NCBI RefSeq assembly: GCF_003334765.1
Contig: NZ_QOWT01000017.1
DNA from: Escherichia coli
Lineage (GTDB): Bacteria; Pseudomonadota; Gammaproteobacteria; Enterobacterales; Enterobacteriaceae
Length of the DNA stretch: 64,000 bases
Strand: one strand, 5' to 3'
Shown: piece by piece, positions 1 to 64,000 of the stretch
How the letters are laid out: each line of letters begins with the position of its first letter
How positions within the stretch are numbered: position 1 is the stretch's first letter
Made by a program: the position numbers and the translations under genes
The notes under the pieces: model-generated
Database searches by the model: none
The model's input: only the letters and a program-made list of their open reading frames with translations
Told to the model about the DNA's origin: nothing

Positions 1-62
1 AGTGGTGGCGCATTATAGGGAGTTATTCCGGCCTGACAAGAGGAAATTTAAAATAATTTTCT
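1..62 (-). promoter_or_regulatory. rrnAp1: rRNA operon P1 promoter (rrnA by synteny with hemG): -35 TTGTCA, 16-bp spacer, -10 TATAAT, GC-rich discriminator, AT-rich UP element; predicted start near position 3, transcribing out of the window
   Basis: Reverse complement of 1-60 reads AAAATTATTTTAAATTTCCTCTTGTCAGGCCGGAATAACTCCCTATAATGCGCCACCACT, which I recognise as the canonical rrn P1 core plus UP element. Confidence 0.8.
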
Positions 63-88
63 GACCGCGCATTTTTTATTCTTTATGC

Positions 89-634
89 TTATTTCAGCGT
101 CGGTTTGTCGGTTAAATGGGCGATTTCTCGGGCGAAATTCGCCACCTGCTCCCAATCGGTATAGACAACTTCTTTGCGCGTATCCGTTTCACCGCCTGAC
201 ATCTTCATAATCAGCTTGATCATAAAACGGTCGTACCAGCGATAACGTGGGTAACGCAGCGCCCCGGCAATGACCGCGCAGCGATCGGGACGCCATTGCG
301 AGTTCATCAGAAACTTGCGCGCGTAGCTGTTGGTCTGTGGAGTACGCTTCTCCGGTTTGCGCGCCACCAGATTCACGGAGTAAAAGGCGCTCGGCATCGA
401 ATTCAGCCGCGTCGCATGTTTTTTGACAAATTCCTGGAACGCTGAATGGTAGTGACCATAGCGAATAGAAGCACCAATGACCACACGGTCATAGTTTTCC
501 CACTGTGGTTCTTCAATGCGGTGCACATTGGCGACATCCGCCTGGATCCCCAGTTCTTTCAGTTCCGAAGCCAGGTAGGAGGCAATCTCGCGCGTTTGTC
601 CGTCCCTTGTTGAGAAAAGAATTAATGTTTTCAC
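89..634 (-). CDS. hemG: Protoporphyrinogen IX dehydrogenase (menaquinone-dependent), flavodoxin-like
   Basis: 181-aa ORF, recognised HemG sequence; immediately downstream of trkH. Confidence 0.93.
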
Positions 635-645
635 GTATTACTCCA

Positions 646-2097
646 TCATTCACGCCAGAAAGTCGGGGTAAAGAGCACCAGCAATGTAAAGACCTCGAGA
701 CGACCAAACAGCATGTTGGCAATCAGGATCCATTTAGCCACCGGGTTCATACTGGTAAAGTTATCAGCAACCACGCCAAGCCCTGGCCCCAGGTTATTCA
801 ATGTCGCAACAACCGACGCAAAGGCAGAAAAGTCATCCACGCCCGTGGCGATAATCGCCAGCATACTGACAATAAACACCAATGCATAGGCGGAGAAAAA
901 TCCCCAAACGGCTTCGAGGATACGTTCCGGCAGTGCGCGATTCCCCAGCTTAATGCTATAGACGGCGTTCGGATGCACCAGTCGTTTCAGCTCACGGTTC
1001 CCCTGCTTAAACAGCAGCAGGATGCGGATCACCTTCAGGCCACCGCCCGTTGACCCGGCGCAACCGCCGATAAAGGCTGAACATAAAAGCAGTACCGGCA
1101 AAAAGAGCGGCCAGCGGGCAATGCTGTCAGTTGTAAACCCGGCGGTTGTCGCCATCGACACCACCTGGAAAAACGCCTGGTTAATTGTCATCAGCGCCGA
1201 ACTGTAGACATTATGAAACCACAGTACGAGGGTACAAATAACCACCAGCGTAAACTGTACGCCGATAAACATGCGAAATTCCGGATCGCGCCAATAAACC
1301 TTCAGACTACGCCCACTTAACAGTGAAAAGTGCAGACCGTAGTTACAGCCGGAGATCAGCAGGAAGATAGCAATGATAGTGTTAATAGTCGGGCTATCGA
1401 AATAACCGATACTGGCATCATGTGTCGAGAAGCCGCCAATAGCGATAGTCGCAAAGCTATGGCCGATGGCATCAAAGGCATCCATTCCGGCAAACCACAA
1501 CGCCAGCGCACAGGCGACGGTCAGCAAGACATAAATCAACCACAGGGTTTTCGCCGTTTCCGCAATTCGCGGGCGCATTTTGTTATCTTTCAGCGGGCCG
1601 GGCATTTCTGCGCGATAGAGCTGCATCCCACCCACGCCGAGGATAGGCAGTATCGCAACCGCCAACACGATGATCCCCATCCCGCCAAACCATTGCAGCA
1701 TCTGGCGATAAAAGAGGATGGCGTGAGGGAGCGAATCCAGCCCCACCAGCGTAGTGGCTCCCGTAGTGGTCAGGCCAGAGAAAGATTCAAAAAACGCATC
1801 GGTAATCGTGAGGTTCGGGCTTTCCGAGAAGATAAAAGGGAGCGCACCGACGCTACCCAGCACGGTCCAGAACAGCACCACTATCAGAAACCCCTCACGG
1901 GATTTAAGTTCGCCTTTCTCTTTGCGGTTCGGCCACCACAGCATAGAGCCAATGGCGAGGGCGACAAAAAAGGTCTGGGTAAAAGCGCGGCCCGCTCCAT
2001 CCCGGTAGATGAGTGCTACCAGCCCAGGGATAATCATGGTCCCTGAAAATAAGATGACCAGTAGTCCAACGATTCGGGTAATGGCGCGAAAATGCAT
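646..2097 (-). CDS. trkH: Trk system potassium uptake protein TrkH
   Basis: 483-aa polytopic membrane ORF, recognised TrkH. Confidence 0.93.
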   Translation of the reverse strand: MHFRAITRIVGLLVILFSGTMIIPGLVALIYRDGAGRAFTQTFFVALAIGSMLWWPNRKEKGELKSREGFLIVVLFWTVLGSVGALPFIFSESPNLTITDAFFESFSGLTTTGATTLVGLDSLPHAILFYRQMLQWFGGMGIIVLAVAILPILGVGGMQLYRAEMPGPLKDNKMRPRIAETAKTLWLIYVLLTVACALALWFAGMDAFDAIGHSFATIAIGGFSTHDASIGYFDSPTINTIIAIFLLISGCNYGLHFSLLSGRSLKVYWRDPEFRMFIGVQFTLVVICTLVLWFHNVYSSALMTINQAFFQVVSMATTAGFTTDSIARWPLFLPVLLLCSAFIGGCAGSTGGGLKVIRILLLFKQGNRELKRLVHPNAVYSIKLGNRALPERILEAVWGFFSAYALVFIVSMLAIIATGVDDFSAFASVVATLNNLGPGLGVVADNFTSMNPVAKWILIANMLFGRLEVFTLLVLFTPTFWRE

Positions 2098-2135
2098 CTC
2101 TGCCGCTTCCTTAGTTCTGCAAAACGAAGTGGGGA

Positions 2136-2750
2136 TTATTCTTCAATCGCTAACAATTGCAATGAACCACGGCTAAAATCCGCCAGCTTTGCGGAAAATT
2201 CAGCCACTTTCGCCGCCGGAAGCGCCACCCGCAGCAGAACGAATGCCTGATAATCACTGTTGATAATTTTGCCGTCACACTGCCCCAGCAACGCTTCAAT
2301 GCCGGTTAACTGATGATATTCACATTGCAAAGTATATTCGGTTAATGGCGTCTTGCGTTGGGTCGTTAGCTGGCGCAGCGCCTGATTCACGCCGCCGCCA
2401 TACGCTTTCACTAACCCACCGGTGCCAAGCAATATGCCGCCGTAGTAGCGCACTACCACAGCGGTAATTTCCCCGACGCCGCTGCCCATTAGCTGGGCGA
2501 GCATCGGTTTACCTGCCGTTCCCGCCGGCTCCCCGTCGTCAGAGAAACCCAGCTGTTGAGAATCATCCGGCGCACCCGCGACCCACGCCACGCAATGGTG
2601 CCGGGCATCGGGGTGTTCTGCCCGCACCGATTCAACAAACGCTTTCGCCGCCTCAACGCCATCGGTATGCGCCAACATCGTTATGAAGCGGCTCTTTTTG
2701 ATCTCTTCAACGACCGTGACCGGTGCCGCAGGAATTAACCAGCTTTCCAT
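2136..2750 (-). CDS. yigZ: IMPACT-family protein YigZ
   Basis: 204 aa from the ATG at 2750 (track start 2753 is a GTG one codon upstream); ATG overlaps pepQ stop by 1 nt (TGATG). Confidence 0.85.
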   Translation of the reverse strand: MESWLIPAAPVTVVEEIKKSRFITMLAHTDGVEAAKAFVESVRAEHPDARHHCVAWVAGAPDDSQQLGFSDDGEPAGTAGKPMLAQLMGSGVGEITAVVVRYYGGILLGTGGLVKAYGGGVNQALRQLTTQRKTPLTEYTLQCEYHQLTGIEALLGQCDGKIINSDYQAFVLLRVALPAAKVAEFSAKLADFSRGSLQLLAIEE

Positions 2751-4081
2751 CACGCCAGTTTCAGATCCCGGGTCATGTTTTCCACGTTGTTTTCGTGGAT
2801 CACCACGTTGTCTTCGATACGAATGCCGCCGAACGGTTTCAGTGCTTCAATTTTCTGCCAGTTGAAGTGCTTGCTGAACTGCCCTTCACGCCACGGTGCC
2901 AGTAGCGATTCGATGAAGTAGATACCCGGTTCGATGGTTAACACCATGCCCGGCTGGAGAATACGGGTGCAGCGCAGGTACGGATATTTTGCCGGTGCCG
3001 CGAGGTGCGTACCGCTATCATCCTGCATAAAACCAGCGACGTCATGCACCTGCAGGCCCAGCGGATGGCCGATACCATGCGGCATAAACGGCCCGGTAAG
3101 ATCGTTTTCGACCATCGCTTCTTCACTCATATCGGTGATGATTTGATGTTTACGCAGCAGTTTGGCGATGCGCTGATGGAACTGGATGTGGTAATCCACA
3201 TAGCTGACGCCTGCTTTCATGGTGGCGATCAGCGCCAGTTGTTCATCATTAACGTCCTTCACCAGCTGCGCGTAGTCGTTGTCACTTTTTGCCGACCAGG
3301 TACGGGTCAGGTCAGCCGCATAGCCGTTATATTCTGCCCCGGCATCCAGCAGGAAGCTGCGCATCTCTTCCGGTGCCTGATGGTCCAGTTTGGTGTAATG
3401 CAGTACCGCAGCGTGTTCGTTAAGCGCCACAATGTTGCTGTAAGGTACGTCGGTATCACGATGACCGGTCGCGGTCAGATAGGCAATGTTGATATCGAAC
3501 TCGCTCATGCCAGAACGGAACGCTTCTTCTGCCGCGCGGTGACCGTTGACCGCCATTTTCTGCGCTTCACGCATACAGGCCAGTTCGTACTCAGTTTTGA
3601 AGGAGCGATAGTAATGCAGGTAGTCGATAACCCCTTTCGGGTTGATGTTGCTGGCCTCAATACCCAGTTGCAGCGCACGTTCCGGCACCGGACCGATATA
3701 ACCGATATTGCCGCGCGCAGCAGGCAGCAGGCTACCAATGCCATCGGCTTTCGGCAGCGCGATCACTTCCACATCTTCAGTCCAGAAAGAGGTCGGCAGC
3801 GGTTCGACGTTGTGCCAGTAATCAACCGGCAGATAGAACCACAGTTTCGGCTTGTTCACGCCATCCACCAGCAACCAGCAGTTTGGCACCTGAGTTACCG
3901 GCACCCACGCTTTGAATTGCGGGTTCACTTTAAACGGATAGGGATGATCGTCGAGAAAAACATTGAACAGCTCGCCGGAGTGAATAAGTAACGCATCCAG
4001 CTTGAAGCGCGCCAGCGCATCGCGAGTCCGTTCTTGTAAGGTAGCTATATGATTTTTATAGAGCGAGGCCAGTGATTCCAT
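2750..4081 (-). CDS. pepQ: Xaa-Pro dipeptidase (prolidase)
   Basis: 443-aa ORF with M24 metallopeptidase features; divergent from fadB. Confidence 0.92.
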
Positions 4082-4228
4082 TTTTTACCCTTCTGTTTTT
4101 TTGACCTTAAGTCTCCGCATCTTAGCACATCGTTCATCCAGAGCGTGATTTCTGCCGAGCGTGATCAGATCGGCATTTCTTTAATCTTTTGTTTGCATAT
4201 TTTTAACACAAAATACACACTTCGACTC

Positions 4229-4245
4229 ATCTGGTACGACCAGAT
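4229..4245 (+). promoter_or_regulatory. FadR operator of the fadBA promoter
   Basis: Perfect palindrome ATCTGGTACGACCAGAT about 26 bp upstream of the fadB ATG; matches the FadR site as I recall it. Confidence 0.75.
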
Positions 4246-4270
4246 CACCTTGCGGATTCAGGAGACTGAC

Positions 4271-6460
4271 ATGCTTTACAAAGGCGACACCCTGTACCTT
4301 GACTGGCTGGAAGATGGCATTGCCGAACTGGTATTTGATGCCCCAGGTTCAGTTAATAAACTCGACACTGCGACCGTCGCCAGCCTCGGCGAGGCCATCG
4401 GCGTGCTGGAACAGCAATCAGATCTAAAAGGGCTGCTGCTGCGTTCGAACAAAGCAGCCTTTATCGTCGGTGCTGATATCACCGAATTTTTGTCCCTGTT
4501 CCTCGTTCCTGAAGAACAGTTAAGTCAGTGGCTGCACTTTGCCAATAGCGTGTTTAATCGCCTGGAAGATCTGCCGGTGCCGACCATTGCTGCCGTCAAT
4601 GGCTATGCGCTGGGCGGTGGCTGCGAATGCGTGCTGGCGACCGATTATCGTCTGGCGACGCCGGATCTGCGCATCGGTCTGCCGGAAACCAAACTGGGCA
4701 TCATGCCTGGCTTTGGCGGTTCTGTACGTATGCCACGTATGCTGGGCGCTGACAGTGCGCTGGAAATCATTGCCGCCGGTAAAGATGTCGGCGCGGATCA
4801 GGCGCTGAAAATCGGTCTGGTGGATGGCGTAGTCAAAGCAGAAAAACTGGTTGAAGGCGCAAAGGCGGTTTTACGCCAGGCCATTAACGGCGACCTCGAC
4901 TGGAAAGCAAAACGTCAGCCGAAGCTGGAACCACTAAAACTGAGCAAGATTGAAGCCACCATGAGCTTCACCATCGCTAAAGGGATGGTCGCACAAACAG
5001 CGGGGAAACATTATCCGGCCCCCATCACCGCAGTAAAAACCATTGAAGCTGCGGCCCGTTTTGGTCGTGAAGAAGCCTTAAACCTGGAAAACAAAAGTTT
5101 TGTCCCGCTGGCGCATACCAACGAAGCCCGCGCACTGGTCGGCATTTTCCTTAACGATCAATATGTAAAAGGCAAAGCGAAGAAACTCACCAAAGACGTT
5201 GAAAACCCGAAACAGGCCGCGGTGCTGGGTGCAGGCATTATGGGCGGCGGCATCGCTTACCAGTCTGCGTGGAAAGGCGTGCCGGTTGTCATGAAAGATA
5301 TCAACGACAAGTCGTTAACCCTCGGCATGACCGAAGCCGCGAAACTGCTGAACAAGCAGCTTGAGCGCGGCAAGATCGATGGTCTGAAACTGGCTGGCGT
5401 GATCTCCACAATCCACCCAACGCTCGACTACGCCGGATTTGACCGCGTGGATATTGTGGTAGAAGCGGTTGTTGAAAACCCGAAAGTGAAAAAAGCCGTA
5501 CTGGCAGAAACCGAACAAAAAGTACGCCAGGATACCGTGCTGGCGTCTAACACTTCAACCATTCCTATCAGCGAACTGGCCAACGCGCTGGAACGCCCGG
5601 AAAACTTCTGCGGGATGCACTTCTTTAACCCGGTCCACCGAATGCCGTTGGTAGAAATTATTCGCGGCGAGAAAAGCTCCGACGAAACCATCGCGAAAGT
5701 TGTCGCCTGGGCGAGCAAGATGGGCAAGACGCCGATTGTGGTTAACGACTGCCCCGGCTTCTTTGTTAACCGCGTGCTGTTCCCGTATTTCGCCGGTTTC
5801 AGCCAGCTGCTGCGCGACGGCGCGGATTTCCGCAAGATCGACAAAGTGATGGAAAAACAGTTTGGCTGGCCGATGGGCCCGGCATATCTGCTGGACGTTG
5901 TGGGCATTGATACCGCGCATCACGCTCAGGCTGTCATGGCAGCAGGCTTCCCGCAGCGGATGCAGAAAGATTACCGCGATGCCATCGACGCGCTGTTTGA
6001 TGCCAACCGCTTTGGTCAGAAGAACGGCCTCGGTTTCTGGCGTTATAAAGAAGACAGCAAAGGTAAGCCGAAGAAAGAAGAAGACGCCGCCGTTGAAGAC
6101 CTGCTGGCAGAAGTGAGCCAGCCGAAGCGCGATTTCAGCGAAGAAGAGATTATCGCCCGCATGATGATCCCGATGGTCAACGAAGTGGTGCGCTGTCTGG
6201 AGGAAGGCATTATCGCCACTCCGGCGGAAGCGGATATGGCGCTGGTCTACGGCCTGGGCTTCCCTCCGTTCCACGGCGGCGCGTTCCGCTGGCTGGACAC
6301 CCTCGGTAGCGCAAAATACCTCGATATGGCACAGCAATATCAGCACCTCGGCCCGCTGTATGAAGTGCCGGAAGGTCTGCGTAATAAAGCGCGTCATAAC
6401 GAACCGTACTATCCTCCGGTTGAGCCAGCCCGTCCGGTTGGCGACCTGAAAACGGCTTAA
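4271..6460 (+). CDS. fadB: Fatty acid oxidation complex alpha subunit (enoyl-CoA hydratase / 3-hydroxyacyl-CoA dehydrogenase)
   Basis: 729 aa from [12 protein letters not shown] with AGGAG RBS; track ORF starts 42 codons upstream in frame. Confidence 0.95.
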
Positions 6461-7633
<1,173 letters not shown>

Positions 7634-7639
7634 CCACTT

Positions 7640-7826
<187 letters not shown>

Positions 7827-7884
7827 TTTGCCAGATACGTCATAGATCTAAATGCCACTGAATAACAGTTTAGTTGCCGTTCTT

Positions 7885-7910
7885 CCCGCCTGTCAGGGGC
7901 GGGTTTTTTT
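7885..7910 (+). terminator. Rho-independent terminator of fadBA
   Basis: CCCGCCTGTCAGGGGCGGG hairpin followed by TTTTTTT. Confidence 0.8.
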
Positions 7911-7915
7911 ATATC

Positions 7916-8617
7916 TCAGATAAATGCAAACGCATCGCCAAACAGGCGATCTTCCCGCGCATTACGCTCACTGCAAAACAGATCGCGGGCAATTTTCGCC
8001 ATCTCAAAACGTCCGGCAATATAGATATCATGCTCTGCCAGCGTACCGTGATCCTGCAATACCGCCGTTAACACGGTGCCAGTACGCCCACGCCAGCCCG
8101 CTTCCGGTTGTTCAACCACCGGCACCACTTGCAGACCAGGATGCTTCAACGAAAGCGCCTCAAGCTCGCAGAGATCATACAGATGCTGCTCTTCACGCCC
8201 GCCCCAGTAAATGGTGATATCACGGTTTGGGTTACGCGCCAACGCTGTCAGCAAAATCGAGCGGGCATAAGAGAACCCGGTGCCGCCCGCAATCAAAATC
8301 ATCGGACGCTCTTCATCATCGCGCAGCCACGCTTCTCCGTGGGGAATGTCGACCACGATTTGATGATCTTTGAGGATGCGGTCCATGACTGCTTTCGCGT
8401 AAAGGTTGATTTCAGAAGCGCCAATATGCAGCTCGATAAACCCTTTTTCATCCGGCGTCGAAGCCATTGAGAACGGACGTTTGTCGCGCTCATCCATCAC
8501 TACCATCAAATACTGACCAGCACGAAAAGAAAAGGCCGCGTCTGGCACGATGCGGACACGATATACGGTATCCGTGATAGCTTCTACCGAGGTCACTTTA
8601 CAGCTTAAGGTTGTCAT
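7916..8617 (-). CDS. fre: NAD(P)H-flavin reductase
   Basis: 233 aa from [14 protein letters not shown]; track ORF extended 11 codons upstream. Confidence 0.92.
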
Positions 8618-8662
8618 GCGCTTTCTCTGTCGGATCGATAAATAGGGCAAAACAAACGCGCA

Positions 8663-10156
8663 TCAGGCGCTTTTACCGTTGTTAAAAATAGCCAGTTCAT
8701 CCCAGATGGCGTCAATATGCGCGACAACATCTGGATCTTTTTTGATGGGACGTCCCCATTCACGCTGGGTTTCCCCCGGCCATTTATTCGTGGCATCCAG
8801 CCCCATTTTTGAACCCAGCCCGGAGACAGGCGAGGCAAAATCCAGATAATCAATAGGCGTATTTTCTACCAGAACAGTATCCCGCGCCGGGTCCATACGG
8901 GTGGTAATCGCCCAAATCACATCGTTCCAGTCGCGTGCGTTAACGTCATCATCGCAAACGATCACAAATTTAGTGTACATAAACTGGCGTAAGAACGACC
9001 AGACGCCCATCATGACGCGCTTCGCGTGTCCGGCGTACTGTTTTTTGATTGTCACTACCGCCAGGCGATAAGAGCAGCCTTCCGGCGGCAGGTAAAAATC
9101 GACAATTTCCGGGAACTGTTTTTGCAGAATCGGCACAAACACTTCGTTCAGTGCGACACCCAGCACCGCGGGCTCATCTGGCGGACGCCCGGTATAGGTG
9201 GAATGGTAAATCGCATCTTCACGCTGGGTAATATGCGTCACGGTAAATACCGGGAAACTATCGACTTCATTATAGTAACCGGTGTGGTCGCCATACGGCC
9301 CTTCCGGCGCAGTTTCGCCTTGTTCGATATACCCTTCCAGCACAATCTCCGCACTGGCGGGCACTTCAAGATCATTGGAGATACACTTCACCACTTCGGT
9401 CTTGGTGCCACGTAGCAATCCGGCAAACGCATACTCTGAAAGCGTATCCGGAACGGGAGTGACTGCACCGAGAATCGTGGCGGGATCGGCACCCAGCGCC
9501 ACAGAAACCGGGAAACGTTCGCCCGGATGCGCCGCACACCACTCCTGATAATCCAGCGCGCCGCCGCGATGCGACAGCCAGCGCATAATCAGTTTGTTTT
9601 TACCAATCAGCTGCTGGCGATAAATGCCCAGATTCTGCCGCTCTTTATGTGGGCCGCGCGTCACTGTCAGCCCCCAGGTAATCAGCGGCGCGGCATCTTC
9701 CGGCCAGCAGGTCATAATGGGAATGCGATTGAGATCGACGTCATCGCCAGAGACGATTTTTTGTTGGCAGGGCGCACCACGCAGCCGCTTTGTCGGCATG
9801 TTCAATACTTGCTTAAACTGCGGCAGTTTATCAAACAGGTCGCGGAAACCTTTTGGCGGCTCCGGCTCTTTCAGAAACGCCAATAATTTACCAACTTCAC
9901 GCAGCGCCGAAACATCTTCCTGCCCCATGCCCATCGCCACGCGCTTTGGCGTACCGAACAGGTTGCACAGCACCGGCATTGAGTAGCCTTTAGGGTTTTC
10001 GAACAACAGCGCAGGCCCACCGGCACGCAAAGTGCGGTCAGCAATTTCAGTGATTTCCAGATGCGGATCCACCGGGAGCGTGATACGTTTTAGCTCACCC
10101 TGCTGTTCAAGCAGCGTCAAGAAGTCGCGTAAATCGTTATATTTCATGGCGTCCAT
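8663..10156 (-). CDS. ubiD: 3-octaprenyl-4-hydroxybenzoate decarboxylase
   Basis: 497-aa ORF, recognised UbiD. Confidence 0.93.
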
Positions 10157-10277
10157 TGTAGCCTCTTAATCTGCGCCCATTATACGGCGTTCATCTTTGC
10201 GATGCTGTAAATTTGTTAAATTAGCGTGAACTCTGACGGTATAACGCAAACCGGGGAATATAATTAACTTAGCGTAA

Positions 10278-11590
<1,313 letters not shown>

Positions 11591-11631
11591 CCTGTACTCC
11601 ATATGACAACCGCCCTGACGGGCGGTTGAAT

Positions 11632-12408
11632 TTATTCTTCAGTTTTTTCGCTTTCTGCTTCAGCGTCGTTTTCCTCTTCCCGATTTCGCCCTTTACCAAC
11701 GTAAAAGCGTGAGAAGAAGACACCGATTTCAAACAGACAGTACATCGGGATCGCCAACAGCGTTTGCGAGAAGACATCCGGCGGCGTCAGCAACATCCCG
11801 ACAACGAATGCACCAACCAGCACATACGGGCGTTTTTTGCGTAAGTCTTCTGGCGAGGTAATCCCCATCCAGCACAGCAGCACAATTGCTACCGGCACTT
11901 CAAAGGAGACACCAAACGCCATAAACAGCGCCATAACGAAGCTTAAATAGCTGGCGATGTCGGTGGATACCTGCACCCCTTCCGGCGCGGTATTGGCAAG
12001 GAAGCCAAATGCCAGCGGAAAGACCACAAAGTAGGCGAATGCCATGCCGATATAAAACAGCAGAGAGCTGGAAACCAGCAGCGGCACCACCAGGCGACGT
12101 TCATGCTTATACAGCGCTGGGGCGATAAATGCCCACACCTGATAGAGAATCACCGGCGCTGACAGAATCAGCGACACCATAAAGGTCAGCTTGATCGGCG
12201 TAAAGAACGGCGAGGCCACGTCGGTGGCGATCATCGTTGAACCTTGCGGCAACTGCTTGATCAATGGCGCGGATACCAGGTGATAGATGTCATTGGCGAA
12301 ATAGACCAGACACAGGAATATCACGATCACCGCGATAATGCAGTTCAGCAGACGCTTACGCAGCTCAATCAGATGCGTGATAAGCGGTTGAGTATCTTCT
12401 ACAGACAT
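11632..12408 (-). CDS. tatC: Twin-arginine translocase subunit TatC
   Basis: 258-aa polytopic membrane ORF. Confidence 0.95.
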
Positions 12409-12410
12409 GT

Positions 12411-12926
12411 TTACGGTTTATCACTCGACGAAGGGGAAGGTGCAGCGGTTTTCGGTTCAGCGTCCGCAGCAGGTTTTACCACCGGCTCTGGCGTGGTTTC
12501 TGGCTTCTGTTCCGGCGAACTGGCCTGCGTTTGTGCAGCGGCAGGCGTTACGCCCTCATGCGCAGCTTCATTATCTTTCACCACCGGGTTATGGATGGTG
12601 TGCGCTTCATCGCTCGCCTTTTCAGGATCGTTTGCAACGTAGGAACGCTTCATCGACTCCGCGGCCTGGCGTAGTTCATCCATCGACGCTTTCAGTTCGG
12701 GCGTCAGGTTAGTGAGGCTCGCCTTTTCAACCTTTTTCAGACTGTCCTGAAACTCCTGGAGTTTTAACTCCTGGGTCAGTTCGTTCTGCACCGTTGTCGC
12801 CAGTGAACGCAACGCGCGAATCCAGCCCGCTACCGTTTTTACCGCCACAGGCAGTCGTTGCGGCCCCAGAACGACGAGGCCGATGATGAACACCAATAGC
12901 AGTTCGCTAAAACCGATATCAAACAC
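12411..12926 (-). CDS. tatB: Twin-arginine translocase subunit TatB
   Basis: 171-aa ORF with N-terminal TM helix and charged tail. Confidence 0.95.
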
Positions 12927-12929
12927 GGA

Positions 12930-13199
12930 TTACACCTGCTCTTTATCGTGGCGCTTCGCGTCTTCTGTTTTAGCCTGTTCCTGATTCGTATCCGCCTGCT
13001 TATCGGCGATAGTTTTCGCAGTAAAATCAGCATCCTGACTGGTTTTATCCTGCTTTGGTTCATCATCGCTCATTGCTTTTTTAAAGCCTTTGATCGACGC
13101 ACCAAGATCGGAACCGATGGAGCCGAGCTTTTTGGTGCCAAAAAGCAGTACAACGATGACGGCAATAATCAATAACTGCCAAATACTGATACCACCCAT
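12930..13199 (-). CDS. tatA: Twin-arginine translocase subunit TatA
   Basis: 89 aa from [27 protein letters not shown]; track ORF extended upstream. Confidence 0.93.
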
Positions 13200-13277
13200 A
13201 CATGTTCCTCTGTGGTAGATGATGATTAAACAAAGCCGCATTATACGTTACACGGCCCGCCTTGAGCGATGAAAAAA

Positions 13278-15520
<2,243 letters not shown>

Positions 15521-15533
15521 TTCCGGTCTCCTG

Positions 15534-16289
15534 TCAGAACTTATAACCACGATGCAGCGCCACAACCCCTGCCGTCAGATTGTAGTAGTCGACACTTTCG
15601 AATCCGGCATCCTGCATCATGGCTTTCAGGGTATCCTGATCGGGATGCATACGGATGGATTCTGCCAGATAACGGTAGCTGTCGGCGTCGTTCGCGACCA
15701 GTGAGCCAATACGCGGCAGCACATGGAAGGAGTATGCATCATAGGCTTTGCTCAGCGGCTCGATAATTGGCTTCGAGAACTCAAGCACCAGCAGGCGGCC
15801 GCCGGGTTTCAGCACGCGATACATTGAACGCAGTGCTTTATCTTTGTCGGTGACGTTACGCAGACCAAACGAAATGGTGATGCAATCAAAGGTGTTATCC
15901 GGGAACGGCAGCGCCTCAGCGTTCGCCTGAACATACTCAACGTTGCCAATCACACCGATATTACGCAGCTTCTCGCGGCCCATTTTGAGCATGGATTCAT
16001 TGATATCAGCAAGGACCACTTTGCCAGTTTCTCCGACCAGGCGGGAGAATTTCGCTGTCAGGTCGCCGGTGCCACCAGCCAGATCCAGCACGGTCTGCCC
16101 ACGGCGTACGCCGCTGCAATCAATCGTGAATCGCTTCCACAAACGATGAATACCAAATGACATCAAATCATTCATGACATCGTATTTTGATGCCACGGAA
16201 TGGAAAACGTGGGCGACCATATCCGCTTTTTGTTCCTTCGCGACGGTCTGAAAACCAAAGTGCGTCGTTTCTTGTAACTTATCCACCAT
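15534..16289 (-). CDS. ubiE: Ubiquinone/menaquinone C-methyltransferase
   Basis: 251-aa ORF with SAM-binding motif [10 protein letters not shown]. Confidence 0.95.
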
Positions 16290-16383
16290 CTCAATGCCTG
16301 CTCATCAAAAAATTGTTCCAGAAGTGTAACAGATTGGGCGTCGATGCCCTAGATTTCTACCCGGCTTAACTACTCCCAATGGG

Positions 16384-17811
16384 CTAGCGCGACTGCTGAT
16401 TATATTCATCATCGCGTTGATAAGCTTCATCATTCGGCTGCTCCGGAACCGACCGAAGTCGATACTCTTCATCCTGGCTCACCGCCTGTTCAGCCAAATC
16501 CGGATTAATCTCGCGTTTAATTTCTACTCCTAAACCGCGAAACGCTTCTGCCTGCGCCAGCACATTTCCGCGCCCTGAAGAGAGTTTTTTCATTGCCTGC
16601 CGATAATTATCCTGCGCTTTGTCGAGACTTTGACCAATCGCGGACATGTCATCGATGAACAAACGCATCTTGTCGTACAGCTTGCTGGCACGATCGGCGA
16701 TTTGCTGGGCGTTGCGGCTTTGATGCTCATAACGCCACAGGTTGGCGATAGTGCGCAGCGCCACCAGCAGCGTAGTCGGGCTAACCAGCATGATGTTGTT
16801 TTTCAACGCTTCGGTGATCAGCTCCGGCTGGCGGTCAAGCGCCAGTAAAAAAGCGGGTTCAACGGGAATAAACATCAGCACGTAATCCAGAGTTCGCAGC
16901 CCCGGCAGCTGTTGATAATCTTTGCGTCCCAGCAAACGGATATGGTTACGCACCGACGCGATATGTTCCTGTAGCGCGCTTTCGCGGGTGTAGTCGTCTT
17001 CGGCGTTAAAATAGCGTTCATAGGCGACCAGCGTCATTTTGGCGTCGATCACCACATCTTTTCCCTGCGGCAGGCGCACGATGACATCCGGCTGCATCCG
17101 CGAGCGGGCGTCATTTTCGATGCTGACCTGGGTTTCATATTCATACCCTTCACGCAGACCGGAAGCCTCCAGCACCCGCGTCAATACTACCTCGCCCCAG
17201 TTGCCCTGGGTTTTATTGTCGCCTTTCAGCGCGCGCGTCAGGTTGATCGCTTCCTGGGCCATTTGCGCGTTGAGTTGCTGGAGATTGCGAATTTCGTGGG
17301 TCAGGGTATGGCGTTCTTGTGCTTCTTTACCGAAGCTGTCCTGAACCTGACGGCGGAAACCGTCCAGTTGTTCACGTAGCGGCGACAACAGGCTGTTCAG
17401 ACTCTGACGGTTTTGCTCATCAACCCGGCGATTGCTGTGCTCAAAAATACGGTTGGCGAGGTTTTCAAACTGCTCACTGAGGCGCTGCTCGCTGTTAATC
17501 ATCTGGCGAATTTTATCGTCAGCATGTTGCTGTGCGGCTTCCATCCGCGTGGTTACTTCACGCAGATCGGCCTCCAGAGAGGTGTTAATACTTTGCAGGC
17601 TGCGCACTTCGTTATTGAGTAACTCGCACTCTGCACGCCAGTGCTCGCTTTGGGTAATTTGTTGTTTTGCCGCGCTTAACTCCGCGACCATCTCTTCACG
17701 TTCAGCTAATTGCTCGGCTTTTTGCTGCGCATGTTGATAACTGGCAAACAGCCAGCCAATTGCCACACCCACCAACGCAATAACTGCGTAAACCATGATT
17801 GAGAAATCCAC
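16384..17811 (-). CDS. rmuC: DNA recombination protein RmuC
   Basis: 475-aa ORF with N-terminal TM helix and long coiled-coil region. Confidence 0.9.
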   Translation of the reverse strand: MDFSIMVYAVIALVGVAIGWLFASYQHAQQKAEQLAEREEMVAELSAAKQQITQSEHWRAECELLNNEVRSLQSINTSLEADLREVTTRMEAAQQHADDKIRQMINSEQRLSEQFENLANRIFEHSNRRVDEQNRQSLNSLLSPLREQLDGFRRQVQDSFGKEAQERHTLTHEIRNLQQLNAQMAQEAINLTRALKGDNKTQGNWGEVVLTRVLEASGLREGYEYETQVSIENDARSRMQPDVIVRLPQGKDVVIDAKMTLVAYERYFNAEDDYTRESALQEHIASVRNHIRLLGRKDYQQLPGLRTLDYVLMFIPVEPAFLLALDRQPELITEALKNNIMLVSPTTLLVALRTIANLWRYEHQSRNAQQIADRASKLYDKMRLFIDDMSAIGQSLDKAQDNYRQAMKKLSSGRGNVLAQAEAFRGLGVEIKREINPDLAEQAVSQDEEYRLRSVPEQPNDEAYQRDDEYNQQSR

Positions 17812-17902
17812 AACGCCTCCTGACGCAACAACTTACCCGCACAAAATAGAATTGTGCTGTACAAACGTCCAGTTGGAAAGGCATTTCCTGCGAGGCGCTA
17901 CG

Positions 17903-17935
17903 CAAAAATACAAAAGGCCGAACGCGTCGGCCTTC
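17903..17935 (-). terminator. Rho-independent terminator downstream of udp
   Basis: GGCCGAACGCGTCGGCC hairpin followed on the minus strand by TTTTGTATTTTT. Confidence 0.7.
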
Positions 17936-17951
17936 AGACAGGAGAAGAGAA

Positions 17952-18713
17952 TTACAGCAGACGACGCGCCGCTTCCACCACGATTTTCACCGCATGGCTT
18001 TCGGTTTGTTTCATCGTCTCAGCATTCGGGATCTCTTGCTGGGTGCGGTTAACGATAACACCCGCTACCATACCGGCACGCAGGCCCTGACTTGCACACA
18101 TGGTCAGCAGGGTTGCAGATTCCATTTCATAGTTCATTACGCCCATCGCCTGCCACTCTTCCATAGAACCTTTAAAGTGACGAACTACGCGACCAGAGTA
18201 AGTATCGTAACGTTCCTGACCTGGGTAGAAGGTATCAGAAGAAGCTGTCACGCCAACGTGAGTTGTCGCGCCAATGGATTTCGCAGCTTCAACCAGCGCA
18301 GTCGTACATTCGAAATCAGCGACAGCCGGGAATTCCAGCGGTGCGAAGTGCAGGCTCGCGCCATCCAGACGGACAGACGCCGTGGTAACCAGGACATCAC
18401 CCACATTAATATGCGGCTGAATAGCGCCCGTTGTACCGATACGCAGGAAGGTGCGAATGCCCAGCTGTGCCAGCTCTTCAACAGCAATAGAGGTAGACGG
18501 GCCGCCGATACCGGTAGAGCAGACGATAACAGGTTTACCATCCAGCTCTGCACGCCAGGTAGTGAATTCGCGGTGAGATGCCAGCTTAACCGGCTTATCC
18601 ATCAGCGCGGCGATCTTTTCCACACGATCCGGGTCGCCAGGGACGATGGCAAGCGTAGCCCCTTGTAAATCGTTTTTAGTGAGGCCGAGATGAAAAACAT
18701 CAGACTTGGACAT
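17952..18713 (-). CDS. udp: Uridine phosphorylase
   Basis: 253 aa from [13 protein letters not shown] with AGGAG RBS; track start is a TTG two codons upstream. Confidence 0.95.
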
Positions 18714-18786
18714 ATACAACTCCTCTGTGAATCGGTTTAGTCAGAAGAAGCAAAAAGACACTTTACCGAAGGGTTTAACATTTTTT

Positions 18787-18854
18787 CGTGATACTCATCA
18801 CCATGACGCAAATGCGTTGCATAAATTTACCCACCAAAAGTGATGCAAATCACA
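18787..18854 (-). promoter_or_regulatory. udp promoter region with two CRP-type sites
   Basis: cGTGA-N6-TCACc at 18787-18802 and aGTGA-N6-TCACA at 18839-18854, about 52 bp apart, upstream of udp. Confidence 0.65.
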
Positions 18855-18974
18855 TAAATCACCCTTCATTCTGCAGGACTGCATAAAAGATGAGCCGATT
18901 CAGGCAATGTGATTTGTTGCATGCTGACTATAGTTAACATTGCGCAACATTTTTATAAGGGTACGGAGAATACC

Positions 18975-19790
18975 ATGGCAACAACACAACAATCTGGATT
19001 TGCACCTGCTGCATCGCCTCTCGCTTCGACCATCGTTCAGACCCCGGACGACGCGATTGTGGCGGGCTTCACCTCTATCCCTTCACAAGGGGATAACATG
19101 CCTGCTTACCATGCCAGACCAAAGCAAAGCGATGGCCCACTGCCAGTGGTCATTGTAGTGCAGGAAATTTTTGGCGTGCATGAACATATCCGCGACATTT
19201 GTCGCCGTCTGGCGCTGGAGGGGTATCTGGCTATCGCACCTGAACTTTACTTCCGCGAAGGCGATCCGAATGATTTTGCCGATATCCCCACGTTGCTTAG
19301 CGGTCTGGTAGCAAAAGTGCCTGACTCGCAGGTGCTGGCCGATCTCGATCATGTCGCCAGTTGGGCTTCCCGCAACGGCGGCGATGTTCATCGTTTAATG
19401 ATCACCGGATTCTGCTGGGGTGGACGTATCACCTGGCTGTATGCCGCGCATAATCCACAGCTAAAAGCCGCAGTGGCGTGGTACGGCAAACTGACGGGCG
19501 ACAAGTCGCTGAATTCACCGAAACAACCTGTTGATATCGCAACCGATCTTAACGCGCCGATTCTCGGCTTATATGGTGGTCAGGATAACAGCATTCCGCA
19601 GGAGAGCGTTGAAACCATGCGCCAGGCGCTGCGGGCTGCTAATGCGAAAGCAGAGATTATCGTGTACCCGGACGCCGGGCATGCATTCAACGCTGATTAT
19701 CGCCCGAGCTATCATGCCGCATCTGCAGAAGATGGCTGGCAGCGTATGCTGGAATGGTTTAAGCAGTATGGTGGGAAGAAGTCGCTGTAA
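18975..19790 (+). CDS. dlhH: Putative dienelactone hydrolase-family carboxymethylenebutenolidase
   Basis: 271 aa from [14 protein letters not shown] with GGAG RBS; alpha/beta-hydrolase features. Confidence 0.85.
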
Positions 19791-19795
19791 TGAGA

Positions 19796-19826
19796 AAAGA
19801 CCGGGTGGTATTACCACCCGGTTTGG
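19796..19826. terminator. Bidirectional terminator between convergent dlhH and metE
   Basis: ACCGGGTGGTATTACCACCCGGT hairpin flanked by AAAAGA on one side and TTTGGATTTT on the other. Confidence 0.7.
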
Positions 19827-19829
19827 ATT

Positions 19830-22091
19830 TTACCCCCGACGCAAGTTCTGCGCCGCCTGCACCATGTTCGCCAGTGCCGCGCGGGTTTCTGGCCAGCCGC
19901 GCGTTTTCAGGCCACAGTCCGGGTTGACCCACAGGCGCTCTGCCGGAATGCGTTTTGCCGCTTTCTTCAGCAAGGCTTCAATCCATTCCACGCTCGGTAC
20001 GTTTGGCGAGTGAATGTCATAGACGCCAGGACCGATTTCATTTGGATAATCAAACTCTTCAAACGACTCCAGCAACTCCATGTCGGAACGCGAGGTTTCG
20101 ATGGTGATGACGTCTGCGTCCAGCGCCGCAATCGAATCCATGATGTCGTTGAACTCGCAATAACACATGTGAGTGTGGATTTGTGTGTCATCTTTCGCCA
20201 CGGCGGCGTTGATACGGAAGGCCTCTACGCCCCACTGGAGATACGCATCCCAGTCGCTACGACGCAGCGGTAAACCTTCGCGCAGCGCCGGTTCGTCAAT
20301 CTGGATGATGCCAATTCCAGCGGCTTCCAGATCGGCCACTTCATCACGCAGCGCCAGCGCAATCTGTTTGGCGATGGTTTCACGGCTGACATCTTCACGC
20401 GGGAACGACCAGCAGAGTATGGTCACCGGCCCCGTCAGCATCCCTTTCACCGGTTTGTCGGTCAGCGATTGCGCATACTTCGCCCACTCCACGGTAATCG
20501 GTGCCGGGCGGCTAATGTCACCAATGACAATCGGTGGCTTCACGCAGCGGGAACCGTAGCTCTGTACCCAACCGTTTTGCGTAAAGACAAATCCGTCGAG
20601 GTGCTCGCCAAAGTATTCCACCATGTCATTACGCTCGGCCTCGCCATGTACCAGCACATCCAGTCCCAAACGTTCCTGCTCAACAATGGCCTGCTTGATA
20701 TGTTCCGCAATGCCCGTGCGGTAGTTGTTGGCGTCGAGATTGCCCTTTTTGAAATCCAGACGCAGGGTACGAATTTCCGTGGTTTGCGGGAAGGAACCAA
20801 TCGTGGTGGTCGGCCACGCTGGCAGTTTAAAACGCGCACGCTGGGCTTCAGCACGCACTTCATAGACATTCGCACGCTGGCTGTCCTGGGCGGTGATCGC
20901 CGCCAGACGCTTTTCTACCGCCGGATTATGTACGCGGGTAGAGTGACGACGTGCCTGAATCGGGGCGCTCCACTCTGCCAGAGCTGCCGTGTCACCACTG
21001 TTCAGCGCATCGCGCAGCAGTGCCAGTTCATGGCATTTTTGTAGGGCGAAGGCAAACCAGCTTTTCACTTCTGCATCAAGACGCGTTTCCACGCTCAGGT
21101 CGATGGGGCTGTGCAGCAACGAGCAGGAAGATGCCACCCACAAATCACGTTTGCCGACAATGTCCTTAATTTGCGCATATTTCTCGGTAAGATCGGCGCG
21201 CCAGACGTTACGACCATTGATCAGACCCGCAGACAGCAACCAGTCAGAAGGCAGGCGCTTGTGCAGTTCAGCAACGTCATCTTTACCATGTACGAGGTCA
21301 ACATGCAGACCCTGAACAGGCAGCGCAGTAATCGTGTCGAGATTTGGCGTTACGCCTTCAAAATAGGTGGTCAGCAGCAGTTTCACCTGTCCCTGGAGCG
21401 CGTCGTAAGCGGGTTTGTATGCGTCCAGCCACGCCTGTGGTAGTTCCAGTACCAGCGCGGGTTCATCAATCTGTACCCACTCGATGCCGCGTTTCGCCAG
21501 TTCTGCCAGCACTTGCTGATAAACCGGCAGAATGTCGTTCAGCAGGCTCAGGCGGTCAAATTGTTCACCTTTCACTTTCCCCAGCCACAGCCAGGTAACC
21601 GGCCCCAGCAGCACAGGTTTCACCTTGTGGCCCAGCGCCAGCGCCTCGTCCACTTCGTCCAGCAGCTGCGTCCAGGTCAGTTTGAACTGTTGGCCTTTAA
21701 CGAACTCCGGCACCATGTAGTGATAGTTGGTGTTAAACCATTTGGTCATTTCCGCTGCCGCCGCAGGTTCGCCAGTCGGCGCACGTCCACGACCAATACG
21801 GAACAGGGTGTCGATATCTACCGAACCATCTTTGTTCTGATGACGCGCCGGAACGTTACCCAGCAGCAGACTGGTGGTCAGTACATGATCGTACCAGGCA
21901 AAATCGCCCACCGGCAGCAGGTCGATACCCGCTTGCTTTTGTTGATCCCAGTGACGAGCACGCAATTCACGCCCTACCGCCAGCAGTTCTTCACGCGTGG
22001 AGTTCCCCGCCCAATAACTTTCTTGCGCTTTTTTCAGCTCGCGACGCAGGCCAACGCGAGGGAAACCGAGGGTGTGATTCAATATTGTCAT
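19830..22091 (-). CDS. metE: Cobalamin-independent methionine synthase
   Basis: 753-aa ORF, recognised MetE. Confidence 0.96.
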
Positions 22092-22240
22092 TTTTTCTTC
22101 CTCTAATTATATGTAAATCCTATGGATTTTGAATTTAGGGAAGGCGGCAAGTTTATTCATCCCCGGGAGCTTACTGAAGTAAGTGACCGGGGTGGAGAAA
22201 CGCAGCCAACGCACCATAAATTTAAAAGACGAAGGATTTT

Positions 22241-22264
22241 AGCCGTCCAGATGTTTACACATCC
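22241..22264. promoter_or_regulatory. Candidate MetJ operator (three tandem degenerate met boxes) in the metE-metR divergent promoter region
   Basis: Tandem 8-mers AGCCGTCC AGATGTTT ACACATCC, each 5-6/8 matches to AGACGTCT. Confidence 0.45.
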
Positions 22265-22327
22265 ATAATTGGCGGTTACTGTATATTCCTCAAGCGCAAA
22301 TTATTCATGCCGAAGTGAAGGACTTTC

Positions 22328-23281
22328 ATGATCGAAGTAAAACACCTGAAAACGCTACAAGCGTTGCGGAACTGCGGCTCGCTCGCAGCCGCTGCGGCGA
22401 CGTTGCATCAGACGCAATCCGCCCTGTCTCACCAGTTTAGCGATCTGGAACAACGCCTTGGCTTCCGGCTATTTGTGCGTAAGAGCCAGCCGCTACGCTT
22501 TACACCGCAGGGAGAAATCCTGTTGCAACTGGCAAACCAGGTACTGCCGCAAATTAGCCAGGCCCTGCAAGCCTGCAATGAACCGCAGCAGACGCGTCTG
22601 CGCATTGCCATTGAGTGCCATAGCTGTATTCAGTGGCTGACACCCGCGTTAGAAAATTTCCATAAGAACTGGCCGCAGGTAGAGATGGATTTTAAATCGG
22701 GCGTGACATTTGACCCGCAGCCCGCCTTGCAACAGGGAGAGCTGGATCTGGTAATGACGTCCGATATTCTGCCGCGCAGTGGCCTGCATTATTCGCCGAT
22801 GTTCGACTATGAAGTGCGTCTGGTGTTAGCACCTGACCATCCACTGGCGGCGAAAACGCGAATTACACCGGAAGATCTCGCCAGCGAGACGCTATTAATT
22901 TATCCGGTGCAGCGTAGTCGACTGGATGTCTGGCGGCATTTTCTTCAGCCGGCAGGCGTCAGCCCGTCACTGAAAAGCGTCGATAACACCTTATTGTTGA
23001 TTCAGATGGTTGCCGCGCGGATGGGTATTGCCGCGCTACCGCATTGGGTAGTAGAGAGTTTTGAGCGCCAGGGTCTGGTGGTGACCAAAACCCTGGGCGA
23101 AGGCTTGTGGAGCCGACTGTACGCCGCCGTGCGCGATGGCGAGCAGCGTCAGCCAGTTACGGAAGCGTTTATTCGCTCAGCGCGCAATCACGCCTGCGAT
23201 CATCTGCCGTTTGTGAAGAGCGCGGAGCGACCCACTTACGATGCACCCACAGTGAGGCCAGGATCACCAGCGCGCCTGTAA
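22328..23281 (+). CDS. metR: LysR-family transcriptional activator MetR
   Basis: 317-aa ORF with N-terminal HTH, divergent from metE. Confidence 0.95.
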
Positions 23282-24068
23282 TAAACGTTGGCCAGTGCGG
23301 CTGTTGGTGCCAGATAGCCAGGTTTACCAGCAGCCCTGCCGGAACGTGCATATTATTCATAATGCCCAGCGTTCCGGCGTCCACCTGCGTCGCGCCGTAG
23401 TTCCACATAAAGTAGCCAATCCCGGAAGCCACCACGCCAAGAAACACCAGAATGCCCCATTGCAGCGTGGTTTGCGGCATTTTCTGCGCATTTCCCAGCA
23501 AGAACCATGCAATCACTGCCACCAGAAACGCGCCAAGATAGAACCACGCAAAGGCGTTATGCTGTGGCATCGGGCGAGTTTCCATCAGGCGTTTGTAACC
23601 CACCATGCCAATGGCAAAAGTGATATTGGAGAGTTGCACCAGCAGCAAGCCAGTCCAGAAATGGTCGGTGACCTGATCATAGCGAATAATCCCGGCACCA
23701 ATCACCGCCAGCAAGGCGCTAAAGGCATAGCCCCAGCGCAGACGGCGCTTACTCATGATGTCATAAATCAGCGTGATGTAGAGCGGCGTCAGCACGGTGA
23801 ACAGCAGCAGCTCGGAAACCGTCAGGTAGAGATAAGCGCGGAAACTCAGCATATACATCACGCCAAGCTGCATCGCGCCCACCAGCATATACAGGCCGAC
23901 CGTTTTCAGGCTATTGCCACGGGTACGCAGAAACGGCAGAAAAACGAGTGCCGCCAGGCCAACGCGCACCAGCACCGCAAAATAGCTATCGACGTGCCCC
24001 GCAAGGTACTCGCCATAAAAGCTAAAGGAGAAGGCCCACAGAATCGTGGTGATGATAAGTAGCGCCAC
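23169..24068 (-). CDS. yigM: EamA/DMT-family inner membrane transporter (biotin transporter YigM/BioP)
   Basis: 299-aa 10-TM ORF; 3' end overlaps metR 3' end by 113 nt on the opposite strand. Confidence 0.85.
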
Positions 24069-24143
24069 AATGGAAAACTCTTTGATTAACGGGTATCCAT
24101 TGTAGCGAAGTATCAGGTTGACAACTGACCAAATAAAGAACGA

Positions 24144-24944
24144 TTACGATAAATAGAGTTTACGCAGATAATGCGGCACCGCGTCGTCGGCATTAGTACC
24201 AATCACTTCCAGCTCGGGATGAAGGTCTTTCAGACGCTGGTGCGCACTGCCCATAATGCAGCCTTTCCCCGCCATCGACAGCATTTCGGCGTCGTTCATC
24301 CCGTCACCAAACGCAATACAATCCTTCAGGCTGTAGCCCAGTTTCTTCGCCACCGCTTCCAGCGCATGGCCTTTTGAAACGCCGCCCGCCATCACTTCCA
24401 GACAGGTTAAGGTAGAGAAACTGACGTTGACGCGATCGCCCCAACGAGCGTTAATCGCCTGCTCCAGCGGCAGCAGTTGTTCATGGGAATCGCAGGTGAA
24501 GAACACTTTGCTGACGCCTTCCGGCTCCAGTAATCCAGGCTCATACAGCGCATATTGGAACACCGCTTCTTTAAAAAAGCGCATCTCTTCCGGGCGATGG
24601 CGATTCATAAACCATTCGTCGTCGCGATAAACGTTAGTAATGATGTCCGGATTGTCGTTGACTACGCCAAACAGATCGCTGGCAATGTCGCGATCCAGGT
24701 TATGAGCAAAAATCAGATTACCATCCAGATCGTGAACGCGCGCACCATTGGAGGTAATCATGTAAGACTTAATCTCCAGATTATCGCGAATTTGCCCCAC
24801 ATCAACGTGGTGACGACCGGTCGCAAACACAAAGTTGATGCCGCGCGCGGTGAGCAGCTTCAGAGTTTCTTTGGCGTAAGGGGATAACGTATGGTCGGGA
24901 GAAAGTAACGTGCCATCTAAATCAGACGCAACAACCTGGTACAT
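24144..24944 (-). CDS. yigL: HAD-family sugar/pyridoxal phosphate phosphatase
   Basis: 266 aa from MYQVVASDLDGTLL (HAD motif I); track ORF extended 42 codons upstream. Confidence 0.88.
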   Translation of the reverse strand: MYQVVASDLDGTLLSPDHTLSPYAKETLKLLTARGINFVFATGRHHVDVGQIRDNLEIKSYMITSNGARVHDLDGNLIFAHNLDRDIASDLFGVVNDNPDIITNVYRDDEWFMNRHRPEEMRFFKEAVFQYALYEPGLLEPEGVSKVFFTCDSHEQLLPLEQAINARWGDRVNVSFSTLTCLEVMAGGVSKGHALEAVAKKLGYSLKDCIAFGDGMNDAEMLSMAGKGCIMGSAHQRLKDLHPELEVIGTNADDAVPHYLRKLYLS

Positions 24945-24951
24945 AAGAAAT

Positions 24952-25974
24952 TTAAACCTCTGTAGAGCGGTTTCCGCTGGGTGAGTTATGCCTGTTGAAA
25001 AAATCAACGATGGCGTGGAGCGCGACTGAGCGCATTGCGTCCTTTTCAAAAAGGATCTCATGGTAAGCACCTTTAATTACCAACGGCCGTCCTCCTTCGA
25101 CAGGATGGCCCGCGGCGGTGCGGAGTTCACAAAAACGGTCATGCATGCGGTTATCCACCACGCGTTCCTCTTCAGCCTGCAAGAGAAGCGTTGGCGTGGC
25201 GTCATCACCCGCACCGGCTAACACCTGTTCGCCAGCCAGAATACTTTCGCGTACCCAATGGTAGGTCGGCCCACCGACGCGAATCGTTGGGTCATCAGCA
25301 TAGAAGCGTAAGTTACGTCGATATCGCTGTCTGCTGTGGGTCAGTACGTTGATAGCAAACGGCAACGCGCGCCAGCGCCCGGTGCCTATTGCATAGCCAT
25401 CACGGAAACGTGGATGCGCTTCGGCCCAGTTGAGGATCTGCCGTGCCATAAATGACGGCATACGAATCACGATCCCAAACATTGGCGCAGTTAGCGCAAT
25501 GGCGTCACATACACCTGGATGGCGTTGCAGAAATAATGTGGAGATCGCACCGCCCATCGAATGTGCCAGTATATAGCGTTTACGCCACGGACCGGGCTGA
25601 ACCTCCTGCTGCCAGAATGCCGCCAGATCATCAACATAATCATTAAAGCGATTAACATGCCCGAGATGCGGATCGGCTAACAGGCGACCGGAACGTCCCT
25701 GCCCGCGATGGTCGATGATTAAGACATCAAACCCCAAATGGAACAGGTCATAGGCCAGTTCCGCATATTTTACGTAGCTCTCAATACGCCCCGGGCAGAT
25801 GACTACCACCCGGTCATGGTGCTGTGCGCGAAAACGGACAAAGCGCACCGGAATGTCATCCACACCAGTAAACTCTGCTTCATCACGCTGACGCCAGAAA
25901 TCAGTCAGCGGTCCCATGGTAAAAGCAGCAAACGCGTTTTCTCTTGTTTCCCAGTCTTTTTGCTGCTGAAACAT
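24952..25974 (-). CDS. pldB: Lysophospholipase L2
   Basis: 340-aa alpha/beta hydrolase with HSMGG nucleophile motif. Confidence 0.92.
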   Translation of the reverse strand: MFQQQKDWETRENAFAAFTMGPLTDFWRQRDEAEFTGVDDIPVRFVRFRAQHHDRVVVICPGRIESYVKYAELAYDLFHLGFDVLIIDHRGQGRSGRLLADPHLGHVNRFNDYVDDLAAFWQQEVQPGPWRKRYILAHSMGGAISTLFLQRHPGVCDAIALTAPMFGIVIRMPSFMARQILNWAEAHPRFRDGYAIGTGRWRALPFAINVLTHSRQRYRRNLRFYADDPTIRVGGPTYHWVRESILAGEQVLAGAGDDATPTLLLQAEEERVVDNRMHDRFCELRTAAGHPVEGGRPLVIKGAYHEILFEKDAMRSVALHAIVDFFNRHNSPSGNRSTEV

Positions 25975-26084
25975 CGGGTAATCTGCCTCTTAAACCACGT
26001 AAAATCGTTTTTTTTAGCGTGCCTGACACAACGCTGCGACAGTAGCGTATTGTGGCACAAAAATAGACACACCGGGAGTTCATC

Positions 26085-26705
26085 ATGACCTTAGAATGGT
26101 GGTTTGCCTACCTGCTGACATCGATCATTTTAAGCCTGTCGCCAGGCTCTGGTGCAATCAACACTATGACCACCTCGCTCAACCACGGTTATCGCGGCGC
26201 GGTGGCGTCTATTGCTGGGCTTCAGACCGGACTGGCGATTCATATTGTGCTGGTTGGCGTGGGGTTGGGGACGCTATTTTCCCGCTCAGTGATTGCGTTT
26301 GAAGTGTTGAAGTGGGCAGGCGCGGCTTACTTGATTTGGCTGGGAATCCAGCAGTGGCGCGCCGCTGGTGCAATTGACCTTAAATCGCTGGCCTCTACTC
26401 AATCGCGTCGACATTTGTTCCAGCGCGCAGTTTTTGTGAATCTCACCAATCCCAAAAGTATTGTGTTTCTGGCGGCGCTATTTCCGCAATTCATCATGCC
26501 GCAACAGCCGCAACTGATGCAGTATATCGTGCTCGGCGTCACCACTATTGTGGTCGATATTATTGTGATGATCGGTTACGCCACCCTTGCTCAACGGATT
26601 GCTCTATGGATTAAAGGACCAAAGCAGATGAAGGCGCTGAATAAGATTTTCGGCTCGTTGTTTATGCTGGTGGGAGCGCTGTTAGCATCGGCGAGGCATG
26701 CGTGA
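26085..26705 (+). CDS. rhtB: Homoserine/homoserine lactone efflux protein (LysE family)
   Basis: 206-aa 6-TM ORF. Confidence 0.92.
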
Positions 26706-26713
26706 AAAATAAT

Positions 26714-26743
26714 GTCGGATGCGGCGTAAACGCCTTATCCGAC
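26714..26743. repeat. Single REP element between convergent rhtB and rhtC
   Basis: GTCGGATGCGGCGTAAACGCCTTATCCGAC palindromic unit. Confidence 0.8.
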
Positions 26744-26766
26744 TTACTCTGAAGACGCGTCTGGCA

Positions 26767-27387
26767 TCACCGCGAAATAATCAAATGAATGCCAAATCCG
26801 GCAAATAACGCCCCGGCAAAACCATCAATCCACTTCGCCAGACGTTGATAACCACGGCGCATTTGCGGCAGGGCAAACAGGCTGGCAACGACGGTAAACC
26901 ACGCCAGCGTTTCGACAATGATCAGCGCAAAAATGCCCCAGCGCGCGGTAGTGCCAACGTTATCACCGACAAACAATGAGAACACCGAGCCAAAGTAGAT
27001 AATCGCTTTCGGATTAGCGAGATTGGTCAGTAAACCTTTCAGGAAACTGCGCCCACTTTTCGCCAGCTCGACCTGTGGCGCAGGTGCAGAAACCGCCTCT
27101 TTTTTCAGTGCACCACGTAGCATCTGGTAACCCATCCAGCAGAGATACAGGCCACCGCCCACCATAATCAGCGTATGCAGCCAGGCCATTTTTTCGATAA
27201 TCAAATGCAGGCCAAGCAGCGCAATCCCAGCCCAAACCATTACGCCGCAGGTAATGCCCAGCACGCCCATCATCGCTTCTTTACGGGAACGACTGACAGC
27301 GGTCTGAGAGACAAAAAAGAAATCGGGACCGGGGCTCATAAGCGCCACAATGTGCACCATGGCGACGGTGAGAAATAACATCAACAT
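26767..27387 (-). CDS. rhtC: Threonine efflux protein (LysE family)
   Basis: 206-aa 6-TM ORF, paralogue of rhtB. Confidence 0.92.
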   Translation of the reverse strand: MLMLFLTVAMVHIVALMSPGPDFFFVSQTAVSRSRKEAMMGVLGITCGVMVWAGIALLGLHLIIEKMAWLHTLIMVGGGLYLCWMGYQMLRGALKKEAVSAPAPQVELAKSGRSFLKGLLTNLANPKAIIYFGSVFSLFVGDNVGTTARWGIFALIIVETLAWFTVVASLFALPQMRRGYQRLAKWIDGFAGALFAGFGIHLIISR

Positions 27388-27450
27388 ACATTTGACTCGC
27401 GGGGGAAACGTTTACGGAGTCTTCATACTGGCACTTTTTTATGCTGCTGA

Positions 27451-29280
27451 CTACTCTTCGTCATCGCCATCAACATGCGCACGAATCAGCGCCATAAACG
27501 GTTTGCCAAAGCGTTCCAGCTTGCGCATCCCAACGCCGTTAACGCTGAGCATTTCGCTGGCGGTGATCGGCATCTGTTCAGCCATCTCAATCAAGGTTGC
27601 GTCGTTAAACACCACGTACGGCGGGACATTACTTTCATCGGCTATCGATTTACGCAGTTTGCGTAATTTGGCGAACAGTTTGCGATCATAGTTGCCGCCG
27701 AACGATTTCTGCATCGCTTTCGGTTTGAGCGCCACGATACGCGGCACGGCAAGTTGCAAAGAGGATTCGCCGCGCAGCACCGGGCGCGCGGCCTCTGTCA
27801 GTTGTAGGGCAGAATGCTGGGCAATATTTTGCGTCACCAGGCCGAGGTGAATCAGCTGGCGGATCACGCTCACCCAATGTTCATGGCTTTTATCACGGCC
27901 CATGCCATAGACTTTCAGTTTGTCATGACCATAGTCGCGGATACGCTGGTTATTAGCACCACGAATCACTTCCACCACATAACCCATCCCAAACCGCTGA
28001 TTCACACGACCAATGGTGGAAAGGGCAATCTGAGCATCGGTTGAACCGTCGTACTGTTTCGGCGGATCGAGGCAGATATCGCAGTTCCCGCACGGCTCCT
28101 GACGCCCTTCGCCAAAATAGTTCAGCAATACCAGACGACGGCAAGTTTGCGCTTCGGCAAACGCGCCCATCGCATTGAGTTTGTGGCGCTCGATATCCTG
28201 CAACTGCCCCTGCGGCTTCTCTTCCAGACAACGGCGCAGCCACGCCATATCAGCCGGATCGTAAAACAGCATCGCTTCCGCGGGCAGGCCATCACGCCCG
28301 GCGCGTCCGGTTTCCTGATAATAGGATTCGATATTGCGCGGAATATCAAAGTGGACCACGAAGCGAACGTTTGGTTTATTGATGCCCATGCCGAACGCCA
28401 CCGTCGCCACCACAATTTGCAGGTCATCGCGCTGGAATTTTTCCTGCACATCGGCGCGAACATTATTTTCCAGCCCGGCATGATAGGCCGCCGCGCTAAT
28501 TCCCTTGCTTTGCAGGCGCGCAGCGGTGTCTTCTACTTTCGCGCGGCTGTTGCAGTAGATAATGCCTGACTTACCGCGCTGTTCCTGCACGTAGCGCATC
28601 AACTGATCGAGCGGTTTGAACTTCTCCATCAGCATGTAGCGAATATTCGGACGGTCAAAACTGCTGATTTGAATCAGCGGATCGTTCAGCCCCAGCAGGC
28701 GCACGATATCCTGGCGCGTGGTGTCGTCGGCTGTGGCGGTCAGCGCCATAAACGGCAGCGTCGGGAACCGCTGGCGCAACTGACCGAGCGCGGCATATTC
28801 CGGGCGGAAATCGTGGCCCCATTGGGAGATACAGTGCGCTTCATCAACGGCTAATAACACCGGATTCCAGTGCGCCAGATGCTCAAGAAAGTTATCCAGC
28901 ATCAGGCGTTCCGGGGCGATATAAAGCAGACGAATTTGCCCGGTGCGGCAGCCTGTCATCACTTCAAGTTGCTGTTCGCGGGTTTGCGTCGAGTTAAGGC
29001 ACGCCGCCGCCACGCCGTTGGCTTGCAGTTGATCCACCTGATCTTTCATCAACGAAATCAGCGGTGAAACAACCACGGTAAGGCCGTTTAGCAATAAGGC
29101 AGGGATTTGATAGCAAAGGGATTTTCCGCCACCAGTGGGCATGACGACGAGGCAATCGCGGCCGGAAAGCACAGTGTCGATAATTTCTTCCTGGCCGGGG
29201 CGAAACTGTTGGTAGCCAAAGGTTTCTTGTAAAACCTGTTTAGCTCCGGACTCCAGATTCAACACTTCCGCCTGCGCCAC
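27451..29280 (-). CDS. recQ: ATP-dependent DNA helicase RecQ
   Basis: 609 aa from a GTG start ([15 protein letters not shown]); DEAH helicase motifs, zinc-binding CxxC region, HRDC tail. Confidence 0.95.
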
Positions 29281-29302
29281 ATTCACCCCGATTGCCTGAA
29301 AT

Positions 29303-29329
29303 AAAAACAGGCGCTATTTTCAGCGCCTG
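29303..29329 (-). terminator. Rho-independent terminator downstream of pldA
   Basis: CAGGCGCT-ATTTTC-AGCGCCTG hairpin with A-run on plus (T-run on the minus-strand transcript). Confidence 0.7.
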
Positions 29330-29412
29330 CGCGAGAAACTGCAATGCTTTTAGTCTCTGAGAGGGTAATCCTGGATGCTGGATTCCAGATTTGCCAACCA
29401 CTCAACCGTTCA

Positions 29413-30282
29413 TCAAAACAAATCGTTTAGCATAACCCCCACACCGACACGGGTCTGGTTGAAGTTATAGTCGATGAGCGATTCGCCATAGCCGCTGTAA
29501 ACCTGAGTATAAAGGCGCACATGTTTGGTGATCGGGTAACTTAAGCCTAACTCCGCGCCGCCGTAGCCGGTGTTCCAGTTGTACTGTCCTTTCGCACTGA
29601 GCACCGCATCACCGAGGTGATAGCCGATTTTAAGCTGGTAGTAACCCATATATTTGGTGATATCCGGGTTATCGTCAGTATTACCCACCACATACCACGG
29701 CTTCACTTCTACCAGCCAGTTACCGTTTTCTGCCATCAGGCGAGTATAAAGGCGGTTCCAGCTGCGGGAGGTCGGGTCGGAACGCCCGTTAGAGTCGTGG
29801 TTATACCCCATCTCCACATCGCGCAGCGTCCAACCTGCAAAACGGTAATCGGTGGCAAAACCGAGGAACAATTGCGGTTCGTAGTTGGTTTCACGAAACG
29901 GTGAAGACTCTTCGCTATTGGACAGTTGCCACCAGGATTTTTGCGTATAAGACGCACCCAACACCGAGTTCGGGCCTAAAATCCCACGCCACAGCGGAAA
30001 TGCCAGGCTCAACTGAAACTTTACTTCATCCTTACGCGCATTTTCCGCCCAGTCGTAACTGGCAATCGCTTCTTTATTCAGATCGCTGGTTTGGGTGTAA
30101 ATGAGGTAGTTGGTGTCATAAGGATAGAGCGTGAACGGATTGTCATGCTCCTGCAGCATATTGGCGATAATACTGCCACGCACCGCTGGCGCGTCATGCA
30201 CCTCTTTCACCGTTGCCTCTTGTGCATATACTGCCATAGGCAACATAAACACCGGCAACAACCAGCCCTGCAGAGTCCGCAT
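29413..30282 (-). CDS. pldA: Outer membrane phospholipase A
   Basis: 289-aa ORF with signal peptide and beta-barrel-like sequence. Confidence 0.94.
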   Translation of the reverse strand: MRTLQGWLLPVFMLPMAVYAQEATVKEVHDAPAVRGSIIANMLQEHDNPFTLYPYDTNYLIYTQTSDLNKEAIASYDWAENARKDEVKFQLSLAFPLWRGILGPNSVLGASYTQKSWWQLSNSEESSPFRETNYEPQLFLGFATDYRFAGWTLRDVEMGYNHDSNGRSDPTSRSWNRLYTRLMAENGNWLVEVKPWYVVGNTDDNPDITKYMGYYQLKIGYHLGDAVLSAKGQYNWNTGYGGAELGLSYPITKHVRLYTQVYSGYGESLIDYNFNQTRVGVGVMLNDLF

Positions 30283-30446
30283 CGGTCGTGTTCTCCGTAA
30301 CGAATTATTGATAAGGTGAATATTTTTCTGCGGGCTATTTTACATACTTAACTCCATAGCCGTTAGTTATCCCTTCCTAAAGTAGAAACCAACAACAAAG
30401 AAGCATAAAATCAACATTTCATTAACCAATGAAGTGTAAGGATGAT

Positions 30447-30914
30447 ATGTCTGCCGTACTGACCGCTGAACAAGCCCTGAAATTAGTGGGTGAGATGTTT
30501 GTTTATCACATGCCATTTAACCGCGCATTGGGGATGGAACTGGAGCGTTACGAAAAAGAGTTCGCACAGCTGGCCTTTAAAAATCAGCCAATGATGGTGG
30601 GCAACTGGGCGCAAAGCATTTTGCACGGCGGGGTCATTGCGTCGGCGCTGGATGTCGCCGCCGGTCTGGTGTGCGTGGGAAGTACCTTAACCCGCCACGA
30701 AACCATCAGTGAAGATGAACTACGCCAGCGGCTATCGCGGATGGGGACCATTGATCTTCGCGTTGATTATCTGCGCCCAGGCAGGGGCGAGCGTTTTACT
30801 GCTACTAGTAGCCTGTTGCGTGCAGGCAATAAAGTCGCCGTCGCCCGCGTTGAATTACACAATGAAGAACAGCTTTATATTGCCAGTGCCACCGCCACCT
30901 ATATGGTAGGTTGA
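30447..30914 (+). CDS. yigI: Hotdog-fold (4HBT-like) thioesterase YigI
   Basis: 155 aa from [17 protein letters not shown]; track ORF extended 6 codons. Confidence 0.85.
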
Positions 30915-30965
30915 AGACATAAAAGCAGGTAAACTGCTGTTACCAATTAAAAATGAGTATTCCCG

Positions 30966-31856
30966 ATGGATGCAAAACAAACGCGGCAGGGCGTATTACT
31001 CGCTCTTGCCGCTTATTTTATTTGGGGTATAGCGCCAGCGTACTTCAAGTTGATTTACTACGTGCCCGCCGATGAAATCCTGACGCATCGCGTGATCTGG
31101 TCGTTTTTCTTTATGGTGGTGCTGATGAGCATTTGCCGCCAGTGGTCCTATTTAAAAACGCTGATTCAGACGCCACAGAAAATTTTTATGCTGGCAGTCT
31201 CTGCCGTGCTGATTGGTGGCAACTGGCTACTGTTTATCTGGGCGGTGAACAATCACCATATGCTGGAAGCGAGCCTTGGTTACTTTATTAACCCGCTGGT
31301 GAACATTGTGCTGGGGATGATTTTCCTCGGCGAGCGATTCCGCCGGATGCAATGGCTGGCGGTGATTCTGGCGATATGTGGCGTGTTAGTCCAGCTGTGG
31401 ACTTTTGGTTCGCTACCTATTATCGCGCTGGGACTGGCATTTAGTTTTGCCTTCTACGGTCTGGTACGCAAGAAGATTGCCGTTGAAGCGCAAACCGGCA
31501 TGTTAATCGAAACCATGTGGCTGCTGCCCGTGGCGGCAATTTACCTGTTTGCTATTGCCGACAGCTCAACCAGCCATATGGGGCAAAACCCGATGTCGCT
31601 GAATTTACTGCTGATCGCCGCCGGTATTGTCACTACCGTACCGCTGTTGTGTTTTACCGCCGCTGCCACGCGCTTGCGTCTCTCAACGTTAGGCTTTTTC
31701 CAGTACATTGGCCCGACGCTGATGTTCCTGCTGGCTGTGACGTTTTATGGTGAAAAACCGGGTGCCGATAAGATGGTGACTTTCGCCTTTATTTGGGTGG
31801 CGCTGGCAATTTTTGTGATGGATGCGATTTATACGCAGCGTAGAACGTCCAAATAA
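30966..31856 (+). CDS. rarD: EamA/DMT-family transporter RarD
   Basis: 296-aa 10-TM ORF. Confidence 0.9.
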   Translation: MDAKQTRQGVLLALAAYFIWGIAPAYFKLIYYVPADEILTHRVIWSFFFMVVLMSICRQWSYLKTLIQTPQKIFMLAVSAVLIGGNWLLFIWAVNNHHMLEASLGYFINPLVNIVLGMIFLGERFRRMQWLAVILAICGVLVQLWTFGSLPIIALGLAFSFAFYGLVRKKIAVEAQTGMLIETMWLLPVAAIYLFAIADSSTSHMGQNPMSLNLLLIAAGIVTTVPLLCFTAAATRLRLSTLGFFQYIGPTLMFLLAVTFYGEKPGADKMVTFAFIWVALAIFVMDAIYTQRRTSK

Positions 31857-31950
31857 AAAATAAATATATTCTGAAAAAATATGCCGACTCTTGCATGAGA
31901 GTGGGCATATTGCCATGCTGACCGGAGACTCATACAAGGATGTAAAATTT

Positions 31951-32331
31951 ATGTTACGTATATTTATCCCAACATCTAACGGTAAGATTTCCAGACGTCG
32001 TTATATATTTTCATTTATTTTAATAAATTTCATTTTTGCCTTTCTTATTATCTTTTTTAACGATGGAGAAGCAGGCTTTCTTGTTATAGTCTCTACCATC
32101 GTACTCCATTATCTCGTCATCAACATGAATTGCCAGCGACTCCGTGATAGTGGTTTCATCTATATAAAAACTTATGTTTTTGGTACATTAGCAGTATATA
32201 TCATCTCTATCATCACAATGATAGCCGAAGATTTTGCCTGTTCAGGCAATGGTTCGATGATTTTTTTGATTTGTTATTTTTCCACTTTCAGTATGCTAAT
32301 GCTTGCACCTACTGATTCATCAAAACAATAG
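31951..32331 (+). CDS. yigF: Small inner membrane protein YigF (DUF805-like)
   Basis: 126 aa from [18 protein letters not shown]; markedly AT-rich coding sequence; track ORF extended 20 codons. Confidence 0.8.
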
Positions 32332-32344
32332 TTATGGAGTATTT

Positions 32345-32725
32345 ATGAGTAAGGAATATATGAACGATGGTTCATTAAGTGAAAAATGGAAATACCGATT
32401 TAATTTTTATGATCAACATGGTTTTCCTGGATTCTGGGGGGCAACACCAGAATATAAAGCAGCATTTAAAGCATTAAAAGTAAGACAACGCTTAACTATT
32501 CAAATGAATTTCATTGCTTTCTTCTGTTCCTGGATATATTTATTTGTCCTGGGGTTATGGAAAAAAGCAATTATAGTTCTATTACTTGGTATTCTATCTC
32601 TATTTGTTGGTGCACTAATTGGCGTTAACATTCTGGGAATTGCCGTAGCAGCCTATGTTGCTGTTAACACGAACAAATGGTTCTATGAGAAAGAGGTAAA
32701 AGGGTTAAATACCTGGAGCCTTTGA
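32345..32725 (+). CDS. yigG: Small inner membrane protein YigG (function unknown)
   Basis: 126 aa from MSKEYMNDGSL with GGAG RBS; AT-rich; 13 bp after yigF stop. Confidence 0.8.
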   Translation: MSKEYMNDGSLSEKWKYRFNFYDQHGFPGFWGATPEYKAAFKALKVRQRLTIQMNFIAFFCSWIYLFVLGLWKKAIIVLLLGILSLFVGALIGVNILGIAVAAYVAVNTNKWFYEKEVKGLNTWSL

Positions 32726-32733
32726 ATAACAGG

Positions 32734-32770
32734 TGGCTTAGCCAGACTAAGCCACCGCTCTCGTTTTTTA
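32734..32770 (+). terminator. Rho-independent terminator of yigF-yigG
   Basis: GGTGGCTTAG-CCAGA-CTAAGCCACC hairpin followed by CGTTTTTT; T-run overlaps the corA stop codon. Confidence 0.7.
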
Positions 32771-33718
32771 CAACCAGTTCTTCCGCTTAAAGTACAGATA
32801 CGGTGCCAGGCCCGCGAGGATCATAAAGATAATCGCGCCAGGGTAGCCGAAGCTCCACTTCAGTTCTGGCATAAACTCAAAGTTCATGCCATAGCTGGAA
32901 GCAACGAGCGTCGGCGGCAGGAATACCACGGATACCACCGAGAAGATTTTGATGATGCGGTTCTGCTCGATGTTGATAAAACCCATTGCCGCCTGCATCA
33001 GGAAGTTCACCTTCTGGAACAGGGATTCGTTATGCGGCAGCAGGGATTCGATATCTCGCAGGATTTCACGCGCCTGCTCCAGTTGCCCACCCGGTAAACG
33101 CGCTTTACGCACCAGGAAGTTGAGCGCGCGCTGGGTATCCATCAGACACAGGCGAACTTTCCAGCCGATATCTTCCAGTTCCGCCAGAGTGGAGAGCGCC
33201 TCGTCGTACTCATCGCCCTGATGCCCTTCCATAATCACCCGGCTCAACTGCTCCAGGTCGCTATAGATATTTTCAATTTCATCTGCCAACTGTTCGATTT
33301 TGGTTTCGAACAGATCCAGCAGCAACTCGTAGGCGTTACCGTCTACCATCGACTGGCTACGGGCACGCATACGATACAGACGAAAAGCGGGCAGTTCACG
33401 CTCACGCAGAGTAAACAGACGACCATCACGGATGGTAAATGCCACAGTGGAGTTACCGGCGTGATCTTCCGCATCTTCAAAGAAGAAGAAGGAGTGAATA
33501 TGCAGGCCGTCGTCGTCTTCAAAGAAACGTGCCGATGCTTCGATGTCTTCCAGTTCCGGGCGGGTTGCCAGGCTCTGGCCAAGTTCAGATTGTACGCGCA
33601 GTCGCTCGTCGTCGTCCGGTTCGACAAGATCAATCCATACTGCATTTACAAGGGGTTGTGACTCTTCGACTTCCAGCCGGGTCAGTCGGTTATTTTCCAG
33701 TTGAAATGCGCTCAGCAT
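32768..33718 (-). CDS. corA: Magnesium/cobalt transport protein CorA
   Basis: 316 aa from [16 protein letters not shown]; C-terminal TM pair with YGMNF motif. Confidence 0.95.
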
Positions 33719-34087
33719 GACCGGGACTCCCAATGCTTAAAATATCGGACAGTTCGGTGGGCACACAGAAACAAATTGGGTTTCAGACCATTAAACAGCC
33801 TGACTCAGCGCGACGGGAAAAATTGAGGTCGCTGACAACCGCTAAGGCTATCAGCAAAAAGGGATAGCCTTAGGAGTTGATCCTGGATGACAGGATAGTG
33901 AGCCAGTATCTACTGGGTGTGTCCAAGGCGAATGTCCTCTTAGAGTGATCGTGCGCGCATGTTACGCCAGCAAAATTTTGCCGTCAACACGCAACAGAAC
34001 ACCACAGAACAATAGTTGAACTTCGCGCTTTTTGGTACTCGTCAAGGTCGCTAACAGGATAAAAAAATCCCACATCCAGGACCTATA

Positions 34088-34852
34088 ATGGCGCATCAGC
34101 TACTCATTGGTAAAGGAATGATCACCTTGAATCTCAAACGGATTTTTCTCGCCCTCACCTTACTTCCCTTGTTTGCTGTTGCCGCTGATGATTGCGCACT
34201 CTCAGATCCGACGCTGACCGTACAGGCGTATACCGTTAATCCTCAAACAGAGCGGGTGAAAATGTACTGGCAAAAAGCCAATGGCGAAGCGTGGGGAACG
34301 TTACATGCTCTGCTGGCGGATATTAATAGTCAGGGTCAGGTGCAGATGGCGATGAACGGCGGCATCTATGATGAAAGCTATGCGCCGCTCGGTTTGTACA
34401 TCGAAAACGGTCAGCAGAAGGTGGCGTTAAATCTCGCTTCAGGTGAAGGGAATTTCTTTATCCGTCCTGGCGGCGTGTTTTATGTCGCGGGAGATAAAGT
34501 CGGCATCGTTCGTCTGGATGCCTTCAAAACCAGTAAAGAGATTCAGTTTGCGGTGCAGTCAGGGCCAATGTTGATGGAAAACGGTGTAATTAATCCGCGT
34601 ATTCATCCCAACGTCGCCTCAAGCAAAATTCGTAACGGTGTTGGGATTAATAAACATGGGAACGCCGTGTTTTTGTTGAGCCAGCAGGCAACAAATTTTT
34701 ATGATTTTGCCTGTTATGCCAAAGCGAAACTGAACGTTGAGCAGCTGCTTTATCTTGATGGCACGATTTCACATATGTATATGAAAGGCGGGGCAATCCC
34801 GTGGCAACGCTATCCTTTTGTCACCATGATTTCCGTCGAGCGGAAAGGTTAA
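34088..34852 (+). CDS. yigE: Exported protein YigE (function unknown)
   Basis: 254-aa ORF with signal-peptide-like N-terminus; start codon choice uncertain. Confidence 0.75.
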   Translation: MAHQLLIGKGMITLNLKRIFLALTLLPLFAVAADDCALSDPTLTVQAYTVNPQTERVKMYWQKANGEAWGTLHALLADINSQGQVQMAMNGGIYDESYAPLGLYIENGQQKVALNLASGEGNFFIRPGGVFYVAGDKVGIVRLDAFKTSKEIQFAVQSGPMLMENGVINPRIHPNVASSKIRNGVGINKHGNAVFLLSQQATNFYDFACYAKAKLNVEQLLYLDGTISHMYMKGGAIPWQRYPFVTMISVERKG

Positions 34853-34884
34853 AACGATAGTTTTGTGTCAGATACTGAAGATGG

Positions 34885-34995
34885 CGCAGATGCCGGATGC
34901 GGCGTAAACGCCCTATCCGGCCTACATGACGTTGCAATTTATTGAATCTGAATGATTTTTTAGGCCAAATAAGGTGCGCAGCACCGCATCCGGCA
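34885..34995. repeat. BIME/RIP-like element: two inverted REP units flanking a conserved central segment
   Basis: GCCGGATGCGGCGTAAACGCCCTATCCGGCCTAC ... TTGCAATTTATTGAAT ... TAGGCC...CACCGCATCCGGC between convergent yigE and uvrD. Confidence 0.8.
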
Positions 34996-34998
34996 ACG

Positions 34999-37161
34999 TT
35001 ACACCGACTCCAGCCGGGCGTATGCCGCCACCAGCCATTTAATACCCTGGCCCTGAAATGCCACCTGCAAACGGCTATGCTCACCGCTGCCTTCCATATT
35101 GACAATGGTGCCTTCACCAAACTTAGCGTGGCGTACGCGCTGGCCGAGCTTGTAGCCGCTGTCGTTCTCGACCATCGGCGTACCCATCCGCTGATGGCTG
35201 ACCGGGCGGCTTACCGTGGCGCGCAGGCGCACCTCTTCCACACACTCTTCCGGCAGCTCGCCGATAAAGCGCGACGGGCGATGGTAAACCTCTTTACCAT
35301 ACAGACGGCGGGTTTCCGCGTAGGTCAGCGTCAGTTTCTGCATCGCGCGGGTTACGCCAACGTAGGCCAGACGGCGTTCTTCTTCCAGACGCCCGCCTTC
35401 ATCCAGCGACATCTGGCTTGGGAACATGCCCTCTTCCATACCAACGATAAACACCTGCGGGAACTCCAGGCCTTTCGCCGAGTGTAGCGTCATCAACTGC
35501 ACCGCATCCTGCCAGGTATCCGCCTGCCCTTCACCTGCTTCCAGTGCCGCATGGGAGAGGAACGCCTGCAGCGGCATTAAATCTTCGTCTTCTTCGTTGT
35601 AGCTGAACTGGCGCGTTGCCGTCACCAGTTCCTCTAAGTTTTCGATACGCGTCTGACCTTTTTCGCCCTTCTCCTGCTCATACATGGTACGCAGGCCGGA
35701 GTCTTTAATTACCCGGTCAGTCTGTACATGCAGCGGCATATCGGCAGTTTCCTGCGCTAAGGCGTCGATTAATTCCATAAATCGCTGCAAGGCGCTGGCA
35801 GCTCGCCCGGCGAGGGCTTTTTCCTGCAACAGCTCACGACATGCCTGCCAGAGTGTTAACTGGCGATCGCGCGATGTCTGACGTACCACGTCCAGCGTCC
35901 GGTCACCAATACCCCGCGTTGGCGTATTCACCACACGCTCAAAGGCCGCGTCGTCGTTGCGGTTGGCAATCAGGCGCAGATACGAGAGCGCATCTTTGAT
36001 TTCCTGGCGTTCGAAGAAGCGCATCCCGCCGTAAATACGGTACGGCATACTGGCCTGCAATAACGCCTCTTCGAGCACCCGCGACTGGGCGTTGCTGCGG
36101 TAGAGAATGGCGCACTCGGCAAGCGCTCCGCCGTTGTCCTGCCAGGTTTTGATGCGGTTAACCACAAAACGCGCTTCATCGAGTTCGTTAAAAGCGCAAT
36201 AGAGGGAAATAGGCTCACCGTCCGCGCCATCGGTCCACAGTTTTTTACCCAGACGCCCGTTATTGTTTTCAATCAGGGCGTTAGCGGCGCTCAGAATATT
36301 GCTGGTAGAGCGGTAGTTTTGCTCCAGACGAATAGTTTCGGCACCGGGGAAATCATTAAGGAAACGCTGAATATTCTCCACCTGCGCCCCGCGCCAGCCG
36401 TAGATTGACTGGTCGTCATCACCGACGATCATCACTTTGCCGGTGTCGCCCGCCAGCAGGCGGATCCACGCGTACTGAATGTTGTTGGTATCCTGGAATT
36501 CGTCCACCAGGATATTGGTAAAACGTTCGCGGTAGTGTTGCAGGATATGCGGCTTGTTAAGCCACAACTCGTGAGCGCGCAGCAGCAGCTCGGCGAAGTC
36601 CACCAGGCCCGCGCGGTCACACGCTTCCTGATACGCCTGATACACCTTCTGCCAGGTCTGCTCCACCGGATTACCGTAGCTTTGAATATGATGCGGACGC
36701 AGGCCTTCATCTTTCTGGCTGTTGATGTACCACATTGCCTGCCGCGGCGGCCACTGCTTCTCGTCGAGGTTCATGGCTTTGATCAGACGCTTAAGCAGGC
36801 GTAGCTGGTCTTCACTGTCGAGGATCTGGAAATCCTGCGGCAGATTGGCGTCCATATGGTGCGCACGCAGCAAACGGTGCGCCAGCCCGTGGAAGGTGCC
36901 GACCCACATACCGCCCTGGCTCGTGCCCATCAGTTGCCCGATACGATGACGCATCTCCGCCGCCGCTTTGTTGGTAAACGTCACCGCCATAATCGAGTAT
37001 GGCGAGCAGTTTTCCACGCTCATCAACCAGGCGATACGATGCACCAGTACGCGCGTCTTACCACTGCCCGCGCCCGCCAGCACCAGAAGGTTGCTGCGTG
37101 GCGCGGCCACCGCTTCGCGCTGTTTGTCATTAAGGCTGTCGAGCAGGTAAGAAACGTCCAT
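34999..37161 (-). CDS. uvrD: DNA helicase II (UvrD)
   Basis: 720 aa from MDVSYLLDSLNDKQREAV with Walker A GAGSGKT; track ORF extended 63 codons upstream. Confidence 0.95.
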   Translation of the reverse strand: MDVSYLLDSLNDKQREAVAAPRSNLLVLAGAGSGKTRVLVHRIAWLMSVENCSPYSIMAVTFTNKAAAEMRHRIGQLMGTSQGGMWVGTFHGLAHRLLRAHHMDANLPQDFQILDSEDQLRLLKRLIKAMNLDEKQWPPRQAMWYINSQKDEGLRPHHIQSYGNPVEQTWQKVYQAYQEACDRAGLVDFAELLLRAHELWLNKPHILQHYRERFTNILVDEFQDTNNIQYAWIRLLAGDTGKVMIVGDDDQSIYGWRGAQVENIQRFLNDFPGAETIRLEQNYRSTSNILSAANALIENNNGRLGKKLWTDGADGEPISLYCAFNELDEARFVVNRIKTWQDNGGALAECAILYRSNAQSRVLEEALLQASMPYRIYGGMRFFERQEIKDALSYLRLIANRNDDAAFERVVNTPTRGIGDRTLDVVRQTSRDRQLTLWQACRELLQEKALAGRAASALQRFMELIDALAQETADMPLHVQTDRVIKDSGLRTMYEQEKGEKGQTRIENLEELVTATRQFSYNEEDEDLMPLQAFLSHAALEAGEGQADTWQDAVQLMTLHSAKGLEFPQVFIVGMEEGMFPSQMSLDEGGRLEEERRLAYVGVTRAMQKLTLTYAETRRLYGKEVYHRPSRFIGELPEECVEEVRLRATVSRPVSHQRMGTPMVENDSGYKLGQRVRHAKFGEGTIVNMEGSGEHSRLQVAFQGQGIKWLVAAYARLESV

Positions 37162-37219
37162 TGGCACCGCCGCGTAAAAATAGGTTGGGCGGAGAAGCGC
37201 AACGCCCTCCGCCAAAAAG

Positions 37220-37235
37220 CTGGGTATATATACAG
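37220..37235 (-). promoter_or_regulatory. LexA (SOS) box in the uvrD promoter
   Basis: CTGGGTATATATACAG = CTG-N10-CAG with central TATATATA, about 60 bp upstream of the uvrD ATG. Confidence 0.8.
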
Positions 37236-37244
37236 ATTTGCTGA

Positions 37245-37961
37245 TTATATCAGCGAGGTCAGAGATGCCAACCGGGAAATTTCCAGATGCGGCAGTAAAC
37301 GGCTGTCCCAGGTTTGCATCAGATCGCCATTTTCCGGTCTGATCCAACAAGCCTGCATTCCGCTGCGAATTGCCCCACCCACGTCAGTGGTGAGATCGTC
37401 CCCAACATGTAAGATCTCGCCGATCGGCACGTTGAGTTTTTCCGCAGCCAAAAAGTACATATCGCTGAACGGTTTTGAGCGCCCGTGCGGGCCAGCGCGC
37501 AGCACAAACTCAAAATAATCCCCCAAACCAAACAGCTCCGGCTGGGCGTTACCGTTGGTGATCGCCACCAGCGGCCATTTCTTCGCCAGCTGTTTTAAGG
37601 TGTCGTGAGTTTGCTGCGGGACGTCGATTCGGCTGCGCCATTTGGCAAAGTTGATCATTGCTGCGTGTGCGCCTGCACTGGCTTCTTCGGCACTCAGCCC
37701 GGCGTCGAGCATCGCTTGTTCAATCGAACGAAAACGCCAGCGCGTCACGTCGTGATAAATCTCGGGTTCCGCTTCCCGTACCGCCTGGCGCAGGCGTTGC
37801 AGATCTTCATTCTGGAAGCTGCGCAGCGCCGGATGATAATTTTGCACAAAGGTAAGCGCCTCTCGCTCGGTGCGCAAAATCACCGGACGGTTATCGTAAA
37901 GGGTATCATCCAGGTCAAAGGTGAGCGCCGAGATGCGCCCCAAAGGCCGGTAAAAACGCAT
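37245..37961 (-). CDS. yigB: HAD-family phosphatase YigB
   Basis: 238-aa ORF with HAD motif I ([12 protein letters not shown]). Confidence 0.88.
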
Positions 37962-38857
37962 TATTTCCCCCGTTTGGCGCGTGGATGCGCCGCATCGTAC
38001 ACCGAGGCAAGGTGTTGAAAATCAAGATGAGTATAGATTTGCGTGGTGGAGAGGTTGGCATGACCCAGCAGCTCCTGCACACCACGAAGATCGCCGCTCG
38101 ACTCCAGCATATGCGTGGCGAACGAGTGACGTAATTTATGCGGATGAACGTGATTATTCAGCCCTTGTTTTATGCCCCATTCGGCAAAGCGTTTCTGCAC
38201 ATTACGCGCGGAGATACGCTTGCCCAGTTTCGACAGAAAAAGCGCGTCGTCTTCGCTACCAAACAGGTCGCGCAAATCAAGCCAGTGCTCAATCCACGCC
38301 ACAGCGTTGCGACCAATCGGCAGGCGGCGCTCTTTGCTGCCTTTCCCCATAACCCACACTTCACCAGACTCCAGGTCGAGGTGTTTAATATCCAGCCCCA
38401 CCAGCTCAGAAAGACGCAGACCCGCGCCGTACATCACTTCCAGCATTGCACGGTCGCGTACAGCGAGGGGATCATTGATATCAATATCCAGCAGCCGATT
38501 CATATCGTCGACGTCGATGTTTTTCGGCAGATGACGCGGCGCTTTCGGTGCCGAAACACCTTTCGCCGGGTTAGCTTTGAGTTCGTTCTGGCTGACCAGC
38601 CAGTCAAAAAAGCTACGTAGCGCAGAAAGCCGTAACGCCAGACTTGCTGCTCCCAGCCCTTTACGGCGACTGCGTACAGCAAAATTGCGCACCATCGTCA
38701 CATCACATTGCTGCCAGCTTTGCAGGCCGTTTTCGCTGGCAAAATTGATGATCGCCTCAAGCTGACGCTGGTAGTTAAGCAGGGTTATCGGGCTAAGCTG
38801 GCGCTCCACGCTCAGATAACGTAGGTAGCGTTCTACATCGGTGTGTAAATCGGTCAT
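37961..38857 (-). CDS. xerC: Tyrosine site-specific recombinase XerC
   Basis: 298-aa ORF with R..HxxR..Y catalytic residues ([10 protein letters not shown] ... IYTHL). Confidence 0.95.
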
Positions 38858-39561
38858 ACGCGTTCAATCCAACGCTCCAGAAGCTCCGGCAACATCAGCG
38901 CAATTTCATGAAGTAACTGCGTTCCTTGCCCTTGTTGATAGTGACTGGCATCGCGACTGGTAAACAGCACGACACCCAAATCAGCATCGCTTCCCAGCAT
39001 CGACATCGCCACCGATCCCACCGCTTTCGCTTCCGGTAGCACCACCAGCAGCTCTGGTCCGTTAAGCGGCCCAAGATAGTGCTGTTCCTGCCCCAAACGC
39101 TGAATACGCAGCGGTTCGAAAGACTGACGGCTTAATGCCAGATGAGTGTGGTTCGACGGCGCACCTAAGCGCCAGCGATCCGGAAACAGGCGCAGACTCG
39201 CACCTGCCAGGCCGAGATCGCGCGCCCAGCGGTGAAAGCGCATCAGCATATCGTCGAGACTGCTGGCGGCGGTGAGACTGCGCTGCAGGTAGAGTAGGCG
39301 ATAAAACAGGCCTTCGTTGGCGATAGCCTGTTCCATCAACAGCGCCATGTTCTCTTCCAGAACATGAATATGATTACGTGCGCGGGCCATGTGCCACTCG
39401 ACCAACGAAACGGTGCCGCGTACCGGATGCGGCACACGTATCGCTTCTACTGCGCGCGCATTACGGATAAAAAACTCAGGATTTTTAATCAGATAATCGA
39501 CAACCGCCCGGTCATCAAGCTCCGTGAGTGTTTCCTGCAGTTCTTCCCCTGGTTGCTTCAT
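38854..39561 (-). CDS. yigA: DUF484-family protein YigA
   Basis: 235-aa ORF between dapF and xerC with 4-nt overlaps at both ends. Confidence 0.82.
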
Positions 39562-40382
39562 AGATGAATAAATCCGTCGTAGACATGTACCGCCGGGCCA
39601 GTCATATATAACGGGTGACCCGGACCTTTCCAGGCGATATCAAGACGACCGCCGGGGAGTTCCACGCGTACTTCTTCGGCCAGCAAACCTTGCTGAATCC
39701 CTACTGCAACCGCCGCACACGCGCCGCTGCCGCAGGCCTGGGTTTCTCCTGCCCCACGCTCATAAACGCGTAAACGAATATGCTCGCGCTTAACCACTTG
39801 CATAAAACCGATATTGGCGCGCTCCGGAAAACGCTCGTGGCTTTCCAGAACAGGACCAAGCGTTTCTACCGCCGCGGTATCGACATCATCGACCTGAATC
39901 ACGCAATGCGGATTTCCCATCGACACCACGCCGCATAAGATTGTCTGCTCGGCGGCGCGCATAATATAGGTCTTTTCCGCTTTGTTAGCGCGAAACGGCA
40001 CGGCGGAAGGTTCGAAGTTGGGTTCGCCCATATTTACGCGGACCAGATCATCATCGGTGACGGTCAGAACCATCCGCCCGTTGGCGGTGCTGACGCGGAT
40101 ATCACGCTTATTGGTCAGTCCTTTCAGACGCACAAAACGGGCAAAGCAGCGCGCACCGTTGCCGCACTGCGCCACTTCACTGCCATCAGCATTGAAAATG
40201 CGATAGTGAAAATCCAGTTCAGGATCATACGGCGGCTCAACCACCAGCAGTTGGTCAAACCCTACCCCCAGGTGCCGATCAGCCAGGCGACGAATCAGCT
40301 CCGGTGAAAAAAAGACATTCTGCGTTACCGCGTCGACGACCATAAAATCGTTGCCAAGGCCATGCATTTTCGAGAACTGCAT
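39558..40382 (-). CDS. dapF: Diaminopimelate epimerase
   Basis: 274 aa from [17 protein letters not shown]; catalytic Cys motifs. Confidence 0.95.
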
Positions 40383-40418
40383 CATTTACTCCAATCACGC
40401 GGGTACAGAAACTGACTT

Positions 40419-40622
40419 TTAGTAATTCACCTGGGATGGACCATCGCCAGTGGCGCGATCGTTTTTATCCGGCACCGTGGATTGCGTTTGCGTCTCTACC
40501 GGTTTGGTCGGCGGCGGTGCGTTTTTATCTGCAGGCGGGAAATAGAGCGGACCTTTCAGACCGCAGCCCGTCAGGCTGAAGAGAGTAAGTAATACAGTGA
40601 GTGCCTTAAACACGTTTTTCAT
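40419..40622 (-). CDS. yifL: Small lipoprotein YifL
   Basis: 67-aa ORF with lipobox LTGC and Pro-rich tail. Confidence 0.85.
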   Translation of the reverse strand: MKNVFKALTVLLTLFSLTGCGLKGPLYFPPADKNAPPPTKPVETQTQSTVPDKNDRATGDGPSQVNY

Positions 40623-41084
40623 TATGGATTGCCTGTAAAGTTCATCGCTTTCTGCTTTCTATCATCGCAGGAGAAGACGTAAAAGCAAGCGTTTAGCGAC
40701 TCTTTATGAAGTCTGAAAAGTGAGGAAATGCTGCGAGTATAACGCTTACTCGTGGGGATTTATGTTTTGCTGGTAGTTTCGTGATCGGCACCTCGCGCCA
40801 GGATGGCTTTATGCACTATCGCAATGTGGTTTGTTTGTTGTCTTTTTTAGTTCCGTCAGCGTGAGGATGCTCGCTCGGTAAACCTGATCATAATGTTTAC
40901 CAGAAACAGGGAAAGACGTGGTGTAACTGCGCCCTAATGAAGAGACAAATCTTTCGCTACACAGAGACATCATTATTCCGGTGACGGATGAATCGTGCCG
41001 GAACGCAGCCGCAGAGGTGCAAACTTTGAAGCCCTGACCCCATGCCGCTATACTGCCGCCATCACTTAAAAACAGGATACAACA

Positions 41085-41405
41085 ATGAACGACAGTGAAT
41101 TTCATCGCCTGGCTGATCAACTCTGGCTGACCATTGAAGAACGCCTGGACGACTGGGATGGCGACAGCGATATCGACTGCGAAATCAACGGCGGCGTACT
41201 GACCATTACCTTTGAGAATGGCAGCAAAATCATTATCAACCGCCAGGAGCCGCTGCACCAGGTATGGCTGGCAACCAAACAGGGCGGCTACCATTTTGAC
41301 CTGAAAGGCGATGAGTGGATTTGTGATCGCAGCGGCGAAACCTTCTGGGATTTGCTGGAACAGGCGGCGACGCAGCAGGCGGGTGAAACAGTCAGTTTCC
41401 GCTAA
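41085..41405 (+). CDS. cyaY: Frataxin homologue CyaY (iron-sulfur cluster assembly)
   Basis: 106-aa acidic ORF, recognised CyaY. Confidence 0.93.
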
Positions 41406-41444
41406 GATTGCATGCCGGATAAGCCTCGCTTTCCGGCACGTTCA

Positions 41445-43991
41445 TCACGAAAAATATTGCTGTAATAGCGGCGTATCGTGATCCTGATTGGCAGGCGGCA
41501 TGTTACCGATAGATTTTGTGCGGAACGGAATCACCTGTTCACGACCATCAACCTTCACAATCTGATAGAACTGCGGCAGGTTGAAGTTGATGAAGCTTGA
41601 GCCGTAGGTAAAACGGTCATGCGATGACGAGTAGAAGCGACTGACGTCACGTACCAGCTCCTCTTTGCTGCCTTCGCAGTGGTGATATACCTCAACCCGG
41701 TTGCTTTCGTCGAGAATGTAGATATTAAAGCCATTCTCGTCTTGCGTTTCTTCGAAAAAGAACTGGATGATCCCTTCGCTGGCAAAGCCGTCCACCACCG
41801 CCGGTAATTTGACGTGATTGGTTTCAACCTGCACTGACAGGCCGTGCAGTTTGTTATGCGAAATCGCGCCATAAAACTCGATGGCGTTTTCCAGTTTCTG
41901 TACCGATACATTCAGGCGTTCGAAGAACAACCCCCAGGTTTGACCAGAAACGCGCAGCGCCTTGAAACGCCCGGTTTCCTGGCGGGTGCTGGAAAGACGC
42001 AATTCAATACACTCAGAAACCAGTTGCTGCACGCGAGTACGAATTAAGCCGCGCAGATGCTGGCTATAACAGAAGACTTCCACGCTATCTGGCGGTGCGG
42101 CGTCCTGATGCATTTTGCCGAGAATAGTTTTCAGGGCTTCGATCATCGATTGCTCGCCGTTGAAGTGCAGCGTACGCACTTCGTTCCACGAGTTGCGGTA
42201 CAGCAGGTCAACGCTACCTACCAGGCAATTTTGATTCTCGCCAAAGCTGAAGACATCCAGCTTACGGAAATCGAAATGCACCACCTGATTGCGGAACGCC
42301 GCTGTCGGGTCATATTCCAGGTTAACGATAATCGCCAGATGGCGGATCTCACACGGGCTGTAGAGCGCCTTCGGTGTCGGTGCAGGTAAGCGCAGCGGGA
42401 AATGGTGCGACACGTCGGCGACCATCTCCTGCAACTTAGGCAAATCGACAATGCCGTTACCTTTAATATACAAACGGGTGCGCGAGGTCAGCAGGCCGTT
42501 AAACCATGCCCACGCCACCAGTTTATTCAGGTAACGGTTATATTCCAGCGGCTGATGGCTGATGATCGACTCAATATTTGGCGCGCGGTTATACAGATAC
42601 CAACCTGAACGGTTAGCCCGGCCCGGCGGCACATAAATAAAGGTCAGATTCGGTTCCGAGAGATCGGGTGAAATCTGCGGGTTTACCAGCGTCACTTTAC
42701 CTGGTAATGCTTCAAACGCGGCATACAGCTTACGCGTCAGCACGCCGATATCCTGCGGACTGGCGGAGACGCTAAGGTTATTGCGACGCGCAAAGCGGAT
42801 CAGATTACGGTAGCTCTGCATCATCGCGTCGAGCAACTCGTTGTGCGCCTCACGCACCTGATCAATCTTCCAGTTAGCGCGGTTATCGAGCATTGCCAGA
42901 CGAGCTTCGTCCCAACCCCACTCGCTCACTAACTGGCTCAACACTGCGCGACGCCAGCCTACGCAGGCGCGTTCACGGCTGAGCTTTTCGCACACTTTTA
43001 AATAGAAGCAGCGACGTACTAAATCCAGACGGGTAAAATCTTCAATCGCCGTCAGGTATTCAGTAACACGCTCCAGCATCATGCAGTATGGATCGAGACC
43101 AAACGATACAATCTCGCCGTCGTGCAAACGCTGTTTGATATCTTTCGCCAGCAGACGTGGGTTCGGGTATTCCCAGGAATAGGCTTCCAGCAGCAGTGTT
43201 TTCAGTACCGCTTTGTATGGGGAATCGATACTCTTGTAGAGCTGCCAAAGGCTGGCACCAAAGTACTCTTCAGCAGAAAGCGAGCTTAAGCCACCGAGAT
43301 CCAGCCATTCATTTGGCGTCAGCACGCCCTGCGCGTAAAGCGTCATCACATAGTCGTCGTAATGCTCTTCTTCGTCGCACGGCACCATATTCCACAGAAT
43401 ACGCTTACCGGCGAGACGCACGGCGGTACGATAAAATTCGTCAAGCAGCAGTATATGCTGGGTGGAGCCACAATCTTCGCCCCCCAGGCTGCCGCTTTCA
43501 TTATGACGGAAGCGGTTTTCATCAATCAGGAAGAAGCTGACTTCCACACCCAGCGAGGCGGCCCAGTTTTCCAGCAGGCTACATTTACGTTGTAGCAATT
43601 GGCGCTCTTCGCTATCGAGCCAGGATTGATGACAGACCCAGATATCCAGGTCAGAGGAACAACTTTGCCCTACGGACGAGGTGCTGCCCATGGTGTATAC
43701 ACCAGTAATTGGAAGCTCACCTTTCGGCGGATCCTGTACTGACATTCCACGATACAGTTCAAGCTCGTTCAGGTAGTGGCGTTGAGTTTCATCAGGCGTG
43801 TAAAGGCAAATGCCTTTGGGAACGTTACCATCAAGGTAACCCGGCATTAGCGGATGGTGATAGTGCAACAATGTCGGCAGTAGACTGTAGACCTGTTGGA
43901 ATGCAGGCCCCATAGCAGCAAGCGCGCGATCCACACGCAATTGATTTATGGCATCCAGTCTCTGTTTCAGAGTCTCAATATAGAGGTACAA
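41445..43991 (-). CDS. cyaA: Adenylate cyclase, class I
   Basis: 848-aa ORF; initiation codon is TTG (plus-strand CAA at 43989-43991). Confidence 0.95.
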
Positions 43992-44145
43992 GACGTATCG
44001 CCTGATTTGCTACCCGTCATGACTGTGATTCCGCCAACATCAACGGTAACACGCGGCATTCGGGATATTTCGTATGTCAAAGGTAACCGTTACCACTTTT
44101 CGCGCCTGGTTTTTTTAGTTTCACGACGAAAAAATGGTCTAAAAC

Positions 44146-44161
44146 GTGATCAATTTAACAC
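44146..44161. promoter_or_regulatory. CRP-binding site in the cyaA promoter region
   Basis: GTGATCAATTTAACAC (TGTGA-N6-TCACA class) about 155 bp upstream of the cyaA start. Confidence 0.6.
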
Positions 44162-44377
44162 CTTGCTGATTGACCGTAAAGAAAGATGCGCTACATACAA
44201 GTGTAGCACCGTTTATTCTCTGTAAATTCCTTATTACAACGGCGTGAAACGCCTGTCAGGATCCACTGCCAGACCTCATTTTACGGTTTGCGCAGGCGTC
44301 TACGTTTCACCACAACACTGACATCACTCTGGCAAGGATGTTAGGATGGACCACGGATGATAATGACGGTAACAAGC

Positions 44378-45319
44378 ATGTTAGACAATGTTTTAAGAAT
44401 TGCCACACGCCAAAGCCCACTTGCACTCTGGCAGGCACACTATGTCAAAGACAAGTTGATGGCGAGCCATCCGGGCCTGGTCGTTGAACTGGTACCGATG
44501 GTGACGCGCGGCGATGTGATTCTTGATACGCCGCTGGCGAAAGTAGGCGGAAAAGGCTTATTTGTAAAAGAGCTGGAAGTCGCGCTCCTCGAAAATCGCG
44601 CCGATATCGCCGTACACTCAATGAAAGATGTGCCGGTTGAATTCCCGCAAGGTCTGGGACTGGTCACTATTTGTGAGCGTGAAGATCCTCGCGATGCCTT
44701 TGTGTCCAATAACTATGACAGTCTGGATGCGTTACCGGCAGGCAGTATCGTCGGGACGTCCAGTTTACGTCGCCAGTGCCAACTGGCTGAACGCCGTCCG
44801 GATCTGATTATCCGCTCCCTGCGCGGCAACGTCGGCACTCGCCTGAGCAAACTGGATAACGGCGAATACGATGCCATCATTCTTGCCGTAGCCGGACTAA
44901 AACGTTTAGGTCTGGAGTCACGTATTCGCGCCGCGTTGCCACCCGAGATTTCTCTTCCGGCGGTAGGACAAGGTGCGGTGGGTATTGAATGCCGCCTTGA
45001 TGATTCACGCACTCGCGAGCTGCTTGCCGCGCTGAATCACCACGAAACTGCACTGCGCGTTACCGCAGAACGCGCCATGAATACCCGTCTCGAAGGCGGA
45101 TGTCAGGTGCCAATTGGTAGCTACGCCGAGCTTATTGATGGCGAAATCTGGCTGCGTGCGCTGGTCGGCGCGCCGGACGGTTCGCAGATTATTCGCGGTG
45201 AACGCCGCGGTGCGCCGCAAGATGCCGAACAAATGGGGATTTCGCTGGCAGAAGAGCTACTGAATAACGGCGCGCGCGAGATCCTCGCTGAAGTCTATAA
45301 CGGAGACGCCCCGGCATGA
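44378..45319 (+). CDS. hemC: Porphobilinogen deaminase (hydroxymethylbilane synthase)
   Basis: 313 aa from [20 protein letters not shown]; track ORF extended 7 codons. Confidence 0.95.
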
Positions 45320-46056
45320 GTATCCTTGTCACCCGCCCGTCTCCCGCTGGAGAAGAGTTAGTGAGCCGTCTGCGCACACTGGGGCAGGTGGCCTGGCATT
45401 TTCCGCTGATTGAGTTTTCTCCGGGTCAACAATTACCGCAACTTGCTGATCAACTGGCAGCGCTGGGGGAGAGCGATCTGTTGTTTGCCCTCTCGCAACA
45501 CGCGGTTGCTTTTGCCCAATCACAGCTGCATCAGCAAGATCGTAAATGGCCCCGACTACCTGATTATTTCGCCATTGGACGCACCACCGCACTGGCACTA
45601 CATACCGTAAGCGGACAGAAGATTCTCTACCCGCAGGATCGGGAAATCAGCGAAGTCTTGCTACAATTACCTGAATTACAAAATATTGCGGGCAAACGTG
45701 CGCTGATATTACGTGGCAATGGTGGTCGTGAGCTAATTGGGGATACCCTGACGGCGCGCGGTGCTGAGGTCACTTTTTGTGAATGTTATCAACGATGCGC
45801 AATCCATTACGATGGTGCAGAAGAAGCGATGCGCTGGCAAGCCCGCGAGGTGACGATGGTCGTTGTTACCAGCGGTGAAATGTTGCAGCAACTCTGGTCG
45901 CTGATCCCACAATGGTATCGTGAGCACTGGTTACTACACTGTCGACTATTGGTCGTCAGTGAGCGTTTGGCGAAACTCGCCCGGGAACTGGGCTGGCAAG
46001 ACATTAAGGTCGCCGATAACGCTGACAACGATGCGCTTTTACGGGCATTACAATAA
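45316..46056 (+). CDS. hemD: Uroporphyrinogen-III synthase
   Basis: 246-aa ORF overlapping hemC stop by 4 nt. Confidence 0.93.
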
Positions 46057-46077
46057 CTCTCATAACAGGAAGCCATA

Positions 46078-47277
46078 ATGACGGAACAAGAAAAAACCTC
46101 CGCCGTGGTTGAAGAGACCAGGGAGGCCGTGGACACCACGTCACAACCTGTCGCAACAGAAAAAAAGAGTAAGAACAATACCGCATTGATTCTCAGCGCG
46201 GTGGCTATCGCTATTGCTCTGGCGGCGGGCATCGGTTTGTATGGCTGGGGTAAACAACAGGCCGTCAATCAGACCGCCACCAGCGATGCCCTGGCTAACC
46301 AACTGACGGCATTGCAAAAAGCCCAGGAGAGCCAAAAAGCCGAGCTGGAAGGCATTATTAAGCAACAAGCTGCACAACTTAAGCAGGCGAATCGTCAGCA
46401 AGAAACGCTGGCAAAACAGTTGGATGAAGTCCAACAAAAGGTCGCCACCATTTCCGGCAGCGATGCTAAAACCTGGCTGCTGGCTCAGGCCGATTTTCTG
46501 GTGAAACTCGCCGGACGGAAGCTGTGGAGCGATCAGGACGTCACGACCGCTGCAGCGTTGCTGAAAAGTGCAGACGCCAGCCTGGCGGATATGAATGACC
46601 CGAGTCTGATTACCGTTCGTCGGGCAATTACCGATGATATCGCCAGCCTTTCTGCAGTATCGCAGGTGGATTATGACGGCATCATCCTTAAGCTTAATCA
46701 GCTTTCAAATCAGGTAGATAACCTGCGTCTGGCCGATAATGACAGCGATGGTTCGCCGATGGATTCAGACGGTGAAGAGCTTTCCAGTTCCATCAGCGAA
46801 TGGCGTATCAATCTGCAAAAAAGCTGGCAGAACTTTATGGACAACTTCATTACGATTCGCCGTCGTGATGACACCGCCGTACCGCTGTTAGCGCCAAATC
46901 AGGATATCTATCTGCGCGAAAATATTCGCTCTCGCCTGCTGGTCGCAGCACAAGCTGTACCGCGTCACCAGGAAGAGACTTATCGCCAGGCGCTGGAGAA
47001 CGTCTCCACCTGGGTACGTGCTTACTACGATACTGATGATGCCACCACCAAAGCGTTCCTCGACGAGGTGGACCAGTTAAGCCAGCAAAATATCTCGATG
47101 GATCTTCCGGAAACCCTGCAAAGCCAGGCGATGCTGGAAAAACTGATGCAGACTCGCGTGCGTAACCTGCTGGCACAACCGGCAGCGGGGACAACGGAAG
47201 CTAAACCTGCACCTGCACCTGCACCTGCACCTGCACCGCAAGCTGATACTCCGGCAGCCGCGCCGCAAGGAGAATAA
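46078..47277 (+). CDS. hemX: HemX (putative uroporphyrinogen-III C-methyltransferase-like membrane protein)
   Basis: 399-aa ORF with N-terminal TM helix, coiled-coil region and Pro-Ala repeat near the C terminus. Confidence 0.88.
47206..47235 (+). repeat. Perfect tandem hexanucleotide repeat (CCTGCA)x5 encoding (Pro-Ala)5 within hemX
   Basis: Five contiguous identical CCTGCA units read directly from the sequence. Confidence 0.9.
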
Positions 47278-47279
47278 CC

Positions 47280-48476
47280 ATGCTAAAAGTGTTATTGCTC
47301 TTTGTGTTGCTGATTGCGGGGATCGTGGTTGGCCCGATGATTGCCGGCCATCAGGGTTATGTGCTGATCCAGACCGACAACTACAATATCGAAACCAGCG
47401 TCACGGGCCTGGCGATCATATTGATTCTGGCGATGGTAGTGCTGTTTGCCATTGAGTGGCTACTGCGGCGGATCTTCCGCACTGGCGCGCACACCCGTGG
47501 GTGGTTTGTCGGACGTAAGCGTCGCCGTGCACGTAAGCAGACCGAACAGGCGCTGCTGAAACTGGCGGAAGGCGATTATCAGCAAGTTGAAAAGCTGATG
47601 GCGAAAAATGCCGATCACGCGGAACAACCGGTGGTGAACTATCTACTGGCTGCCGAAGCCGCGCAACAACGTGGTGATGAAGCACGCGCCAACCAACATC
47701 TGGAACGCGCAGCGGAGCTGGCCGGCAACGACACCATTCCGGTAGAAATCACCCGCGTACGTCTGCAACTGGCCCGTAATGAAAACCATGCTGCACGCCA
47801 CGGCGTGGATAAGCTGCTGGAAGTTACGCCACGCCATCCGGAAGTATTACGTCTGGCGGAACAGGCGTATATCCGCACAGGTGCATGGAGTTCGCTGCTG
47901 GATATTATCCCATCAATGGCGAAAGCCCATGTTGGTGATGAAGAACATCGTGCAATGCTGGAACAACAGGCATGGATTGGCCTGATGGATCAGGCGCGTG
48001 CCGATAACGGTAGCGAAGGTTTGCGTAACTGGTGGAAAAACCAAAGCCGGAAAACGCGTCATCAGGTAGCGTTGCAGGTGGCAATGGCGGAACATCTTAT
48101 TGAATGTGACGATCATGATACTGCCCAGCAAATTATCATCGATGGCCTGAAACGCCAGTACGACGATCGCCTACTGCTGCCGATTCCTCGACTGAAAACA
48201 AACAATCCGGAACAGCTGGAAAAAGTGCTGCGCCAGCAAATCAAAAACGTCGGCGATCGCCCGCTGTTGTGGAGCACACTGGGCCAGTCACTGATGAAGC
48301 ACGGAGAATGGCAGGAAGCATCGCTCGCCTTCCGCGCAGCGCTGAAACAACGTCCGGACGCCTACGATTACGCATGGCTTGCCGACGCGCTGGACAGACT
48401 GCACAAGCCGGAAGAAGCTGCAGCGATGCGTCGCGACGGTTTGATGTTAACGTTGCAGAATAACCCGCCACAGTAG
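47280..48476 (+). CDS. hemY: HemY (TPR-like membrane protein of the hem operon)
   Basis: 398-aa ORF with two N-terminal TM helices, 2 bp after hemX stop. Confidence 0.92.
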   Translation: MLKVLLLFVLLIAGIVVGPMIAGHQGYVLIQTDNYNIETSVTGLAIILILAMVVLFAIEWLLRRIFRTGAHTRGWFVGRKRRRARKQTEQALLKLAEGDYQQVEKLMAKNADHAEQPVVNYLLAAEAAQQRGDEARANQHLERAAELAGNDTIPVEITRVRLQLARNENHAARHGVDKLLEVTPRHPEVLRLAEQAYIRTGAWSSLLDIIPSMAKAHVGDEEHRAMLEQQAWIGLMDQARADNGSEGLRNWWKNQSRKTRHQVALQVAMAEHLIECDDHDTAQQIIIDGLKRQYDDRLLLPIPRLKTNNPEQLEKVLRQQIKNVGDRPLLWSTLGQSLMKHGEWQEASLAFRAALKQRPDAYDYAWLADALDRLHKPEEAAAMRRDGLMLTLQNNPPQ

Positions 48477-48523
48477 TTCCTTCTCACCCGGAGGCAAGCA
48501 CCTCCGGGGCCTTCCTGATACAT

Positions 48524-48730
48524 AAAAAAACGCCTGCTCTTATTACGGAGCAGGCGTTAAAACAGGTCTGTATGACAACAAGTGGGTGCTTCACTCAACG
48601 TTGTGTCCATGGTGTCTGATGAGGCATAAGCGACATCTGTCAGTGGACGATAAGCACCGTAAACGGCTCTGCGTCATTCCGGAGTTTATGAGGCACTAAG
48701 GCGAACATAAGAGATGGAATGAGCATCTAC
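48524..48730 (-). ncRNA. glmZ: GlmZ small regulatory RNA (activator of glmS translation)
   Basis: Minus-strand sequence from 48730 reads GTAGATGCTCATTCCATCTCTTATGTTCGCC... and ends in hairpin AACGCCTGCTC-CGTAATAAG-AGCAGGCGTT plus TTTTTTT; matches GlmZ (207 nt) as I recall it; no ORF. Confidence 0.85.
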
Positions 48731-49154
48731 TCGTTTATTATGCCACAGAGAATCGGGAAATAACATCCCTTAACACTTGTTATGAGATAATTCTGTAATC
48801 CTCTTTGCTTCCTGAGTAATAACTTCCTGAGTGAATATTTAACCTGAGCTTGATCCTACACATACTTATTATGAATGATAAAATTCATTCAATTAATAAC
48901 ACATATATTAATTGCCGTTAAAACTAAAAACAGCATCAATAATCAACGCGATATAATAAACCTGCCTTACATATCAACTGCGCCAGAGGTAGGATTGAAA
49001 ACGCTCTCCTGATTTTCCAATTCATTTTCTGGATAAATAAATAATTTATTTTTGTCACTATTATTTATGTAATCATCCTGTCAGGGAGAGGGATCTCAAT
49101 TATCAATGCTTAATTACGTCATCATTTTGATGACATGAAACCGGAGCATTTTGC

Positions 49155-50810
49155 ATGGAATTTTCGTTTTCACCCAAACGTCTTGTTGTTGCTGTCGCCG
49201 CCGCTCTTCCTCTCATGGCCAGCGCAGCAGATACCCCGTCAACTGCCACCGCACGCAAAGGCTTTGCCGGATACGATCACCCAAACCAGTATCTGGTTAA
49301 ACCGGCGACCACTATTGCCGACAATATGATGCCAGTAATGCAGCATCCGGCGCAGGATAAAGAAACCCAGCAGAAGCTGGCAGAACTTGAGAAAAAAACC
49401 GGTAAGAAACCGAATGTGGTTGTTTTCTTGCTGGACGATGTGGGCTGGATGGACGTCGGTTTTAACGGTGGCGGCGTGGCGGTGGGTAACCCTACACCAG
49501 ATATCGACGCCGTTGCCAGCCAGGGGCTGATTTTAACTTCGGCGTATTCTCAACCAAGCTCTTCCCCAACCCGCGCCACCATTCTCACCGGACAATACTC
49601 CATCCACCACGGCATTCTGATGCCGCCAATGTACGGGCAACCGGGCGGGCTGCAAGGGTTAACCACGCTGCCGCAGTTGCTGCACGATCAGGGCTACGTC
49701 ACTCAGGCCATCGGAAAATGGCATATGGGGGAAAACAAAGAGTCGCAGCCGCAGAACGTTGGCTTTGATGATTTCCGTGGCTTTAACTCGGTGTCTGATA
49801 TGTACACCGAATGGCGCGACGTTCACGTCAATCCGGAAGTGGCCCTGAGTCCGGACCGTTCTGAATACATCAAGCAATTACCGTTCAGCAAAGATGACGT
49901 TCATGCGGTGCGCGGCGGCGAACAACAGGCCATTGCCGACATTACGCCGAAATATATGGAAGATCTGGATCAACGCTGGATGGACTATGGCGTTAAGTTC
50001 CTCGACAAGATGGCGAAGAGCGATAAACCATTCTTCCTCTACTACGGCACTCGTGGCTGCCACTTCGATAACTACCCAAATGCGAAATATGCGGGTAGCT
50101 CTCCGGCACGCACCTCGTATGGCGACTGCATGGTGGAGATGAACGATGTGTTCGCTAATCTGTATAAAACACTGGAGAAAAACGGTCAGCTTGATAACAC
50201 GCTGATCGTCTTTACCTCCGATAACGGACCGGAAGCCGAAGTACCGCCGCACGGACGCACCCCGTTCCGTGGTGCGAAAGGTTCGACCTGGGAAGGCGGC
50301 GTTCGCGTACCGACTTTCGTTTACTGGAAAGGGATGATCCAACCGCGTAAATCTGACGGTATTGTCGATCTGGCAGATCTCTTCCCTACCGCGCTGGATC
50401 TGGCAGGGCATCCTGGAGCGAAAGTGGCGAATTTAGTGCCGAAAACCACCTTTATCGATGGTGTGGACCAGACATCCTTCTTCCTGGGAACAAATGGTCA
50501 GTCTAACCGTAAGGCCGAGCACTACTTCCTCAACGGTAAACTCGCTGCTGTGCGTATGGATGAGTTCAAGTATCACGTCCTGATTCAGCAACCTTACGCT
50601 TATACCCAGAGCGGATATCAGGGTGGATTCACCGGCACAGTAATGCAAACGGCGGGATCGTCGGTGTTTAACCTCTACACCGATCCGCAGGAAAGCGACT
50701 CCATCGGCGTGCGCCATATTCCGATGGGTGTACCGCTACAGACCGAAATGCACGCGTATATGGAGATCCTGAAAAAATATCCACCACGCGCGCAGATTAA
50801 ATCTGACTAA
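49155..50810 (+). CDS. aslA: Arylsulfatase-like protein AslA
   Basis: 551-aa ORF with signal peptide and sulfatase signature [12 protein letters not shown]. Confidence 0.92.
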
Positions 50811-50837
50811 GCCGGCGCTATCGCTGAGATCTGCCTT

Positions 50838-50945
<108 letters not shown>

Positions 50946-50968
50946 CAACCGCAGGCGGCCGCCGATTT

Positions 50969-52204
50969 CTACTTACTCACCACCAGCAAATGCGCATGCA
51001 TAATGTCGCTGGCCGGGCGACCGTGCGCCAGCAAATCAGCCATTGCTTTAAGATATGGCGGTAGATGGCGGAAATAACGCTGATACCCGGCACACAAATA
51101 ATTCAGTCCCGGTTTGCCGCTGGCATCGAGCATGAAGCGGTGTTTCGGGCAGCCTCCCCAGCACGCTTTTAACACGTTACAACTGCGACACTGCGCCGGT
51201 AACTGCTTAAATTTATCTTCACCAAACGCCTGCTGTTGCGGGGAATCGATCATTTCTGCAATTGTTTGCTGGTGCATATTCCCCAGCCGATATTGCGGAT
51301 AAACATAGTGATCACAGGCGTAAACGTCGCCGTTGTGCTCAACAATCACCGAGCGCCCACAGGTTGGCTGATGATGGCAAACCGCACCCGGCGCACCGAC
51401 AAAATTGGCAAACGCCCATTCGATATTCATCACGAAAATCTTGCCGACGTCGCGTTTGATCCAGTGGTCGAATATCGCCACCAGAAACTCACCGAACTCC
51501 TCGGGGCGCACCGACCATTCCGTTAGCTCACCCTGAATATCACCAGGCGCATGTAACTTAAGTCCATCGCGGGCAGTTGTTTCATCAGCCAGGCGCTCGA
51601 CCACCGGAATAAACTGGATGAATTCGACTCCCGCATCGCACAAAAAATCATATACCTGCAACGGTTGCTGCGCGCTGGTGCGATTAACGCAGACCAGCAC
51701 GTTATAGTCGACATGATGTTTTTGCAGGAGCGTCAGGGCACGCATCACCAGCTTATGCGTGGGTCTGCCACCTTTAGTCACGCGATATTGATTGTGGATC
51801 TCAGGCGGGCCATCCAGCGATAAACCAACAAGAAAATGATGCTCCGCGAGAAACGCGCACCATTCGTCATCCAGCAGCACGCCGTTAGTCTGGAAGCTGT
51901 TACTTATCTTCCTGCCAGCACCATATTTCGCCTGTAGCGCTACGGCACGGCGGTAAAACGCCAGCCCGAGTAGCGTTGGTTCGCCGCCCTGCCAGGTAAA
52001 AGCCACTTCGTTTTGCGGTTCGCTGGCAGCGATATAGTGACGGACATACGCTTCCAGCGTGTCATCGTCCATATGCGTGACTGGCTTTTCGCGGTAAAGG
52101 GATTGTTTTTCGAGATAAAAACAGTAGTCACAGTTCAGATTACAATCGGAACCGCTCGGTTTCGCCATCACATGAAAAGCACGCGTTGGAACCTGTTGCA
52201 GCAT
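50969..52204 (-). CDS. aslB: Radical SAM anaerobic sulfatase-maturating enzyme homologue
   Basis: 411 aa from MLQQVPTRAFHVMAKPSG; CX3CX2C motif (CNLNCDYC) and C-terminal Cys-rich SPASM-like region; track ORF extended 10 codons. Confidence 0.9.
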   Translation of the reverse strand: MLQQVPTRAFHVMAKPSGSDCNLNCDYCFYLEKQSLYREKPVTHMDDDTLEAYVRHYIAASEPQNEVAFTWQGGEPTLLGLAFYRRAVALQAKYGAGRKISNSFQTNGVLLDDEWCAFLAEHHFLVGLSLDGPPEIHNQYRVTKGGRPTHKLVMRALTLLQKHHVDYNVLVCVNRTSAQQPLQVYDFLCDAGVEFIQFIPVVERLADETTARDGLKLHAPGDIQGELTEWSVRPEEFGEFLVAIFDHWIKRDVGKIFVMNIEWAFANFVGAPGAVCHHQPTCGRSVIVEHNGDVYACDHYVYPQYRLGNMHQQTIAEMIDSPQQQAFGEDKFKQLPAQCRSCNVLKACWGGCPKHRFMLDASGKPGLNYLCAGYQRYFRHLPPYLKAMADLLAHGRPASDIMHAHLLVVSK

Positions 52205-52314
52205 GGTCGCTCCTTGCCTGAAGTCATCCTTCAATACGTTAAGGGCGAAATCATACCGTGGGGCAATGAGTTATTACGGGCGTTTATTGCGAAGGGAGGG
52301 TGACGAAATGCACA

Positions 52315-52344
52315 GAAAACAAAAAACCCCGCCGAAGCGGGGTT
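52315..52344 (-). terminator. Rho-independent terminator of the argX-hisR-leuT-proM tRNA operon
   Basis: CCCCGC-CGAA-GCGGGG hairpin followed by a T-run on the minus strand, directly after tRNA-Pro. Confidence 0.8.
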
Positions 52345-52350
52345 CAAAAT

Positions 52351-52427
52351 TGGTCGGCGAGAGAGGATTCGAACCTCCGACCCACTGGTCCCAAACCAGT
52401 TGCGCTACCAAGCTGCGCTACTCGCCG
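52351..52427 (-). tRNA. proM: tRNA-Pro (CGG)
   Basis: 77-nt match to tRNA-Pro; reverse complement reads CGGCGAGTAGCGCAGCTTGGTAGCGCAACTGGTTTGGGACCAGTGGGTCGGAGGTTCGAATCCTCTCTCGCCGACCA. Confidence 0.93.
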
Positions 52428-52469
52428 AAATACTGCTTTTTGAATTTTTAGTTCAATTCTTTAAAGTCG

Positions 52470-52556
52470 TGGTGCGAGGGGGGGGACTTGAACCCCCACG
52501 TCCGTAAGGACACTAACACCTGAAGCTAGCGCGTCTACCAATTCCGCCACCTTCGC
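52470..52556 (-). tRNA. leuT: tRNA-Leu (CAG), long variable arm
   Basis: 87-nt tRNA; reverse complement begins GCGAAGGTGGCGGAATTGGTAGACGCGCTAGCTTCAGGTG and ends ...GGGGGTTCAAGTCCCCCCCCTCGCACCA. Confidence 0.93.
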
Positions 52557-52576
52557 ATTGTCACAACTTCTAATAA

Positions 52577-52653
52577 TGGGGTGGCTAATGGGATTCGAAC
52601 CCACGACAACTGGAATCACAATCCAGGGCTCTACCAACTGAGCTATAGCCACC
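52577..52653 (-). tRNA. hisR: tRNA-His (GUG) with extra 5' G(-1)
   Basis: Reverse complement reads GGTGGCTATAGCTCAGTTGGTAGAGCCCTGGATTGTGATTCCAGTTGTCGTGGGTTCGAATCCCATTAGCCACCCCA. Confidence 0.93.
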
Positions 52654-52710
52654 ACTACAAATCTTGTTACGCGGTATTACTACCACCGCAGCTCAAGCGC
52701 CGGGACTAAA

Positions 52711-52787
<77 letters not shown>

Positions 52788-52808
52788 TTAGCGCCGTTTC
52801 GGGGGTGG

Positions 52809-52837
52809 ATAATACGGACTTCCCACCCCTCTGTCTA
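52809..52837 (-). promoter_or_regulatory. Promoter of the tRNA operon: -35 TAGACA, 17-bp spacer, -10 TATTAT, GC-rich discriminator
   Basis: Minus strand reads TAGACA-N17-TATTAT-CCACCCCCG immediately upstream of tRNA-Arg, preceded by an AT-rich tract. Confidence 0.7.
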
Positions 52838-52889
52838 GTCCCTTTTTAAATAAATTGCGCGTTTGGTTACGGTTTGTGCGTTTTGCTGC

Positions 52890-54275
52890 TTATTCCTCCA
52901 GTTTATGCGCTTTCCCGTGGCGATTAAGGCCAAAAACTTTATAAATCGCCGTCACCGCCAGCATAAAGATGATGCCAACAAACAGCGACATACGCGTATC
53001 TTCATTAAAGTACATGCCGATCAAAACGCAAATCAGGAATGCCATTGTTACGTAATTGGCCCACGGGAACAGGATTGAGCGGAACGGATGGCTGGCAATC
53101 GCCGCTTTATGTGCACGCCGAAAACGCAGCTGGCTTATCAATATCACAAACCATGGCACCATCCCCGGAAGCACGCTGGCACTGTAGACGTAGACAAACA
53201 CACGCTGCGGATTGGGAATGATGTAGTTCAGGCATGAGCCAATTAGCAGAATAGCAATAGATACTGCCACACCCGCAACCGGTACGCCGTGACGGGAAAC
53301 TTTCGCCATTGCCGCCGGTAACTGACGGTTTTTCGCCAGTGCGTAGAGCATACGTCCGCAACTGTACATGCCGCTGTTACAGCCAGAGAGCGCAGCCGTC
53401 AGCACCACAAAGTTGATAATGCCCGCCGCTGCGGTAATACCGATTTTGGCAAAAGTCAGTACGAACGGGCTGCCGTTGCTGCCTATTTCATTCCACGGGA
53501 AGATGGTGACGATAACGAAAATCGCGCCTACGTAGAAAATCAGGATCCGCCACAGCACCTTGCCTACGGCACTGCGCAGCGTCACCTGCGGATTCTTCGC
53601 TTCACCGGCAGTAATGCCAATCAGCTCCACGCCCTGGTAGGACGCCACCACAATACACAGAGCGGTCAGGAACCCTTTCCAGCCACCCGCAAAGAAACCG
53701 CCATGCTCTGTGAGATTGCTAAAACCAATCGACTGCCCGCCATTGCCAAAGCCAAAGAAAATCACGCCCAGGCCAATGACAATCATCACGATAATCGTGG
53801 TGACTTTGATCATCGCGAACCAGAACTCGATTTCGCCGTACAACCGCACCGCCGCCAGATTCGCCAACGCCACCAGCGCCACTGCGATCAATGCGGGTAT
53901 CCACTGCGCCATCTCCGGGAACCAGAACTGGACATAAACGCCAATGGCGGTGATTTCAGAGATCCCCACCGCCATCCACATAAACCAGTAAGACCAGGCG
54001 GTGAGATAGCCAAAGAACGGGCTCATATAACGATGCGCATAAACGGCGAACGAACCGGTAACCGGTTCGAGGAACAACATTTCGCCCATTGAACGCATGA
54101 TGAAAAAGACGAACAGCCCGGCGATGATATAGGCCAACAATACGGATGGCCCGGCCCATTTCAGGGTACTGGCGGCCCCCATAAACAGGCCGACGCCAAT
54201 GGTGCCCCCCAGGGCGATGAGTTCGATATGTCGAGCTTCCAGCCCACGCTGTAGCTCTGGTTTGTTATCTGCCAT
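52890..54275 (-). CDS. yifK: APC-family amino acid permease YifK
   Basis: 461-aa 12-TM ORF. Confidence 0.9.
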
Positions 54276-54465
54276 AAATCCTCGTGTTGTGTTTGCATGC
54301 TTTCCGGTGTTACCGGTTATCGTTATGGGTACATCGAGTGTTGCAAATGTTTTCGTAATTCAGGAGAAATGGCAAATAAAGCATTAAAAATTTGAATGCT
54401 TTGTGTAATAAAAAAGCAGACAGGCGACGGAGTGACCACTCCGTCGCTTTACAAAGAGAGGAAAA

Positions 54466-55206
54466 TCATAGGTTGCCGGTGTAGTGCCAGCGTAAATAAC
54501 GCAGCAAACGAAGCTGACGCTTAATGCGGCTCGGCTGCGAAAGCAGGCGGTAGAGCCACTCCAGCCCCAGCGTTTGCCAGATTTTCGGTGCGCGTTTTAC
54601 GTGACCGGTGAAAACATCGTAAGTCCCGCCAACGCCCATATACAGCGCATCTGGATGTACCAGACGGCAGTCGCGCATGATGATCTCCTGCTTTGGCGAT
54701 CCCATCGCAACGGTGACGATTTGCGCACCGCTGGCATGAATGCGTTCAAACAGCGCCTGACGCTGCTCGGGTTTAAAATAACCATCCTGACTGCCAACGA
54801 TATTCACATTCCACTGGTTGCGCAGTTTAGCTTCAGTTTGCGCCAGCACTTCAGGTTTACCGCCCACAAGAAATACCGGCGTCCCTTCTTTGCCTGCGCG
54901 CGCCATCAGCTCTTCCCAGAGATCGGCACCGGCAACGCGGGAAACCTGCGCCTGCGGGTACTTTTTACGTACTGAACGTACAACGCTGATGCCATCCGCA
55001 TATTTAAATTCGGCAGCGTTAATTAACTCCCTGACCTCGGCGTTATCTTCAATAGTCAGCATTTTTTCAGCATTAATGGCAACCAGCGTTCCCTGCTTAA
55101 GCTGCCCGTCAGCAAACAGATAATCGAGGGCGTGCTGCATATCACGCCAACCAATCAACTGTAAGCCACGCAGCGTATAGGTTGGTGCCGTGGTGTTGTT
55201 ATTCAT
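54466..55206 (-). CDS. wecG: UDP-N-acetyl-D-mannosaminuronic acid transferase (ECA synthesis)
   Basis: 246-aa ORF at the distal end of the wec cluster. Confidence 0.9.
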
Positions 55207-55208
55207 TG

Positions 55209-56561
55209 TTATCCTTCAACCTGCGTCCGGAGCGATGATTTTGTACGTTTATGAATGAGTCCGGCGCTTTCAAAAAGCCAGTACAACAGTTTTGCGATCA
55301 TCAGACATGCGCCGAAGACCACGATAAAAAAGACCACGCGTGAGACAAACGAATCCAGCCCTTCACGCGCCAGCACGATCATATTGAAGATCGCCCCAAA
55401 GCAGAAACTGTGCAATATCGCAGCTTTATAGCGATTAGGCTCGCGGTTGCCCAGCTCATACAGCCAGTCGAACCATTTGATGATCAGACCAACCACGATC
55501 GCCCCGAGCGGGATGAACAACGCGCCGCCCATCACCACCAGTGAGCCTATAAGCGTAGGCGAGATCGCCAGTCCGGAGTGGTTATTCAGCACTTCCCAGG
55601 TAAAGTAGTTGGCTGAGTTCAGCACCATACTCGGGCGACCCGGCCACAGCCAGGAAGGGATAAAGACATAGAAATCGCGGACAATTGGAGCCAGGCCCTG
55701 GAAGTCGATGTTGTCGTAGTTCTGCAACAGCAACGCCAGATTCTCCCACGGCGAGAAGGTGTCGCGAGTGAGATAGAGAAACGTATAGAACGCTTCATCG
55801 CCGCTCACATTCATTCCATAGCGTTTTAGTGCCAGCCAGAACATGCCAACAATCCCCAGCACGCCCGCCGCCGCCAGCATCCACAACGAAATCCAGCCGC
55901 GAATAATGCCAATAAACAGGAAGATAGCGAATGCGATGATGATATTGGCGCGAGTGCCGCCGACAATCATATAAGTCAGCAAGCCAAAGGCGACCGTGCT
56001 GACGAGGAAAAACAGCCACGCTTTGCTGTCCTGGCGCAGAAAGTAGACCACCAGCATCGCCGGGATGAAAAAGTAAAAGAAGCGTTTTAACGCCACGCCG
56101 GAGACTTCACTGGAAAAGATCTGACTGTAGGAGTTAAGCCGGAACAGCAAAAAGCCGTTGTGCATGAAGAAGATGCCGACGCTTACCAGCGCGATACCCA
56201 TCAGGATCACCCACGTAAGATTGGTCTCCACGCGGTTCATGGTAAACAGCGGACGGCGCGGTACATCAGCAACGCGTTTGCGTAGGCGGGTTTTGTAGGT
56301 GACATAGTAAACCGCGTAGAAGCAGCCCGCAGAAAGCAACGCCTGCAACAAGATTTCTGGCGGCGCGACACCAACATCAAAGCGAAATACCAGCACGCTG
56401 GTCAGCGGGAAGCCGAAGAAAAAGGTGAGCAAAAACAGCAATGAAAAGAAGACATTGAAGTTAAAGCGCACACGGCGAAACTCAAACCAGGTCAGCGTGG
56501 CAATAAACAGCGTGCAGAGCAGCCAGACAACAAACAGGCCACTGAATTGCAGCAGACTCAT
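55209..56561 (-). CDS. wzyE: ECA polymerase WzyE
   Basis: 450-aa polytopic membrane ORF. Confidence 0.9.
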
Positions 56562-57637
56562 GCGACCTCCCCGGCGGCAATCGCCAACGCCCGCTGCCAG
56601 CCTTGTAGATAGTTAGGGCTAAAGAAGGCAATGGTGTTTTTATCCACCGACGCCAACTGGCGCTGCGCTTCACGCACAATATCCTCGTTGAGATCGTCGG
56701 TAGTAAACAGCACCGGCAAATGTTGTTCCGTCATATCCTGCCAGAACGGATTTTCCCGGTTAAGCACACAAGGAATGCCCGCCTGAATCAGTAAGCACAG
56801 CGTACCAATGCCCTGCTGGCGGGCAAAAATAAAGTAACCAAGATCGCACTGACGAAGTAGCGCCAGATAGGCGTCAAATTCCAGTTTTTCGCTCAGAATT
56901 TGTAGATTTTCTTCGCTGAATAACTCCAGCCCCGCCTGACGAACTTCCTCAATGTACGCTTCGTTATTAGGCGGATATCCCATCGGCACCACCACTTTTA
57001 CCGTATCGCCAAATTGCTGATGAACGGCGCGCAAGGCAGCAATATGCTCATTGCTGCGGTCGCCGGAGTTCCCCACCAGAATGGTCATTTTCCCTTCACG
57101 TTGCCGATCGTTCGCCATCGTATTGAGCGAAGGGTCCATCCGCGTCGGGAAGAACAGCAGTTCGCCCCGCACCTTTGGGTGCGTTTTGGCAAAAAAGCTC
57201 AAATCGCCGCGGGTGGCAAATACACAGCCGACTCGCTTTTGCGCCAGGCGACGTAGTGGGTAAAAAAGCTTATATCTCAAGCCACTGGAAAGCTCATACA
57301 GGTCTGCCCCCCAGATATGCCAGAAAAACTGGCTGGGCTTAATGCCACCACTCAGCAGAGCCAGCCACAGTGTGGGATTGAACTGACCGTGGAAGAAAAA
57401 ACGCTGCTGACGGTTAGCTTTTGCTTTCGCGATGACCGCTTCCGCCAGCGATTTTTTCCCAGGGAAAAATTGCACAGAAAGCGCCGGACAGCTATCACTT
57501 AAGCCGTCGTCCTTGCCAACAACCATAAACTCGCGCGCGTGCTCGCTCGTCGCGGCCAGCGCGTCATTGAAAAACCGCAAAACGGTTCGGTTATGGTGAG
57601 GGATATCCGATCCCAGTACGTGAATCAGTACAGTCAT
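56558..57637 (-). CDS. wecF: TDP-N-acetylfucosamine:lipid II N-acetylfucosaminyltransferase
   Basis: 359-aa ORF, 4-nt overlaps with both neighbours. Confidence 0.9.
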
Positions 57638-58884
57638 GCCCGCCTACGCCAGAGTAAAAACACGCCACAACAAAGAGAAAAATAGACGATATAAGTTGCC
57701 ATATATGCCTGCGCCGCGCCCAGTGCACCATGCGCAGGGATTAGCCAGTGGGCAAATACCATCAATAAAGTGAACTGGCTGACTTCCGCCAGAATATAAA
57801 ACCGCAGTGACGCTTTGGCGATCACCAGATAACCAAAGACATAAGCGCCCACTTTTAACACATCACCCACTAACTGCCAGGCAAAGAGATCGCGCATAGC
57901 GGTAAATTTATTCGACAACAGCAGCCAGATAGCAAAATCACGCAGCAGCCAGACGGTAAAACTCGCCGCCGCCACTGCCGGTAAGACGAATTTCAGCGAT
58001 TTAACCACTTCCCGGGTGATATCGCGCTTTTCCGTTAGCCGCGACAACGTGGGCAGCAAATATACGCTGAACGATGCCGTAATAAATTGCAGGTAGGCAT
58101 CGGAAATACTGCTCACCCCTTGCCAGATCCCCACCTCATCCCAGCTATACTGCGCCGCCAGCAGTTTACGCATCATGATGTAAGCAACAGGCAAGGTCAC
58201 CGACGTAATCAACGCCATGAGCGTAAATTTGCTCAACTGCCCTGCCAGACCGTTATCCCAGCTGGGTTTCAGATAGCTTAACGGGATGACACCACGTTTG
58301 ATCAACATGATGGCGGCAGGAATTACCACCAGCGCGGGAATCAGCGCCAGACCCAGCAACGCCCCTTCATAACCGCCCAAACGGTAACTGACGTAGTACG
58401 CGAGAACGCCAATCAAGCTGCCGACAATCAGCGATAACGCATTACCTGCGGCATCGCGAAAGCCTTTCATCAGCGCCAGTAACAGGTTGCCCCAGGCGAT
58501 CCCCATTTGCACCAGCGCCACTAAACGCACCAGCCCCTGATAGTCGGTATTACCAAACAATCCCTGGCTGATTGGCGCAGCTGCCAGCACAAAAACCAGC
58601 GCCATCAGCGTAGAGAAACCAAGTACCATCGCTGATGAAGTGCCGACCACGCGGCGCAGCTGTTGCGGATTATCATGGTACTGGGCAACGTATTTGGTTA
58701 CACCGTTAAAGATGCCAGCCCCGGCAAGCACGCCGAGCACGGTAATCAACTGGCGGAAATTTGCCGCCAGCCCAAGCCCCGCCGGACCAAATGACACCGC
58801 CAGCAACTTACCGACCAGTAACCCGGCACCAATCTTGACCAGTGTACTGGCCGCCGTCCACAAGGACGCTTTTGCCAACGACAT
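57634..58884 (-). CDS. wzxE: ECA lipid III flippase WzxE
   Basis: 416-aa polytopic (MOP-type) membrane ORF. Confidence 0.9.
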
Positions 58885-58885
58885 A

Positions 58886-60016
58886 TCAGGAAAAGTAGTT
58901 CAACAAAGTCGCAATTACCGTACGCTGATTGACGGGCGACAGGTTGTAGAACAGCGGCAGGCGCAGCAGGCGCTCGCTCTCTTTGGTGGTGTAGCGATCT
59001 TCACCGTGGAACTCACCAAAGTGTTCCCCCGCAGGGCAACCGTGCAGCGGAATGTAATGAAACACCGCCATGATTTCCGCTTCTTTCAGAAAGTTAATCA
59101 ACGCGCTCCGGTCATCAATATCCCGCAGTTTAATGTAGAACATATGCGCGTTCTGCACGCAGCCATCGGGAATCGACGGCAGCTCGATACGCCCGGCTTT
59201 CGCCAGAGGCGCTAACGCATCGTAGTAGTTTTGCCACAGCGCCAGACGTTGCTGGTTGATACGATCCGCTGCTTCCAGTTGCGCCCACAGGTATGCAGCT
59301 TGCAGATCGGACATCAAATAGCTGGAGCCAATATCGCGCCAGGTATATTTATCGACCTGACCACGGAAGAACTGGCTGCGGTTAGTGCCCTTTTCACGGA
59401 TGATCTCGGCTCGTTCGATTAACGCTTTATCGTTAATCAGCGTCGCGCCGCCTTCACCGCCCGCCGTGTAGTTTTTGGTTTCATGGAAGCTAAAGCAGCC
59501 AATATGACCAATGGTTCCCAGTGCACGCCCTTTGTAAGTGGACATCACGCCCTGAGCGGCATCTTCTACCACAAACAAATTATGCTTTTTCGCCAACGCC
59601 ATAATGGTGTCCATTTCGCAGGCCACACCCGCGTAATGGACCGGCACGATAACGCGCGTTTTGTCGGTGATCGCCGCTTCAATCAGCGTTTCGTCGATGT
59701 TCATGGTGTCCGGGCGAACATCCACAAAAACGATTTTTGCGCCACGCAGCACAAAGGCATTGGCGGTGGAGACAAAGGTGTAGCTCGGCATGATCACTTC
59801 ATCGCCAGGCTGGATATCGAGCAGCAGCGCCGCCATCTCCAGCGAAGCGGTGCAGGACGGCGTCAGTAACACTTTGGCGCTGCCAAAACGTTGCTCCAGC
59901 CACTGCTGGCAGCGACGGGTAAAACCGCCATCGCCACACAGTTTGCCGCTACCCATTGCCGACTGCATATAGTCGAGTTCGGTTCCCACCACCGGCGGTG
60001 CGTTAAATGGAATCAT
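58886..60016 (-). CDS. wecE: TDP-4-keto-6-deoxy-D-glucose transaminase
   Basis: 376-aa DegT/aminotransferase-like ORF. Confidence 0.92.
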   Translation of the reverse strand: MIPFNAPPVVGTELDYMQSAMGSGKLCGDGGFTRRCQQWLEQRFGSAKVLLTPSCTASLEMAALLLDIQPGDEVIMPSYTFVSTANAFVLRGAKIVFVDVRPDTMNIDETLIEAAITDKTRVIVPVHYAGVACEMDTIMALAKKHNLFVVEDAAQGVMSTYKGRALGTIGHIGCFSFHETKNYTAGGEGGATLINDKALIERAEIIREKGTNRSQFFRGQVDKYTWRDIGSSYLMSDLQAAYLWAQLEAADRINQQRLALWQNYYDALAPLAKAGRIELPSIPDGCVQNAHMFYIKLRDIDDRSALINFLKEAEIMAVFHYIPLHGCPAGEHFGEFHGEDRYTTKESERLLRLPLFYNLSPVNQRTVIATLLNYFS

Positions 60017-60020
60017 GTGA

Positions 60021-60695
60021 TCACCTGTATAACCAGTACGCGGTGCTTTCTACATTCGCACCACTTTGTATGTATCGTTTAAGCGCGGCGGTGTTGCCCA
60101 TTTGGGTCGCCACCCGCAAAGTTGTTTTACCGCGAGCATACGCCCAGTTTAGCGCCGTTTGCATCAGCTCAGCACCTGCACCGCGTCCAGCCAGCAGGCC
60201 AATTCGCGCATCTGTCGCATTGAGTTCCCGTAAAGAGACATAGCCGCGAATATCGCCGGACGCCGCACGTAAAATCAGACATTGATGATCAAAGGTGCCG
60301 CGCACGGCATTTTCAATCCACTGTGCATAAAAGCGACTGCTGGCGTCAGGCGCATACCACGGCGCACGAAAACGGCTTTGCGCAAATGCGGCGCTGGCTA
60401 ACTGACGTAATGCGGGAATATCGGTCTCTTGTGCCACTACAGCACCGCTATCACTGGCATTGTTCACGGGTAGCGCCAAATCAACTTCACCTTCTACCAG
60501 GGAGAATCCCAGCTGTTGCAGGGCATCCAGTTCACCCGTATTTGATGCCGCAATTTTGGCCTGCACCCGTGACCACGGCGCTAACGCGTCTGGCGTCAGG
60601 AGCGGTGCTTCAGACGTAATGCGCACGATGGCGCTGTTAACACCAAAGAAGGCGTTTTCCCAGGTTAGTGGCTCAATACTGGCGCGGACGGGCAC
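60021..60695 (-). CDS. wecD: TDP-fucosamine acetyltransferase
   Basis: 224-aa GNAT-like ORF from a GTG start; 5' end overlaps rffH 3' end by 23 nt. Confidence 0.85.
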
Positions 60696-61554
60696 GAAGT
60701 AACTCCTGCAGATATTGGCCGTAGCCAGTTTTCGCTAATGAACTGGCAGCACGCTTCACACCCTCGTCATCGAGCCAGCCGTTACGCCAGGCAATCTCTT
60801 CCAGGCAGGCAATCTTAAAGCCCTGGCGTTTTTCCACCGTCTGTACAAAGGTGCTGGCTTCAATCAGGCTGTCGTGAGTGCCGGTATCCAGCCAGGCAAA
60901 TCCGCGCCCGAGCAGTTCAACGGTCAGGTTGCCCGCCTCGAGGTACATCTGGTTGATGGAGGTAATCTCCAGTTCACCACGCTCCGACGGCTTCACCTGC
61001 TTTGCGTACTCCACGACTTTACTGTCGTAGAAATAAAGCCCGGTCACCGCCCAGTTTGACTTCGGCTGTTTTGGCTTTTCTTCCAGCGAGATAGCGCGGA
61101 AATTGTCGTCAAACTCCACCACGCCAAAGCGTTCCGGGTCCATCACCTGATAGCCAAAAACCGTCGCCCCTTCGGTGCGCGCCGCAACATGACGCAGCTT
61201 CGGACTGAAGCCCTGACCGAAGAAGATGTTATCGCCCAGCACCAGACAAGAAGGTTCACCATTAAGGAAGGTTTCACCGATGATAAAGGCCTGCGCCAGA
61301 CCGTCCGGGCTGGGCTGTTCGGCATATTCCAGCTGGATACCGAACTCACTACCATCGCCCAGCAGGCGCTGGAAATAACCTTTATCTTCCGGCGTAGTGA
61401 TGATGAGAATTTCGCGGATACCGGCCAGCATCAGCACCGACAGCGGATAGTAAATCATTGGCTTATCGTAAATCGGCAACAGTTGCTTCGATACGCCGCG
61501 CGTAATCGGATGCAATCGGGTGCCGGAACCGCCCGCCAGGATAATACCTTTCAT
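60673..61554 (-). CDS. rffH: Glucose-1-phosphate thymidylyltransferase
   Basis: 293-aa ORF with GGSGTRL nucleotidyltransferase motif. Confidence 0.93.
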
Positions 61555-61572
61555 GTTTGCCTCCGCTGAAAA

Positions 61573-62640
61573 TTAGCCTTTCAGACCTAAACGCTCGCCC
61601 TGATAGCTGCCGTCCTGCACCTGCTTCCACCAGCTTTCATTAGCCAGATACCACTGAACCGTTTTACGCATTCCACTTTCAAAGGTTTCCTGCGGCAGCC
61701 AGCCAAGTTCACGGGCAATTTTCGAAGCATCAATGGCATAACGCAGATCATGCCCCGGACGGTCAGCGACAAAGGTGATCAGGTCACGATAGTGCGCCAC
61801 GCCGTGCGGCTTGTTCGGAGCCAGTTCTTCCAGCAGCTCGCAAATGGTTTCCACAACATCGAGATTCTTACGCTCGTTGTGACCACCAATATTATAGGTT
61901 TCACCGACTTTCCCGGTGGTCGCCACGCAATACAGCGCGCGGGCGTGATCTTCCACATACAGCCAGTCACGGATTTGCTGCCCGTTGCCATATACCGGCA
62001 GCGATTTACCCGCCAGCGCGTTGAGGATCATCAGCGGGATCAGTTTTTCCGGAAAGTGGTAAGGGCCGTAGTTATTCGAGCAGTTGGTGATAAGCGTCGG
62101 CAGACCATAGGTCCGCAGCCAGGCGCGCACCAGATGGTCGCTGCTGGCTTTTGACGCGGAATAAGGGCTGCTCGGCGCATACGGCGTGGTTTCGGTGAAG
62201 AAATCATCCGTCGAGTGCAGGTCACCATATACTTCGTCAGTGGAGATATGATGAAAACGGAACGCTGATTTTTTATCTTCCGTCAGCGCATTCCAGTAAG
62301 CCCGCGCCGCTTCAAGCAATGTATAAGTCCCGACAATGTTGGTTTCAATAAACGCTGCCGGGCCGTCAATAGAACGGTCAACATGGCTTTCGGCTGCCAG
62401 ATGCATGACACAGTCTGGCTGATGCTCAGTGAATACGCGTGCCAGTTCTGCCCGATCGCAGATATCAACTTTCTCAAAGGCAAAGCGCTCGCTTTGCGCG
62501 ACCGGTGCCAGCGACATCAGGTTTCCGGCGTAGGTCAGCTTATCGACCACTACCACCGCGTCGCTCGTTTCGTTGATGATATAACGCACCAGCGCCGAGC
62601 CAATAAACCCGGCACCACCTGTTATCAGAATTTTTCTCAT
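61573..62640 (-). CDS. rffG: dTDP-glucose 4,6-dehydratase
   Basis: 355-aa SDR-type ORF with GGAGFIG Rossmann motif. Confidence 0.93.
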
Positions 62641-63902
62641 CAGCGCCAGACTCCTTTGGCATCGACGACATACTGCTGATGGACATTGTCGCCATTGATA
62701 ACTTTGAACTGACTATGATCGACCAGCATCACCAGCACGTCTGCCGTTGCCAGCGCCTCGTCAAGCTGCGCCAGAGTACAAAGCCCGGTCAGTTTTTTCG
62801 GCAACTGGTGGATGTTAGGCTCAACAACCAGAGTTTCGCCGCTATGCCACTGGGCGATCAGTTCAGCGATTTCCATCGCCGGGCTTTCGCGCAGGTCATC
62901 AATATTCGGTTTAAACGCCAGACCAAAGCAGGCGATTTTCAGTTCACTGGCGCGTTTATCGGTAGCCGCCAGGCAATCAGCCACCGCCGCTTTCACCTGA
63001 TCGATAACCCAGAACGGTTTGTGATCGTTCACTTCGCGCGCGGTACGGATAAGCCGCGCCTGCTGGGGGTTCTGTGCCACGATAAACCACGGATCAACAG
63101 CAATGCAGTGACCGCCCACGCCAGGGCCAGGCTGAAGAATATTAACGCGAGGGTGACGATTCGCCAGGCGAATCAGTTCCCAGACGTTAATCCCCTGATC
63201 GGCACAAATCAGCGACAATTCATTAGCAAAAGCGATATTCACATCGCGGAAGCTGTTTTCGGTGAGCTTACACATTTCCGCCGTCCGCGAGTTAGTGACG
63301 ACACACTCACCTTCGAGGAAAATTTTGTACAGTTCGCTGGCGCGGGCCGAACAAACCGGCGTCATACCACCAATCACGCGATCGTTTTTAATCAGCTCGA
63401 CCATTACCTGTCCTGGTAACACGCGTTCCGGGCAGTAAGCAATGTTGACGTCCGCCTGCTCGCCCACCTGCTGCGGGAAAGTGAGATCCGGACGCATCTC
63501 TGCTAACCATTCTGCCATCTTCTCGGTTGACCCCACCGGCGAGGTGGATTCAAGGATCACCAGCGCGCCTTTTTTCAGCACTGGCGCAATGGAGCGAGCA
63601 GCCGATTCAACGTAGGTCATATCTGGCTCATGATCGCCCTTAAACGGCGTGGGTACAGCAATCAGCCAGGCATCCGCTTCAACTGGCGTCGTGCTCGCTC
63701 GTAAAAAACCGCCTTCTACGGCAGTTTTTACTACACTCGCCAAATCAGGTTCGACGATATGGATTTCGCCACGATTGATGGTATCAACCGCATGTTGGTT
63801 GATATCGACACCAATTACCTGTTTTTGCCGTGAGGCAAACGCTGCTGCCGTTGGCAGCCCGATATAACCCAGTCCGATAACAGAAATGGTCGCAAAACTC
63901 AT
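62640..63902 (-). CDS. wecC: UDP-N-acetyl-D-mannosamine dehydrogenase
   Basis: 420-aa ORF with N-terminal GxGxxG motif. Confidence 0.93.
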
Positions 63903-64000
63903 AGTGATATCCGATTATTTTTTAACGCTTCCAGAATGCGAGAGCATGCCTGACCATCACCATACGGGTTATGGGCGCGGCTCATAGCTTGATATTCGTT
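63899..64000 (-). CDS. wecB: UDP-N-acetylglucosamine 2-epimerase, 3' fragment (5' part lies beyond the window)
   Basis: Minus-strand frame ends ...[23 protein letters not shown]-stop; stop overlaps wecC ATG (ATGA). Confidence 0.85.

Follow-up and report, generated by a model that had tools for sequence, protein, structure and literature searches.

The minus strand of positions 1-62 is almost certainly the P1 promoter of the Escherichia coli rrnA rRNA operon, as judged from its sequence and that of its flanks. The window (the whole 64,000-nucleotide stretch of DNA analysed here) is cut at +3 of this promoter, with the promoter itself inside and the leader, P2 and the rRNA genes beyond the edge. 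rrnA P1 is already known, and its recognition here is textbook biology and no discovery. Read from window 62 to window 1, the minus strand is AGAAAATTATTTTAAATTTCCT-C-TTGTCA-GGCCGGAATAACTCCC-TATAAT-GCGCCACC-ACT. We give promoter coordinates such that position -n is window position 3+n; this puts +1 at window 3, the -10 hexamer at -14 to -9 and the start 9 nt past that hexamer, in line with the established rrnB P1 convention. The elements of the promoter are:

Window 3..1, minus strand: start region, +1 A, +2 C and +3 T, with +1 set by rrnB P1 numbering and corresponding to NC_000913 position 4,035,239.
Window 11..4 (-8..-1), minus strand: G+C-rich discriminator GCGCCACC, from the sequence.
Window 17..12 (-14..-9), minus strand: -10 hexamer TATAAT, from the sequence and a promoter scan.
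Window 18..33, minus strand: 16-bp spacer GGCCGGAATAACTCCC, from the sequence and the promoter scan.
Window 39..34 (-36..-31), minus strand: -35 hexamer TTGTCA, from the sequence and the promoter scan.
Window 62..41 (-59..-38), minus strand: A/T-rich UP element AGAAAATTATTTTAAATTTCCT, identical to the UP regions of K-12 rrnB P1 and rrnC P1.

The promoter scan, run over window 1-2200, returned six promoter-like matches. The combination of TTGTCA, 16 bp and TATAAT at window 39..12, which agrees with the consensus at 11 of 12 positions, ranked first, and the other five matches were weaker. Upstream of it, the UP element has A or T at 17/17 positions from -57 to -41. A single copy of the composite pattern TTGTCA-N16-TATAATGCGC is present in the 64-kb window, and 100/100 dinucleotide-preserving shuffles have none, which argues that the named elements are not a chance match. 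A first-pass annotation of this DNA had claimed a P1 core of TTGTCA, 16-bp spacer, TATAAT and discriminator behind an AT-rich UP element. All of these are present on the minus strand at the positions given above, and the UP element (window 41-62) has the same sequence as that of rrnB P1.

What lies past position 1 identifies the operon. Window 1-2200 is 100% identical to K-12 MG1655 and to many other E. coli genomes, and it was matched in 5,426/5,426 complete E. coli genomes. The gene order in MG1655 is pepQ, yigZ, trkH, hemG, 16S, tRNA-Ile, tRNA-Ala, 23S, 5S and mobB. An rRNA operon thus directly follows position 1, in agreement with the annotated claim of an rrnA promoter downstream of hemG that fires outward. 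That annotation had also named two checks, a 16S gene beyond position 1 and alignment to the rrnA and rrnB P1 regions. In an Rfam search of the parent locus, a full-length bacterial SSU rRNA (1578 bits) begins 292 nt past the predicted +1 in MG1655, with two tRNAs after it. P2 (TTGACT-16-TATTAT) and the leader sit just outside the window, P2 at about +84..+111. As the window itself holds no rRNA sequence, the operon assignment rests on identity with annotated genomes.

For the alignment, all seven K-12 rrn upstream regions were compared with the window in P1 register. The window is identical base for base to rrnA from -160 to +3; with rrnB the identity begins at -68 and with rrnC at -73, in both cases running to +3. 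rrnG shows 95% identity in the core, and rrnD, rrnE and rrnH are clearly different. Owing to this shared sequence, the 62 bases alone cannot separate three operons, and they could equally be read as P1 of rrnB or rrnC with an identical core and UP element. The assignment to rrnA comes from the hemG flank. Upstream of -61 the other operons are only 28-45% identical to the window, and over -160..-61 identity is 100% to rrnA but 29% to rrnB and 42% to rrnC, so that upstream of -73 rrnA is the only match. Moreover, hemG and trkH adjoin the promoter, and the annotated locus has the Ile/Ala tRNA spacer and, downstream, mobB, as expected of rrnA. An rrnB or rrnC identity is refuted by the flanking sequence and is extremely improbable. 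No evidence contradicting the rrnA P1 identity was found in the analysis.

In K-12, the identity among the rrnA, rrnB and rrnC promoters covers exactly the stretch from about -70 to +3, and the sequences upstream are unrelated. To judge from the alignment, this limit at Fis site I looks like the edge of a gene conversion or homogenisation. A 71-nt stretch with a 100% match to the P1 core and UP element also occurs without an annotated feature in a 266-kb E. coli record (NZ_OZ547001.1, 50571-50641), and four matching places in the genome collection are on plasmids. Within E. coli, the K-12-type rrnA P1 is the norm, with 5,181/5,429 records at least 99% identical over 200 nt. This count rules out that the K-12-type P1 at rrnA is a laboratory-strain peculiarity, an idea prompted by a differing spacer in one species-representative genome (L009). 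The variant, GCTCAGAATAACTCCC in place of GGCCGGAATAACTCCC, is found at rrnA P1 in a minority of E. coli/Escherichia (L009, L011).

Conservation across the family was assessed with a HemG scan of species-representative genomes, which gave 80 loci from Enterobacteriaceae species, covering Escherichia, Salmonella, Citrobacter, Enterobacter, Klebsiella/Raoultella, Kosakonia, Lelliottia, Buttiauxella, Cedecea and other genera. From the hemG start codon through P1 +3, all 80 loci align to the window without an indel. TTGTCA stands at the same register in 71 of the 74 loci that reach that far. The -10 hexamer is TATAAT in 54/62 loci and TATACT in 8/62, the discriminator reads GCGCC[A/T]CC in 60/62, and all 62 related loci have ACT at +1..+3. 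The spacer keeps its length at every locus; its upstream half varies in sequence, and the UP element is A/T-rich and partly conserved across genera. Because the upstream spacer half and the bases between the elements vary freely, the conserved blocks point to selection and not to recent ancestry. A TATACT -10 hexamer downstream of hemG is seen at Buttiauxella, Cedecea and Dryocola-type loci (L041, L067, L069, L071, L072, L077, L082, L086, L088). Position -3 (window 6) is A here and in K-12 rrnA, B, C and G; it is T in 53/62 loci of other Enterobacteriaceae and in K-12 rrnD, E and H.

The contig breaks within 1 kb past hemG in 74/80 loci, as is usual where a repeated rrn operon interrupts a draft assembly. 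Fourteen loci continue as far as 16S, which starts 266-312 nt past +1 in them. Consensus scans are by themselves no proof of function, and with five weaker matches in the same 2.2 kb, P1 might be taken for a promoter-like match that arose by chance and does nothing. Such a reading is vanishingly improbable: beyond the absence of the composite pattern from shuffled sequence, hexamers, discriminator and start hardly change between genera in which HemG is about 75% identical and the neighbouring spacer and intergenic positions vary, the distance to the rRNA operon downstream is the canonical one, and rrnA P1 has been used experimentally (PMC4446441). Conservation, downstream operon and experimental use together refute it.

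The genes adjoining the promoter, and further RNA matches in the window, are:

Window 89..634, minus strand: hemG (protoporphyrinogen IX dehydrogenase), the ORF directly upstream of P1.
Window 89-91 (-88..-86 relative to P1), minus strand: hemG stop codon.
Window 646..2097, minus strand: trkH, co-directional and upstream of hemG.
Window 7692-7769, 14915-15166, 48524-48730 and 52354-52787, minus strand: Rfam matches elsewhere in the window, at gathering score.

The Rfam gathering-score matches, all on the minus strand, are naRNA4, Erse sRNA, GlmZ and a cluster of four tRNAs, which is ordinary content for this K-12 region. Between the hemG stop codon and the UP element there is a gap of 25 nt. 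Across the 80 loci the hemG stop codon falls at five positions, giving an ORF of 528, 531, 540, 543 or 549 nt; the HemG C-terminus drifts while the promoter spacing stays fixed. Fis and the C-terminal domain of the alpha subunit (alpha-CTD) act from defined helical faces. The aligned sequences, with their indel-free register, fit a spacing constraint on the upstream activating region.

Set against known rrn P1 promoters, the region shows no difference from E. coli rrnA P1 (rrsA-ileT-alaT-rrlA-rrfA) of NC_000913: the identity over -160..+3 comes with the same flanks and the same operon, and the window merely stops at +3. Its likeness to the textbook model, rrnB P1, covers -35, spacer, -10, discriminator, start and UP element, and the position of the candidate Fis site I at -71 is common to both; upstream of -68, rrnB P1 is unrelated to the window. 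The P1 promoters of rrnD, rrnE and rrnH share the -10 hexamer, a G+C-rich discriminator and the layout, but they differ in -35, spacer and UP element, have T and not A at -3, and have a different start. Promoters of the rrn P1 class have P2 about 120 bp and 16S about 290 nt downstream. Here we find the features of an E. coli-type rrn P1, namely the hexamers with a 16-bp spacer, the discriminator and start distance, the UP element, a candidate Fis site I (at the sequence level) and a downstream rRNA operon with P2, and comparison with the other six operons singles out rrnA.

The way this promoter would work follows established knowledge of rrn P1; we infer its start site, its binding by alpha-CTD and Fis, and its regulation from the literature or from this background. 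Sigma-70 RNA polymerase would recognise the near-consensus -35 TTGTCA and the consensus -10 TATAAT across a sub-optimal 16-bp spacer. The alpha-subunit C-terminal domains are expected to bind the UP element (-38..-59) and strongly raise recruitment, and Fis at about -71 would contact alpha and activate further. The 16-bp spacer, the non-consensus -35, the G+C-rich discriminator and a start 9 nt after the -10 would together make for a short-lived, unstable open complex, whose output would depend on the concentration of the initiating ATP and on ppGpp/DksA. Growth-rate and stringent control would arise from this ATP and ppGpp/DksA sensitivity of the short-lived open complex. Transcription would then leave the window via P2 and the leader into 16S, tRNA-Ile, tRNA-Ala, 23S and 5S. 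In published work, rrnA P1 was cloned (-383..+80), and DksA/ppGpp effects on its open complexes in vitro were rrnB P1-like (PMC4446441). The initiating nucleotides for rrnA P1 in that study were ATP and CTP (PMC4446441), in agreement with A as +1 at window 3 and C as +2 at window 2.

The first-pass annotation had spread the Fis sites across the hemG 3' end (62-150), and this part needs correction. The candidate sites are:

Window 67-81, intergenic: candidate Fis site I GAATAAAAAATGCGC, centred at -71, where rrnB has its site I, and in full agreement with the degenerate consensus.
Window 107..144, in the 3' end of hemG: distal Fis candidates, all weak, with centres at -111, -123 and -134 and one-mismatch or loose matches to the consensus.

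Site I is thus intergenic, between the hemG stop codon and the UP element, and a location in the hemG 3' end holds only for the putative distal sites, for which the candidates are weak and poorly conserved. The degenerate consensus used, K/G-NN-YR-NN-W-NN-YR-NN-M/C, is said to stem from Finkel and Johnson 1992. As a calibration it was applied to rrnB, where it matches at -71, -102 and -143, the three classical footprinted Fis sites (reportedly those of Ross et al. 1990). Fis sites have reportedly been footprinted at all seven rrn P1 promoters (Hirvonen et al. 2001 is said to be the source). The scan gave 5 matches against 4.3 expected, which is chance level. As the consensus cannot place sites alone, we applied it only together with positional homology to rrnB and cross-species conservation. 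Among 81 sequences, the G...C ends of candidate site I are kept in 99% and the strict consensus in 75%. Its sequence, GAATAAAAAATGCGC in rrnA, differs from GGTTGAATGTTGCGC in rrnB, and rrnA lacks counterparts, at the corresponding positions, of the rrnB matches at -102 and -143. None of the candidates at -111, -123 and -134 is conserved across genera. The sequence TGGCGAATTTCGCCC at window 130-144, within the 3' end of hemG and centred at -134, is nearly a perfect palindrome and a loose match to the Fis consensus; as a distal Fis site it is unsupported, with the consensus kept in 0% of loci in strict and 44% in loose form.

Distal Fis sites within an upstream gene are not peculiar to rrnA. By annotation, the co-directional murI ends at -82 of rrnB P1, without a predicted terminator, as with hemG, which puts rrnB sites II and III inside murI. 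The annotated end of gmhB is at -77 of rrnH P1, and its stop codon (-79..-77) overlaps the position of Fis site I of rrnH.

In a scan for intrinsic terminators, the stretch from the hemG stop codon to P1 contained no hairpin with a T-run of the kind a terminator has, and the RNA of the hemG-P1 junction folds no better than shuffles (z = +0.35). With neither an intrinsic terminator nor a junction structure, nothing predicted halts polymerase coming from trkH-hemG before P1. Transcription from these genes could then have a significant function: it might occlude or modulate rrnA P1, or P1-bound Fis and RNA polymerase might define the 3' end of hemG mRNA, with the hemG 3' coding end also serving as Fis upstream activating region. 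The arrangement of the junction lends this some weight, as candidate Fis site I takes up most of the stop-to-UP gap and the hemG-to-P1 register is kept through the shifts of the stop codon. In addition, insulation of rrn P1 from adjacent transcription by Fis and H-NS is proposed in a 2024 preprint, which cites Fis studies at rrnAP1 and has hemG outside its scope (bioRxiv 10.1101/2024.03.27.586983). Our literature search on trkH, hemG and terminator returned nothing relevant.

Nonetheless, we regard a functional role of the read-through as unlikely. A simple scan for sense-strand intrinsic terminators before P1 found none at murI-rrnB, gmhB-rrnH and clpB-rrnG (L002, L003, L004) either, so rrnA shares the missing terminator with rrn operons in general. 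The Fis candidates in hemG are weak and not conserved, and the consensus matches are at chance level. The last 24 hemG codons do have a lower synonymous-site entropy than the others (0.94 vs 1.15, rank 2 of 158 windows), a point in favour of such a role, but the signal is modest and confounded: amino-acid conservation is lower in the tail, and this narrows the comparison to closer relatives and biases the value. Next to an rrn P1, hemG and trkH have weak expression, from which we infer that any effect on P1 is probably negligible. We are more doubtful still of dual use as such, in which the hemG 3' end and the gap behind it would serve both as coding sequence and as the Fis/UP activating region of rrnA P1, in fixed helical register across Enterobacteriaceae, and hemG/trkH transcripts, lacking a terminator, would either be stopped at the promoter, occupied by Fis and RNA polymerase, or be joined to the rRNA leader.

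Few promoters in biology have been studied as much as the rrn P1 promoters, and for rrnA P1 itself both cloning and assays are on record. The promoter call made from sequence only is confirmed, that is, a real promoter was recognisable from its letters alone, and two embellishments of the call are now bounded. If the dual-use segment were real, 3'-end formation of two transcripts, that of hemG for heme synthesis and that of trkH for potassium uptake, would be tied to the growth-rate state of P1; hemG read-through and dual coding would be of modest interest even then. For the Enterobacteriaceae, the indel-free register in 80 species gives no pointer to a new mechanism; it documents a strong spacing constraint on the rrn upstream region.

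Follow-up and report, generated by a model that had tools for sequence, protein, structure and literature searches.

The 261-bp intergenic region between udp and ysgA in this window (the whole stretch of 64,000 nucleotides that was analysed) is almost certainly the E. coli K-12 udp promoter, which is dependent on CRP and repressed by CytR. The 1-kb stretch that surrounds its two CRP sites matches E. coli K-12 MG1655 at 100% identity and occurs in 5,426 of 5,426 complete E. coli genomes. It agrees exactly with E. coli udpP (RegulonDB; Brikun et al. 1996; Gavigan et al. 1999) in the 22-mers, in their positions at -41.5 and -93.5 and in the operator oligonucleotide for CytR, and there are no differences between the two. 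Since the 1990s, the udp promoter has served as a model for CRP-CytR anti-activation, and this control region is already known, textbook material that is fully curated, so that biologically nothing is new. The value of the result is that a classic combinatorial promoter was recognised from raw sequence with its coordinates, spacing and mechanism correct. The features of the region are collected in the table below.

Table. Features of the udp-ysgA control region (window coordinates)
Feature	Position	Strand	Description or basis
udp CDS (uridine phosphorylase), the regulated gene	17952..18713	-	Open reading frame list and RefSeq annotation; sequence identical in MG1655
udp Shine-Dalgarno sequence GAGGAG	18720-18725		
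udp transcription start	18753	-	Implied by arithmetic from the RegulonDB positions -41.5 and -93.5 (Table S4, PMC3105977) and the site centres; uncertainty about 2 nt
udp -10 hexamer TAAAGT	18760..18765	-	Read from the sequence; -12 to -7 for a start at 18753
Proximal CRP site (CRP1; RegulonDB -41.5, 'activator')	18784..18805	-	22-mer CATGGTGATGAGTATCACGAAA; core 18787-18802
CytR operator (CytO)	18805..18823	-	Left half TATGCAAC (18823-18816), spacer GCA, putative right half TTTGCGTC (18812-18805)
Distal CRP site (CRP2; RegulonDB -93.5, 'dual')	18836..18857	-	22-mer TTATGTGATTTGCATCACTTTT on the udp strand; core 18839-18854
ysgA (dienelactone-hydrolase family), divergent from udp	18975-19790	+	

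The original prediction of two TGTGA-N6-TCACA-like sites at 18787-18802 and 18839-18854, centred about 52 bp apart, is borne out in every particular. The proximal core, CGTGATACTCATCACC, has two mismatches to TGTGA-N6-TCACA and is centred at 18794.5. The distal core, AGTGATGCAAATCACA, has one mismatch, is centred at 18846.5 and is the sole one-mismatch match to this motif in the 64-kb window. The distance between the two centres is 52 bp, which corresponds to 4.95 helical turns. Both sites lie upstream of udp, as had also been proposed, because this gene reads leftward on the minus strand, and the pair occupies the interval 74-141 bp 5' of the udp ATG (18713, minus strand). Both match the 22-bp palindromic CRP consensus AAATGTGATCTAGATCACATTT, which has TGTGA-N6-TCACA as its core. 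FNR-type sites were considered and ruled out, since the half-sites read GTGA/TCAC and not TTGAT/ATCAA.

The curated and experimental records agree with this assignment. RegulonDB rows (Table S4, PMC3105977) list both 22-mers for udp at the positions and with the labels given in the table, which supports the original proposal of a CRP-activated, CytR-modulated nucleoside catabolism promoter. Both 16-mers are given for a CRP peak at ysgA<>udp that was found by genomic SELEX-chip (PMC3105977), which reports binding in vitro. For binding in vivo, a CRP ChIP-seq table from ETEC H10407 (PMC4287617) contains GGTGATGAGTATCACG and TGTGATTTGAATCACT at ysgA/udp, the latter being an allelic form of the distal box. 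Through these published SELEX-chip and ETEC ChIP-seq tables, the two sites qualify as binding sites of cAMP-CRP. Direct observation, here or in the cited tables, covers the two sites with their scores, spacing and conservation, the location of the operator, and the binding of CRP both in vitro and in vivo.

To score the sites, we used a symmetric 22-bp CRP matrix derived from 116 sites that are both RegulonDB-curated and bound in genomic SELEX (Table S4 of Shimada et al. 2011, PMC3105977), with the udp sites excluded from training. The consensus of this matrix is AAATGTGATCTAGATCACATTT, and its total information content is 12.4 bits. Its scores for the two sites are good, rather than the poor ones that the original prediction had named as grounds for abandoning it. 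The distal site, at 20.9 bits, ranks first of the 63,979 positions in the window and exceeds 97% of the training sites. The proximal site, at 12.8 bits, ranks fourth of 63,979 and falls at the 44th percentile of real sites. In 400 windows simulated with a first-order Markov model, sites of at least 12.78 bits occur about 1.5 times per 64 kb, and the proximal site is therefore unremarkable by itself. A score of 20.9 bits was attained in none of the 400 simulated windows. A pair of such quality with a separation of 49-54 bp has an analytic expectation of about 2e-4 per window and was also found in 0/400 simulations.

Both sites might in principle be functionless chance matches to a short degenerate consensus. 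This reading can draw on the expected frequency of proximal-like scores and on the count of bare 10-base cores with at most two mismatches, which shows no excess and is in fact lower than in shuffles (12 observed versus 23.8 expected). However, the bare core count is too crude, and the 22-bp matrix was therefore used instead. The top rank of the distal site, the rarity of the pair, the retention of the half-sites across 80 genomes while the N6 spacers vary, and the SELEX, ChIP-seq and RegulonDB records for both sites leave this reading with a negligible probability. It is already refuted by scores, pairing, conservation and the binding tables.

The matrix scan also returns matches elsewhere in the window. 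The second-best match is AAACGTGATCAATTTAACACCT in the cyaA-hemC intergenic region (44142-44163; 13.8 bits). It is the CRP site already known for the autoregulation of the cyaA promoter, and it appears in both RegulonDB and the ETEC ChIP-seq table. A moderate candidate CRP-like site, ATAATTTATTTTTGTCACTATT (49041-49062; 11.2 bits), occurs in the intergenic DNA between hemY and aslA, about 85 bp 5' of the aslA start codon. Two further matches of 12.5-13.3 bits are located inside the pldB and hemD coding sequences (25765-25786 and 45775-45796), and these are probably due to chance, since about 1.5 such sites are expected per window.

The arrangement of the two CRP sites is conserved throughout the relatives that were compared. 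A scan with the Udp protein, using one genome per species, provided the 80 closest Udp loci, which all belong to the Enterobacterales and include Escherichia, Salmonella, Citrobacter, Enterobacter, Kluyvera, Buttiauxella, Cedecea, Kosakonia, Yersinia, Serratia, Hafnia and Rahnella. Within the 300 nt 5' of udp that were examined, 79 of the 80 loci have the tandem CRP pair. The exception is the locus of Yersinia aldovae, where an insertion in the leader moves the distal site past these 300 nt. The spacing is exactly 52 bp in 75 promoters (K-12 counted) and 53 bp in five Yersinia species. By comparison, the pair lies at a variable distance from the start codon, with proximal centres that range from -78.5 to positions beyond -200. 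In Y. artesiana and Y. aldovae, an extra 130-200 nt or so in the udp leader places the CRP pair beyond -200 from the ATG. We take this insert (…TTCGAGTTGCAGGAAGGCGGTAAGTGA…, …AAGTATGACGG…) to resemble an ERIC/IRU repeat.

A stack without gaps, made from the 75 promoters whose CRP sites are 52 bp apart, shows where the information is concentrated. Mean values are 1.88 and 1.39 bits for the two distal half-sites and 1.57 and 1.80 bits for the two proximal ones, compared with about 0.7 bits for the N6 spacers and 0.2 bits for the 20 nt that precede the distal site. The proximal GTGA...TCACGAAA is almost invariant across the 80 loci. Within E. coli, the promoter is found at 90% identity or more in 5,426/5,426 genomes, and the sampled variants carry substitutions only in the N6 spacers and flanks, with none in the half-sites. 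The 30-nt spacer between the two CRP sites contains ATG(C/T)AA(T/C) at a fixed place in most Enterobacteriaceae (most of the 75 aligned loci). This CytR motif is weak, and in Yersinia, Serratia and Rahnella it fades to the point where its conservation can no longer be recognised, as Sernova and Gelfand also reported.

The positions of the CRP sites are compatible with the start site of udp, an agreement on which the original prediction had made itself depend. The RegulonDB positions fit the two site centres, and the start that they imply falls on a T and could be 1-2 nt off. The -10 hexamer TAAAGT is always found 18 nt past the proximal 22-mer and has a mean information content of 1.81 bits (75 loci). 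A scan of 18650-19020 for sigma-70 promoters and terminators was empty, with no -35 match and no complete sigma-70 consensus promoter; this fits a class II promoter that lacks a -35 element and is otherwise uninformative. An alternative -10 element, TGTTAAAC (18780-18773), was rejected because it is too near the proximal site and is not conserved. A CRP site at -41.5 (RegulonDB), the conserved TAAAGT and the missing sigma-70 consensus are together what characterises a class II CRP-dependent promoter. If the promoter works in this way, then cAMP-CRP bound at the proximal site would overlap the missing -35 region and would activate RNA polymerase at the TAAAGT hexamer by the class II mechanism.

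The role of the distal site in activation is a separate question. According to a review summarised in PMC3454398, one CRP site is involved in activation and two in repression at cytR, deoP and udp. On the strength of this literature, the general description of the promoter may be refined such that only the proximal site activates udp, while repression by CytR requires both sites. Alternatively, the two CRP dimers could activate udp synergistically as a class III promoter, with the distal site serving mainly as an activator site and not as a scaffold for CytR. This arrangement would be in keeping with the 'dual' label of the -93.5 site in RegulonDB, with a genome-wide ChIP-exo paper that puts -93.5 sites under class III, and with nupG, tsx and cdd, where both sites do add to activation (PMC3454398). 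The same review's count of a single activating site at udp speaks against it, and we consider synergistic activation distinctly unlikely.

The preferred reading, in which the distal site mainly serves repression, places CytR in the interval between the two CRP sites. The original prediction had expected the CytR target to lie there, and a published udp operator oligonucleotide, GTAAATTTATGCAACGCATTTGCGTCATGGTG, matches 18830-18799 on the minus strand exactly. This oligonucleotide represents the natural CytR operator of udp and was used for NMR (bioRxiv 10.1101/2021.02.28.433298). The left-half octamer (18816-18823) has one mismatch to the CytR octamer GTTGCATT. The boundary of the right half is one that we infer from the 3-bp spacing stated in the same work (bioRxiv 10.1101/2021.02.28.433298), and with this boundary the right half adjoins the proximal CRP 22-mer. 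CytR operators are described as repeats related to GTTGCATT/AATGCAAC that lie between CRP sites and no more than 5 nt from one of them (PMC3454398), and TATGCAAC-GCA-TTTGCGTC at 18823-18805 conforms to this description. Two other properties of the CytR regulon are also found here. The 52-bp spacing is within the range of about 50-53 bp that keeps the CRP sites on the same helix face, and the downstream gene, udp, encodes uridine phosphorylase and is thus a gene of nucleoside uptake or catabolism.

A repression mechanism can be proposed from these elements, with the activation class, the CytR-CRP contacts and induction by cytidine all taken from the literature through secondary sources. A second CRP dimer would bind to the stronger distal site at -93.5, which is on the same face of the DNA as the proximal CRP because it is five helical turns away. 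A CytR dimer could then sit on the weak operator between both CRP dimers, where it would be held mainly by its contacts with CRP, and it may mask the activating surface of CRP, which amounts to anti-activation. If cytidine binds to CytR, then the cooperativity between CytR and CRP would be broken and activation by CRP would resume. These steps follow the description of CytR as an anti-activator whose DNA binding is weak and which two CRP dimers at the correct spacing stabilise between them, with a cooperativity that cytidine abolishes (PMC3454398; PMC4581735). Repression that is dependent on cytR and relieved by cytidine is described for E. coli udp, and likewise for the CytR protein of V. cholerae acting on udp (PMC3454398; PMC4581735). 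We found no evidence that contradicts a udp promoter under the control of CRP and CytR. Gavigan et al. are said to have found in 1999 that CytR has weaker sites overlapping both CRP sites, so that it competes with CRP.

The sole loose end, of modest interest, is the possible sharing of this region with the divergent gene ysgA. The distal site or both sites might also, or mainly, serve ysgA, which would make this a bidirectional CRP-dependent region that CytR possibly modulates too. A conserved -10-like TATAGT (18929-18934, plus strand) would give a ysgA start near 18941 and put the distal CRP centre near -94.5, not far from an upstream position at which CRP is permitted. In most genera with an adjacent ysgA, TATAGT lies 74-78 nt from the distal site, although the sequence directly upstream of that site is unconserved (0.2 bits), and ysgA is a 'predicted target' in Shimada et al. 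(PMC3105977). However, this spacing is more variable than the 52 bp that separates the two CRP sites, there is no good -35 element, and the consensus scan yielded no promoter. The literature searched gave neither a mapped ysgA start nor expression data. The CRP pair also tracks udp and not ysgA, because Yersinia, Serratia and Rahnella keep the pair and no ysgA-like start was found within 300 nt in these genera. A role in ysgA expression therefore seems unlikely, and it would in any case add to the function at udp and not replace it.

Several other elements on the ysgA side of the region are conserved. The block AGGCAATGTGATTTGTTGC (18902-18920) is maintained from Escherichia to Raoultella, as is the palindromic ACTATAGT (18928-18935) that contains the -10-like TATAGT. 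The block holds a second CytR-like octamer, GTTGCATG (18916-18923), located exactly 100 bp from the CytO octamer, as well as a weak CRP-like 22-mer (5.6 bits). It is conceivable, although we would give this slightly less credence than a ysgA role in general, that the distal site is shared as the CytR anchor at -93.5 of udp and as a CRP site at about -94 of ysgA, and that the block with its CytR-like octamer could put ysgA under CRP/CytR control.

The udp promoter can be placed among the other promoters of the CytR regulon by the spacings of their CRP sites, which we computed for its relatives from the RegulonDB positions (Table S4 of PMC3105977). A comparison with deoP2 and cdd had been suggested at the outset, and the 52 bp of udp falls between the 53 bp of deoP2 (-93.5/-40.5) and the 50 bp of cdd (-92.5/-42.5). 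The corresponding values are 50 bp for nupG, 53 bp for ppiA and rpoH, 49 bp for nupC and 34 bp for tsx. In nupG, ppiA, rpoH and nupC, as in udp, the CRP sites are paired at a distance of 49-53 bp, and the proximal one is near -41 or -42. Their gene functions differ from that of udp, and the spacing between CytR half-sites reaches 9-11 bp in nupG and rpoH. The cdd promoter shares with udp its repression by CytR, the approximate CRP positions and a role in pyrimidine nucleoside catabolism. Unlike udp, its proximal site is the stronger (21.3 versus 11.6 bits), it has three overlapping CRP positions, and both of its CRP sites add to activation (PMC3454398). The reference CytR/CRP promoter, deoP2 of deoCABD, has the same tandem CRP sites with CytR between them and also drives nucleoside catabolism, and its distal site is stronger than its proximal site, as is true of nupG and udp. 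The two CytR half-sites of deoP2 are 0 bp apart, whereas those of udp are separated by 3 bp.

Follow-up and report, generated by a model that had tools for sequence, protein, structure and literature searches.

The metE-metR locus, its predicted promoters and MetR sites

The window, by which we mean the whole 64,000-nucleotide stretch of Escherichia coli DNA that was analysed, carries metE and metR on opposite strands. Positions 19144-24144 match 4011000-4016000 of MG1655 (NC_000913.3) in reverse orientation with 0 mismatches over 5001 bp, coordinates being converted by window x = 4035144 - MG1655 coordinate. The genes and the control elements between them are as follows.

19830-22091, minus strand: metE (b3829), cobalamin-independent methionine synthase, a 753-aa ORF corresponding to MG1655 4013053-4015314
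22328-23281, plus strand: metR (b3828), LysR-type activator, a 317-aa ORF named after the MG1655 annotation
22241-22264, serving both genes: MetJ operator of three tandem met boxes, AGCCGTCC (22241-48), AGATGTTT (22249-56) and ACACATCC (22257-64)
22315-22329: MetR site 1 (IR1, strong), with the perfect dyad TGAAGGACTTTCA at 22316-22328, overlapping the metR ATG, centre 22322
22294-22308: MetR site 2 (IR2, weaker), GCGCAAATTATTCAT, reading ATGAATAATTTGCGC on the metE strand, centre 22301
22259-22260, minus strand: predicted metE transcription start, worked out from the published positions of the MetR repeats (-63 and -41, PMC5002191) and their centres 22322 and 22301
22265-22293, minus strand: predicted metE promoter, -10 AATTAT (22270-22265), 17-bp spacer, -35 TTGAGG (22293-22288)
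22282-22287, plus strand: candidate metR -10 TATATT, in the conserved block TACTGTATATTCCTCAAGCGCAA, with a start predicted near 22294

The spacer is bounded by the metE start codon (CAT at 22089-22091, minus strand) and the metR ATG at 22328, and thus occupies 22092-22327 (236 bp). The original prediction, made from the letters alone, had described it as a metE-metR divergent control region with degenerate tandem met boxes; the description is correct to the base, locus and boxes having been rightly named. With a 901-bp query across the locus, matches are found in 5426/5426 complete E. coli genomes, whose annotations name the genes metE and metR. The operator is already known, this being the textbook control region of E. 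coli K-12, and nothing here is new in kind. In order to gauge conservation we extracted the spacers at metR from 80 species-representative Enterobacteriaceae genomes, and in their alignment the last 90 bp ahead of the metR ATG (22238-22327) contain no indel in any of the 80 species.

The predicted metE start would give a leader of ∼169 nt, and the metE promoter upstream of it agrees with consensus at 8/12 positions, so that it is probably weak and activator-dependent. Each of its two hexamers is conserved in at least 95% of the 80 species, with variation in the spacer between them at 22270-22277. This stretch (TGGCGGTT versus GTAAAGGT and others) is the only poorly conserved one of an otherwise near-invariant 90-bp block, consistent with its being a promoter spacer. 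The metR start predicted near 22294 overlaps the metE promoter on the opposite strand. In the layout that we infer the two promoters overlap back to back, with the MetJ boxes at about -5 to +20 of the predicted metE start and about -53 to -30 of the predicted metR start; the boxes would therefore sit over the metE start and over the upstream/-35 part of the metR promoter, and the MetR sites over metR positions -10 to about +35. Such a layout fits statements in the literature that the metE and metR promoters overlap (PMC5002191), that they have a common MetJ operator and that MetR represses its own gene.

A consensus promoter scan with a 9/12 cut-off called neither the metE nor the metR promoter and returned only an AT-rich site inside the leader. 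That site, at 22106-22133 on the minus strand (TTCAAA-16 nt-TATAAT, a strong σ70-like match of 10/12), lies just upstream of metE in an arm of the ERIC repeat described below; a start from it would fall within the metE Shine-Dalgarno sequence, and it is possibly a cryptic promoter borne by the repeat or simply an AT-rich chance match. Of the genome-wide start-site supplements consulted, that of PMC3415461 contains no metE or metR start and that of PMC2760140 only an internal +208 site together with a MetJ-matrix scan.

The MetR sites at the metR-proximal end of the spacer were not among the elements flagged by the original prediction. The dyad TGAA-N5-TTCA occurs only twice in the 64 kb, once at 22316-22328, and the sequence GTGAAGGACTTTC at site 1 is identical in 74/80 species, while the half-site TTCAT/ATGAA of site 2 is conserved in 78/80. 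Two 15-bp inverted repeats ATGAA-N5-TTCAT are given at -63 and -41 of the E. coli metE start in PMC5002191, which summarises DNase footprinting and mutation work in Salmonella; it is in Salmonella, and not in E. coli, that the two sites were experimentally shown. As our numbering of the metE start rests on these published repeat positions, the agreement at -63 and -41 is circular with respect to PMC5002191.

The ERIC repeat and the alleles of the metE leader

The original prediction had also singled out a separate short palindrome as a plausible site of the regulatory pair. The palindrome, CTTACTGAAGTAAG, is real, though it had been placed 9 bp off: it lies at 22170-22183, and positions 22179-22192 read GTAAGTGACCGGGG. 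It belongs to a much larger element of the leader, listed here with the translation-initiation region downstream.

22114-22241: a 128-bp ERIC/IRU repeat with TA at each end, within the 5' leader of metE at about +20 to +147 of the predicted start
22161-22192: ERIC core hairpin CCCCGGGAGCTTACTGAAGTAAGTGACCGGGG, a 32-bp inverted repeat with the palindrome at its tip
22079-22108, minus strand: metE translation-initiation region, with the Shine-Dalgarno sequence AGAGGAAG at 22097-22104 and the FnrS pairing site at -17..+13

Set against its reverse complement, the 128-bp element shows 67% identity over positions 2-126, and TA is found at both ends (22114-15 and 22240-41). With the ERIC-PCR primer sequences taken from PMC6196677, ERIC2 matches at 17/22 positions (22177-22198) and the complement of ERIC1R at 16/22 (22155-22176); the two matches are adjacent, correctly oriented and the best in the window. 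At E<=1e-5 a 136-bp query matches 13,706 places, spread over 4678 E. coli genomes with a median of 3 and up to 9 in each. Other copies, of 74-84% identity and with an identical or nearly identical core, sit in the hpaC-btsT and hsdM-hsdR intervals. The last base of the repeat is the first base of met box 1, so that the ERIC abuts this box without altering it. ERIC repeats are described as 127 bp long with terminal inverted repeats and TA ends (PMC2229807, PMC3184786), and since the element matches ERIC/IRU in size, whole-length palindromy, TA ends, location and strain polymorphism we take the palindrome to be the ERIC apex. A text search of the literature for ERIC together with metE matched only ERIC-PCR typing papers. 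The original ERIC/IRU papers presumably listed a metE-region copy.

The polymorphism was followed with a 441-bp query across the spacer in the 5426 complete E. coli genomes, where the long, K-12-type form was told apart from a short form that matches as two pieces spanning 322 bp. The long form, with the ERIC, is found in 2100/5426 genomes and the short form, with no ERIC and a spacer of 117 bp, in 3326/5426 (61%). Loci L002 and L084 are short E. coli alleles. Among the 80 species the spacer lengths are likewise bimodal, at 114-123 bp in 39 and mostly 228-262 bp in 41 (one of 186 bp); Citrobacter, Enterobacter, Kluyvera, Kosakonia and Escherichia each include both classes, and the extra DNA is the hairpin-bearing block. 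The alleles also differ over ∼22-29 bp next to the metE ATG, in the stretch separating it from met box 1, Shine-Dalgarno sequence included, and at metE codons 3-4. The short allele is therefore not a clean empty site, so that the history is more complex than one insertion; the TA at both ends may be a target duplication.

Three leader haplotypes can be recognised, short (∼117 bp), K-12-type ERIC (∼235 bp) and Salmonella-type ERIC (∼248 bp), with a patchy distribution across genera; within Citrobacter, close relatives differ in leader class, three classes being represented among them. The classes are shared among Escherichia, Citrobacter, Enterobacter, Kluyvera and Kosakonia without regard to how the species are related. 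Several species of the Citrobacter freundii complex have a leader with 95-99% identity to the K-12-type leader of E. coli, as against 80-83% for the first 600 bp of metR and 86-89% for the first 600 bp of metE. When E. coli is compared with Citrobacter (loci L020, L015, L033 and L041) in 60-bp windows, identity is 97-100% over ∼22028-22327 and 73-93% outside it; the high-identity segment consists of the K-12-type leader and the first ∼60 bp of metE, and the flanking genes are at ∼77-90%. These comparisons point to exchange of a ∼300-bp segment between genera, for which the conserved promoter block and the 5' end of metE may have served as recombination anchors, the alternative being unusual constraint.

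Such identity bears on a reading of the leader that is compatible with our assignment of the DNA sites, namely that the ERIC hairpin is a working cis-acting RNA element that tunes metE mRNA stability, translation or access of a small RNA, long and short leaders then being functionally different alleles. We regard this reading as possible though on balance doubtful. The repeat would lie wholly inside the predicted 169-nt leader, and RNAalifold, applied to 37 distinct long leaders, folds it into a long hairpin of 28 pairs, of which 10 are maintained by changes on both sides; the core pairs are kept in 35-37 of the 37 sequences. However, covariation is expected in any palindromic repeat family and hence alone is no sign of selection at the metE locus; it could reflect two ERIC subtypes, and the pair-keeping double changes fall mostly between K-12-type and Salmonella-type arms. 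The fold of the full leader is, moreover, not unusually stable (z = -1.5). The high identity of the K-12-type leader in several Citrobacter, set against 80-88% for flanking coding DNA, and the effect of ERICs on the stability of co-transcribed mRNA in Yersinia, which depends on orientation and is linked to RNase E (De Gregorio 2005, via PMC2229807 and PMC3184786), both speak for an RNA function. Against it, the element can be done without: 61% of complete E. coli genomes and 39/80 species lack it and keep the same promoter and operator.

The remaining argument for an RNA element comes from the translation-initiation region, where long and short alleles have different Shine-Dalgarno regions. 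The sequence AATTAGAGGAAGAAAAAATGACAATATTGAA is given as an fnrS-metE target in the supplement to PMC3415461, and this FnrS site falls within the stretch of leader and initial codons where the alleles are not alike (22079-22108, minus strand, versus L084:372-442). The predicted duplex with the FnrS seed amounts to -16.9 kcal/mol for the long allele and -12.6 kcal/mol for the short, both better than for shuffled targets; these are seed-region values, as full-length duplex prediction gave over-extended and uninformative duplexes. Because the site lies in the allele-variable part and the seed energies differ, control of metE by FnrS might be allele-dependent.

The leader in the window also contains a 17-codon upstream ORF (MNKLAAFPKFKIHRIYI*; 22107-22160, minus strand), which opens right behind the stem of the ERIC core and whose stop lies 15 nt short of the metE AUG. 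In the majority of long leaders of the K-12 and Salmonella types an AUG is found at the same position, with an ORF ending 13-16 nt ahead of metE; it is absent from the leaders of Kluyvera, some Kosakonia and Phytobacter. A Shine-Dalgarno sequence for the ORF at 22160-22107 was not evident.

A stronger claim, that the 5' UTR dimorphism is selectively maintained and spread by recombination and alters post-transcriptional control of metE (stability, translation, FnrS sensitivity) rather than being a neutral passenger, seems to us improbable. The metE product is one of the most abundant enzymes of E. coli, and the leader alleles would bear on whether ERIC repeats affect the expression of a very highly expressed gene; as they are nearly identical between genera, they would also bear on the movement of small non-coding segments among enterobacterial species.

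Far less probable is that the palindrome at 22170-22183, or the hairpin at 22161-22192 that contains it, is a protein-binding operator or an attenuator specific to metE/metR control, a reading to which we give very little credence. What recommends it is a 14-bp palindrome, perfect bar two central bases, in a 32-bp inverted repeat between two regulated genes. Yet the same core recurs in the unrelated hpaC-btsT and hsdM-hsdR intergenic regions, most E. coli metE loci do not have it, and its predicted place is ∼70-100 nt into the metE transcript, over 100 bp away from the metR promoter. A terminator scan found nothing there, and as no T-run follows the hairpin on either strand a terminator or attenuator is rejected. 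The known MetR and MetJ motifs lie elsewhere in the spacer, the very outcome that the original prediction had named as counting against its sites, so that the palindrome does not stand as a MetR or a MetJ site, nor, as an ERIC core in the leader that so many genomes and species lack, as a regulatory site of the promoter pair. The lesson is that, within a regulatory spacer, a palindrome that catches the eye may belong to a generic ERIC repeat and not to a binding site.

The MetJ operator

The three contiguous 8-mers lie at 22241-22264 exactly as predicted, with 2, 2 and 3 mismatches to the met box AGACGTCT (6/8, 6/8 and 5/8 matches). In order to score them independently of the site itself we built a leave-one-out matrix from the eight other MG1655 met operators of PMC3228920 Table S1, with metE/metR left out. 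A scan with a MetJ matrix had been proposed as a check on the boxes, and with this one 22241-22264 ranks 1 of 63,977 three-box positions, at 20.55 bits; the next independent three-box site in the 64-kb window reaches 15.6 bits. A score of 20.55 bits is matched or exceeded anywhere in only 1/100 shuffles of the whole window, and simple arithmetic gives an expectation of ∼1e-4 per 236 bp for three in-register 8-mers with <=2, 2 and 3 mismatches. The met-box array inside the spacer is thus far beyond chance. The boxes had been called only weakly matched, which undersells them: at 7.0 bits per box they are mid-range among natural E. coli operators (metK 5.0, metF 6.2, metA 6.8, metB/J 7.8), a weak match to consensus being the normal state of met operators. 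The lesson in this case is that natural MetJ operators may seem weak by consensus matching and yet be highly significant as tandem arrays.

Alignment with published operators establishes identity over all 24 bp with the metR/metE metbox site of Augustus & Spicer 2011 (PMC3228920 Table S1). The site is entered there, as three boxes of 21.08 bits, for b3828 metR with a gap of 63 nt to the start codon and, in reverse complement, for b3829 metE with a gap of 149 nt; the gaps equal 22265-22327 and 22092-22240 in the window. An independent scan with the RegulonDB matrix in the supplement to PMC2760140 arrives at the same bases. Mapped MetJ sites elsewhere in the spacer, which would have spoken against the assignment of the boxes, did not come to light. 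On the experimental side, PMC3228920 marks metE and metR of the Enterobacterales as tested for repression, and PMC10505187 reports that metE promoter activity rises on metJ knock-down and that metE is MetR-activated in minimal media.

The boxes are found in identical register in 80/80 Enterobacteriaceae spacers, long and short alleles alike, and published tables have three boxes in register in 122/122 Enterobacterales. Among the 80 species box 1 reads AGCCGTCC, AGACGTCC, AGCCATCC, GGACGTCC, GGACGTCT or AGACGTCT itself, box 2 AGATGTTT or GGATGTTT, and box 3 ACACATCC, ACACATCT, ACACTTCC, ACACTTCT or, in two species, ACACCGCT. Those substitutions that fall at positions 1, 3, 5 and 8 of the boxes mostly toggle toward or away from AGACGTCT.

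That the 8-mers resemble met boxes by chance only, with MetJ acting elsewhere or indirectly, can practically be dismissed, for although each box alone has 2-3 mismatches and single 8-mers with <=3 mismatches are common (two more lie in the same spacer), the site is first in the window with a score that shuffling hardly ever reaches, its register is kept in 80 species, it is identical to a curated published site on which an independent matrix also lands, and the spacer holds no other three-box candidate.

Two further candidates were rejected. The flanking 8-mer AGGATTTT, considered as a fourth met box, contributes about -1.2 bits. A second metbox-like stretch at 31985-32008 (AGATTTCC AGACGTCG TTATATAT), by some measures the second-best independent one outside the metE-metR spacer, scores 14.2 bits, lies within the shuffle range and inside the yigG CDS, and is put down to chance.

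A probable two-part spacer and its relation to known systems

We conclude, with a probability of about 0.9, that the spacer is in two parts, control DNA next to metR and a metE leader that is mostly an ERIC passenger outside the MetJ/MetR switch. The control part would be the metR-proximal ∼90 bp (22238-22327), with two overlapping back-to-back promoters, a shared MetJ operator and two MetR sites; the remaining ∼146 bp (22092-22237) would be the metE 5' leader, made up mostly of the 128-bp repeat. MetJ dimers carrying S-adenosylmethionine would occupy the boxes cooperatively and so turn off both promoters, and MetR with homocysteine, at its two sites upstream of the metE -35, would activate the weak metE promoter and repress metR itself. 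The identity of the locus, the site match, its statistical excess, conservation, and the membership and polymorphism of the repeat were computed here. The action of MetJ and MetR in the model is taken from the literature, and the exact starts and promoter hexamers are predictions. For annotation, the 236-bp spacer should be regarded as control DNA in its metR-proximal ∼90 bp only, the rest being an optional leader that most E. coli strains do without. As a calibration, a reading of raw sequence placed a genuine, experimentally studied operator to the exact base.

With the MetJ operators of the E. coli and Salmonella met regulon the site agrees in having three contiguous 8-bp repeats related to the met box, at a promoter and common to two divergent genes. 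From the catalogued b3828/b3829 operator (PMC3228920) it does not differ, as it is the reference example itself; the metB/J, metF and metA operators have four boxes each in the same table, versus three at metE-metR. Among sites for MetR, a LysR-type regulator with consensus TGAA-N5-TTCA, the spacer has a perfect dyad and, 21 bp away, a weaker second site, with centres near -63 and -41 as in PMC5002191, from which that numbering derives; two-site occupancy is experimental in Salmonella and, according to PMC5002191, not in E. coli.

ERIC elements (also IRU or RU-1) are MITE-like, imperfect palindromes of ∼127 bp from Enterobacteriaceae, and the metE copy, at 128 bp, is palindromic over its whole length and has TA ends, with a core that reads ...GGAGCTTAC..AAGTAAGTGAC.GGGGTG.... 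It is ERIC-like as well in its position, intergenic and, given the predicted start, transcribed, in having several diverged copies per genome and in its presence/absence polymorphism among strains. From the ERIC primer consensus, which it matches at 16-17 of 22 positions, it is diverged, and the outer arms of the K-12 copy differ from those of the Salmonella-type copy at the same locus.

Two Rfam families match the element over their full length below threshold, RF02766 (Ysr49, Yersinia) at 22113-22287 and RF02818 (V_AS5, Vibrio) at 22118-22236 (plus strand). The scores of 27.7 bits (Ysr49) and 26.7 bits (V_AS5) are far below the gathering scores of 95 and 96, so that the ERIC element is not a member of either family. 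The consensus sequences of Ysr49 and V_AS5 have ERIC-like arms and a core, as in the metE-leader element, which suggests that both 'sRNA' families were built from ERIC-type repeats.

Follow-up and report, generated by a model that had tools for sequence, protein, structure and literature searches.

Must a long overlap between two convergent genes be constrained by both of them? The question is raised by metR and yigM (bioP), which run tail to tail in the window analysed here, a stretch of 64,000 nt from Escherichia coli, and whose coding sequences end inside each other (Table 1).

Reality and conservation of the overlap

Both open reading frames are genuine, with thousands of homologues carrying the expected Pfam domains; PDB entry 5FO5 comprises residues 1-92 of E. 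coli MetR, and the function of BioP as a biotin transporter is given in the passages of Côté et al. (2016, PMC5120140) that concern yigM. The same two coding sequences with the same 113-nt overlap are found in the RefSeq/PGAP annotation of other E. coli strains, MG1655 included (RefSeq; bioP at 4011076..4011975 (+), metR at 4011863..4012816 (-)), which bears out the original prediction that each gene ends within the other, and the metR-yigM region is present in 5424 of 5426 complete E. coli genomes. The overlap is a deterministic feature of the annotation, to the existence of which chance is irrelevant, though chance explains its length.

Table 1. Features of the metR-bioP locus (positions are those of the window)
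Feature	Position	Strand	Description	Basis
metR CDS	22328..23281	+	LysR-type regulator MetR, 317 aa, ATG start	ORF list; PGAP/RefSeq; homologues named MetR
yigM (bioP) CDS	23169..24068	-	DMT/EamA-family biotin transporter, 299 aa, GTG start	ORF list; annotation; PF00892 homologues
Convergent CDS overlap	23169..23281	both	113 nt; metR codon positions 1, 2 and 3 lie opposite yigM positions 1, 3 and 2, respectively	ORF coordinates
Conserved stem-loop	23113..23156	-	13 nt past the bioP stop, within metR codons 262-277, without a U-tract	
bioP stop (TAA) and Glu299	23169..23174	-	Opposite MetR F281-I282-(R283); local site, likely under double constraint	
Zone A	23174..23215	+	End of the MetR folded domain (residues 283-296) dictates the sequence; BioP tail 285-299 passive	pi
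Junction	23216..23227	both	MetR K297-E300 opposite BioP A281-S284, relaxed in both frames	pi mostly 0.2-0.5
Six near-invariant bases	23228..23233	both	MetR R301-P302 opposite BioP W279-V280 (and the first position of A281)	pi 0.00-0.03 throughout
Zone B	23234..23281 (about 23232-23282)	-	BioP TM10 end and HRKW motif (residues 263-278) dictate the sequence; MetR tail 303-317 passive	pi
Candidate Rho loading region, bioP transcript	23000..23140	-	Downstream of the bioP stop	C 0.36-0.39, G 0.19-0.21
Candidate Rho loading region, metR transcript	23310..23570	+	Past the metR stop, antisense to bioP	C/G ratio 1.4-1.8

We surveyed 80 species-level genomes of Enterobacterales, a sample outside which the Erwiniaceae, Morganellaceae and Budviciaceae lie. 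The overlap measured 113 nt in 58 species, 116 nt in 7, 95 nt in 9 and 98 nt in 3, and was thus, as had been predicted, much longer than usual (95-116 nt in 77/80 species). Three species fell outside these values: one had a premature yigM stop (50 nt of overlap), one had an aberrant locus, and in Serratia sp. PL17 the pair was separated; there, 33 nt with a new hairpin inside lie between the genes and MetR has retained Arg-Pro though no longer overlapped at that point. In 77/80 species the yigM stop occupied the identical site and the stretch from one start codon to the other was free of indels, and the geometry was kept across Enterobacteriaceae, Yersiniaceae, Hafniaceae and Pectobacteriaceae. 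MetR is 317 aa long in Enterobacteriaceae and Yersinia but slightly shorter, at 311-312 aa, in Rahnella, Dickeya and Pectobacterium; YigM homologues have 299 aa. Homologue alignment had been suggested as a means of detecting a protein that ends upstream of the overlap, and neither does so (MetR 311-318 aa, YigM 299 aa). One locus (L083) taken for a deep-branching YigM (57% identity) was actually a Dickeya-like locus with assembly frameshifts, and does not widen the taxonomic range.

metR and bioP are two real genes on opposite strands, their functional cores abutting essentially without a spacer, and their 113-nt tail-to-tail overlap is real and old. The overlap itself is already known: all E. 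coli annotations contain it, and it has been mentioned in published work (Côté et al., 2016; ExcludonFinder, 2025). In its passages on the gene, the former paper states that yigM substantially overlaps metR and that metR deletion disrupts yigM (PMC5120140). The partition of constraint and the embedded hairpin reported below appear to be undescribed.

Constraint is divided between the two genes

To apportion constraint, we compared diversity (pi) per site among 74 species between windows in the overlap and non-overlap windows of the same gene, with statistics that are only partly corrected for phylogeny. In zone A, pi at metR codon positions 1/2/3 was 0.084/0.017/0.429, like that of non-overlap metR (third positions 0.439), while the BioP tail read from the other strand (codons 284-299, 23172-23219) had a position-2 pi of 0.393 against a maximum of 0.259 in non-overlap bioP windows. 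Zone B was the mirror image: bioP codons 263-279 gave 0.180/0.117/0.454, similar to the remaining bioP (position 3: 0.477), and the metR position-2 pi of 0.48 exceeded that of every non-overlap metR window. Synonymous-site variability was not reduced for either gene in its zone, apart from 23170, 23173 and 23228-23233. Positions 23174-23215 evolve as metR alone and about 23232-23282 as bioP alone; most of the overlap evolves under one gene, and each tail is set by its partner's core. The original prediction that the overlap constrains both C-termini therefore fails over most of its length, where site-by-site diversity gave no measurable double constraint.

These zones coincide with the ends of the protein cores. 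Aligned similarity of MetR to the solved MetR-type domain 4AB5 stops at residue 296; the folded domain ends at ~296 and is followed by the conserved Arg301-Pro302. An AF2 model of MetR from a shallow alignment had a mean pLDDT of 40 and was unusable for judging disorder of the tail. The AF2 model of BioP (pLDDT 90.8) places the last transmembrane helix, TM10, at 259-283, with pLDDT reduced to 68-72 over residues 281-299, and in distant YigM homologues similarity ends at ~275-283, beyond which the tails are short and unrelated. The last BioP TM helix and the HRKW motif end at ~279-283.

The stops, too, are written by the partner. By sequence logic, MetR Phe281-Ile282 fixes the bioP stop, as TTY followed by A always reads as a stop on the opposite strand. 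The metR stop is spelled by BioP Ile263-Thr264 or Phe262-Ile263, and its position varies (MetR of 311, 312, 317 or 318 aa), following BioP codons 263-264 and 268-269. With an antisense-phase stop frequency of 0.044 per codon, the mean read-through is 20.7 codons and the probability of at least 17 codons is 0.46; the tail lengths are unremarkable, as for random read-through of ~21 codons. Shorter BioP proteins exist as well: one of 278 aa in one E. coli lineage, which arose through the metR-synonymous change P302 CCC>CCT, and others of 284-285 aa in Kluyvera, Citrobacter portucalensis, Salmonella Gaminara and P. fontis. With the essential sequence of one gene spelling the loose C-terminal tail of the other's protein, true double coding is scarce in the overlap.

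Sites probably constrained from both sides

Double constraint was confined to a few sites. T occupied both metR third positions (23170 and 23173) opposite the bioP stop and Glu299 in 78/78 species, where 2.9% of other metR third positions were invariant and adjacent invariant pairs numbered 0 among 278; this site is likely doubly constrained. The six bases of 23228..23233, coding R301-P302 on one strand and W279-V280 on the other, are probably under constraint from both genes. Finally, synonymous codons that would create a stop in the partner's frame were avoided: metR V296, when before a codon starting with A, was GTT/GTC in 1/25 species, against about 26-40% expected, and bioP V268 was the stop-creating GTT/GTC in 1/69, against about 35-42%. 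Since such codons are under-used and the bioP stop with Glu299 is invariant, some selection for the tails or tail ends is possible.

These local signals, together with the high conservation of both protein lengths and a BioP tail that looks conserved in protein alignments, could be taken as true dual coding, with both tails functional and purifying selection acting in both frames throughout the 113 nt. However, synonymous diversity of the dominant gene is unreduced in either zone, second codon positions in the tail frames are more variable than any window elsewhere in the same gene, and the conserved look of the BioP tail reflects MetR positions 1 and 2. Shortened tails also persist in several lineages and the length of the MetR tail depends on the family, and we consider dual coding throughout the overlap unlikely.

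A stem-loop of the bioP transcript within metR

Among 336 RNAalifold windows covering both strands, the stem-loop that follows the bioP stop ranked first (-18.9; runner-up -10.6). The minus-strand dG was -26 in E. coli (z -2.4), -26.7 in Yersinia (z -4.6) and -29.1 in Pectobacterium (z -3.8), and the plus-strand versions were weaker in all three. Over 79 sequences, 95.7% of cells were paired on the minus strand versus 84.4% on the plus strand, and the minus strand was more stable in 56 of them, a strand preference that is real and moderate. Double-change cells in the stem numbered 35, versus 10.5 in shuffles; positions 23152 and 23117 covaried through at least 7 independent events, each being the other's best-correlated column of 713. 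In metR, R263 was written with the rare Arg codons CGG/CGA in 63/74 species versus a 20% background, and A266 with GCC/GCT in 65/74 versus 42%. Shuffles, covariation and codon bias show that the pairs are kept by compensatory changes beyond composition, and the stem-loop, which pairs better on the bioP strand, appears from these alignments to shape synonymous codon choice in metR. Serratia sp. PL17 provides a natural control: with the genes separated, its counterpart of this hairpin has decayed (dG -19.1, z -0.7).

We rejected the reading of this element as an intrinsic terminator. A GC-rich stem-loop is present but a U-tract is absent on either strand, the 3' flank of the stem being CUCCACAAGCC, and a consensus scan returned 0 terminator-like sites in 22000-24400. 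The earlier statement that the overlap leaves no room for terminators is right in that there is zero intergenic space and no canonical intrinsic terminator, but misleading, as the coding sequence of a partner gene can itself house 3'-end signals. Because it lacks a U-tract, the stem-loop may be read as a stabiliser of the 3' end after Rho termination.

Other structures were discarded. A minus-strand hairpin at 23066-23100 (dG -23 in E. coli) had no consensus structure across species, and plus-strand hairpins at 23295-23384, after the metR stop, had stems that were broken or invariant through BioP coding, with no covariation. Rfam gave no match in the overlap; its two hits, both sub-threshold, fell between metE and metR.

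Transcript ends

As both stops are embedded in the partner gene, the two transcripts cannot avoid overlapping in antisense. At a minimum, the final 113 nt of either one are complementary to the other, and RNA-seq work lists bioP-metR as a convergent excludon, in agreement with the predicted reading of each gene into the antisense strand of its partner. We propose that the bioP transcript would be terminated by Rho in the C-rich region antisense to metR, and that its RNA would then be trimmed back to the stem-loop, which would protect its 3' end. The candidate loading regions of Table 1 stand out by C-rich, G-poor composition, a weak criterion given that the antisense strands of genes are generally C-rich. 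Supplementary file 2 of Adams et al. (2021) reports a bicyclomycin-sensitive Rho region for yigM at MG1655 4011704 (+) (score 5.07, p 1.3e-12), a coarse signal from 800-nt windows whose peak precedes the bioP stop by 271 nt. The searched text of their Term-seq supplement has no metR entry and none at 40120xx near the hairpin; bioP was possibly poorly expressed there.

The metR transcript is probably terminated by Rho as well, within the region antisense to bioP; cross-species comparison in RNAalifold windows found no conserved structure in 23310..23570 (+). The literature searched contained no experimental 3' end for metR and nothing specific on yigM antisense transcription, a yigM terminator or Rho at yigM.

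Origin and maintenance of the overlap

Beyond the end of its core, each frame continues into the partner's antisense strand and halts at the first stop there. The arrangement may have been born by the loss of a spacer or of the original stops. The overlap would then persist as a ratchet, because the genes could be parted only by duplicating the segment they share, which Serratia possibly illustrates. In Serratia, the MetR-tail DNA scored 26 against the ancestral shared segment, with a shuffle maximum of 27, a result that is suggestive only; we do not count duplication there as supported. Taken as a whole, the explanation we favour is that the overlap consists of two free-riding tails (~16-21 codons), a 6-nt doubly constrained junction and a doubly constrained bioP stop/Glu299, and we hold it to be probable.

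Alternatively, the overlap might be kept as a regulatory device, an excludon, in which convergent transcription and an RNA duplex make metR and bioP mutually antagonistic and tie biotin uptake to methionine/SAM control. Biotin synthesis consumes SAM, which makes a methionine-biotin link plausible. The antisense overlap is obligatory by sequence logic, the arrangement is conserved over four families and the bioP 3' end carries a conserved RNA element. The part of the ExcludonFinder paper (2025, PMC12288877) that deals with E. coli places bioP-metR in the core excludon list from 58 transcriptomes, but any pair with overlapping coding sequences would qualify trivially. Moreover, the absence of a spacer explains the conservation equally well, the genes are separated in Serratia, and neither reciprocal-expression data nor such regulation was found in the literature searched; we regard this reading as quite unlikely. 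It is to our mind just as doubtful that the stem-loop and the obligatory antisense overlap together form a selected post-transcriptional coupling of the methionine/SAM regulator with biotin uptake, and that the overlap is maintained by this coupling and not by the ratchet. If so, the coding sequence of a transcription factor would also serve its convergent neighbour as a 3' regulatory region.

That one open reading frame truly ends upstream, through a sequencing error or an over-extended call, has next to no chance of being correct: an older Salmonella MetR length, which we take to be 276 aa, would fit it, but 3' ends are set by stop codons, independently of start choice, and the stops are identical in 5424 E. 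coli genomes and 77/80 species. Most long overlaps in prokaryotic annotations are spurious, yet Pallejà et al. (2008, PMC2478687) accept some convergent long overlaps as real, and homologue and locus comparisons rule out the artefact here, short of proteomic evidence for other C-termini.

Free-riding tails, the reading we prefer, make this locus a clean worked example of a long, deeply conserved overlap that need not imply double coding constraint, since each tail is carried by the core of the partner, whose conserved dipeptides fix where it stops. Edits or deletions in the last 113 nt of metR or bioP strike both genes, and the passages of Côté et al. (2016, PMC5120140) on yigM report that the Keio metR deletion acts as a bioP mutant. 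Even a synonymous substitution in metR can cut BioP short, which has happened in a natural E. coli lineage. What is possibly new is a bioP 3' stem-loop written into metR synonymous sites, whereby RNA structure appears to bias codon choice in a gene on the opposite strand; if confirmed, it would locate the 3'-end signal of a gene that has no intergenic DNA to hold one.

Comparison with known systems

Côté et al. (2016) and ExcludonFinder (2025) deal with the identical gene pair and overlap, which the latter lists as a convergent excludon. Relative to the passages of those papers on the pair, the constraint by gene, the hard-wiring of the stops, the natural truncations and the stem-loop are found only here. 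Like excludons in general, metR and bioP are convergent genes with necessarily overlapping transcripts, but here the coding sequences themselves overlap and not just the UTRs, and the likeness is one of gene arrangement, the defining feature of excludons being antagonistic expression with RNase III processing.

The pair also resembles the conserved long convergent overlaps of Rogozin et al. (2002), as cited in Pallejà et al. (2008, PMC2478687), in which genuine opposite-strand genes share >60 nt at their 3' ends and the overlap is conserved among related genera; the literature ascribes their origin to 3' extension after stop loss. Whereas most of the real cases in Pallejà et al. occur in very close species, the present one spans at least four families. 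It further differs from long convergent overlaps in that constraint is partitioned, with a switch at ~23216-23233.

As in intrinsic or bidirectional terminators between convergent genes, a hairpin lies near the stop of a convergent gene, but at metR-bioP it has no U-tract on either strand and is not intergenic. Intergenic hairpins are present in Serratia sp. PL17 and beside a yigM homologue in another genomic context (L084). The closest parallels in structure to the bioP 3' end are perhaps the Rho transcripts trimmed to a protective stem-loop in the cases presented by Dar and Sorek (2018, PMC6061677), which share with it a GC-rich hairpin without a U-tract soon after the stop, a C-rich, G-poor untranslated stretch beyond the hairpin and bicyclomycin-sensitive termination reported for the gene. 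The bioP transcript differs from those cases in that the hairpin lies within the coding sequence of another gene, whose codon usage it appears to shape.

Conservation of the overlap and of both C-termini

The genes metR, encoding the LysR-type methionine regulator, and yigM, currently named bioP after its biotin transporter product (Côté et al., 2016, PMC5120140), converge and share their 3' ends. From their coordinates it follows that metR codon position 1 lies opposite yigM position 1, 2 opposite 3, and 3 opposite 2. The 113-nt overlap originally predicted is borne out by the ORF coordinates, RefSeq annotation and a comparison of loci from 80 species. RefSeq carries an identical CDS pair with an identical overlap in the E. 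coli strains examined (in MG1655, bioP at 4011076..4011975 (+) and metR at 4011863..4012816 (-)), and the region is present at ≥95% identity in 5424 of 5426 complete E. coli genomes, the window being E. coli K-12-like.

Both proteins passed the homologue test of their C-termini proposed with the prediction. YigM has 299 aa in essentially every close relative, and MetR has 317 aa in Enterobacteriaceae and Yersinia and 311-312 aa in Rahnella, Dickeya, Brenneria and Pectobacterium. We fetched metR-centred loci from 80 species-level Enterobacterales genomes and located both stops in each. The yigM stop fell at the identical base, with no indel between the two start codons, in 77 species, the overlap measuring 113 nt in 58 species, 116 nt in 7, 95 nt in 9 and 98 nt in 3. 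Because these features recur so widely, the overlap is real, and it is common to Enterobacteriaceae, Yersiniaceae, Hafniaceae and Pectobacteriaceae. The exceptions were Pectobacterium fontis (premature yigM stop, 50-nt overlap), Enterobacterales bacterium AwEntero (L069, an aberrant locus) and Serratia sp. PL17.

Features of the metR-bioP pair, with nucleotide diversity (pi per site) at codon positions 1/2/3 of the gene named
Feature	Coordinates	Strand	Content	pi 1/2/3
metR	22328..23281	+	317-aa ORF	
yigM/bioP	23169..24068	-	299-aa ORF	
Shared segment	23169..23281	both	113 nt	
metR, non-overlap				0.115/0.047/0.437
yigM, non-overlap				0.180/0.082/0.470
Zone A, metR	23174-23215		codons 283-296	0.084/0.017/0.429
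Zone A, yigM tail	23172-23219		codons 284-299	0.121/0.393/0.046
Junction	23216-23227		12 relaxed bases	
Junction	23228-23233		six nearly invariant bases: MetR R301-P302 opposite BioP W279-V280	
Zone B, metR	23234-23278		codons 303-317	0.162/0.480/0.130
Zone B, yigM	23232-23282		codons 263-279	0.180/0.117/0.454
Stem-loop	23113-23156	-	13 nt past bioP stop, within metR codons 262-277	

Serratia sp. PL17 (L081, 3385-3600) was the sole sampled species in which the genes are separated, by a 33-nt spacer that carries a new hairpin (dG -16). Its bioP end is displaced and BioP ends shortly past the VAP motif (...WVAPKIISK), while MetR is a 316-aa form whose tail DNA is weakly similar to the segment shared in the ancestral arrangement, a hint that a duplication undid the overlap.

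Several irregular sequences were also encountered. In AwEntero (3420-3630) the overlap is altered in both frames, metR extending to 3622 and yigM homology stopping at residue 292, which may point to an indel or to a decaying gene in a symbiont. Two MetR variants, P0006 (Citrobacter braakii, 323 aa) and P0090 (332 aa), have an unrelated tail beyond approximately residue 297, consistent with frameshifts at the overlap junction; these may be genuine or may stem from assembly errors. Two 591-aa proteins (P0416 and P0418, from the same cluster as P0196) would suit, by length alone, yigL (266 aa) fused by read-through to yigM (299 aa) across a 75-nt spacer in some assemblies. The metR-bioP query matched E. 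coli strain Z135-6 (NZ_CP159632.1) in two pieces with 39% coverage, and the annotation there, 'hypothetical protein | LysR family transcriptional regulator | bioP', suggests that metR is interrupted.

Partition of constraint

The original prediction held that the overlap constrains both C-termini. A gap-free 1741-nt alignment of 74 species argues against this, as third-position diversity of the governing gene is unreduced in both parts of the overlap, a handful of sites excepted. Zone A evolves like metR alone: its metR third-position diversity ranks at the 45th percentile among 14-codon metR windows outside the overlap, and second-position diversity in the BioP tail exceeds that of every non-overlap yigM window (maximum 0.259). 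The converse holds in Zone B, governed by yigM alone, with yigM third-position diversity at the 28th percentile of non-overlap windows and MetR-tail second-position diversity above every non-overlap metR window (maximum 0.237). With the same few exceptions, double purifying selection was not detected across the overlap, and the apparent conservation seen when BioP tails are aligned as protein reflects MetR codon positions 1 and 2.

The switch of constraint falls where the folded parts of both proteins end. The alignment of MetR to the solved MetR-type regulatory domain 4AB5 ends at residue 296; in the AF2 model of BioP (pLDDT 90.8) TM10 ends at residue 283, with pLDDT 68-72 beyond, and similarity to distant YigM homologues ends at residues 275-283, their tails being short and unrelated.

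Stop codons and tail lengths

In this phase an antisense stop arises where TT, CT or TC closes a sense codon and the next one begins with A, and MetR Phe281-Ile282 (TTY ATH) therefore spells the bioP stop in every case. The metR stop is spelled by BioP Ile263-Thr264 (ATT/ATC then A), with an obligatory back-up one codon later at Phe262-Ile263, which accounts for the TAATAA found there as well as for the 116-nt variants. Overlaps of 95 and 98 nt arise when BioP residues 268-269 are Ile-Ile (ATY ATY), or Val-Ile using GTT. Across 49 long ORFs of the window, stops occur in this antisense phase at 0.044 per codon, giving a mean read-through of 20.7 codons and chance probabilities of 0.46 for ≥17 codons and 0.38 for ≥21. 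The MetR tail runs 21 codons past residue 296 and the BioP tail 16-20 codons past residues 283 or 279. Tail lengths are those predicted by chance, and once the cores abutted, an overlap of around 110 nt needs no special explanation.

Some residual constraint from the tails is nevertheless pointed to by three observations. All 78 of 78 species have T at the adjacent metR third positions 23170 and 23173 (Phe281 TTT, Ile282 ATT), compared with 2.9% invariance at other metR third positions and no adjacent invariant pair among 278; on the bioP strand these two sites form the centre of the stop, which is TAA and never TGA, and of the final codon, Glu299. The six bases at the junction are nearly invariant, and Serratia MetR still has the Arg-Pro encoded by them although nothing overlaps it there. 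Synonymous codons that would create a stop are possible at two places only, and they are rare at both: GTT/GTC is used in 1 of 25 species at metR V296 before an A-starting codon (26-40% expected) and in 1 of 69 at bioP V268 (35-42% expected), phylogeny being uncorrected in both comparisons.

Natural truncations do occur. BioP has 284-285 aa in Kluyvera, Citrobacter portucalensis, Salmonella Gaminara and P. fontis, and 278 aa in one E. coli lineage (L087 and L088; seen in 119 index blocks), with a 50-nt overlap, owing to a C>T change at 23233 that is silent in metR (P302 CCC>CCT) and converts BioP Trp279 to a stop. On balance, the tails are passengers, for the most part dispensable, perhaps under weak selection against truncation.

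A conserved stem-loop on the bioP strand within metR

RNAalifold, run on both strands of the whole 1741 nt, placed the stem-loop first among 336 windows by far (-18.9; next best -10.6; mean -2.7 ± 3.0). Its minus strand is the more stable in E. coli (dG -26.0, z -2.4; plus strand -18.1), Yersinia similis (-26.7, z -4.6; plus -22.2) and Pectobacterium (-29.1, z -3.8; plus -21.8); in Serratia sp. PL17 it has decayed (dG -19.1, z -0.7). Over 14 stem pairs in 79 distinct sequences, 95.7% of cells are standard pairs, against 92.2 ± 0.4 in shuffles and 26-45% in slid controls, and double changes number 35 against 10.5 ± 2.6 in shuffles. Plus-strand pairing is lower (84.4%) because many pairs are G-U.

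The pair 23152/23117 (metR Q275 CAG/CAA and L264 CTG/TTG) switches from C-G to U-A in 14 species (Fisher p 7e-10), with at least seven independent changes by parsimony on a neighbour-joining tree built with the hairpin columns left out. These columns are each other's best correlate among 713 variable columns (phi 0.77; next best 0.63), so base composition alone is an insufficient explanation. Codon choice in metR is skewed as minus-strand pairing requires: Arg263 is a rare CGG/CGA in 63 of 74 species (20% background) and Ala266 is GCC/GCT in 65 of 74 (42%). Conservation across species was not found for adjacent candidate hairpins. As the stem is followed by no U-tract, it is not a canonical intrinsic terminator.

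Transcription and 3' ends

Neither intergenic DNA nor a hairpin-plus-U-tract was found on either strand, so the two transcripts must be mutually antisense over at least 113 nt. The predicted transcription into the partner's antisense strand follows from the absent spacer, and bioP-metR is listed in ExcludonFinder's E. coli core set of convergent excludons (PMC12288877). The accompanying claim that there is no room for terminators is not a necessary consequence of lacking a spacer and an intrinsic terminator, and it overlooks the conserved stem-loop.

Beyond this stem-loop the bioP transcript is rich in C (0.36-0.39) and poor in G (0.19-0.21), and a bicyclomycin-sensitive termination region is reported for yigM at 4011704 (+), with a Rho score of 5.07, albeit from 800-nt windows (Adams et al., 2021). 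The bioP transcript may thus undergo Rho-dependent termination within antisense metR and then be trimmed back to the stem-loop, which would protect its 3' end; the searchable text of the Adams et al. supplement contains no mapped 3' end there. No conserved 3' structure was found for metR, whose transcript, judging from composition, might be terminated by Rho within the C-rich antisense-bioP RNA. Upstream, the metE-metR intergenic region (22113-22287, +) gave sub-threshold Rfam matches to Ysr49 (27.7 bits) and V_AS5 (26.7 bits; gathering thresholds 95-96 bits), probably chance or distant similarity in a leader region.

Comparison with known overlaps

The observation behind the original prediction is confirmed and its interpretation partly supported. 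The overlap itself is already known from RefSeq, the excludon listing and Côté et al. (2016, PMC5120140), who describe a substantial yigM-metR overlap and a metR deletion that acts like a yigM mutant. In the literature searched, as far as its text was accessible, we found no description of the partition of constraint, the hard-wiring of stops by dipeptides or the bioP stem-loop in metR. These are modest additions to a known overlap, and only the embedded stem-loop merits experimental work. By the criteria tested metR/bioP is a genuine convergent overlapping pair, and long conserved convergent overlaps are a recognised though rare class (Pallejà et al., 2008, PMC2478687).

Follow-up and report, generated by a model that had tools for sequence, protein, structure and literature searches.

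The AT-rich yigG-yigF pair of Escherichia coli: a probable accessory cassette at a variable site between rarD and corA

The AT-rich segment at positions 31846-32767 of the window, i.e., the complete 64-kb stretch of E. coli DNA under study, is best explained as an accessory cassette of foreign type that resides in the usually short terminator spacer between rarD and corA. For this explanation as a whole, we estimate a probability of about 80%. Judged from the sequences compared, several alleles occur at the site, and their exchange is continuing. The reading of yigG-yigF as silenced xenogeneic DNA is supported and was already present in the literature.

Results

Layout of the islet

Homology between the window and the alternative E. 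coli configurations stops at position 31845 and restarts at 32768, and the divergence from a second E. coli allele, designated A', is limited to the same cassette interval (Table 1). It contains two ORFs, separated by 13 bp, and no third gene. Two genes of 126 aa with individual ribosome-binding sites and one common terminator had been described in the initial annotation, and this architecture was recovered in full: AAGGA is located 10 nt upstream of the yigG ATG, GGAG is located 5 nt upstream of the yigF ATG, and the terminator hairpin is followed by a T-run and directly abuts the corA stop codon (32768-32770). The gene order yigF-yigG given there has to be reversed, because RefSeq places yigG proximal to rarD and yigF proximal to corA. 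A terminator is scored at this position on the minus strand, too, so that corA probably uses it as well. An upstream start codon at 31915, which would extend yigG to 138 aa, was rejected, as the orthologues from other genera start where the 126-aa form does.

A stem-loop between rarD and yigG is retained in the E. coli configurations A, B, and D described below and is possibly the 3' hairpin of rarD; the surrounding segment 31857-31950 folds with -23.7 kcal/mol (z = -3.6). A search of the islet for structured RNA returned no Rfam family above threshold and only subthreshold chance matches.

Table 1. Features of the rarD-corA region in window coordinates
Feature	Position	Strand	Basis or remark
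rarD, conserved left flank, proposed recombination anchor	30966..31856	+	ORF, annotation
Variable AT-rich cassette	31846..32767	.	Starts within the last rarD codons and ends one base ahead of the corA stop codon
Stem-loop between rarD and yigG	31878..31911	+	14-nt arms, no T-run; inverted repeat 93% complementary
yigG	31951..32331	+	126-aa ORF, RefSeq name
Intragenic promoter region	32102..32251	+	Primers of PMC7229825, each matching the window exactly once
yigF	32345..32725	+	126-aa ORF, Pfam DUF2628
Terminator hairpin of yigG-yigF, probably shared with convergent corA	32732..32756	.	Perfect 10-nt arms, detected on both strands
corA, conserved right flank, proposed recombination anchor	32768..33718	-	ORF, annotation

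Composition and codon usage

The GC content of the islet (31857-32767) amounts to 0.347, compared with 0.528 for the whole window, and no 911-bp stretch within the 64 kb has a lower value (z = -5.8). In a 300-bp profile, it drops from 0.50-0.56 in the flanks to 0.32-0.35, and the drop is confined exactly between the stop codons of the convergent genes rarD and corA. The contrast of about one-third to one-half GC over roughly 900 bp, which had originally been estimated by eye, is hence accurate. Third-codon-position GC (GC3) is 0.31 for yigG and 0.29 for yigF, in comparison to 0.593 ± 0.041 for 50 other ORFs of the window, and a CAI-like index trained on the window's own other ORFs is 0.51 and 0.50 for the two genes versus 0.675 ± 0.043, in line with the atypical codon usage proposed at the outset. 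Values close to the average, which had been named as evidence against a foreign character, were looked for, and both measures turned out to be far from the window average. The noncoding parts of the islet are as AT-rich as its genes. AT-richness relative to the host that includes synonymous sites is a hallmark of H-NS-silenced xenogeneic DNA, and the islet displays it.

The window contains another low-GC stretch (48477-49154; minimum, 0.344), which represents the hemY-aslA intergenic region and lacks an annotated gene, so that, among the coding parts of the window, the islet remains the most accessory-like. A simple sigma-70 consensus scan found 2 promoter-like sites in the islet and 4.3 ± 2.4 in composition-matched shuffles, which retain the AT-rich composition; the algorithm differs from that of Panyukov and Ozoline.

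Published record of the locus

The yigF-yigG region of E. coli K-12 serves to illustrate the term "promoter island" in Figure 1 of PMC3661553 (Panyukov and Ozoline 2013). In Table 1 of that study, it is listed as island 4000528_663, predicted to be foreign by Nakamura et al. as well as by Lawrence and Ochman, and the "A" in column H denotes binding by H-NS in every one of the (three sets of) ChIP-chip studies that were compared. Singh, Warman, and Grainger (PMC7229825) reported six intragenic promoters, one of which is located here; it is repressed by H-NS, and its activity requires an AT-tract and sigma-70 R451. In Fig. 7C of PMC8282354, yigF, yigG, and rarD are covered by a small extended protein occupancy domain (IPOD-HR), and the locus is presented there as an example of how a small operon of unknown function is silenced. 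The probable H-NS silencing postulated in the initial annotation thus agrees with the binding in all data sets of PMC3661553 and with the occupancy domain of PMC8282354.

With respect to phenotypes, Salmonella delta-yigG mutants show less attachment to plastic, spinach, and tomato, a delta-yigG mutant of serovar Typhimurium did not grow at the higher chlorine dose, and yigG was reported to be absent in serovar Enteritidis (PMC3579871). The knockout primer arms of the same study correspond to the 3' end of rarD and to the beginning of the DUF2628 gene, which shows that the gene deleted in Salmonella is the rarD-proximal one and that the order is rarD-yigG-yigF-corA, as in K-12, with yigF adjoining corA. 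The identity of Salmonella YigG to that of K-12 is stated as 82% in PMC3579871, which does not match the 56 to 58% determined for the Salmonella YigG entries in AFDB.

The two proteins

Ile and Phe are abundant in both islet proteins, which are very hydrophobic. In the structure predictions, YigG has four helices and YigF likewise contains hydrophobic helices, in agreement with the two inner membrane proteins predicted beforehand. DUF805-like motifs had been ascribed to YigF. The motifs themselves, GKISRRRY and CQRLRDSG, are real, but they belong to the rarD-proximal protein YigG, and the homology is remote.

YigG is a member of the NCBIfam equivalog PRK11371 (255.6 bits; cutoff, 217) and stays below significance with the Pfam HMM of DUF805 (PF05656; i-Evalue, 0.023; 15.6 bits). 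A profile built from 15 YigG orthologues matched 53 of 1.84 billion representative proteins at an E value of ≤0.001, and 14 of 22 remote matches chosen from this search are DUF805 proteins according to Pfam (E ≤ 0.001). With hhalign, the YigG alignment and eight DUF805-type remote matches were aligned over 106 columns with 98.6% probability (E = 1.4e-15), in a test that is not fully independent because the eight proteins had been picked by the YigG profile itself. The AlphaFold2 model (pLDDT, 89) has helices at residues 15-38, 42-66, 72-92, and 100-118, and its fold matches in AFDB are orthologues first and then mostly DUF805 proteins (E, 0.01 to 0.5; TM, 0.42 to 0.74), bearing in mind that small helical bundles match easily. 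The transitive profile matches and the hhalign result place YigG in the DUF805 superfamily as a small and divergent branch, predicted to be a four-helix membrane protein. The conserved RxRDSG motif is located between helices 2 and 3, and according to the positive-inside rule, this loop and both termini would face the cytoplasm. No relatives of YigG were found among solved structures. Every occurrence of the YigG family that was looked up and had enough flanking sequence adjoins corA.

YigF is a regular member of Pfam DUF2628 (PF10947; E = 5.2e-10; residues 17-117). Its AlphaFold2 model (pLDDT, 89) yielded 137 fold matches in AFDB at an E value of ≤0.001; among the best 50, 46 are named DUF2628, and the other four are a fragment, two entries called "membrane protein," and one "Uncharacterized protein DUF2628." The N-terminal region, in which the KW..RF.F motif is located, is probably soluble and followed by hydrophobic helices. 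No fold match was obtained in the PDB. SemiSWEET was considered as a solved relative, but the matches were weak (E = 0.007 to 0.02) and were taken as hydrophobic-helix noise. Paralogy of YigG and YigF was rejected, as BLASTP gave no alignment and hhalign a probability of 0.6%. A published function for DUF805 or DUF2628 was not found in the literature.

Distribution across Enterobacterales

Species-representative loci were anchored on CorA, and 77 of the 80 sampled contain both flanks. The rarD-corA interval measures 47 to 135 bp in 43 of these 77 species and consists only of a species-specific terminator hairpin; it spans 174 to 449 bp in 3 species and approximately 1.1 to 2 kb in 19, where it is GC-normal and contains unrelated genes in those inspected. 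A DUF943 gene remnant is present in a single species, and 11 carry a YigG-like plus YigF-like pair in the same order and orientation as in K-12. Together with a partial locus of E. albertii, these belong to Escherichia, Superficieibacter, Pseudescherichia, Phytobacter, Kosakonia, Mangrovibacter, and Atlantibacter, so that the pair is known, in a patchy manner, from about eight genera including Salmonella. The GC content of the pair-bearing intervals (0.34 to 0.45) is in every case 10 to 19 GC points below that of their own flanks. Identity to the K-12 proteins in other genera is 18 to 46% for YigG and 34 to 83% for YigF, in comparison to 91 to 95% for CorA. Distant metagenomic pairs of YigG-like and DUF2628 genes adjoin the corA 3' end, too, whereas the Pseudomonas DUF2628 gene examined stands alone.

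The initial annotation had asked for the presence or absence of the pair at this junction and regarded conservation across Enterobacterales with typical composition as the outcome that contradicts its proposal. With 43 of 77 species empty and only 11 to 12 carrying the pair, the distribution is instead patchy and the pair always AT-rich. A patchy, phylogenetically incongruent distribution is regarded as characteristic of xenogeneic DNA, and that of yigG-yigF is of this kind.

Configurations within E. coli

A survey of 5,426 complete E. coli genomes revealed several occupants of the same site. Configuration A (rarD-yigG-yigF-corA) is that of the present window, and A' has the same order with divergent alleles. 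In configuration B, rarD is followed by a yigG remnant without start codon, by DUF3289-DUF943, and by corA. Configuration C, which includes O157:H7, reads rarD-hyp99 (minus strand)-128-aa ORF-137-bp corA 3' fragment-DUF3289-DUF943-corA. Configuration D combines both pairs (rarD-yigG-yigF-corA fragment-DUF3289-DUF943-corA) and also occurs, with a corA fragment of 267 bp, in Atlantibacter and Enterobacter sp. E76. Configuration E is a mere 128-bp spacer. According to Geller et al. 2024 (PMC11148199), DUF3289 is a colicin-M-like toxin and DUF943 the cognate immunity protein. Strains with this module have the last 137 to 267 bp of corA in duplicate.

At least 80% of the query 31700-32900, i.e., yigG-yigF including the A' allele, is covered in 2,963 of the 5,426 genomes, while the DUF3289-DUF943 pair is present in 2,627, the third cassette with a YigG-like gene in 1,431, and at most 28 are near-empty at the site. 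Approximately 565 records fall into the band of 80 to 90% identity; the three listed (83.5 to 83.6%) all carry A', which is 74 to 80% identical to the window across the two genes, the nucleotide identity of rarD being 96%. By subtraction, about 2,770 genomes are assigned to A plus A', 1,000 to B, 1,430 to C, and 190 to D, provided that no genome belongs to two classes and that the toxin module is present in every C genome.

In the O157:H7-type records examined, RefSeq does not annotate the 128-aa ORF of configuration C. Its product is 98% identical to protein P0177, which matches the YigG profile with an E value of 6.5e-11, is 27% identical to YigG of K-12, and gives an E value of only 0.41 with Pfam DUF805. 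Its neighbor is not YigF but the unrelated small protein hyp99, which was compared with DUF2628 and DUF805 and rejected as a relative of either. Since the E site retains the last 15 codons of the 128-aa ORF and B retains the yigG remnant, both are secondary deletions, and every E. coli configuration examined is derived from a state with a YigG-family gene. The pair is also damaged by IS1 in yigF, by an internal stop codon in yigG, or by reduction to a 5' remnant, and its frequent breakage and loss show that it is clearly dispensable.

Neither YigG and YigF nor DUF3289, DUF943, and hyp99 have a match in PADLOC or PHROGs. An origin as a defense system or from a phage was rejected for want of such matches and of a toxin gene in the interval.

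Allele histories and exchange

The identity of A and A' per 100 bp is 67 to 86% within 31901-32700 and 90 to 100% in the flanks. Synonymous divergence between the two alleles is accordingly high in the cassette (dS of 0.70 for yigG and 1.25 for yigF) compared with rarD (0.17) and corA (0.11). The dN/dS ratios of 0.15 to 0.20 between the alleles exceed those of the flanks and show that both genes are maintained as coding sequences by purifying selection under weaker constraint than the flanks.

The yigF genes of A' and E. albertii are 99.5% identical, in comparison to about 93 to 95% for the adjacent corA, and the identity between E. albertii and A' climbs to 98 to 100% from the corA 3' end onward. 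YigF of K-12 is more similar to the homologues of Salmonella (85%) and Superficieibacter (83%) than to that of A' (70%), while the order is opposite for YigG (A', 76%; Superficieibacter, 46%), which is indicative of different histories of the two genes. The "old horizontal acquisition" of the initial annotation can therefore be retained only in part: the foreign origin stands in view of composition, distribution, and the two surveys cited in PMC3661553, whereas "old" is too simple for a multi-allelic site at which one yigF allele is shared almost unchanged with E. albertii.

At several variant positions (CATGCCATAG), the K-12 corA 3' end agrees with the corA fragments of C and D and differs from the full-length corA copies of B to E. 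Through the duplicated corA 3' ends around the toxin module, A could have arisen from D by a simple deletion, with which the variant positions are consistent.

No recombinase, transposase, or phage-family gene was found in the cassette, and no direct repeats flank it. Candidate att-like or target-site repeats around the cassette were sought without success, and a self-mobile element, e.g., an integrative island, IS, or prophage remnant, was rejected, as the cassette consists of two ORFs only, without PHROGs match or repeats.

Discussion

Origin and maintenance of the cassette

Considering the lack of mobility genes and flanking repeats, exchange at the rarD-corA site probably proceeds by recombination through the conserved flanks. 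Homologous recombination in these highly conserved sequences, rather than self-mobility, would allow the cassette to enter, to leave, and to be replaced. The divergence of A and A' and the allele sharing across species fit a repeated replacement of this kind. Its AT-richness would recruit H-NS, which may keep the genes off under laboratory conditions. YigG and YigF might act together in the inner membrane, with a dispensable, niche-specific role in the envelope. Such a cooperation is suggested by their co-inheritance and by a gene order that is kept across genera even at 18 to 46% YigG identity; co-inheritance is also the basis on which a physical interaction of the two proteins may be surmised. 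An envelope-related role would be in line with the Salmonella delta-yigG phenotypes.

Several observations fit the foreign-cassette explanation less well. The presence of the pair at one site in about eight genera is compatible with vertical descent from an old insertion followed by many losses; the unameliorated GC3 would be unexplained if the insertion were that old. The sigma-70 scan did not reveal an excess of promoter sites. Finally, the DUF2628 gene of Pseudomonas stands alone, the YigG-like gene of the O157 type lacks a YigF partner, and yigG and yigF are often broken.

Alternative explanations

The YigG-family cassettes might represent an immunity-like or self/non-self membrane module that confers protection from an envelope-acting toxin or phage or determines the sensitivity to it, and that balancing or diversifying selection keeps multi-allelic. 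Three deeply diverged YigG lineages at a single E. coli site, two of them with 76% and 27% amino acid identity to K-12, would be expected under this proposal. The gene products are small membrane proteins, as are many immunity proteins, and DUF3289-DUF943 directly adjoins yigG-yigF in some E. coli strains, Atlantibacter, and Enterobacter sp. E76. The two pairs also occur independently of each other, however, and the K-12 pair is not accompanied by a toxin gene. The dN/dS ratios of 0.15 to 0.20 are above those of the flanks but well below 1, PADLOC and PHROGs provided no match, and the literature search on DUF805 and DUF2628 yielded no function. We consider the proposal unlikely. At this multi-allelic locus, every E. 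coli configuration examined has one of at least three anciently diverged YigG-family cassettes or a remnant thereof, and about half of the genomes also have the toxin/immunity pair. The same low probability applies to the extended form of the proposal, in which the YigG family would constitute a novel type of determinant of envelope immunity or of self/non-self, kept polymorphic by balancing selection, rather than inert silenced cargo.

A duplicated gene 3' end is typical for elements that integrate into the 3' end of a gene. The duplicated corA 3' end that brackets DUF3289-DUF943 (137 bp in E. coli and 267 bp in Atlantibacter and Enterobacter sp. E76) could accordingly suggest that the pair is the remnant of an integrative mobile element targeting corA. 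This is quite improbable in view of the K-12 arrangement, which lacks the corA duplication, of the absence of direct repeats around the cassette in the window, and of the absence of integrase, transposase, or phage-family genes from all configurations examined. The idea that yigG and yigF are ancient native genes, syntenic in several genera, whose AT-richness merely reflects the amino acid composition of small, very hydrophobic membrane proteins with a high content of Ile, Phe, Asn, Lys, and Tyr is largely refuted by GC3, which is largely independent of amino acid content (0.29 to 0.31 versus 0.59), and by the distribution, i.e., the absence of the pair from most Enterobacterales sampled and an allele sharing that is incongruent with species relationships, and is further contradicted by noncoding parts that are as AT-rich as the genes.

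Implications

For the foreign-cassette explanation, the silencing aspect of the original proposal rederives textbook xenogeneic silencing at a locus that had already been illustrated and changes nothing. The population view is modestly useful, as a K-12 "y-gene" operon that had been treated as fixed emerges as one of several interchangeable cassettes at a site accessible to recombination. The survey moreover exposes a YigG-like gene that was missed by annotation in the O157:H7-type records examined. The location of the pair beside a reported colicin-M-like toxin/immunity module provides a concrete lead, namely, envelope immunity or competition, for the DUF805-like and DUF2628 families.

Comparison with known systems

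Canonical DUF805 members, e.g., YhaH and YhaI of E. coli, share with YigG the N-terminal motif G-[KR]-x-S/x-R-x-x-Y and the motif [KQ]-R-x-R/H-D-x-G after helix 2. They differ in carrying the motifs SGWW and N-x-Y-G-x-x-P, both of which YigG lacks; the YigG family is, moreover, tiny and misses the Pfam threshold. Within DUF2628, the invariant motifs KW..RF.F and LGLWKK are common to YigF and the Pseudomonas homologues, but the gene is a stand-alone gene in Pseudomonas, whereas yigF is paired with a YigG-like gene. This pairing was seen only beside corA in Enterobacteriaceae-type contexts.

The DUF3289-DUF943 pair occupies the same rarD-corA site in 2,627 of the 5,426 E. coli genomes and is likewise AT-rich (GC, 0.32 to 0.33). 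It is, however, unrelated in sequence to yigG-yigF, absent from the window, and bracketed by the corA 3' duplication that is missing from the K-12 arrangement.

H-NS-silenced islets and promoter islands do not differ in kind from yigG-yigF, as this very locus is an already published example that is AT-rich, bound by H-NS, and predicted to be foreign. The excess of promoter sites that defines promoter islands was not reproduced here by the simple consensus scan. The papers on promoter islands and occupancy domains do not contain the population-level cassette polymorphism reported here. The contribution of the current study, which is incremental, hence consists of the multi-allelic swap site, the unannotated third YigG lineage of the O157 type, the corA 3' duplications, and the allele sharing with E. 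albertii.

Rearrangement and probable cassette exchange at the rarD-corA site

The DUF3289-DUF943 module, reported as a colicin-M-like toxin with its immunity protein, is bracketed by a second copy of the corA 3' end (see the table). In E. coli this copy measures 137 bp; Atlantibacter subterranea and Enterobacter sp. E76 each have one of 267 bp. The K-12 corA 3' end has variant bases in common with the corA fragments and not with the full-length corA of the other configurations. An intact 128-aa ORF, carried on a segment present in about 1,431 of 5,426 E. coli genomes, lies between a "hypothetical protein" gene and the corA 3' fragment in strain A2 and O157:H7 strain Z1832, and is unannotated in both RefSeq records. 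Its product shares 98% identity with P0177, a YigG-profile match representing a very divergent YigG-family (DUF805-like) protein with 27% identity to K-12 YigG.

A near-empty rarD-corA spacer was found in at most 28 of the 5,426 genomes. In strain RM14723 the spacer retains the 3' end of the YigG-like gene of O157-type strains, amounting to its final 15 codons, and so represents a secondary deletion rather than an ancestral empty site. IS1 was found repeatedly in differing cassettes of the rarD-corA site, i.e., in yigF, the DUF3289-DUF943 module, and the hyp99 segment (hyp99 being the small hypothetical protein of the O157:H7-type configuration).

E. coli EcPF7 carries a divergent yigF allele that matches the E. 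albertii gene at 99.5% identity, whereas the adjacent corA genes share about 93 to 95% identity, which points to recent sharing of the cassette between the two species.

Coordinates of features in the window and in fetched loci (L-numbers) or database hits (H-numbers) of other genomes
Feature	Position	Strand	Remarks
Second strongly AT-rich stretch	window 48477-49154		hemY-aslA intergenic region, ~680 bp; 500-bp GC minimum 0.344
Stem-loop	window 31878-31911		14-bp arms, without T-run; just 3' of rarD
ysgD	window ~33870-33926	-	57-bp ORF, "YsgD/CorL family"; RefSeq annotation, mapped from L005:3671-3727
Near-empty spacer	L089:1634-1761		E. coli RM14723
Near-empty spacer	L009		E. coli SCPM-O-B-8794
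IS1 insertions	L006:1146-2302; H26, H46		rarD-corA site; L006, strain MB50
Intact 128-aa ORF	L007:1569-1955	+	E. coli A2
Intact 128-aa ORF	L004:2216-2602	+	E. coli O157:H7 Z1832
corA 3' duplicate	L007:1980-2116; L088:3410-3546		E. coli
corA 3' duplicate	L025:9820-10086; L094:3429-3695		A. subterranea and Enterobacter sp. E76
Divergent yigF allele	L001:2147-2527		E. coli EcPF7
yigF	L008:7994-8374		E. albertii
Distant YigG-like and DUF2628 genes	L097:2811-3610; L098:2563-3362		4-bp overlap; beside corA 3' end

Flanking elements and distant relatives

The stem-loop is kept in configurations A (yigG-yigF), B (yigG remnant plus DUF3289-DUF943), and D (yigG-yigF, corA fragment, and DUF3289-DUF943), even where yigG is deleted, and may represent a 3'-end or stability element of rarD. 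Upstream of corA, RefSeq annotates ysgD, presumably encoding a leader peptide. The hemY-aslA intergenic region contains no annotated genes in a K-12-like RefSeq record.

In both distant pairs, the upstream position is occupied by an MR_MLE-family enzyme and a LacI regulator in place of rarD, so that corA looks to be the more constant neighbour of the two.

Follow-up and report, generated by a model that had tools for sequence, protein, structure and literature searches.

The perfect 11-bp inverted repeat of the corA-yigE spacer is, with a probability of about 0.93, one half of a translation-coupled, Rho-dependent transcription attenuator, namely stem C of the corA mRNA leader. It lies in a window of 64 kb of Escherichia coli DNA, in which a 601-base segment around the corA leader matches many complete E. 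coli chromosomes at 100% identity and has a counterpart in all 5,426 genomes of the searched collection. The element is already known, being the very E. coli corA leader that has been published and neither a new member nor a new variant. The founding paper on the Salmonella corA leader and corL is reportedly that of Kriner and Groisman (2015, J Mol Biol). The upstream ORF (uORF), the alternative folds and the dependence on Rho and Mg2+ were published for Salmonella (2016, PMC5314796) and for the E. coli sequence (2024, PMC11552253). The present analysis established how the leader is built and conserved, which alternative folds it has and that the hairpin is stem C, while Rho dependence, the effects of the corL start codon and the Mg2+ response are taken from the published papers of two laboratories. 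The worth of the work is corrective. The hairpin, first noticed in a sequence-only reading, is given a named helix (stem C), and the wrong ORF is replaced by corL. The promoter, the Shine-Dalgarno sequence, the UUG-initiated corL with its stop in the hairpin 5' arm, and stems B to E are kept across 80 Enterobacterales species.

Promoter, transcription start and the uORF corL

The features that delimit the leader and its uORF are as follows.

32768–33718, minus strand: corA coding sequence (ATG at 33718), the regulated gene
From 34088 (ATG), plus strand: yigE
33959–33987, minus strand: corA promoter, with -35 TTGACG (33987–33982), a 17-bp spacer and -10 TAACAT (33964–33959)
33953–33958, minus strand: GC-rich discriminator GCGCGC, directly after the -10
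33950–33952, minus strand: corA transcription start site (TSS) as placed by the papers' numbering, A 33952 (Salmonella) or G 33950 (E. coli)
33935–33939, minus strand: corL Shine-Dalgarno sequence GAGGA, mRNA nt 14–18, 9 nt 5' of the UUG
33870–33926, minus strand: corL, the RefSeq ysgD, with a UUG start and 18 codons, MDTPSRYWLTILSSRINS (RefSeq annotation and translation)

The spacer measures 369 bp between the ATGs at 33718 and 34088, in agreement with the earlier estimate of about 370 bp. Its conservation was followed in 80 Enterobacterales loci obtained by a CorA search with one genome per species. They span Escherichia to Yersinia, Serratia, Pectobacterium, Dickeya, Erwinia, Pantoea, Hafnia and Edwardsiella, and include no Salmonella locus; 79 leaders were aligned and pairing statistics were calculated on 76 distinct sequences.

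Within 33600–34200, a promoter scan predicts no sigma-70-like site other than TTGACG-17-TAACAT on the minus strand. The 10-mer TAACATGCGC is found upstream of corA at the same distance in 80/80 Enterobacterales loci, whose leaders are 211–304 nt long. Note that this conserved 10-mer belongs to the segment at 33953–33964 (minus strand) in which the -10 TAACAT is joined to the GCGCGC discriminator. GC-rich discriminators are typical of promoters under stringent control (ppGpp/DksA), which provides a lead for corA.

The position of the TSS follows from the numbering used in the two published systems. When +1 is set at A 33952, which lies 7 nt after the -10 hexamer, the bases changed in the Salmonella mutants are identical at the same E. 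coli positions in 12 of 12 cases (G24 C25 C26, G84 G85 C86, T97, C99, G121, G123, C143 and C145). For E. coli, +1 falls on G 33950, judging from the primers corA41-71txR and corA68-99txR and from Ptet and lacUV5 fusions that start at GATCACTC. The numbering of the two sources thus differs by 1–2 nt. Both starts are upstream of the hairpin, and the long regulatory leader of corA that had been proposed is borne out, with a length of ~234 nt according to the papers' numbering.

The uORF of this leader is corL, which is identified with ysgD by the published constructs. The primers for start-codon mutants alter exactly the TTG at 33926 to AGG or ATG (PMC11552253), and the corL-lacZ fusion ends in ...ATCAACTCC (...AACTCC; PMC11552253); both match ysgD. 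Ysg​D was discovered through ribosome profiling with stalled initiation complexes, its tagged protein was detected, and it was found again in a reporter-transposon screen (PIRT-seq). A UUG-initiated corL of 17–19 codons is present in 80/80 other Enterobacterales species sampled, with the conserved amino terminus MD(T/A)PS(R/K/T)(Y/C)WL. Bases G14 A15 G16 G17 A18 of its Shine-Dalgarno sequence are invariant in the 79 aligned leaders. The stop codon UAA (33872–33870) is located inside the hairpin 5' arm; it is embedded in C-UAA-GGC, the start of this arm, in all 80 species, one of which uses UAG. The uORF that matters is therefore corL and not the 6-codon ORF highlighted previously, and the sequence-only reading probably missed it owing to its non-ATG start. 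The lesson for genome scanning is that UUG-initiated regulatory uORFs escape ORF searches restricted to ATG.

Two further observations concern this region. Insertions in ysgD had a marked fitness defect in non-filtered, and not in filtered, lake water in an RB-TnSeq study (PMC11188689). Given that ysgD and corL are one and the same, the defect may stem from deregulation of corA or from polarity on corA rather than from any role of the peptide. A putative 32-codon ORF from the PIRT-seq screen, CDS177 (33851–33949, minus strand), runs from an AUC at nt 4 to a UGA at nt 100–102, overlaps corL in a different frame and crosses the loop of stem C. Most Enterobacteriaceae keep this frame open, at least 15 other genera have it shifted or broken, and no start codon is conserved; CDS177 was rejected as a real ORF and is probably a by-product of nucleotide conservation.

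Alternative folds of the leader and their conservation

The positions of the stems were reconstructed from the mutant names of PMC5314796 and the primers of PMC11552253, and the leader was folded with ViennaRNA, unguided and in stepwise lengths. The helices considered are listed below.

33842–33873, minus strand: perfect 11-bp inverted repeat, stem C, the ON/antitermination helix, mRNA nt 80–90 paired with 101–111 across a 10-nt loop
33836–33879, minus strand: extended stem C, nt 74–117, with five further pairs past a C.C mismatch
33880–33916, minus strand: two inner hairpins of stem A inside corL, nt 37–50 and 57–73, arms of a three-way junction
33923–33929, minus strand: stem A base, 5' strand GCCUUGG including the corL UUG, nt 24–30, paired with nt 80–86 (CUAAGGC, including the corL UAA)
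33829–33857, minus strand: stem B, the OFF helix, nt 96–107 paired with 113–124; nt 101–107 are common with the hairpin 3' arm
33806–33834, minus strand: stem D, which forms with C, GCGAC/GUCGC at nt 121–125/139–143, or in the published register 119–123/143–147
33783–33803, minus strand: stem-loop E, nt 150–170, -8.2 kcal/mol

The arms of the repeat, CTAAGGCTATC and GATAGCCTTAG, were located by inspection of the sequence and by a repeat search at 33842–33852 and 33863–33873. The description of a perfect 11-bp repeat was thus correct, and its loop and end needed amendment: the loop has 10 nt and not 11, and the repeat ends at 33873 and not at 33874. The repeat lengthens to 17-nt arms that are 88% complementary (33836–33852 and 33863–33879), with a predicted fold energy of -14.3 kcal/mol for stem C and of -20.4 kcal/mol for its extended form. 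In the corA mRNA the hairpin occupies nt 80–111 of the ~234-nt leader. On the corA strand it is followed by CGGUUGUCAGC and by no U-run, as expected from the previous statement that it is not a classic terminator.

Perfect 11-bp inverted repeats with a loop of 3–20 nt occur twice in the 64-kb window, for a mean of 0.54 in composition-matched simulations. The second one (48529–48558, minus strand) is the terminator of the GlmZ sRNA (48524–48730; Rfam RF00083, 218 bits). Chance statistics alone do not settle the nature of the corA hairpin; the 79 aligned Enterobacterales leaders retain it, and compensatory changes are seen among them.

The assignment of the hairpin to stem C relies on the correspondence with published mutations and on the reuse of its 3' arm by stem B. 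The Salmonella mutation M1 (84–86), which disrupts stem C, falls in the hairpin 5' arm. In E. coli, the primers that create the ON state change CAACTC (74–79) to GTTGTG and GGTTGT (113–118) to ACAACT (PMC11552253). With these changes the hairpin becomes a perfect helix of 17 bp, and stem B loses its 3' strand. The other stems are found at the positions expected from the same data. Mutations M1* (24–26) and M1 (84–86) fall in the pairing of the stem A base, which involves nt 80–86 and is thus in competition with the hairpin, whose 5' arm includes these bases. Stem B, to which the Salmonella bases T97/C99 with G123/G121 (M7/M5) map, was flagged by a terminator-like scan (12 pairs, loop of 5) and has a fold energy of -16.7 kcal/mol. 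In stem A the start codon UUG of corL (nt 27–29; 33924–33926) pairs with its stop codon UAA (nt 81–83; 33870–33872), a pairing that is invariant in 76 sequences.

Folding of growing transcripts yields a succession of these helices that agrees with the published scheme. The nt 1–96 segment folds into the three-way junction (stem A), nt 1–111 into stem C and nt 1–125 into A+B, while the folds of nt 1–148 and of the full leader contain C+D. For nt 1–172 the energy is -55.3 kcal/mol when stem C is forced and -50.7 kcal/mol when stem B is forced. Holding nt 66–96 single-stranded, as with a ribosome at the corL stop, leads to stem B, and holding nt 27–62 single-stranded, as in an early stall, leads to C+D. 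A+B and C+D are mutually exclusive in the folds and their positions agree with the Salmonella mutants, which marks the leader as a member of the published element. The hairpin is situated in the corA 5' leader together with a UUG-initiated corL that overlaps stem A and ends at the foot of stem C, and with stem-loop E. A C-rich, G-poor zone extends over nt 21–100 with a C/G ratio of 2–2.8, as expected for a rut region.

Conservation was scored for the ON structure, defined as the two inner hairpins, extended C, D and E. It is 94.4% paired in the 76 sequences versus 20–40% with slid partners, and 11 of its pairs are changed on both sides, a number reached by 0/500 shuffles (5.3 ± 1.4 in shuffled alignments). 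Extended stem C, with 16 pairs, is 95.5% paired and has 5 pairs changed on both sides. Stem C is kept across the Enterobacterales leaders and the TSS lies upstream of it, so that both conditions proposed for refuting the hairpin turned out in its favour. The second inner hairpin (nt 57–73) shows changes on both sides in 4 of 6 pairs, and stem-loop E (91.6% paired) in 2 pairs. The covariation is modest because the leader is almost invariant. The stem A base (99.2% paired, almost invariant) and stem B (92.5% paired) show no covariation beyond shuffles in the 76 distinct sequences. Such an absence is expected, each strand having two partners and one of them carrying also the start or the stop codon. 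As for stem D, the register GCGAC/GUCGC is 99.7% paired in 76 sequences versus 77% for the 119–123/143–147 register implied by the Salmonella mutations M5/M6.

Proposed switch and rival readings

The published work on E. coli provides the functional frame for this anatomy. Expression of corA drops between 20 and 50 µM Mg2+, and higher intracellular Mg2+ is associated with lower corA (PMC11552253). Regulation by Mg2+ requires the 5' region and not the promoter (PMC11552253), and mutants that lock the ON or the OFF fold lose or abolish regulation (PMC11552253). Changing the corL UUG to AGG raises corA expression, while changing it to AUG lowers it (PMC11552253). In the Rho R66S mutant, ChIP detects more RNA polymerase in the corA ORF (PMC11552253), and in vitro Rho/NusG-stimulated stops are found at U211 and G216-U220 (PMC11552253). 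The control by Rho and a leader peptide that the sequence-only reading had advanced by analogy with Salmonella is therefore experimentally shown for E. coli (PMC11552253). The stops map to the following zone.

33731–33742, minus strand: approximate Rho/NusG termination zone, mapped from PMC11552253 and uncertain by 1–2 nt owing to numbering offsets

The R66S substitution only cuts the Mg2+ regulation from 3.3-fold to 2.4-fold (PMC11552253), and 24% termination occurs without Rho (PMC11552253), so that other factors contribute. Two options for the target of Mg2+, the RNA or corL translation, are given by the authors (PMC11552253).

The switch that best accounts for these data would work as follows. 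By the papers' numbering, transcription of corA starts about 234 nt upstream of the gene, and the leader encodes corL, whose stop lies in the hairpin 5' arm. Two partners are open to this arm (nt 80–90), the corL start region in stem A and nt 101–111 in stem C; the 3' arm (nt 101–111) likewise has two, the 5' arm in stem C and nt 113–124 in stem B. Under efficient corL translation, the ribosome at the stop codon would cover the 5' arm and allow stem B to form. With the C-rich rut then exposed, Rho would halt the polymerase just short of the corA AUG, which is the OFF state. If corL is translated poorly or the ribosome stalls early, stems C and D would sequester the rut and permit read-through into corA, the ON state. 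The ribosome-footprint step, which we infer, agrees with the published view that efficient corL translation favours B.

Other explanations for the hairpin have to be weighed against this switch. The repeat might be a DNA operator for a dimeric regulator, or a chance palindrome: its perfect 11-bp arms, 10 bp apart, could accommodate a dimer, and a window would contain about 0.5 such repeats by chance alone. Either is very improbable. The repeat lies at +80 to +111, within the transcript, it is kept in 79 leaders along with both competing partners, and the published ON and OFF mutants work through the RNA helix. Its variation moreover retains pairing through G.U pairs, U78.G113 in 65 sequences and U87.G104 in 21, which can form only on the corA-sense strand; the helix is thus a feature of the RNA and not a DNA palindrome. 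A reading compatible with the switch is that the hairpin is mainly a double-stranded entry site for RNase III that controls decay of the corA mRNA. Lim et al. (2012) are said to have found RNase III cleavage sites in the corA 5' UTR, and extended stem C is the longest near-perfect helix of the leader (16 pairs, -20.4 kcal/mol). A helix of this length, interrupted by a mismatch, is however short for a typical RNase III substrate. Unlike the switch, a nuclease site also leaves unexplained why the corL stop is placed exactly in the 5' arm and why stem B overlaps the hairpin. PMC11552253 and papers on RNase III cite control of corA mRNA by this enzyme, but as the main role of the hairpin it is unlikely. 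There is a similarly small chance that extended stem C (33836–33879) is in addition an RNase III site of which only the ON conformer is cut, a case in which the Rho switch would be coupled to mRNA decay.

The remaining rival concerns the reading frame upstream of the hairpin.

33940–33960, minus strand: 6-codon ATG "mini-ORF", a string only, rejected as a gene

A regulatory leader peptide encoded by this frame had been put forward. The string ATG CGC GCA CGA TCA CTC TAA is present at 33960–33940, all 81 sequences have its ATG unchanged, and this ATG opens a 6-codon frame in most Enterobacteriaceae; the role as leader peptide did not stand and is given hardly any probability. The ATG consists of the last two bases of the -10 hexamer TAACAT and the next G, and it is invariant because it belongs to the conserved -10/discriminator. 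It sits 6–10 nt upstream of the TSS used by two laboratories (33950–33952), and inspection of the leader identified no Shine-Dalgarno sequence for the frame. The conservation that had been suggested as a check fails for the peptide: the ORF starting at this ATG has 4–51 codons in other species, with neither frame nor length conserved, entering corL in frame in about 24 species and reading through in another frame elsewhere. The two genome-wide translation screens (ribosome profiling and reporter transposon) reported ysgD and not this ORF. An invariant ATG may thus be a mere part of a promoter, which is a further lesson for scanning. Note that in the about 24 species in question (Yersiniaceae, Hafniaceae and related genera; loci L042–L052, L058–L059, L062–L063, L065, L068, L070, L073, L081 and others) the ATG of the -10 region shares the frame of corL, and no stop codon separates the two. 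As a weaker possibility, an unmapped upstream start in Yersiniaceae, Hafniaceae and some others could give an ATG-initiated CorL with 11 additional residues.

The attenuator with stem C as its ON helix is thus retained as the preferred reading. An intrinsic terminator at stem B was also considered and rejected: its tail is CCUCAAUUUU, with the U-run 6 nt after the stem, and the published stops are at 211–220, ~90 nt downstream. Rfam has no family over the corA leader, either in a permissive search of 33400–34400 or at gathering score in the whole window; weak hits to mir-76 and AaHKsRNA54 were far below threshold and were discarded. The whole-window Rfam scan also yielded elements unrelated to corA on the minus strand, namely Erse sRNA (14915–15166), naRNA4 (CssrE; 7692–7769) and a cluster of four tRNAs (52354–52787).

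Comparison with known systems

The general principle of the corA leader, a short leader ORF whose translation status picks between RNA folds, is that of trpL/hisL and tnaC. Unlike trpL/hisL, the corA leader is without tandem regulatory codons or an intrinsic terminator. Accordingly, the CorL peptide MDTPSRYWLTILSSRINS has no run of codons for a regulating amino acid and its leader no intrinsic terminator, which sets it apart from the trpL/hisL type. The stop in corA is Rho-dependent as in tna, but it is reached through competition between hairpins and not through a stalled peptidyl-tRNA that blocks rut.

The mgtA/mgtL leader is alike according to the authors: its uORF lies in a three-way junction, its stems are alternative, and good translation of the uORF leads to repression. 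The two differ in their peptides: that of mgtL contains many prolines and acidic residues, that of corL a single proline. For E. coli mgtA no Rho dependence was detected, per the authors. The Mg_sensor family (mgtA leader, Rfam RF01056) has no match in 33400–34400 at E up to 10 and none at gathering score in the whole window.

The closest relatives are the corA leaders themselves. That of Salmonella enterica (PMC5314796) belongs to the same gene and shares with E. coli the leader length, stems A–E and the position of corL. In the Salmonella model A+B expose the rut and C+D hide it, with stem-loop E further downstream (PMC5314796), and the logic is the same: efficient corL translation favours stem B, which leaves the rut exposed to Rho termination (PMC5314796). 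Differences are limited to small indels after about nt 125 that shift the numbering (stem E at 152–172 versus 150–170 in E. coli) and to the termination or pause sites, found at U211-U220 in E. coli and at about 220–250 in Salmonella. The E. coli corA 5' region studied by Vezina Bedard et al. (2024, RNA Biol, PMC11552253), in which corA responds more weakly to Mn2+ than to intracellular Mg2+, is the same locus with the same sequence and shows no difference from the one described here: its stem C is the present hairpin and its corL is the RefSeq ysgD.

What the first reader, a model, noticed from the sequence alone, without database searches (positions are those of the whole stretch)
34885..34995. 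Two RIP-like elements share a conserved central core flanked by inverted REPs
The yigE-uvrD element and the aslA-aslB element (50838-50945), about 16 kb apart, have the same build: REP, then CTACA..GCAATTTATTGAAT..TAGG, then inverted REP. The shared 14-mer GCAATTTATTGAAT is consistent with the IHF-binding class of BIME (RIP). Both sit at convergent gene ends.
Basis: partly seen in the sequence, partly recalled or inferred. Interest (0 to 1): 0.3.

Follow-up and report, generated by a model that had tools for sequence, protein, structure and literature searches.

The report
Two known IHF-site REP elements (RIPs)
The two spots are ordinary copies of a long-known E. coli repeat, a pair of inverted REP hairpins around a conserved linker that carries a binding site for the DNA-bending protein IHF; they are real, but not new.

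Summary
At 34891-34995 (yigE/uvrD) and 50838-50943 (aslA/aslB) an inverted REP ending in CTAC, a 34-nt linker and a (G/T)TAG REP sit between convergent stop codons. Both linkers contain TGCAATTTATTGAAT.

This is the "L" linker of the BIME-1 / RIP / RIB class:
- It occurs at a median of at least 31 places in each of 5,426 E. coli genomes.
- It also occurs in other Escherichia species and in Pseudocitrobacter.
- The aslA/aslB core matches a published ChAP-seq IHF consensus (YAWnnnnYTGAWWW) 14 of 14; the yigE/uvrD core matches 13 of 14.

IHF occupancy at these two loci could not be checked, because no ChIP table was reachable.

Neither copy is canonical. The usual build is short Z1 REP, L linker, Y REP (100 of 119 copies). 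Both copies here have a long Z2-like arm instead of Z1. At yigE/uvrD the arms are ordered as in BIME-2, and one arm has lost its GTAG. The two copies are no closer to each other than to any other family member.

Both loci are polymorphic in E. coli. The aslA/aslB element is inverted in K-12 relative to E. albertii, E. whittamii and some E. coli.

Verdict: already known, low interest.

The parts
34891..34925 (-). Element 1, left arm: Y-type REP. Its GTAG end reads on the minus strand; on the plus strand the arm ends in CTAC.
   Evidence: Sequence. It is 36/38 identical to the Y arm of element 2 and scores 0.89 against the Y consensus.
34926..34959 (+). Element 1, 34-nt L-type linker ATGACGTTGCAATTTATTGAATCTGAATGATTTT.
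   Evidence: Up to 29 of its positions match non-orthologous L linkers from other genomes; the family median is 26. Rfam ES036 gives a full-length weak hit at 34918-34959.
34935..34948 (+). Element 1, IHF-like core CAATTTATTGAATC. It matches YAWnnnnYTGAWWW at 13 of 14 positions; the last W is a C.
   Evidence: The consensus is taken from PMC13036160.
34960..34995 (+). Element 1, right arm: a long, Z2-like REP that is decaying in this strain. GTAG has become TTAG and GCCGGAT has become GCCAAAT. It abuts the uvrD stop codon.
   Evidence: E. whittamii keeps GTAGGCCGTATAAGG... at the orthologous site.
50838..50874 (-). Element 2, left arm: long Z2-like REP TGCCGGATGCGATGCTGACGCATCTTATCCAGCCTAC. 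A canonical copy has the short Z1 REP in this position.
   Evidence: score 0.68 against Z2, 0.47 against Z1.
50875..50908 (+). Element 2, 34-nt L-type linker AGAACGCTGCAATTTATTGAATTTGCACGATCAT.
   Evidence: The minus strand at 50881-50902 is identical to positions 7-28 of the Rfam RF02751 (ES036) consensus; the score is 30 bits, below the gathering score of 37.6.
50884..50897 (+). Element 2, IHF-like core CAATTTATTGAATT. It matches YAWnnnnYTGAWWW exactly.
50909..50943 (+). Element 2, right arm: Y-type REP GTAGGCCGGATAAGGCGTTTACGCCGCATCCGGCA.
   Evidence: score 0.94 against the Y consensus.
34088..34852 (+). yigE, the gene converging on element 1 from the left.
34999..37161 (-). uvrD, the gene converging on element 1 from the right. 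The stop codon is at 34999-35001. The upper coordinate comes from the 2,163-nt annotated CDS.
49155..50810 (+). aslA, the gene converging on element 2 from the left.
50969..52204 (-). aslB, the gene converging on element 2 from the right. The upper coordinate comes from the 1,236-nt annotated CDS.

Best explanation
Both features are copies of the enterobacterial repeat called BIME-1, RIP (repetitive IHF-binding palindromic element) or RIB. The repeat consists of two REP hairpin units in inverted orientation around a roughly 34-nt 'L' linker, and the centre of the linker is an IHF recognition sequence.

Shown here:
- The two-arm architecture.
- Membership of a large conserved linker family.
- A match to the published IHF consensus.
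- Position between convergent 3' ends.
- The ability of either strand to fold into one long hairpin with the IHF core at its tip.

Inferred from the literature on the class (Boccard & Prentki 1993 and Oppenheim et al. 1993, as cited in PMC3333891 and PMC6639932):
- On double-stranded DNA, IHF binds the linker and bends it sharply, which brings the two REP arms together at the end of a transcription unit.
- On RNA, the REP stems act as 3' hairpins for the two converging messages.

In REP composition both copies are non-canonical ('atypical' chimeric BIMEs). Element 2 is Z2-like arm, L linker, Y arm. Element 1 is Y arm, L linker, Z2-like arm, with one decayed arm.
For: Architecture and coordinates.

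Family membership:
- A consensus L-linker query hits every one of 5,426 E. coli genomes, at a median of at least 31 places per genome.
- A genome-collection scan gave 117 matches. 111 of them are REP-flanked copies in Escherichia and Pseudocitrobacter genomes, and 100 of 119 (window copies included) have the build Z1, L, Y.
- Seventeen further elements were found through their arms alone. All 17 carry an L-type linker in the same polarity, and 15 of the 17 match YAWnnnnYTGAWWW exactly. Only 0.2% of random 34-mers from the window do so.

IHF motif: element 2 matches 14/14 and element 1 matches 13/14.

Class definition and the link to IHF: PMC3333891, PMC2892488, PMC6639932.

Convergent 3' ends.

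Whole-element hairpins: minimum free energy -54.6 to -73.3 kcal/mol, z-scores -4.7 to -7.0 on all four strands, with the IHF core in the apical loop.

Orthologous copies sit at the same intergenic sites in E. whittamii, E. albertii and E. coli E69.
Against:
- The degenerate IHF consensus is not rare. There are 15 exact matches in the window against 8.35 expected, so a match alone proves little.
- Element 1 has a mismatch in the motif, a mutated GTAG and a weakened stem.
- Neither copy has the Z1 REP that defines strict BIME-1.
- Both elements are dispensable and unstable within E. coli. The yigE/uvrD copy is absent from about 44% of genomes. At least one strain has the same arms with a short linker and no IHF core.
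- The aslA/aslB copy is collapsed, truncated or inverted in many genomes.

Together these points argue against a strong locus-specific function.
Confidence: 0.85

Rival explanations
1. The elements are non-autonomous mobile DNA: REPIN-type REP doublets spread by the REP-associated tyrosine transposase (TnpA-REP, also called RAYT). On this view they persist neutrally. The IHF motif is a passenger feature of the linker, or a host factor site for the element's own mobility, and does nothing for the flanking genes.
For: - Each element is an inverted REP doublet that folds into one long hairpin, which is the REPIN definition (PMC8049555).
- In vitro, TnpA-REP needs the GTAG and cleaves at CC|TAC and in linkers (PMC3333891).
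- Both loci show presence/absence, collapse, truncation, linker-swap and inversion alleles across E. coli. Neutral or selfish DNA would be expected to behave this way.
- Element 1 is visibly decaying in K-12 (TTAG in place of GTAG).
Against: - The copies sit at the same intergenic positions in species with about 90% protein identity, so they are old residents rather than recent insertions.
- The IHF core is kept in 15 of 17 linkers that were chosen without regard to it. Drift alone does not explain that.
- This view does not exclude the main explanation. It disputes the benefit of the element, not its identity.
Confidence: 0.3
2. The relevant molecule is RNA. The element would act as a bidirectional 3' hairpin for the two converging messages, stabilising them or attenuating transcription. 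Alternatively, the linker is itself a small RNA of the ES036/CssrF kind, and the IHF-like sequence is only the loop of that hairpin.
For: - Both strands fold far better than shuffled sequence (z -4.7 to -7.0).
- The element begins within about 40 nt of one stop codon, and ends 3 nt (element 1) or 25 nt (element 2) from the other.
- The consensus of Rfam RF02751 (ES036) is identical to the minus-strand core of element 2 over 22 nt.
- REPs are described as mRNA stabilisers and terminators (PMC3333891), and many are transcribed (PMC4550694).
Against: - The ES036 matches are below the gathering score: 30 and 19.5 bits against 37.6.
- There is no intrinsic-terminator-like site at element 2, and only a weak one at element 1.
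- An RNA loop has no need to keep an asymmetric sequence that matches the IHF consensus in 15 of 17 independently selected linkers.
- The element works in either orientation at aslA/aslB. That is neutral for a symmetric hairpin, but gives no positive support.
Confidence: 0.2
3. The resemblance between the two sites is a chance match, or the trace of a recent duplication or gene conversion specifically between these two loci.
For: They share an exact 15-mer, the same 34-nt linker length and the less common TTTATT form of the core.
Against: - Chance is excluded. At up to 2 mismatches there are 4 hits against 0.8 expected, with 0 of 100 shuffles reaching 4, and both exact hits are REP-flanked.
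- Special kinship is excluded. The two linkers share 26 of 34 positions, which equals the median similarity of either one to all 111 family linkers, and other loci are closer at up to 29.
- The arm arrangement differs between the two elements.
Confidence: 0.01

Closest known systems
BIME-1 / RIP (repetitive IHF-binding palindromic element; Oppenheim, Rudd et al. 1993) / RIB (Boccard & Prentki 1993)
   Same: - Two REPs in inverted orientation.
- A single copy rather than a tandem array.
- A long (34-nt) conserved L linker with an IHF consensus at its centre.
[quoted passage not shown]
- Dozens of copies per E. coli genome.

   Different: - A canonical copy is a short Z1 REP, a 35-nt L linker and a Y REP (100 of 119 copies).
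- Element 2 has a long Z2-like arm instead of Z1, and the left part of its linker is one base shorter.
- Element 1 has the Y arm on the side where Z1 normally sits, and a decayed Z2-like arm on the other side.
- IHF binding was not demonstrated here for either copy.
Atypical (chimeric) BIMEs, sensu Bachellier/Gilson as summarised in PMC3333891
   Same: They combine motifs of BIME-1 (the L linker) with REP types and an arm order typical of BIME-2 (Y next to a long Z2-like REP). In E. coli JNEC-KY178 the yigE/uvrD site carries the same two arms with a 14-nt short linker, that is, a BIME-2-like unit.
   Different: Atypical BIMEs are described as occurring in multiple tandem copies. Both elements here are single units.
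BIME-2 (Y / Z2 REPs with short S linker; gyrase target)
   Same: REP arms of the Y type and the long-Z type. A true example lies in the same window at 7640-7822.
   Different: BIME-2 has 14-15-nt linkers without an IHF core, is tandemly repeated, and is the class cleaved by gyrase (PMC6379681). The elements here have the L linker.
REPIN (REP doublet forming hairpin) mobilised by RAYT/TnpA-REP
   Same: An inverted REP doublet that folds into one long hairpin on either strand. The GTAG/CTAC tetranucleotides are in the expected places.
   Different: - REPIN spacers are described as short and highly diverse, whereas the spacer here is a conserved 34-nt module.
- The right arm of element 1 has lost its GTAG.
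- No transposase gene is involved at these loci.
Rfam RF02751, ES036 (CssrF) sRNA
   Same: Positions 7-28 of the model consensus (GUGCAAAUUCAAUAAAUUGCAG, a 5-bp stem with a 10-nt loop) are identical to the minus strand of element 2 at 50881-50902.
   Different: Both matches are below the gathering score (30 and 19.5 bits against 37.6). Only the core is matched at element 2. No evidence was obtained that these loci give a discrete sRNA.

Membership tests
RIP / RIB (IHF-site BIME) | Two REP units in inverted orientation flanking a central spacer | tested here: met
   The arms are at 34891-34925 / 34960-34995 and at 50838-50874 / 50909-50943.
RIP / RIB (IHF-site BIME) | The spacer contains a sequence matching the IHF consensus | tested here: met
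   Element 2 matches YAWnnnnYTGAWWW 14/14 and element 1 matches 13/14. Against the classical 13-mer TAAnnnnTTGATW both have 2 mismatches (consensus strings from PMC13036160). Random 34-mers from the window reach 0 mismatches in 0.2% of trials and 1 mismatch or fewer in 3.1%.
RIP / RIB (IHF-site BIME) | IHF actually binds the element, in vitro or in vivo | not testable with these tools
   No ChIP or footprint table could be reached. Binding is inferred from class membership only.
RIP / RIB (IHF-site BIME) | [quoted passage not shown] | tested here: met
   Both elements lie between convergent stop codons.
BIME-1 (strict, PMC3333891) | Long, well-conserved L linker | tested here: met
   Both 34-nt linkers share 26-29 positions with family linkers. 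The canonical consensus is AtGGTTTCTGCAATATATTGAATTTGCAcGATTTT. The linker family is present in all 5,426 E. coli genomes.
BIME-1 (strict, PMC3333891) | Composed of one Z1 and one Y REP, with Z1 on the TGCAAT side of L | tested here: not met
   Element 2 is Z2-like (score 0.68 against 0.47 for Z1) plus Y. Element 1 has Y on the Z1 side plus an unclassified long REP. Caveat: the Z1, Y and Z2 consensus strings used were derived from the sample and from recalled nomenclature, not from a curated table.
BIME-1 (strict, PMC3333891) | Occurs as a single copy, not a tandem array | tested here: met
   There is one unit at each locus.
Atypical (chimeric) BIME | Mixed combination of BIME-1 and BIME-2 motifs (y, z1, z2, L, S ...) | tested here: met
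   An L linker sits between a Y REP and a long Z2-like REP. An allele with the same arms and a 14-nt short linker exists at the yigE/uvrD site.
Atypical (chimeric) BIME | Occurs in multiple tandem copies | tested here: not met
   Both loci carry single units.
REPIN | REP doublet able to form one hairpin in single-stranded nucleic acid | tested here: met
   Minimum-free-energy structures pair the left arm with the right arm on all four strands, with z-scores of -4.7 to -7.0.
REPIN | Intact GTAG recognition tetranucleotide on both REPs | tested here: inconclusive
   Element 2 has CTAC and GTAG intact. The right arm of element 1 reads TTAG in this strain and GTAG in E. whittamii.
Rfam RF02751 ES036 | Score at or above the family gathering threshold (37.6 bits) | tested here: not met
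   30.0 bits at 50881-50902 and 19.5 bits at 34918-34959. There was no hit in the whole-window gathering scan.

The most novel reading that the evidence does not exclude
The REP arms and the IHF-bearing L linker may behave as separable, recombining modules, and the near-palindromic element may turn around in place.

What supports this reading:
- At aslA/aslB the whole arm-linker-arm unit is inverted in K-12 relative to E. albertii, E. whittamii and some E. coli.
- At yigE/uvrD the same pair of arms carries either an L linker or a short linker.
- Collapse alleles keep only the outer stem.

If these changes are recurrent and enzyme-driven rather than rare accidents, RIPs would be small invertible or exchangeable cassettes that reset the polarity or the presence of an IHF bend between convergent genes. 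Candidate mechanisms are recombination between the arms, or TnpA-REP cleavage at CTAC.
Probability: 0.2. Interest if true: 0.35.

Novelty: already known. Interest (0 to 1): 0.1.

Why it matters
It matters little. The finding re-identifies a repeat class described in 1991-1993, so no new mechanism or family is implied.

It is useful as annotation. These two intergenic regions of the E. coli chromosome should be labelled as L-linker (IHF-site) BIMEs, which the RefSeq records used here do not annotate.

The side results have modest interest for people who study REP/BIME dynamics. They show at base resolution that one RIP locus can exist as inverted, collapsed, truncated and linker-swapped alleles within one species. 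They also show that neither the linker's orientation nor the REP type of the arms is fixed at these loci.

Tried and rejected
**IHF occupancy.** I looked for ChIP or ChAP tables in the supplements of PMC3333857, PMC8407004, PMC9104697 and PMC13036160. None was held, or none mentioned these genes.

**Primary papers.** Boccard & Prentki 1993 and Bachellier 1997 are not held. Statements about them rest on the papers that cite them and on general knowledge.

**REP/RIP features in NC_000913.3.** None are annotated in the copy available.

**Lists of BIMEs in supplements** of PMC3333891 and PMC4550694: not held.

**'The two elements are arm-swapped versions of each other.'** This was kept only for the Y arm (36/38). 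The other arms are equally distant from each other and from Y (30/39 against 29/39). The better description is a chimera with BIME-2-like arm order.

**Special kinship between the two elements.** Rejected.

**A third RIP in the window.**
- The IHF-consensus hit at 26778-26791, next to a REP, is a single REP followed by unrelated sequence.
- 7640-7822 is a BIME-2-type array.

**Motif statistics.** The degenerate IHF consensus alone is not significantly enriched in the window: 15 matches against 8.35 expected, and 2 of 100 shuffles reached 15. It was not used as stand-alone evidence.

**A clean inversion at aslA/aslB by recombination within the arms.** Not fully supported. The 12-20 nt between aslA and the element also differ between the two orientations.

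Full report
**Source of the window.** The window is E. coli K-12-like DNA. A 701-nt stretch around the first element is 100% identical to many E. coli chromosomes, including a K-12 MG1655 record, and lies under yigE and uvrD. NC_000913.3 places yigE, uvrD, aslA and aslB as expected, in reverse orientation to the window. That RefSeq record lists no repeat features at either site.

**The observation.** Both elements are there as described.
- Element 1: TGCCGGATGCGGCGTAAACGCCCTATCCGGCCTAC (34891-34925), a 34-nt linker ATGACGTTGCAATTTATTGAATCTGAATGATTTT (34926-34959), then TTAGGCCAAATAAGGTGCGCAGCACCGCATCCGGCA (34960-34995).
- Element 2: TGCCGGATGCGATGCTGACGCATCTTATCCAGCCTAC (50838-50874), a 34-nt linker AGAACGCTGCAATTTATTGAATTTGCACGATCAT (50875-50908), then GTAGGCCGGATAAGGCGTTTACGCCGCATCCGGCA (50909-50943).

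The 14-mer occurs exactly twice in 64 kb. At up to two mismatches there are 4 hits against 0.8 expected, and no shuffle out of 100 reached 4. Each element lies between convergent stop codons: yigE ends at 34852 and uvrD at 34999, aslA ends at 50810 and aslB at 50969.

**What the shared core is.** It is the centre of a repeated linker, not a private similarity between two loci.
- A 47-nt consensus linker query finds every one of 5,426 complete E. coli genomes. The median is 31 places per genome, a lower bound because 1,777 records hit the 40-piece limit.
- One scan of 100,044 species genomes with CCTACA-N5-7-TGCAANNTATTGAAT returned 104 loci and 117 matches.
- 111 of those matches are REP-flanked copies, from E. 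albertii, E. whittamii, two E. coli-labelled genomes, two unnamed Escherichia species and three Pseudocitrobacter genomes. Two of the 111 sit on contigs labelled Alistipes and Methylobacterium that carry E. coli sequence. The other 6 matches have no REPs and are chance hits.
- The main E. coli representative, E. fergusonii and E. marmotae were not in the list. The list may therefore be incomplete, and I do not claim a taxonomic range beyond 'at least Escherichia and Pseudocitrobacter'.

**The canonical build.** Read with the core as TGCAATATATTGAAT, it is: short REP TGCCTGATGCGCTACGCTTATCAGGCCTAC, then a 35-nt linker AtGGTTTCTGCAATATATTGAATTTGCAcGATTTT, then the Y REP GTAGGCCGGATAAGGCGTT(C/T)ACGCCGCATCCGGCA.
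- 100 of 119 copies, window copies included, have this Z1, L, Y arrangement.
- This matches the published definition of BIME-1: z1 and y REPs, a single copy, and a long well-conserved L linker that frequently carries an IHF site (PMC3333891).
- It also matches the description of RIPs as REP elements containing an IHF site (PMC2892488).
- Reviews cite Boccard & Prentki 1993 and Oppenheim et al. 1993 for IHF binding to these elements at 3' ends of transcription units (PMC6639932). I could not open those primary papers.

**The IHF motif.**
- A 2026 ChAP-seq study derived YAWnnnnYTGAWWW from its top 500 IHF peaks and quotes the classical 13-mer TAAnnnnTTGATW (PMC13036160).
- Element 2 (CAATTTATTGAATT, 50884-50897) matches the 14-mer exactly. 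Element 1 (CAATTTATTGAATC) misses only the last W.
- The match is weak evidence by itself: the window holds 15 exact matches against 8.35 expected.
- The stronger argument comes from the family. I searched about 966 kb of fetched loci for REP arms alone, with a 20-50-nt spacing and no condition on the linker. This found 17 elements that the linker pattern had missed.
- All 17 have an L-type linker in the same polarity. 15 match the IHF consensus exactly and 2 have one mismatch. Random 34-mers of the window reach these levels in 0.2% and 2.9% of trials.
- Several of the 17 are tandem copies, so they are not fully independent.
- Direct evidence of occupancy at these two loci could not be obtained.

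**Single-strand folding.** Either strand of either element folds into one long hairpin. The left arm pairs with the right arm, and the partly palindromic linker (TGCAA...TTGCA) extends the stem. The asymmetric IHF core forms the apical loop. Free energies are -54.6 to -73.3 kcal/mol, with z-scores of -4.7 to -7.0 against shuffles.
- This is the REPIN geometry (PMC8049555).
- It is compatible with a role as a 3' RNA hairpin for both converging messages.
- Simple terminator scans find nothing at element 2 and only a weak site at element 1.
- Rfam's ES036 (CssrF) model is the linker core. Its consensus positions 7-28 are identical to the minus strand of element 2, but the score (30 bits) is below the gathering score of 37.6.

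**How the two copies differ from the canon and from each other.**
- Both have one base fewer between CCTACA and TGCAA, and both have the TTTATT form of the core. Both features also occur elsewhere in the family.
- Their linkers share 26 of 34 positions. That is exactly the median similarity of either one to all 111 family linkers, and unrelated loci are closer at up to 29. The two are therefore not a special pair.
- Neither has a Z1 arm. Element 2 has a long arm (GATGC-TGAC-GCATC at the top of the stem) that scores best against the Z2 consensus, followed by L and then Y.
- Element 1 has a Y arm on the side where Z1 normally sits, and a long arm (GGTGC-GCA-GCACC) on the other side.
- In this strain the long arm of element 1 has TTAG for GTAG and GCCAAAT for GCCGGAT. 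E. whittamii keeps GTAG at the orthologous site.
- E. coli JNEC-KY178 has the same two arms at yigE/uvrD with a 14-nt linker (CAAGAGCCATTTCT) and no IHF core, that is, a BIME-2-like unit.
- Element 1 is therefore best described as BIME-2-type arms with an L linker. That makes it an 'atypical', chimeric BIME in the vocabulary of PMC3333891, except that it is not tandemly repeated.
- My Y/Z1/Z2 typing rests on consensus strings taken from this sample, plus nomenclature recalled and partly checked. It should be confirmed against the original tables.

**Polymorphism at yigE/uvrD.**
- Only 3,012 of 5,426 genomes align through the element.
- In O157:H7 and others, a 903-bp gene annotated as a SAM hydrolase/SAM-dependent halogenase family protein lies between yigE and uvrD. 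Only a perfect hairpin, GATGCCGGATGCGGTG-TGGC-GCACCGCATCCCGCA, remains next to uvrD. It corresponds to the outer halves of the two K-12 arms.
- E. whittamii has yigE, RIP, uvrD as in K-12, so the element is old at this site.

**Polymorphism at aslA/aslB.** At least five states exist.
- The K-12 form.
- The same unit in the opposite orientation, in E. albertii, E. whittamii, E. coli E69 and E. coli EC42405. It is 98-99 of 106 identical to K-12 when reverse-complemented, against 82-85 of 111 when read directly. The direct value equals the element's own palindromic self-similarity of 84 of 111.
- A collapse of the K-12 form between GCATC direct repeats, in ST131.
- A collapse of the inverted form at TCCGGC, in strain 104.
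- A deletion of most of aslA that ends at the CTAC of the left arm and keeps L and Y, in strain 10205, E24377A and roughly a third of genomes.

The 12-20 nt between aslA and the element also differ between the two orientations, so the inversion is not a clean exchange within the arms. [quoted passage not shown] 1997, cited).

**Mechanism.**
- Shown: the architecture, family membership, motif match, hairpin potential and genomic position.
- Inferred from the class: IHF binds the linker on duplex DNA and makes its sharp bend at the dyad centre, folding the two REP arms back on each other at the junction of two converging transcription units. The REP stems in the transcripts serve as 3' hairpins.
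- The population data argue against a strong function at these particular loci. The elements are lost, collapsed, inverted or linker-swapped without obvious consequence. A selfish or neutral REPIN reading therefore remains a serious rival regarding benefit, though not regarding identity.

**Verdict.** The thing is already known, as RIP/RIB/BIME-1-class or formally atypical L-linker BIMEs. Interest is low.

Noticed in passing
window 50838-50943; L009, L054, L073; hit H81: The whole aslA/aslB arm-linker-arm unit is inverted in K-12 relative to E. albertii, E. whittamii, E. coli E69 and E. coli EC42405. It is 98-99/106 identical as the reverse complement against 82-85/111 when read directly. The 12-20 nt on the aslA side also differ between the two orientations.
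   Followed up: partly
L110 (E. coli ST131), L111 (E. coli strain 104), aslA/aslB intergenic region: These are 'collapsed' alleles in which only a small hairpin remains. ST131 joins the left arm to the right flank at a GCATC direct repeat. Strain 104 joins a Y arm to the flank at TCCGGC, apparently starting from the inverted allele.
   Followed up: partly
L109 (E. coli strain 10205) 1061-1280; also E24377A (H75): In roughly a third of E. coli genomes most of aslA is deleted, leaving a 138-nt pseudogene. The deletion ends at or next to the CTAC of the left REP, and the L linker and Y arm are kept. These alleles also carry a proper hairpin plus T-run before aslB, which K-12 lacks.
   Followed up: partly
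L107 577-1479 (E. coli O157:H7), L108; corresponds to window ~34853-34975: About 44% of complete E. coli genomes carry a 903-bp gene (SAM hydrolase/SAM-dependent halogenase family) between yigE and uvrD in place of the RIP. A perfect 13-bp-stem hairpin made of the outer halves of the two REP arms remains next to uvrD. Strain ESBL 15 lacks yigE as well.
   Followed up: partly
L114 (E. coli JNEC-KY178) ~165-305: This strain has the same two REP arms at yigE/uvrD as K-12, but with a 14-nt short linker (CAAGAGCCATTTCT) instead of the 34-nt L linker, so no IHF core is present.
   Followed up: no
L088, L089, L095, L096 (Escherichia sp. MOD1-EC7003); L063, L084, L086: Z1-L-Y units occur in tandem arrays of up to 5-6 copies with a period of about 115 nt. 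BIME-1 is described as single-copy in E. coli K-12 (PMC3333891).
   Followed up: no
window 7640-7822: A BIME-2-type array of alternating Y and long Z2 REPs with 14-15-nt linkers. Rfam naRNA4 (RF02564) matches 7692-7769 on the minus strand at 92 bits, above its gathering score of 59.5.
   Followed up: no
window 50881-50902 (-) and 34918-34959 (-): The Rfam family RF02751, ES036 (CssrF) sRNA, is in effect a model of the L-linker core. Its 22-nt consensus segment is identical to element 2, but both hits are below the gathering score.
   Followed up: partly
L059 (contig labelled uncultured Alistipes sp.) and L067 (261-nt contig labelled Methylobacterium frigidaeris): Both contigs carry E. coli-type sequence. 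L059 holds yigE, RIP and uvrD at 99-100% protein identity to the window. They look like contamination or mis-binning in the public assemblies.
   Followed up: partly
window 26714-26746: A solitary REP (GTCGGATGCGGCGTAAACGCCTTATCCGAC) with no partner arm. The nearby IHF-consensus match at 26778-26791 is not part of a RIP.
   Followed up: yes
window 34999-50969: The distance between the uvrD and aslB stop codons is 15,970 nt in the window and 15,952 nt in NC_000913.3. The window therefore differs from MG1655 by a net 18 nt somewhere in this interval.
   Followed up: no
window 14915-15166, 48524-48730, 52354-52787: Rfam matches at gathering level: Erse sRNA (RF02757), GlmZ (RF00083) and four tRNA genes. 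The four tRNAs correspond to the argX-hisR-leuT-proM cluster of NC_000913.3.
   Followed up: no
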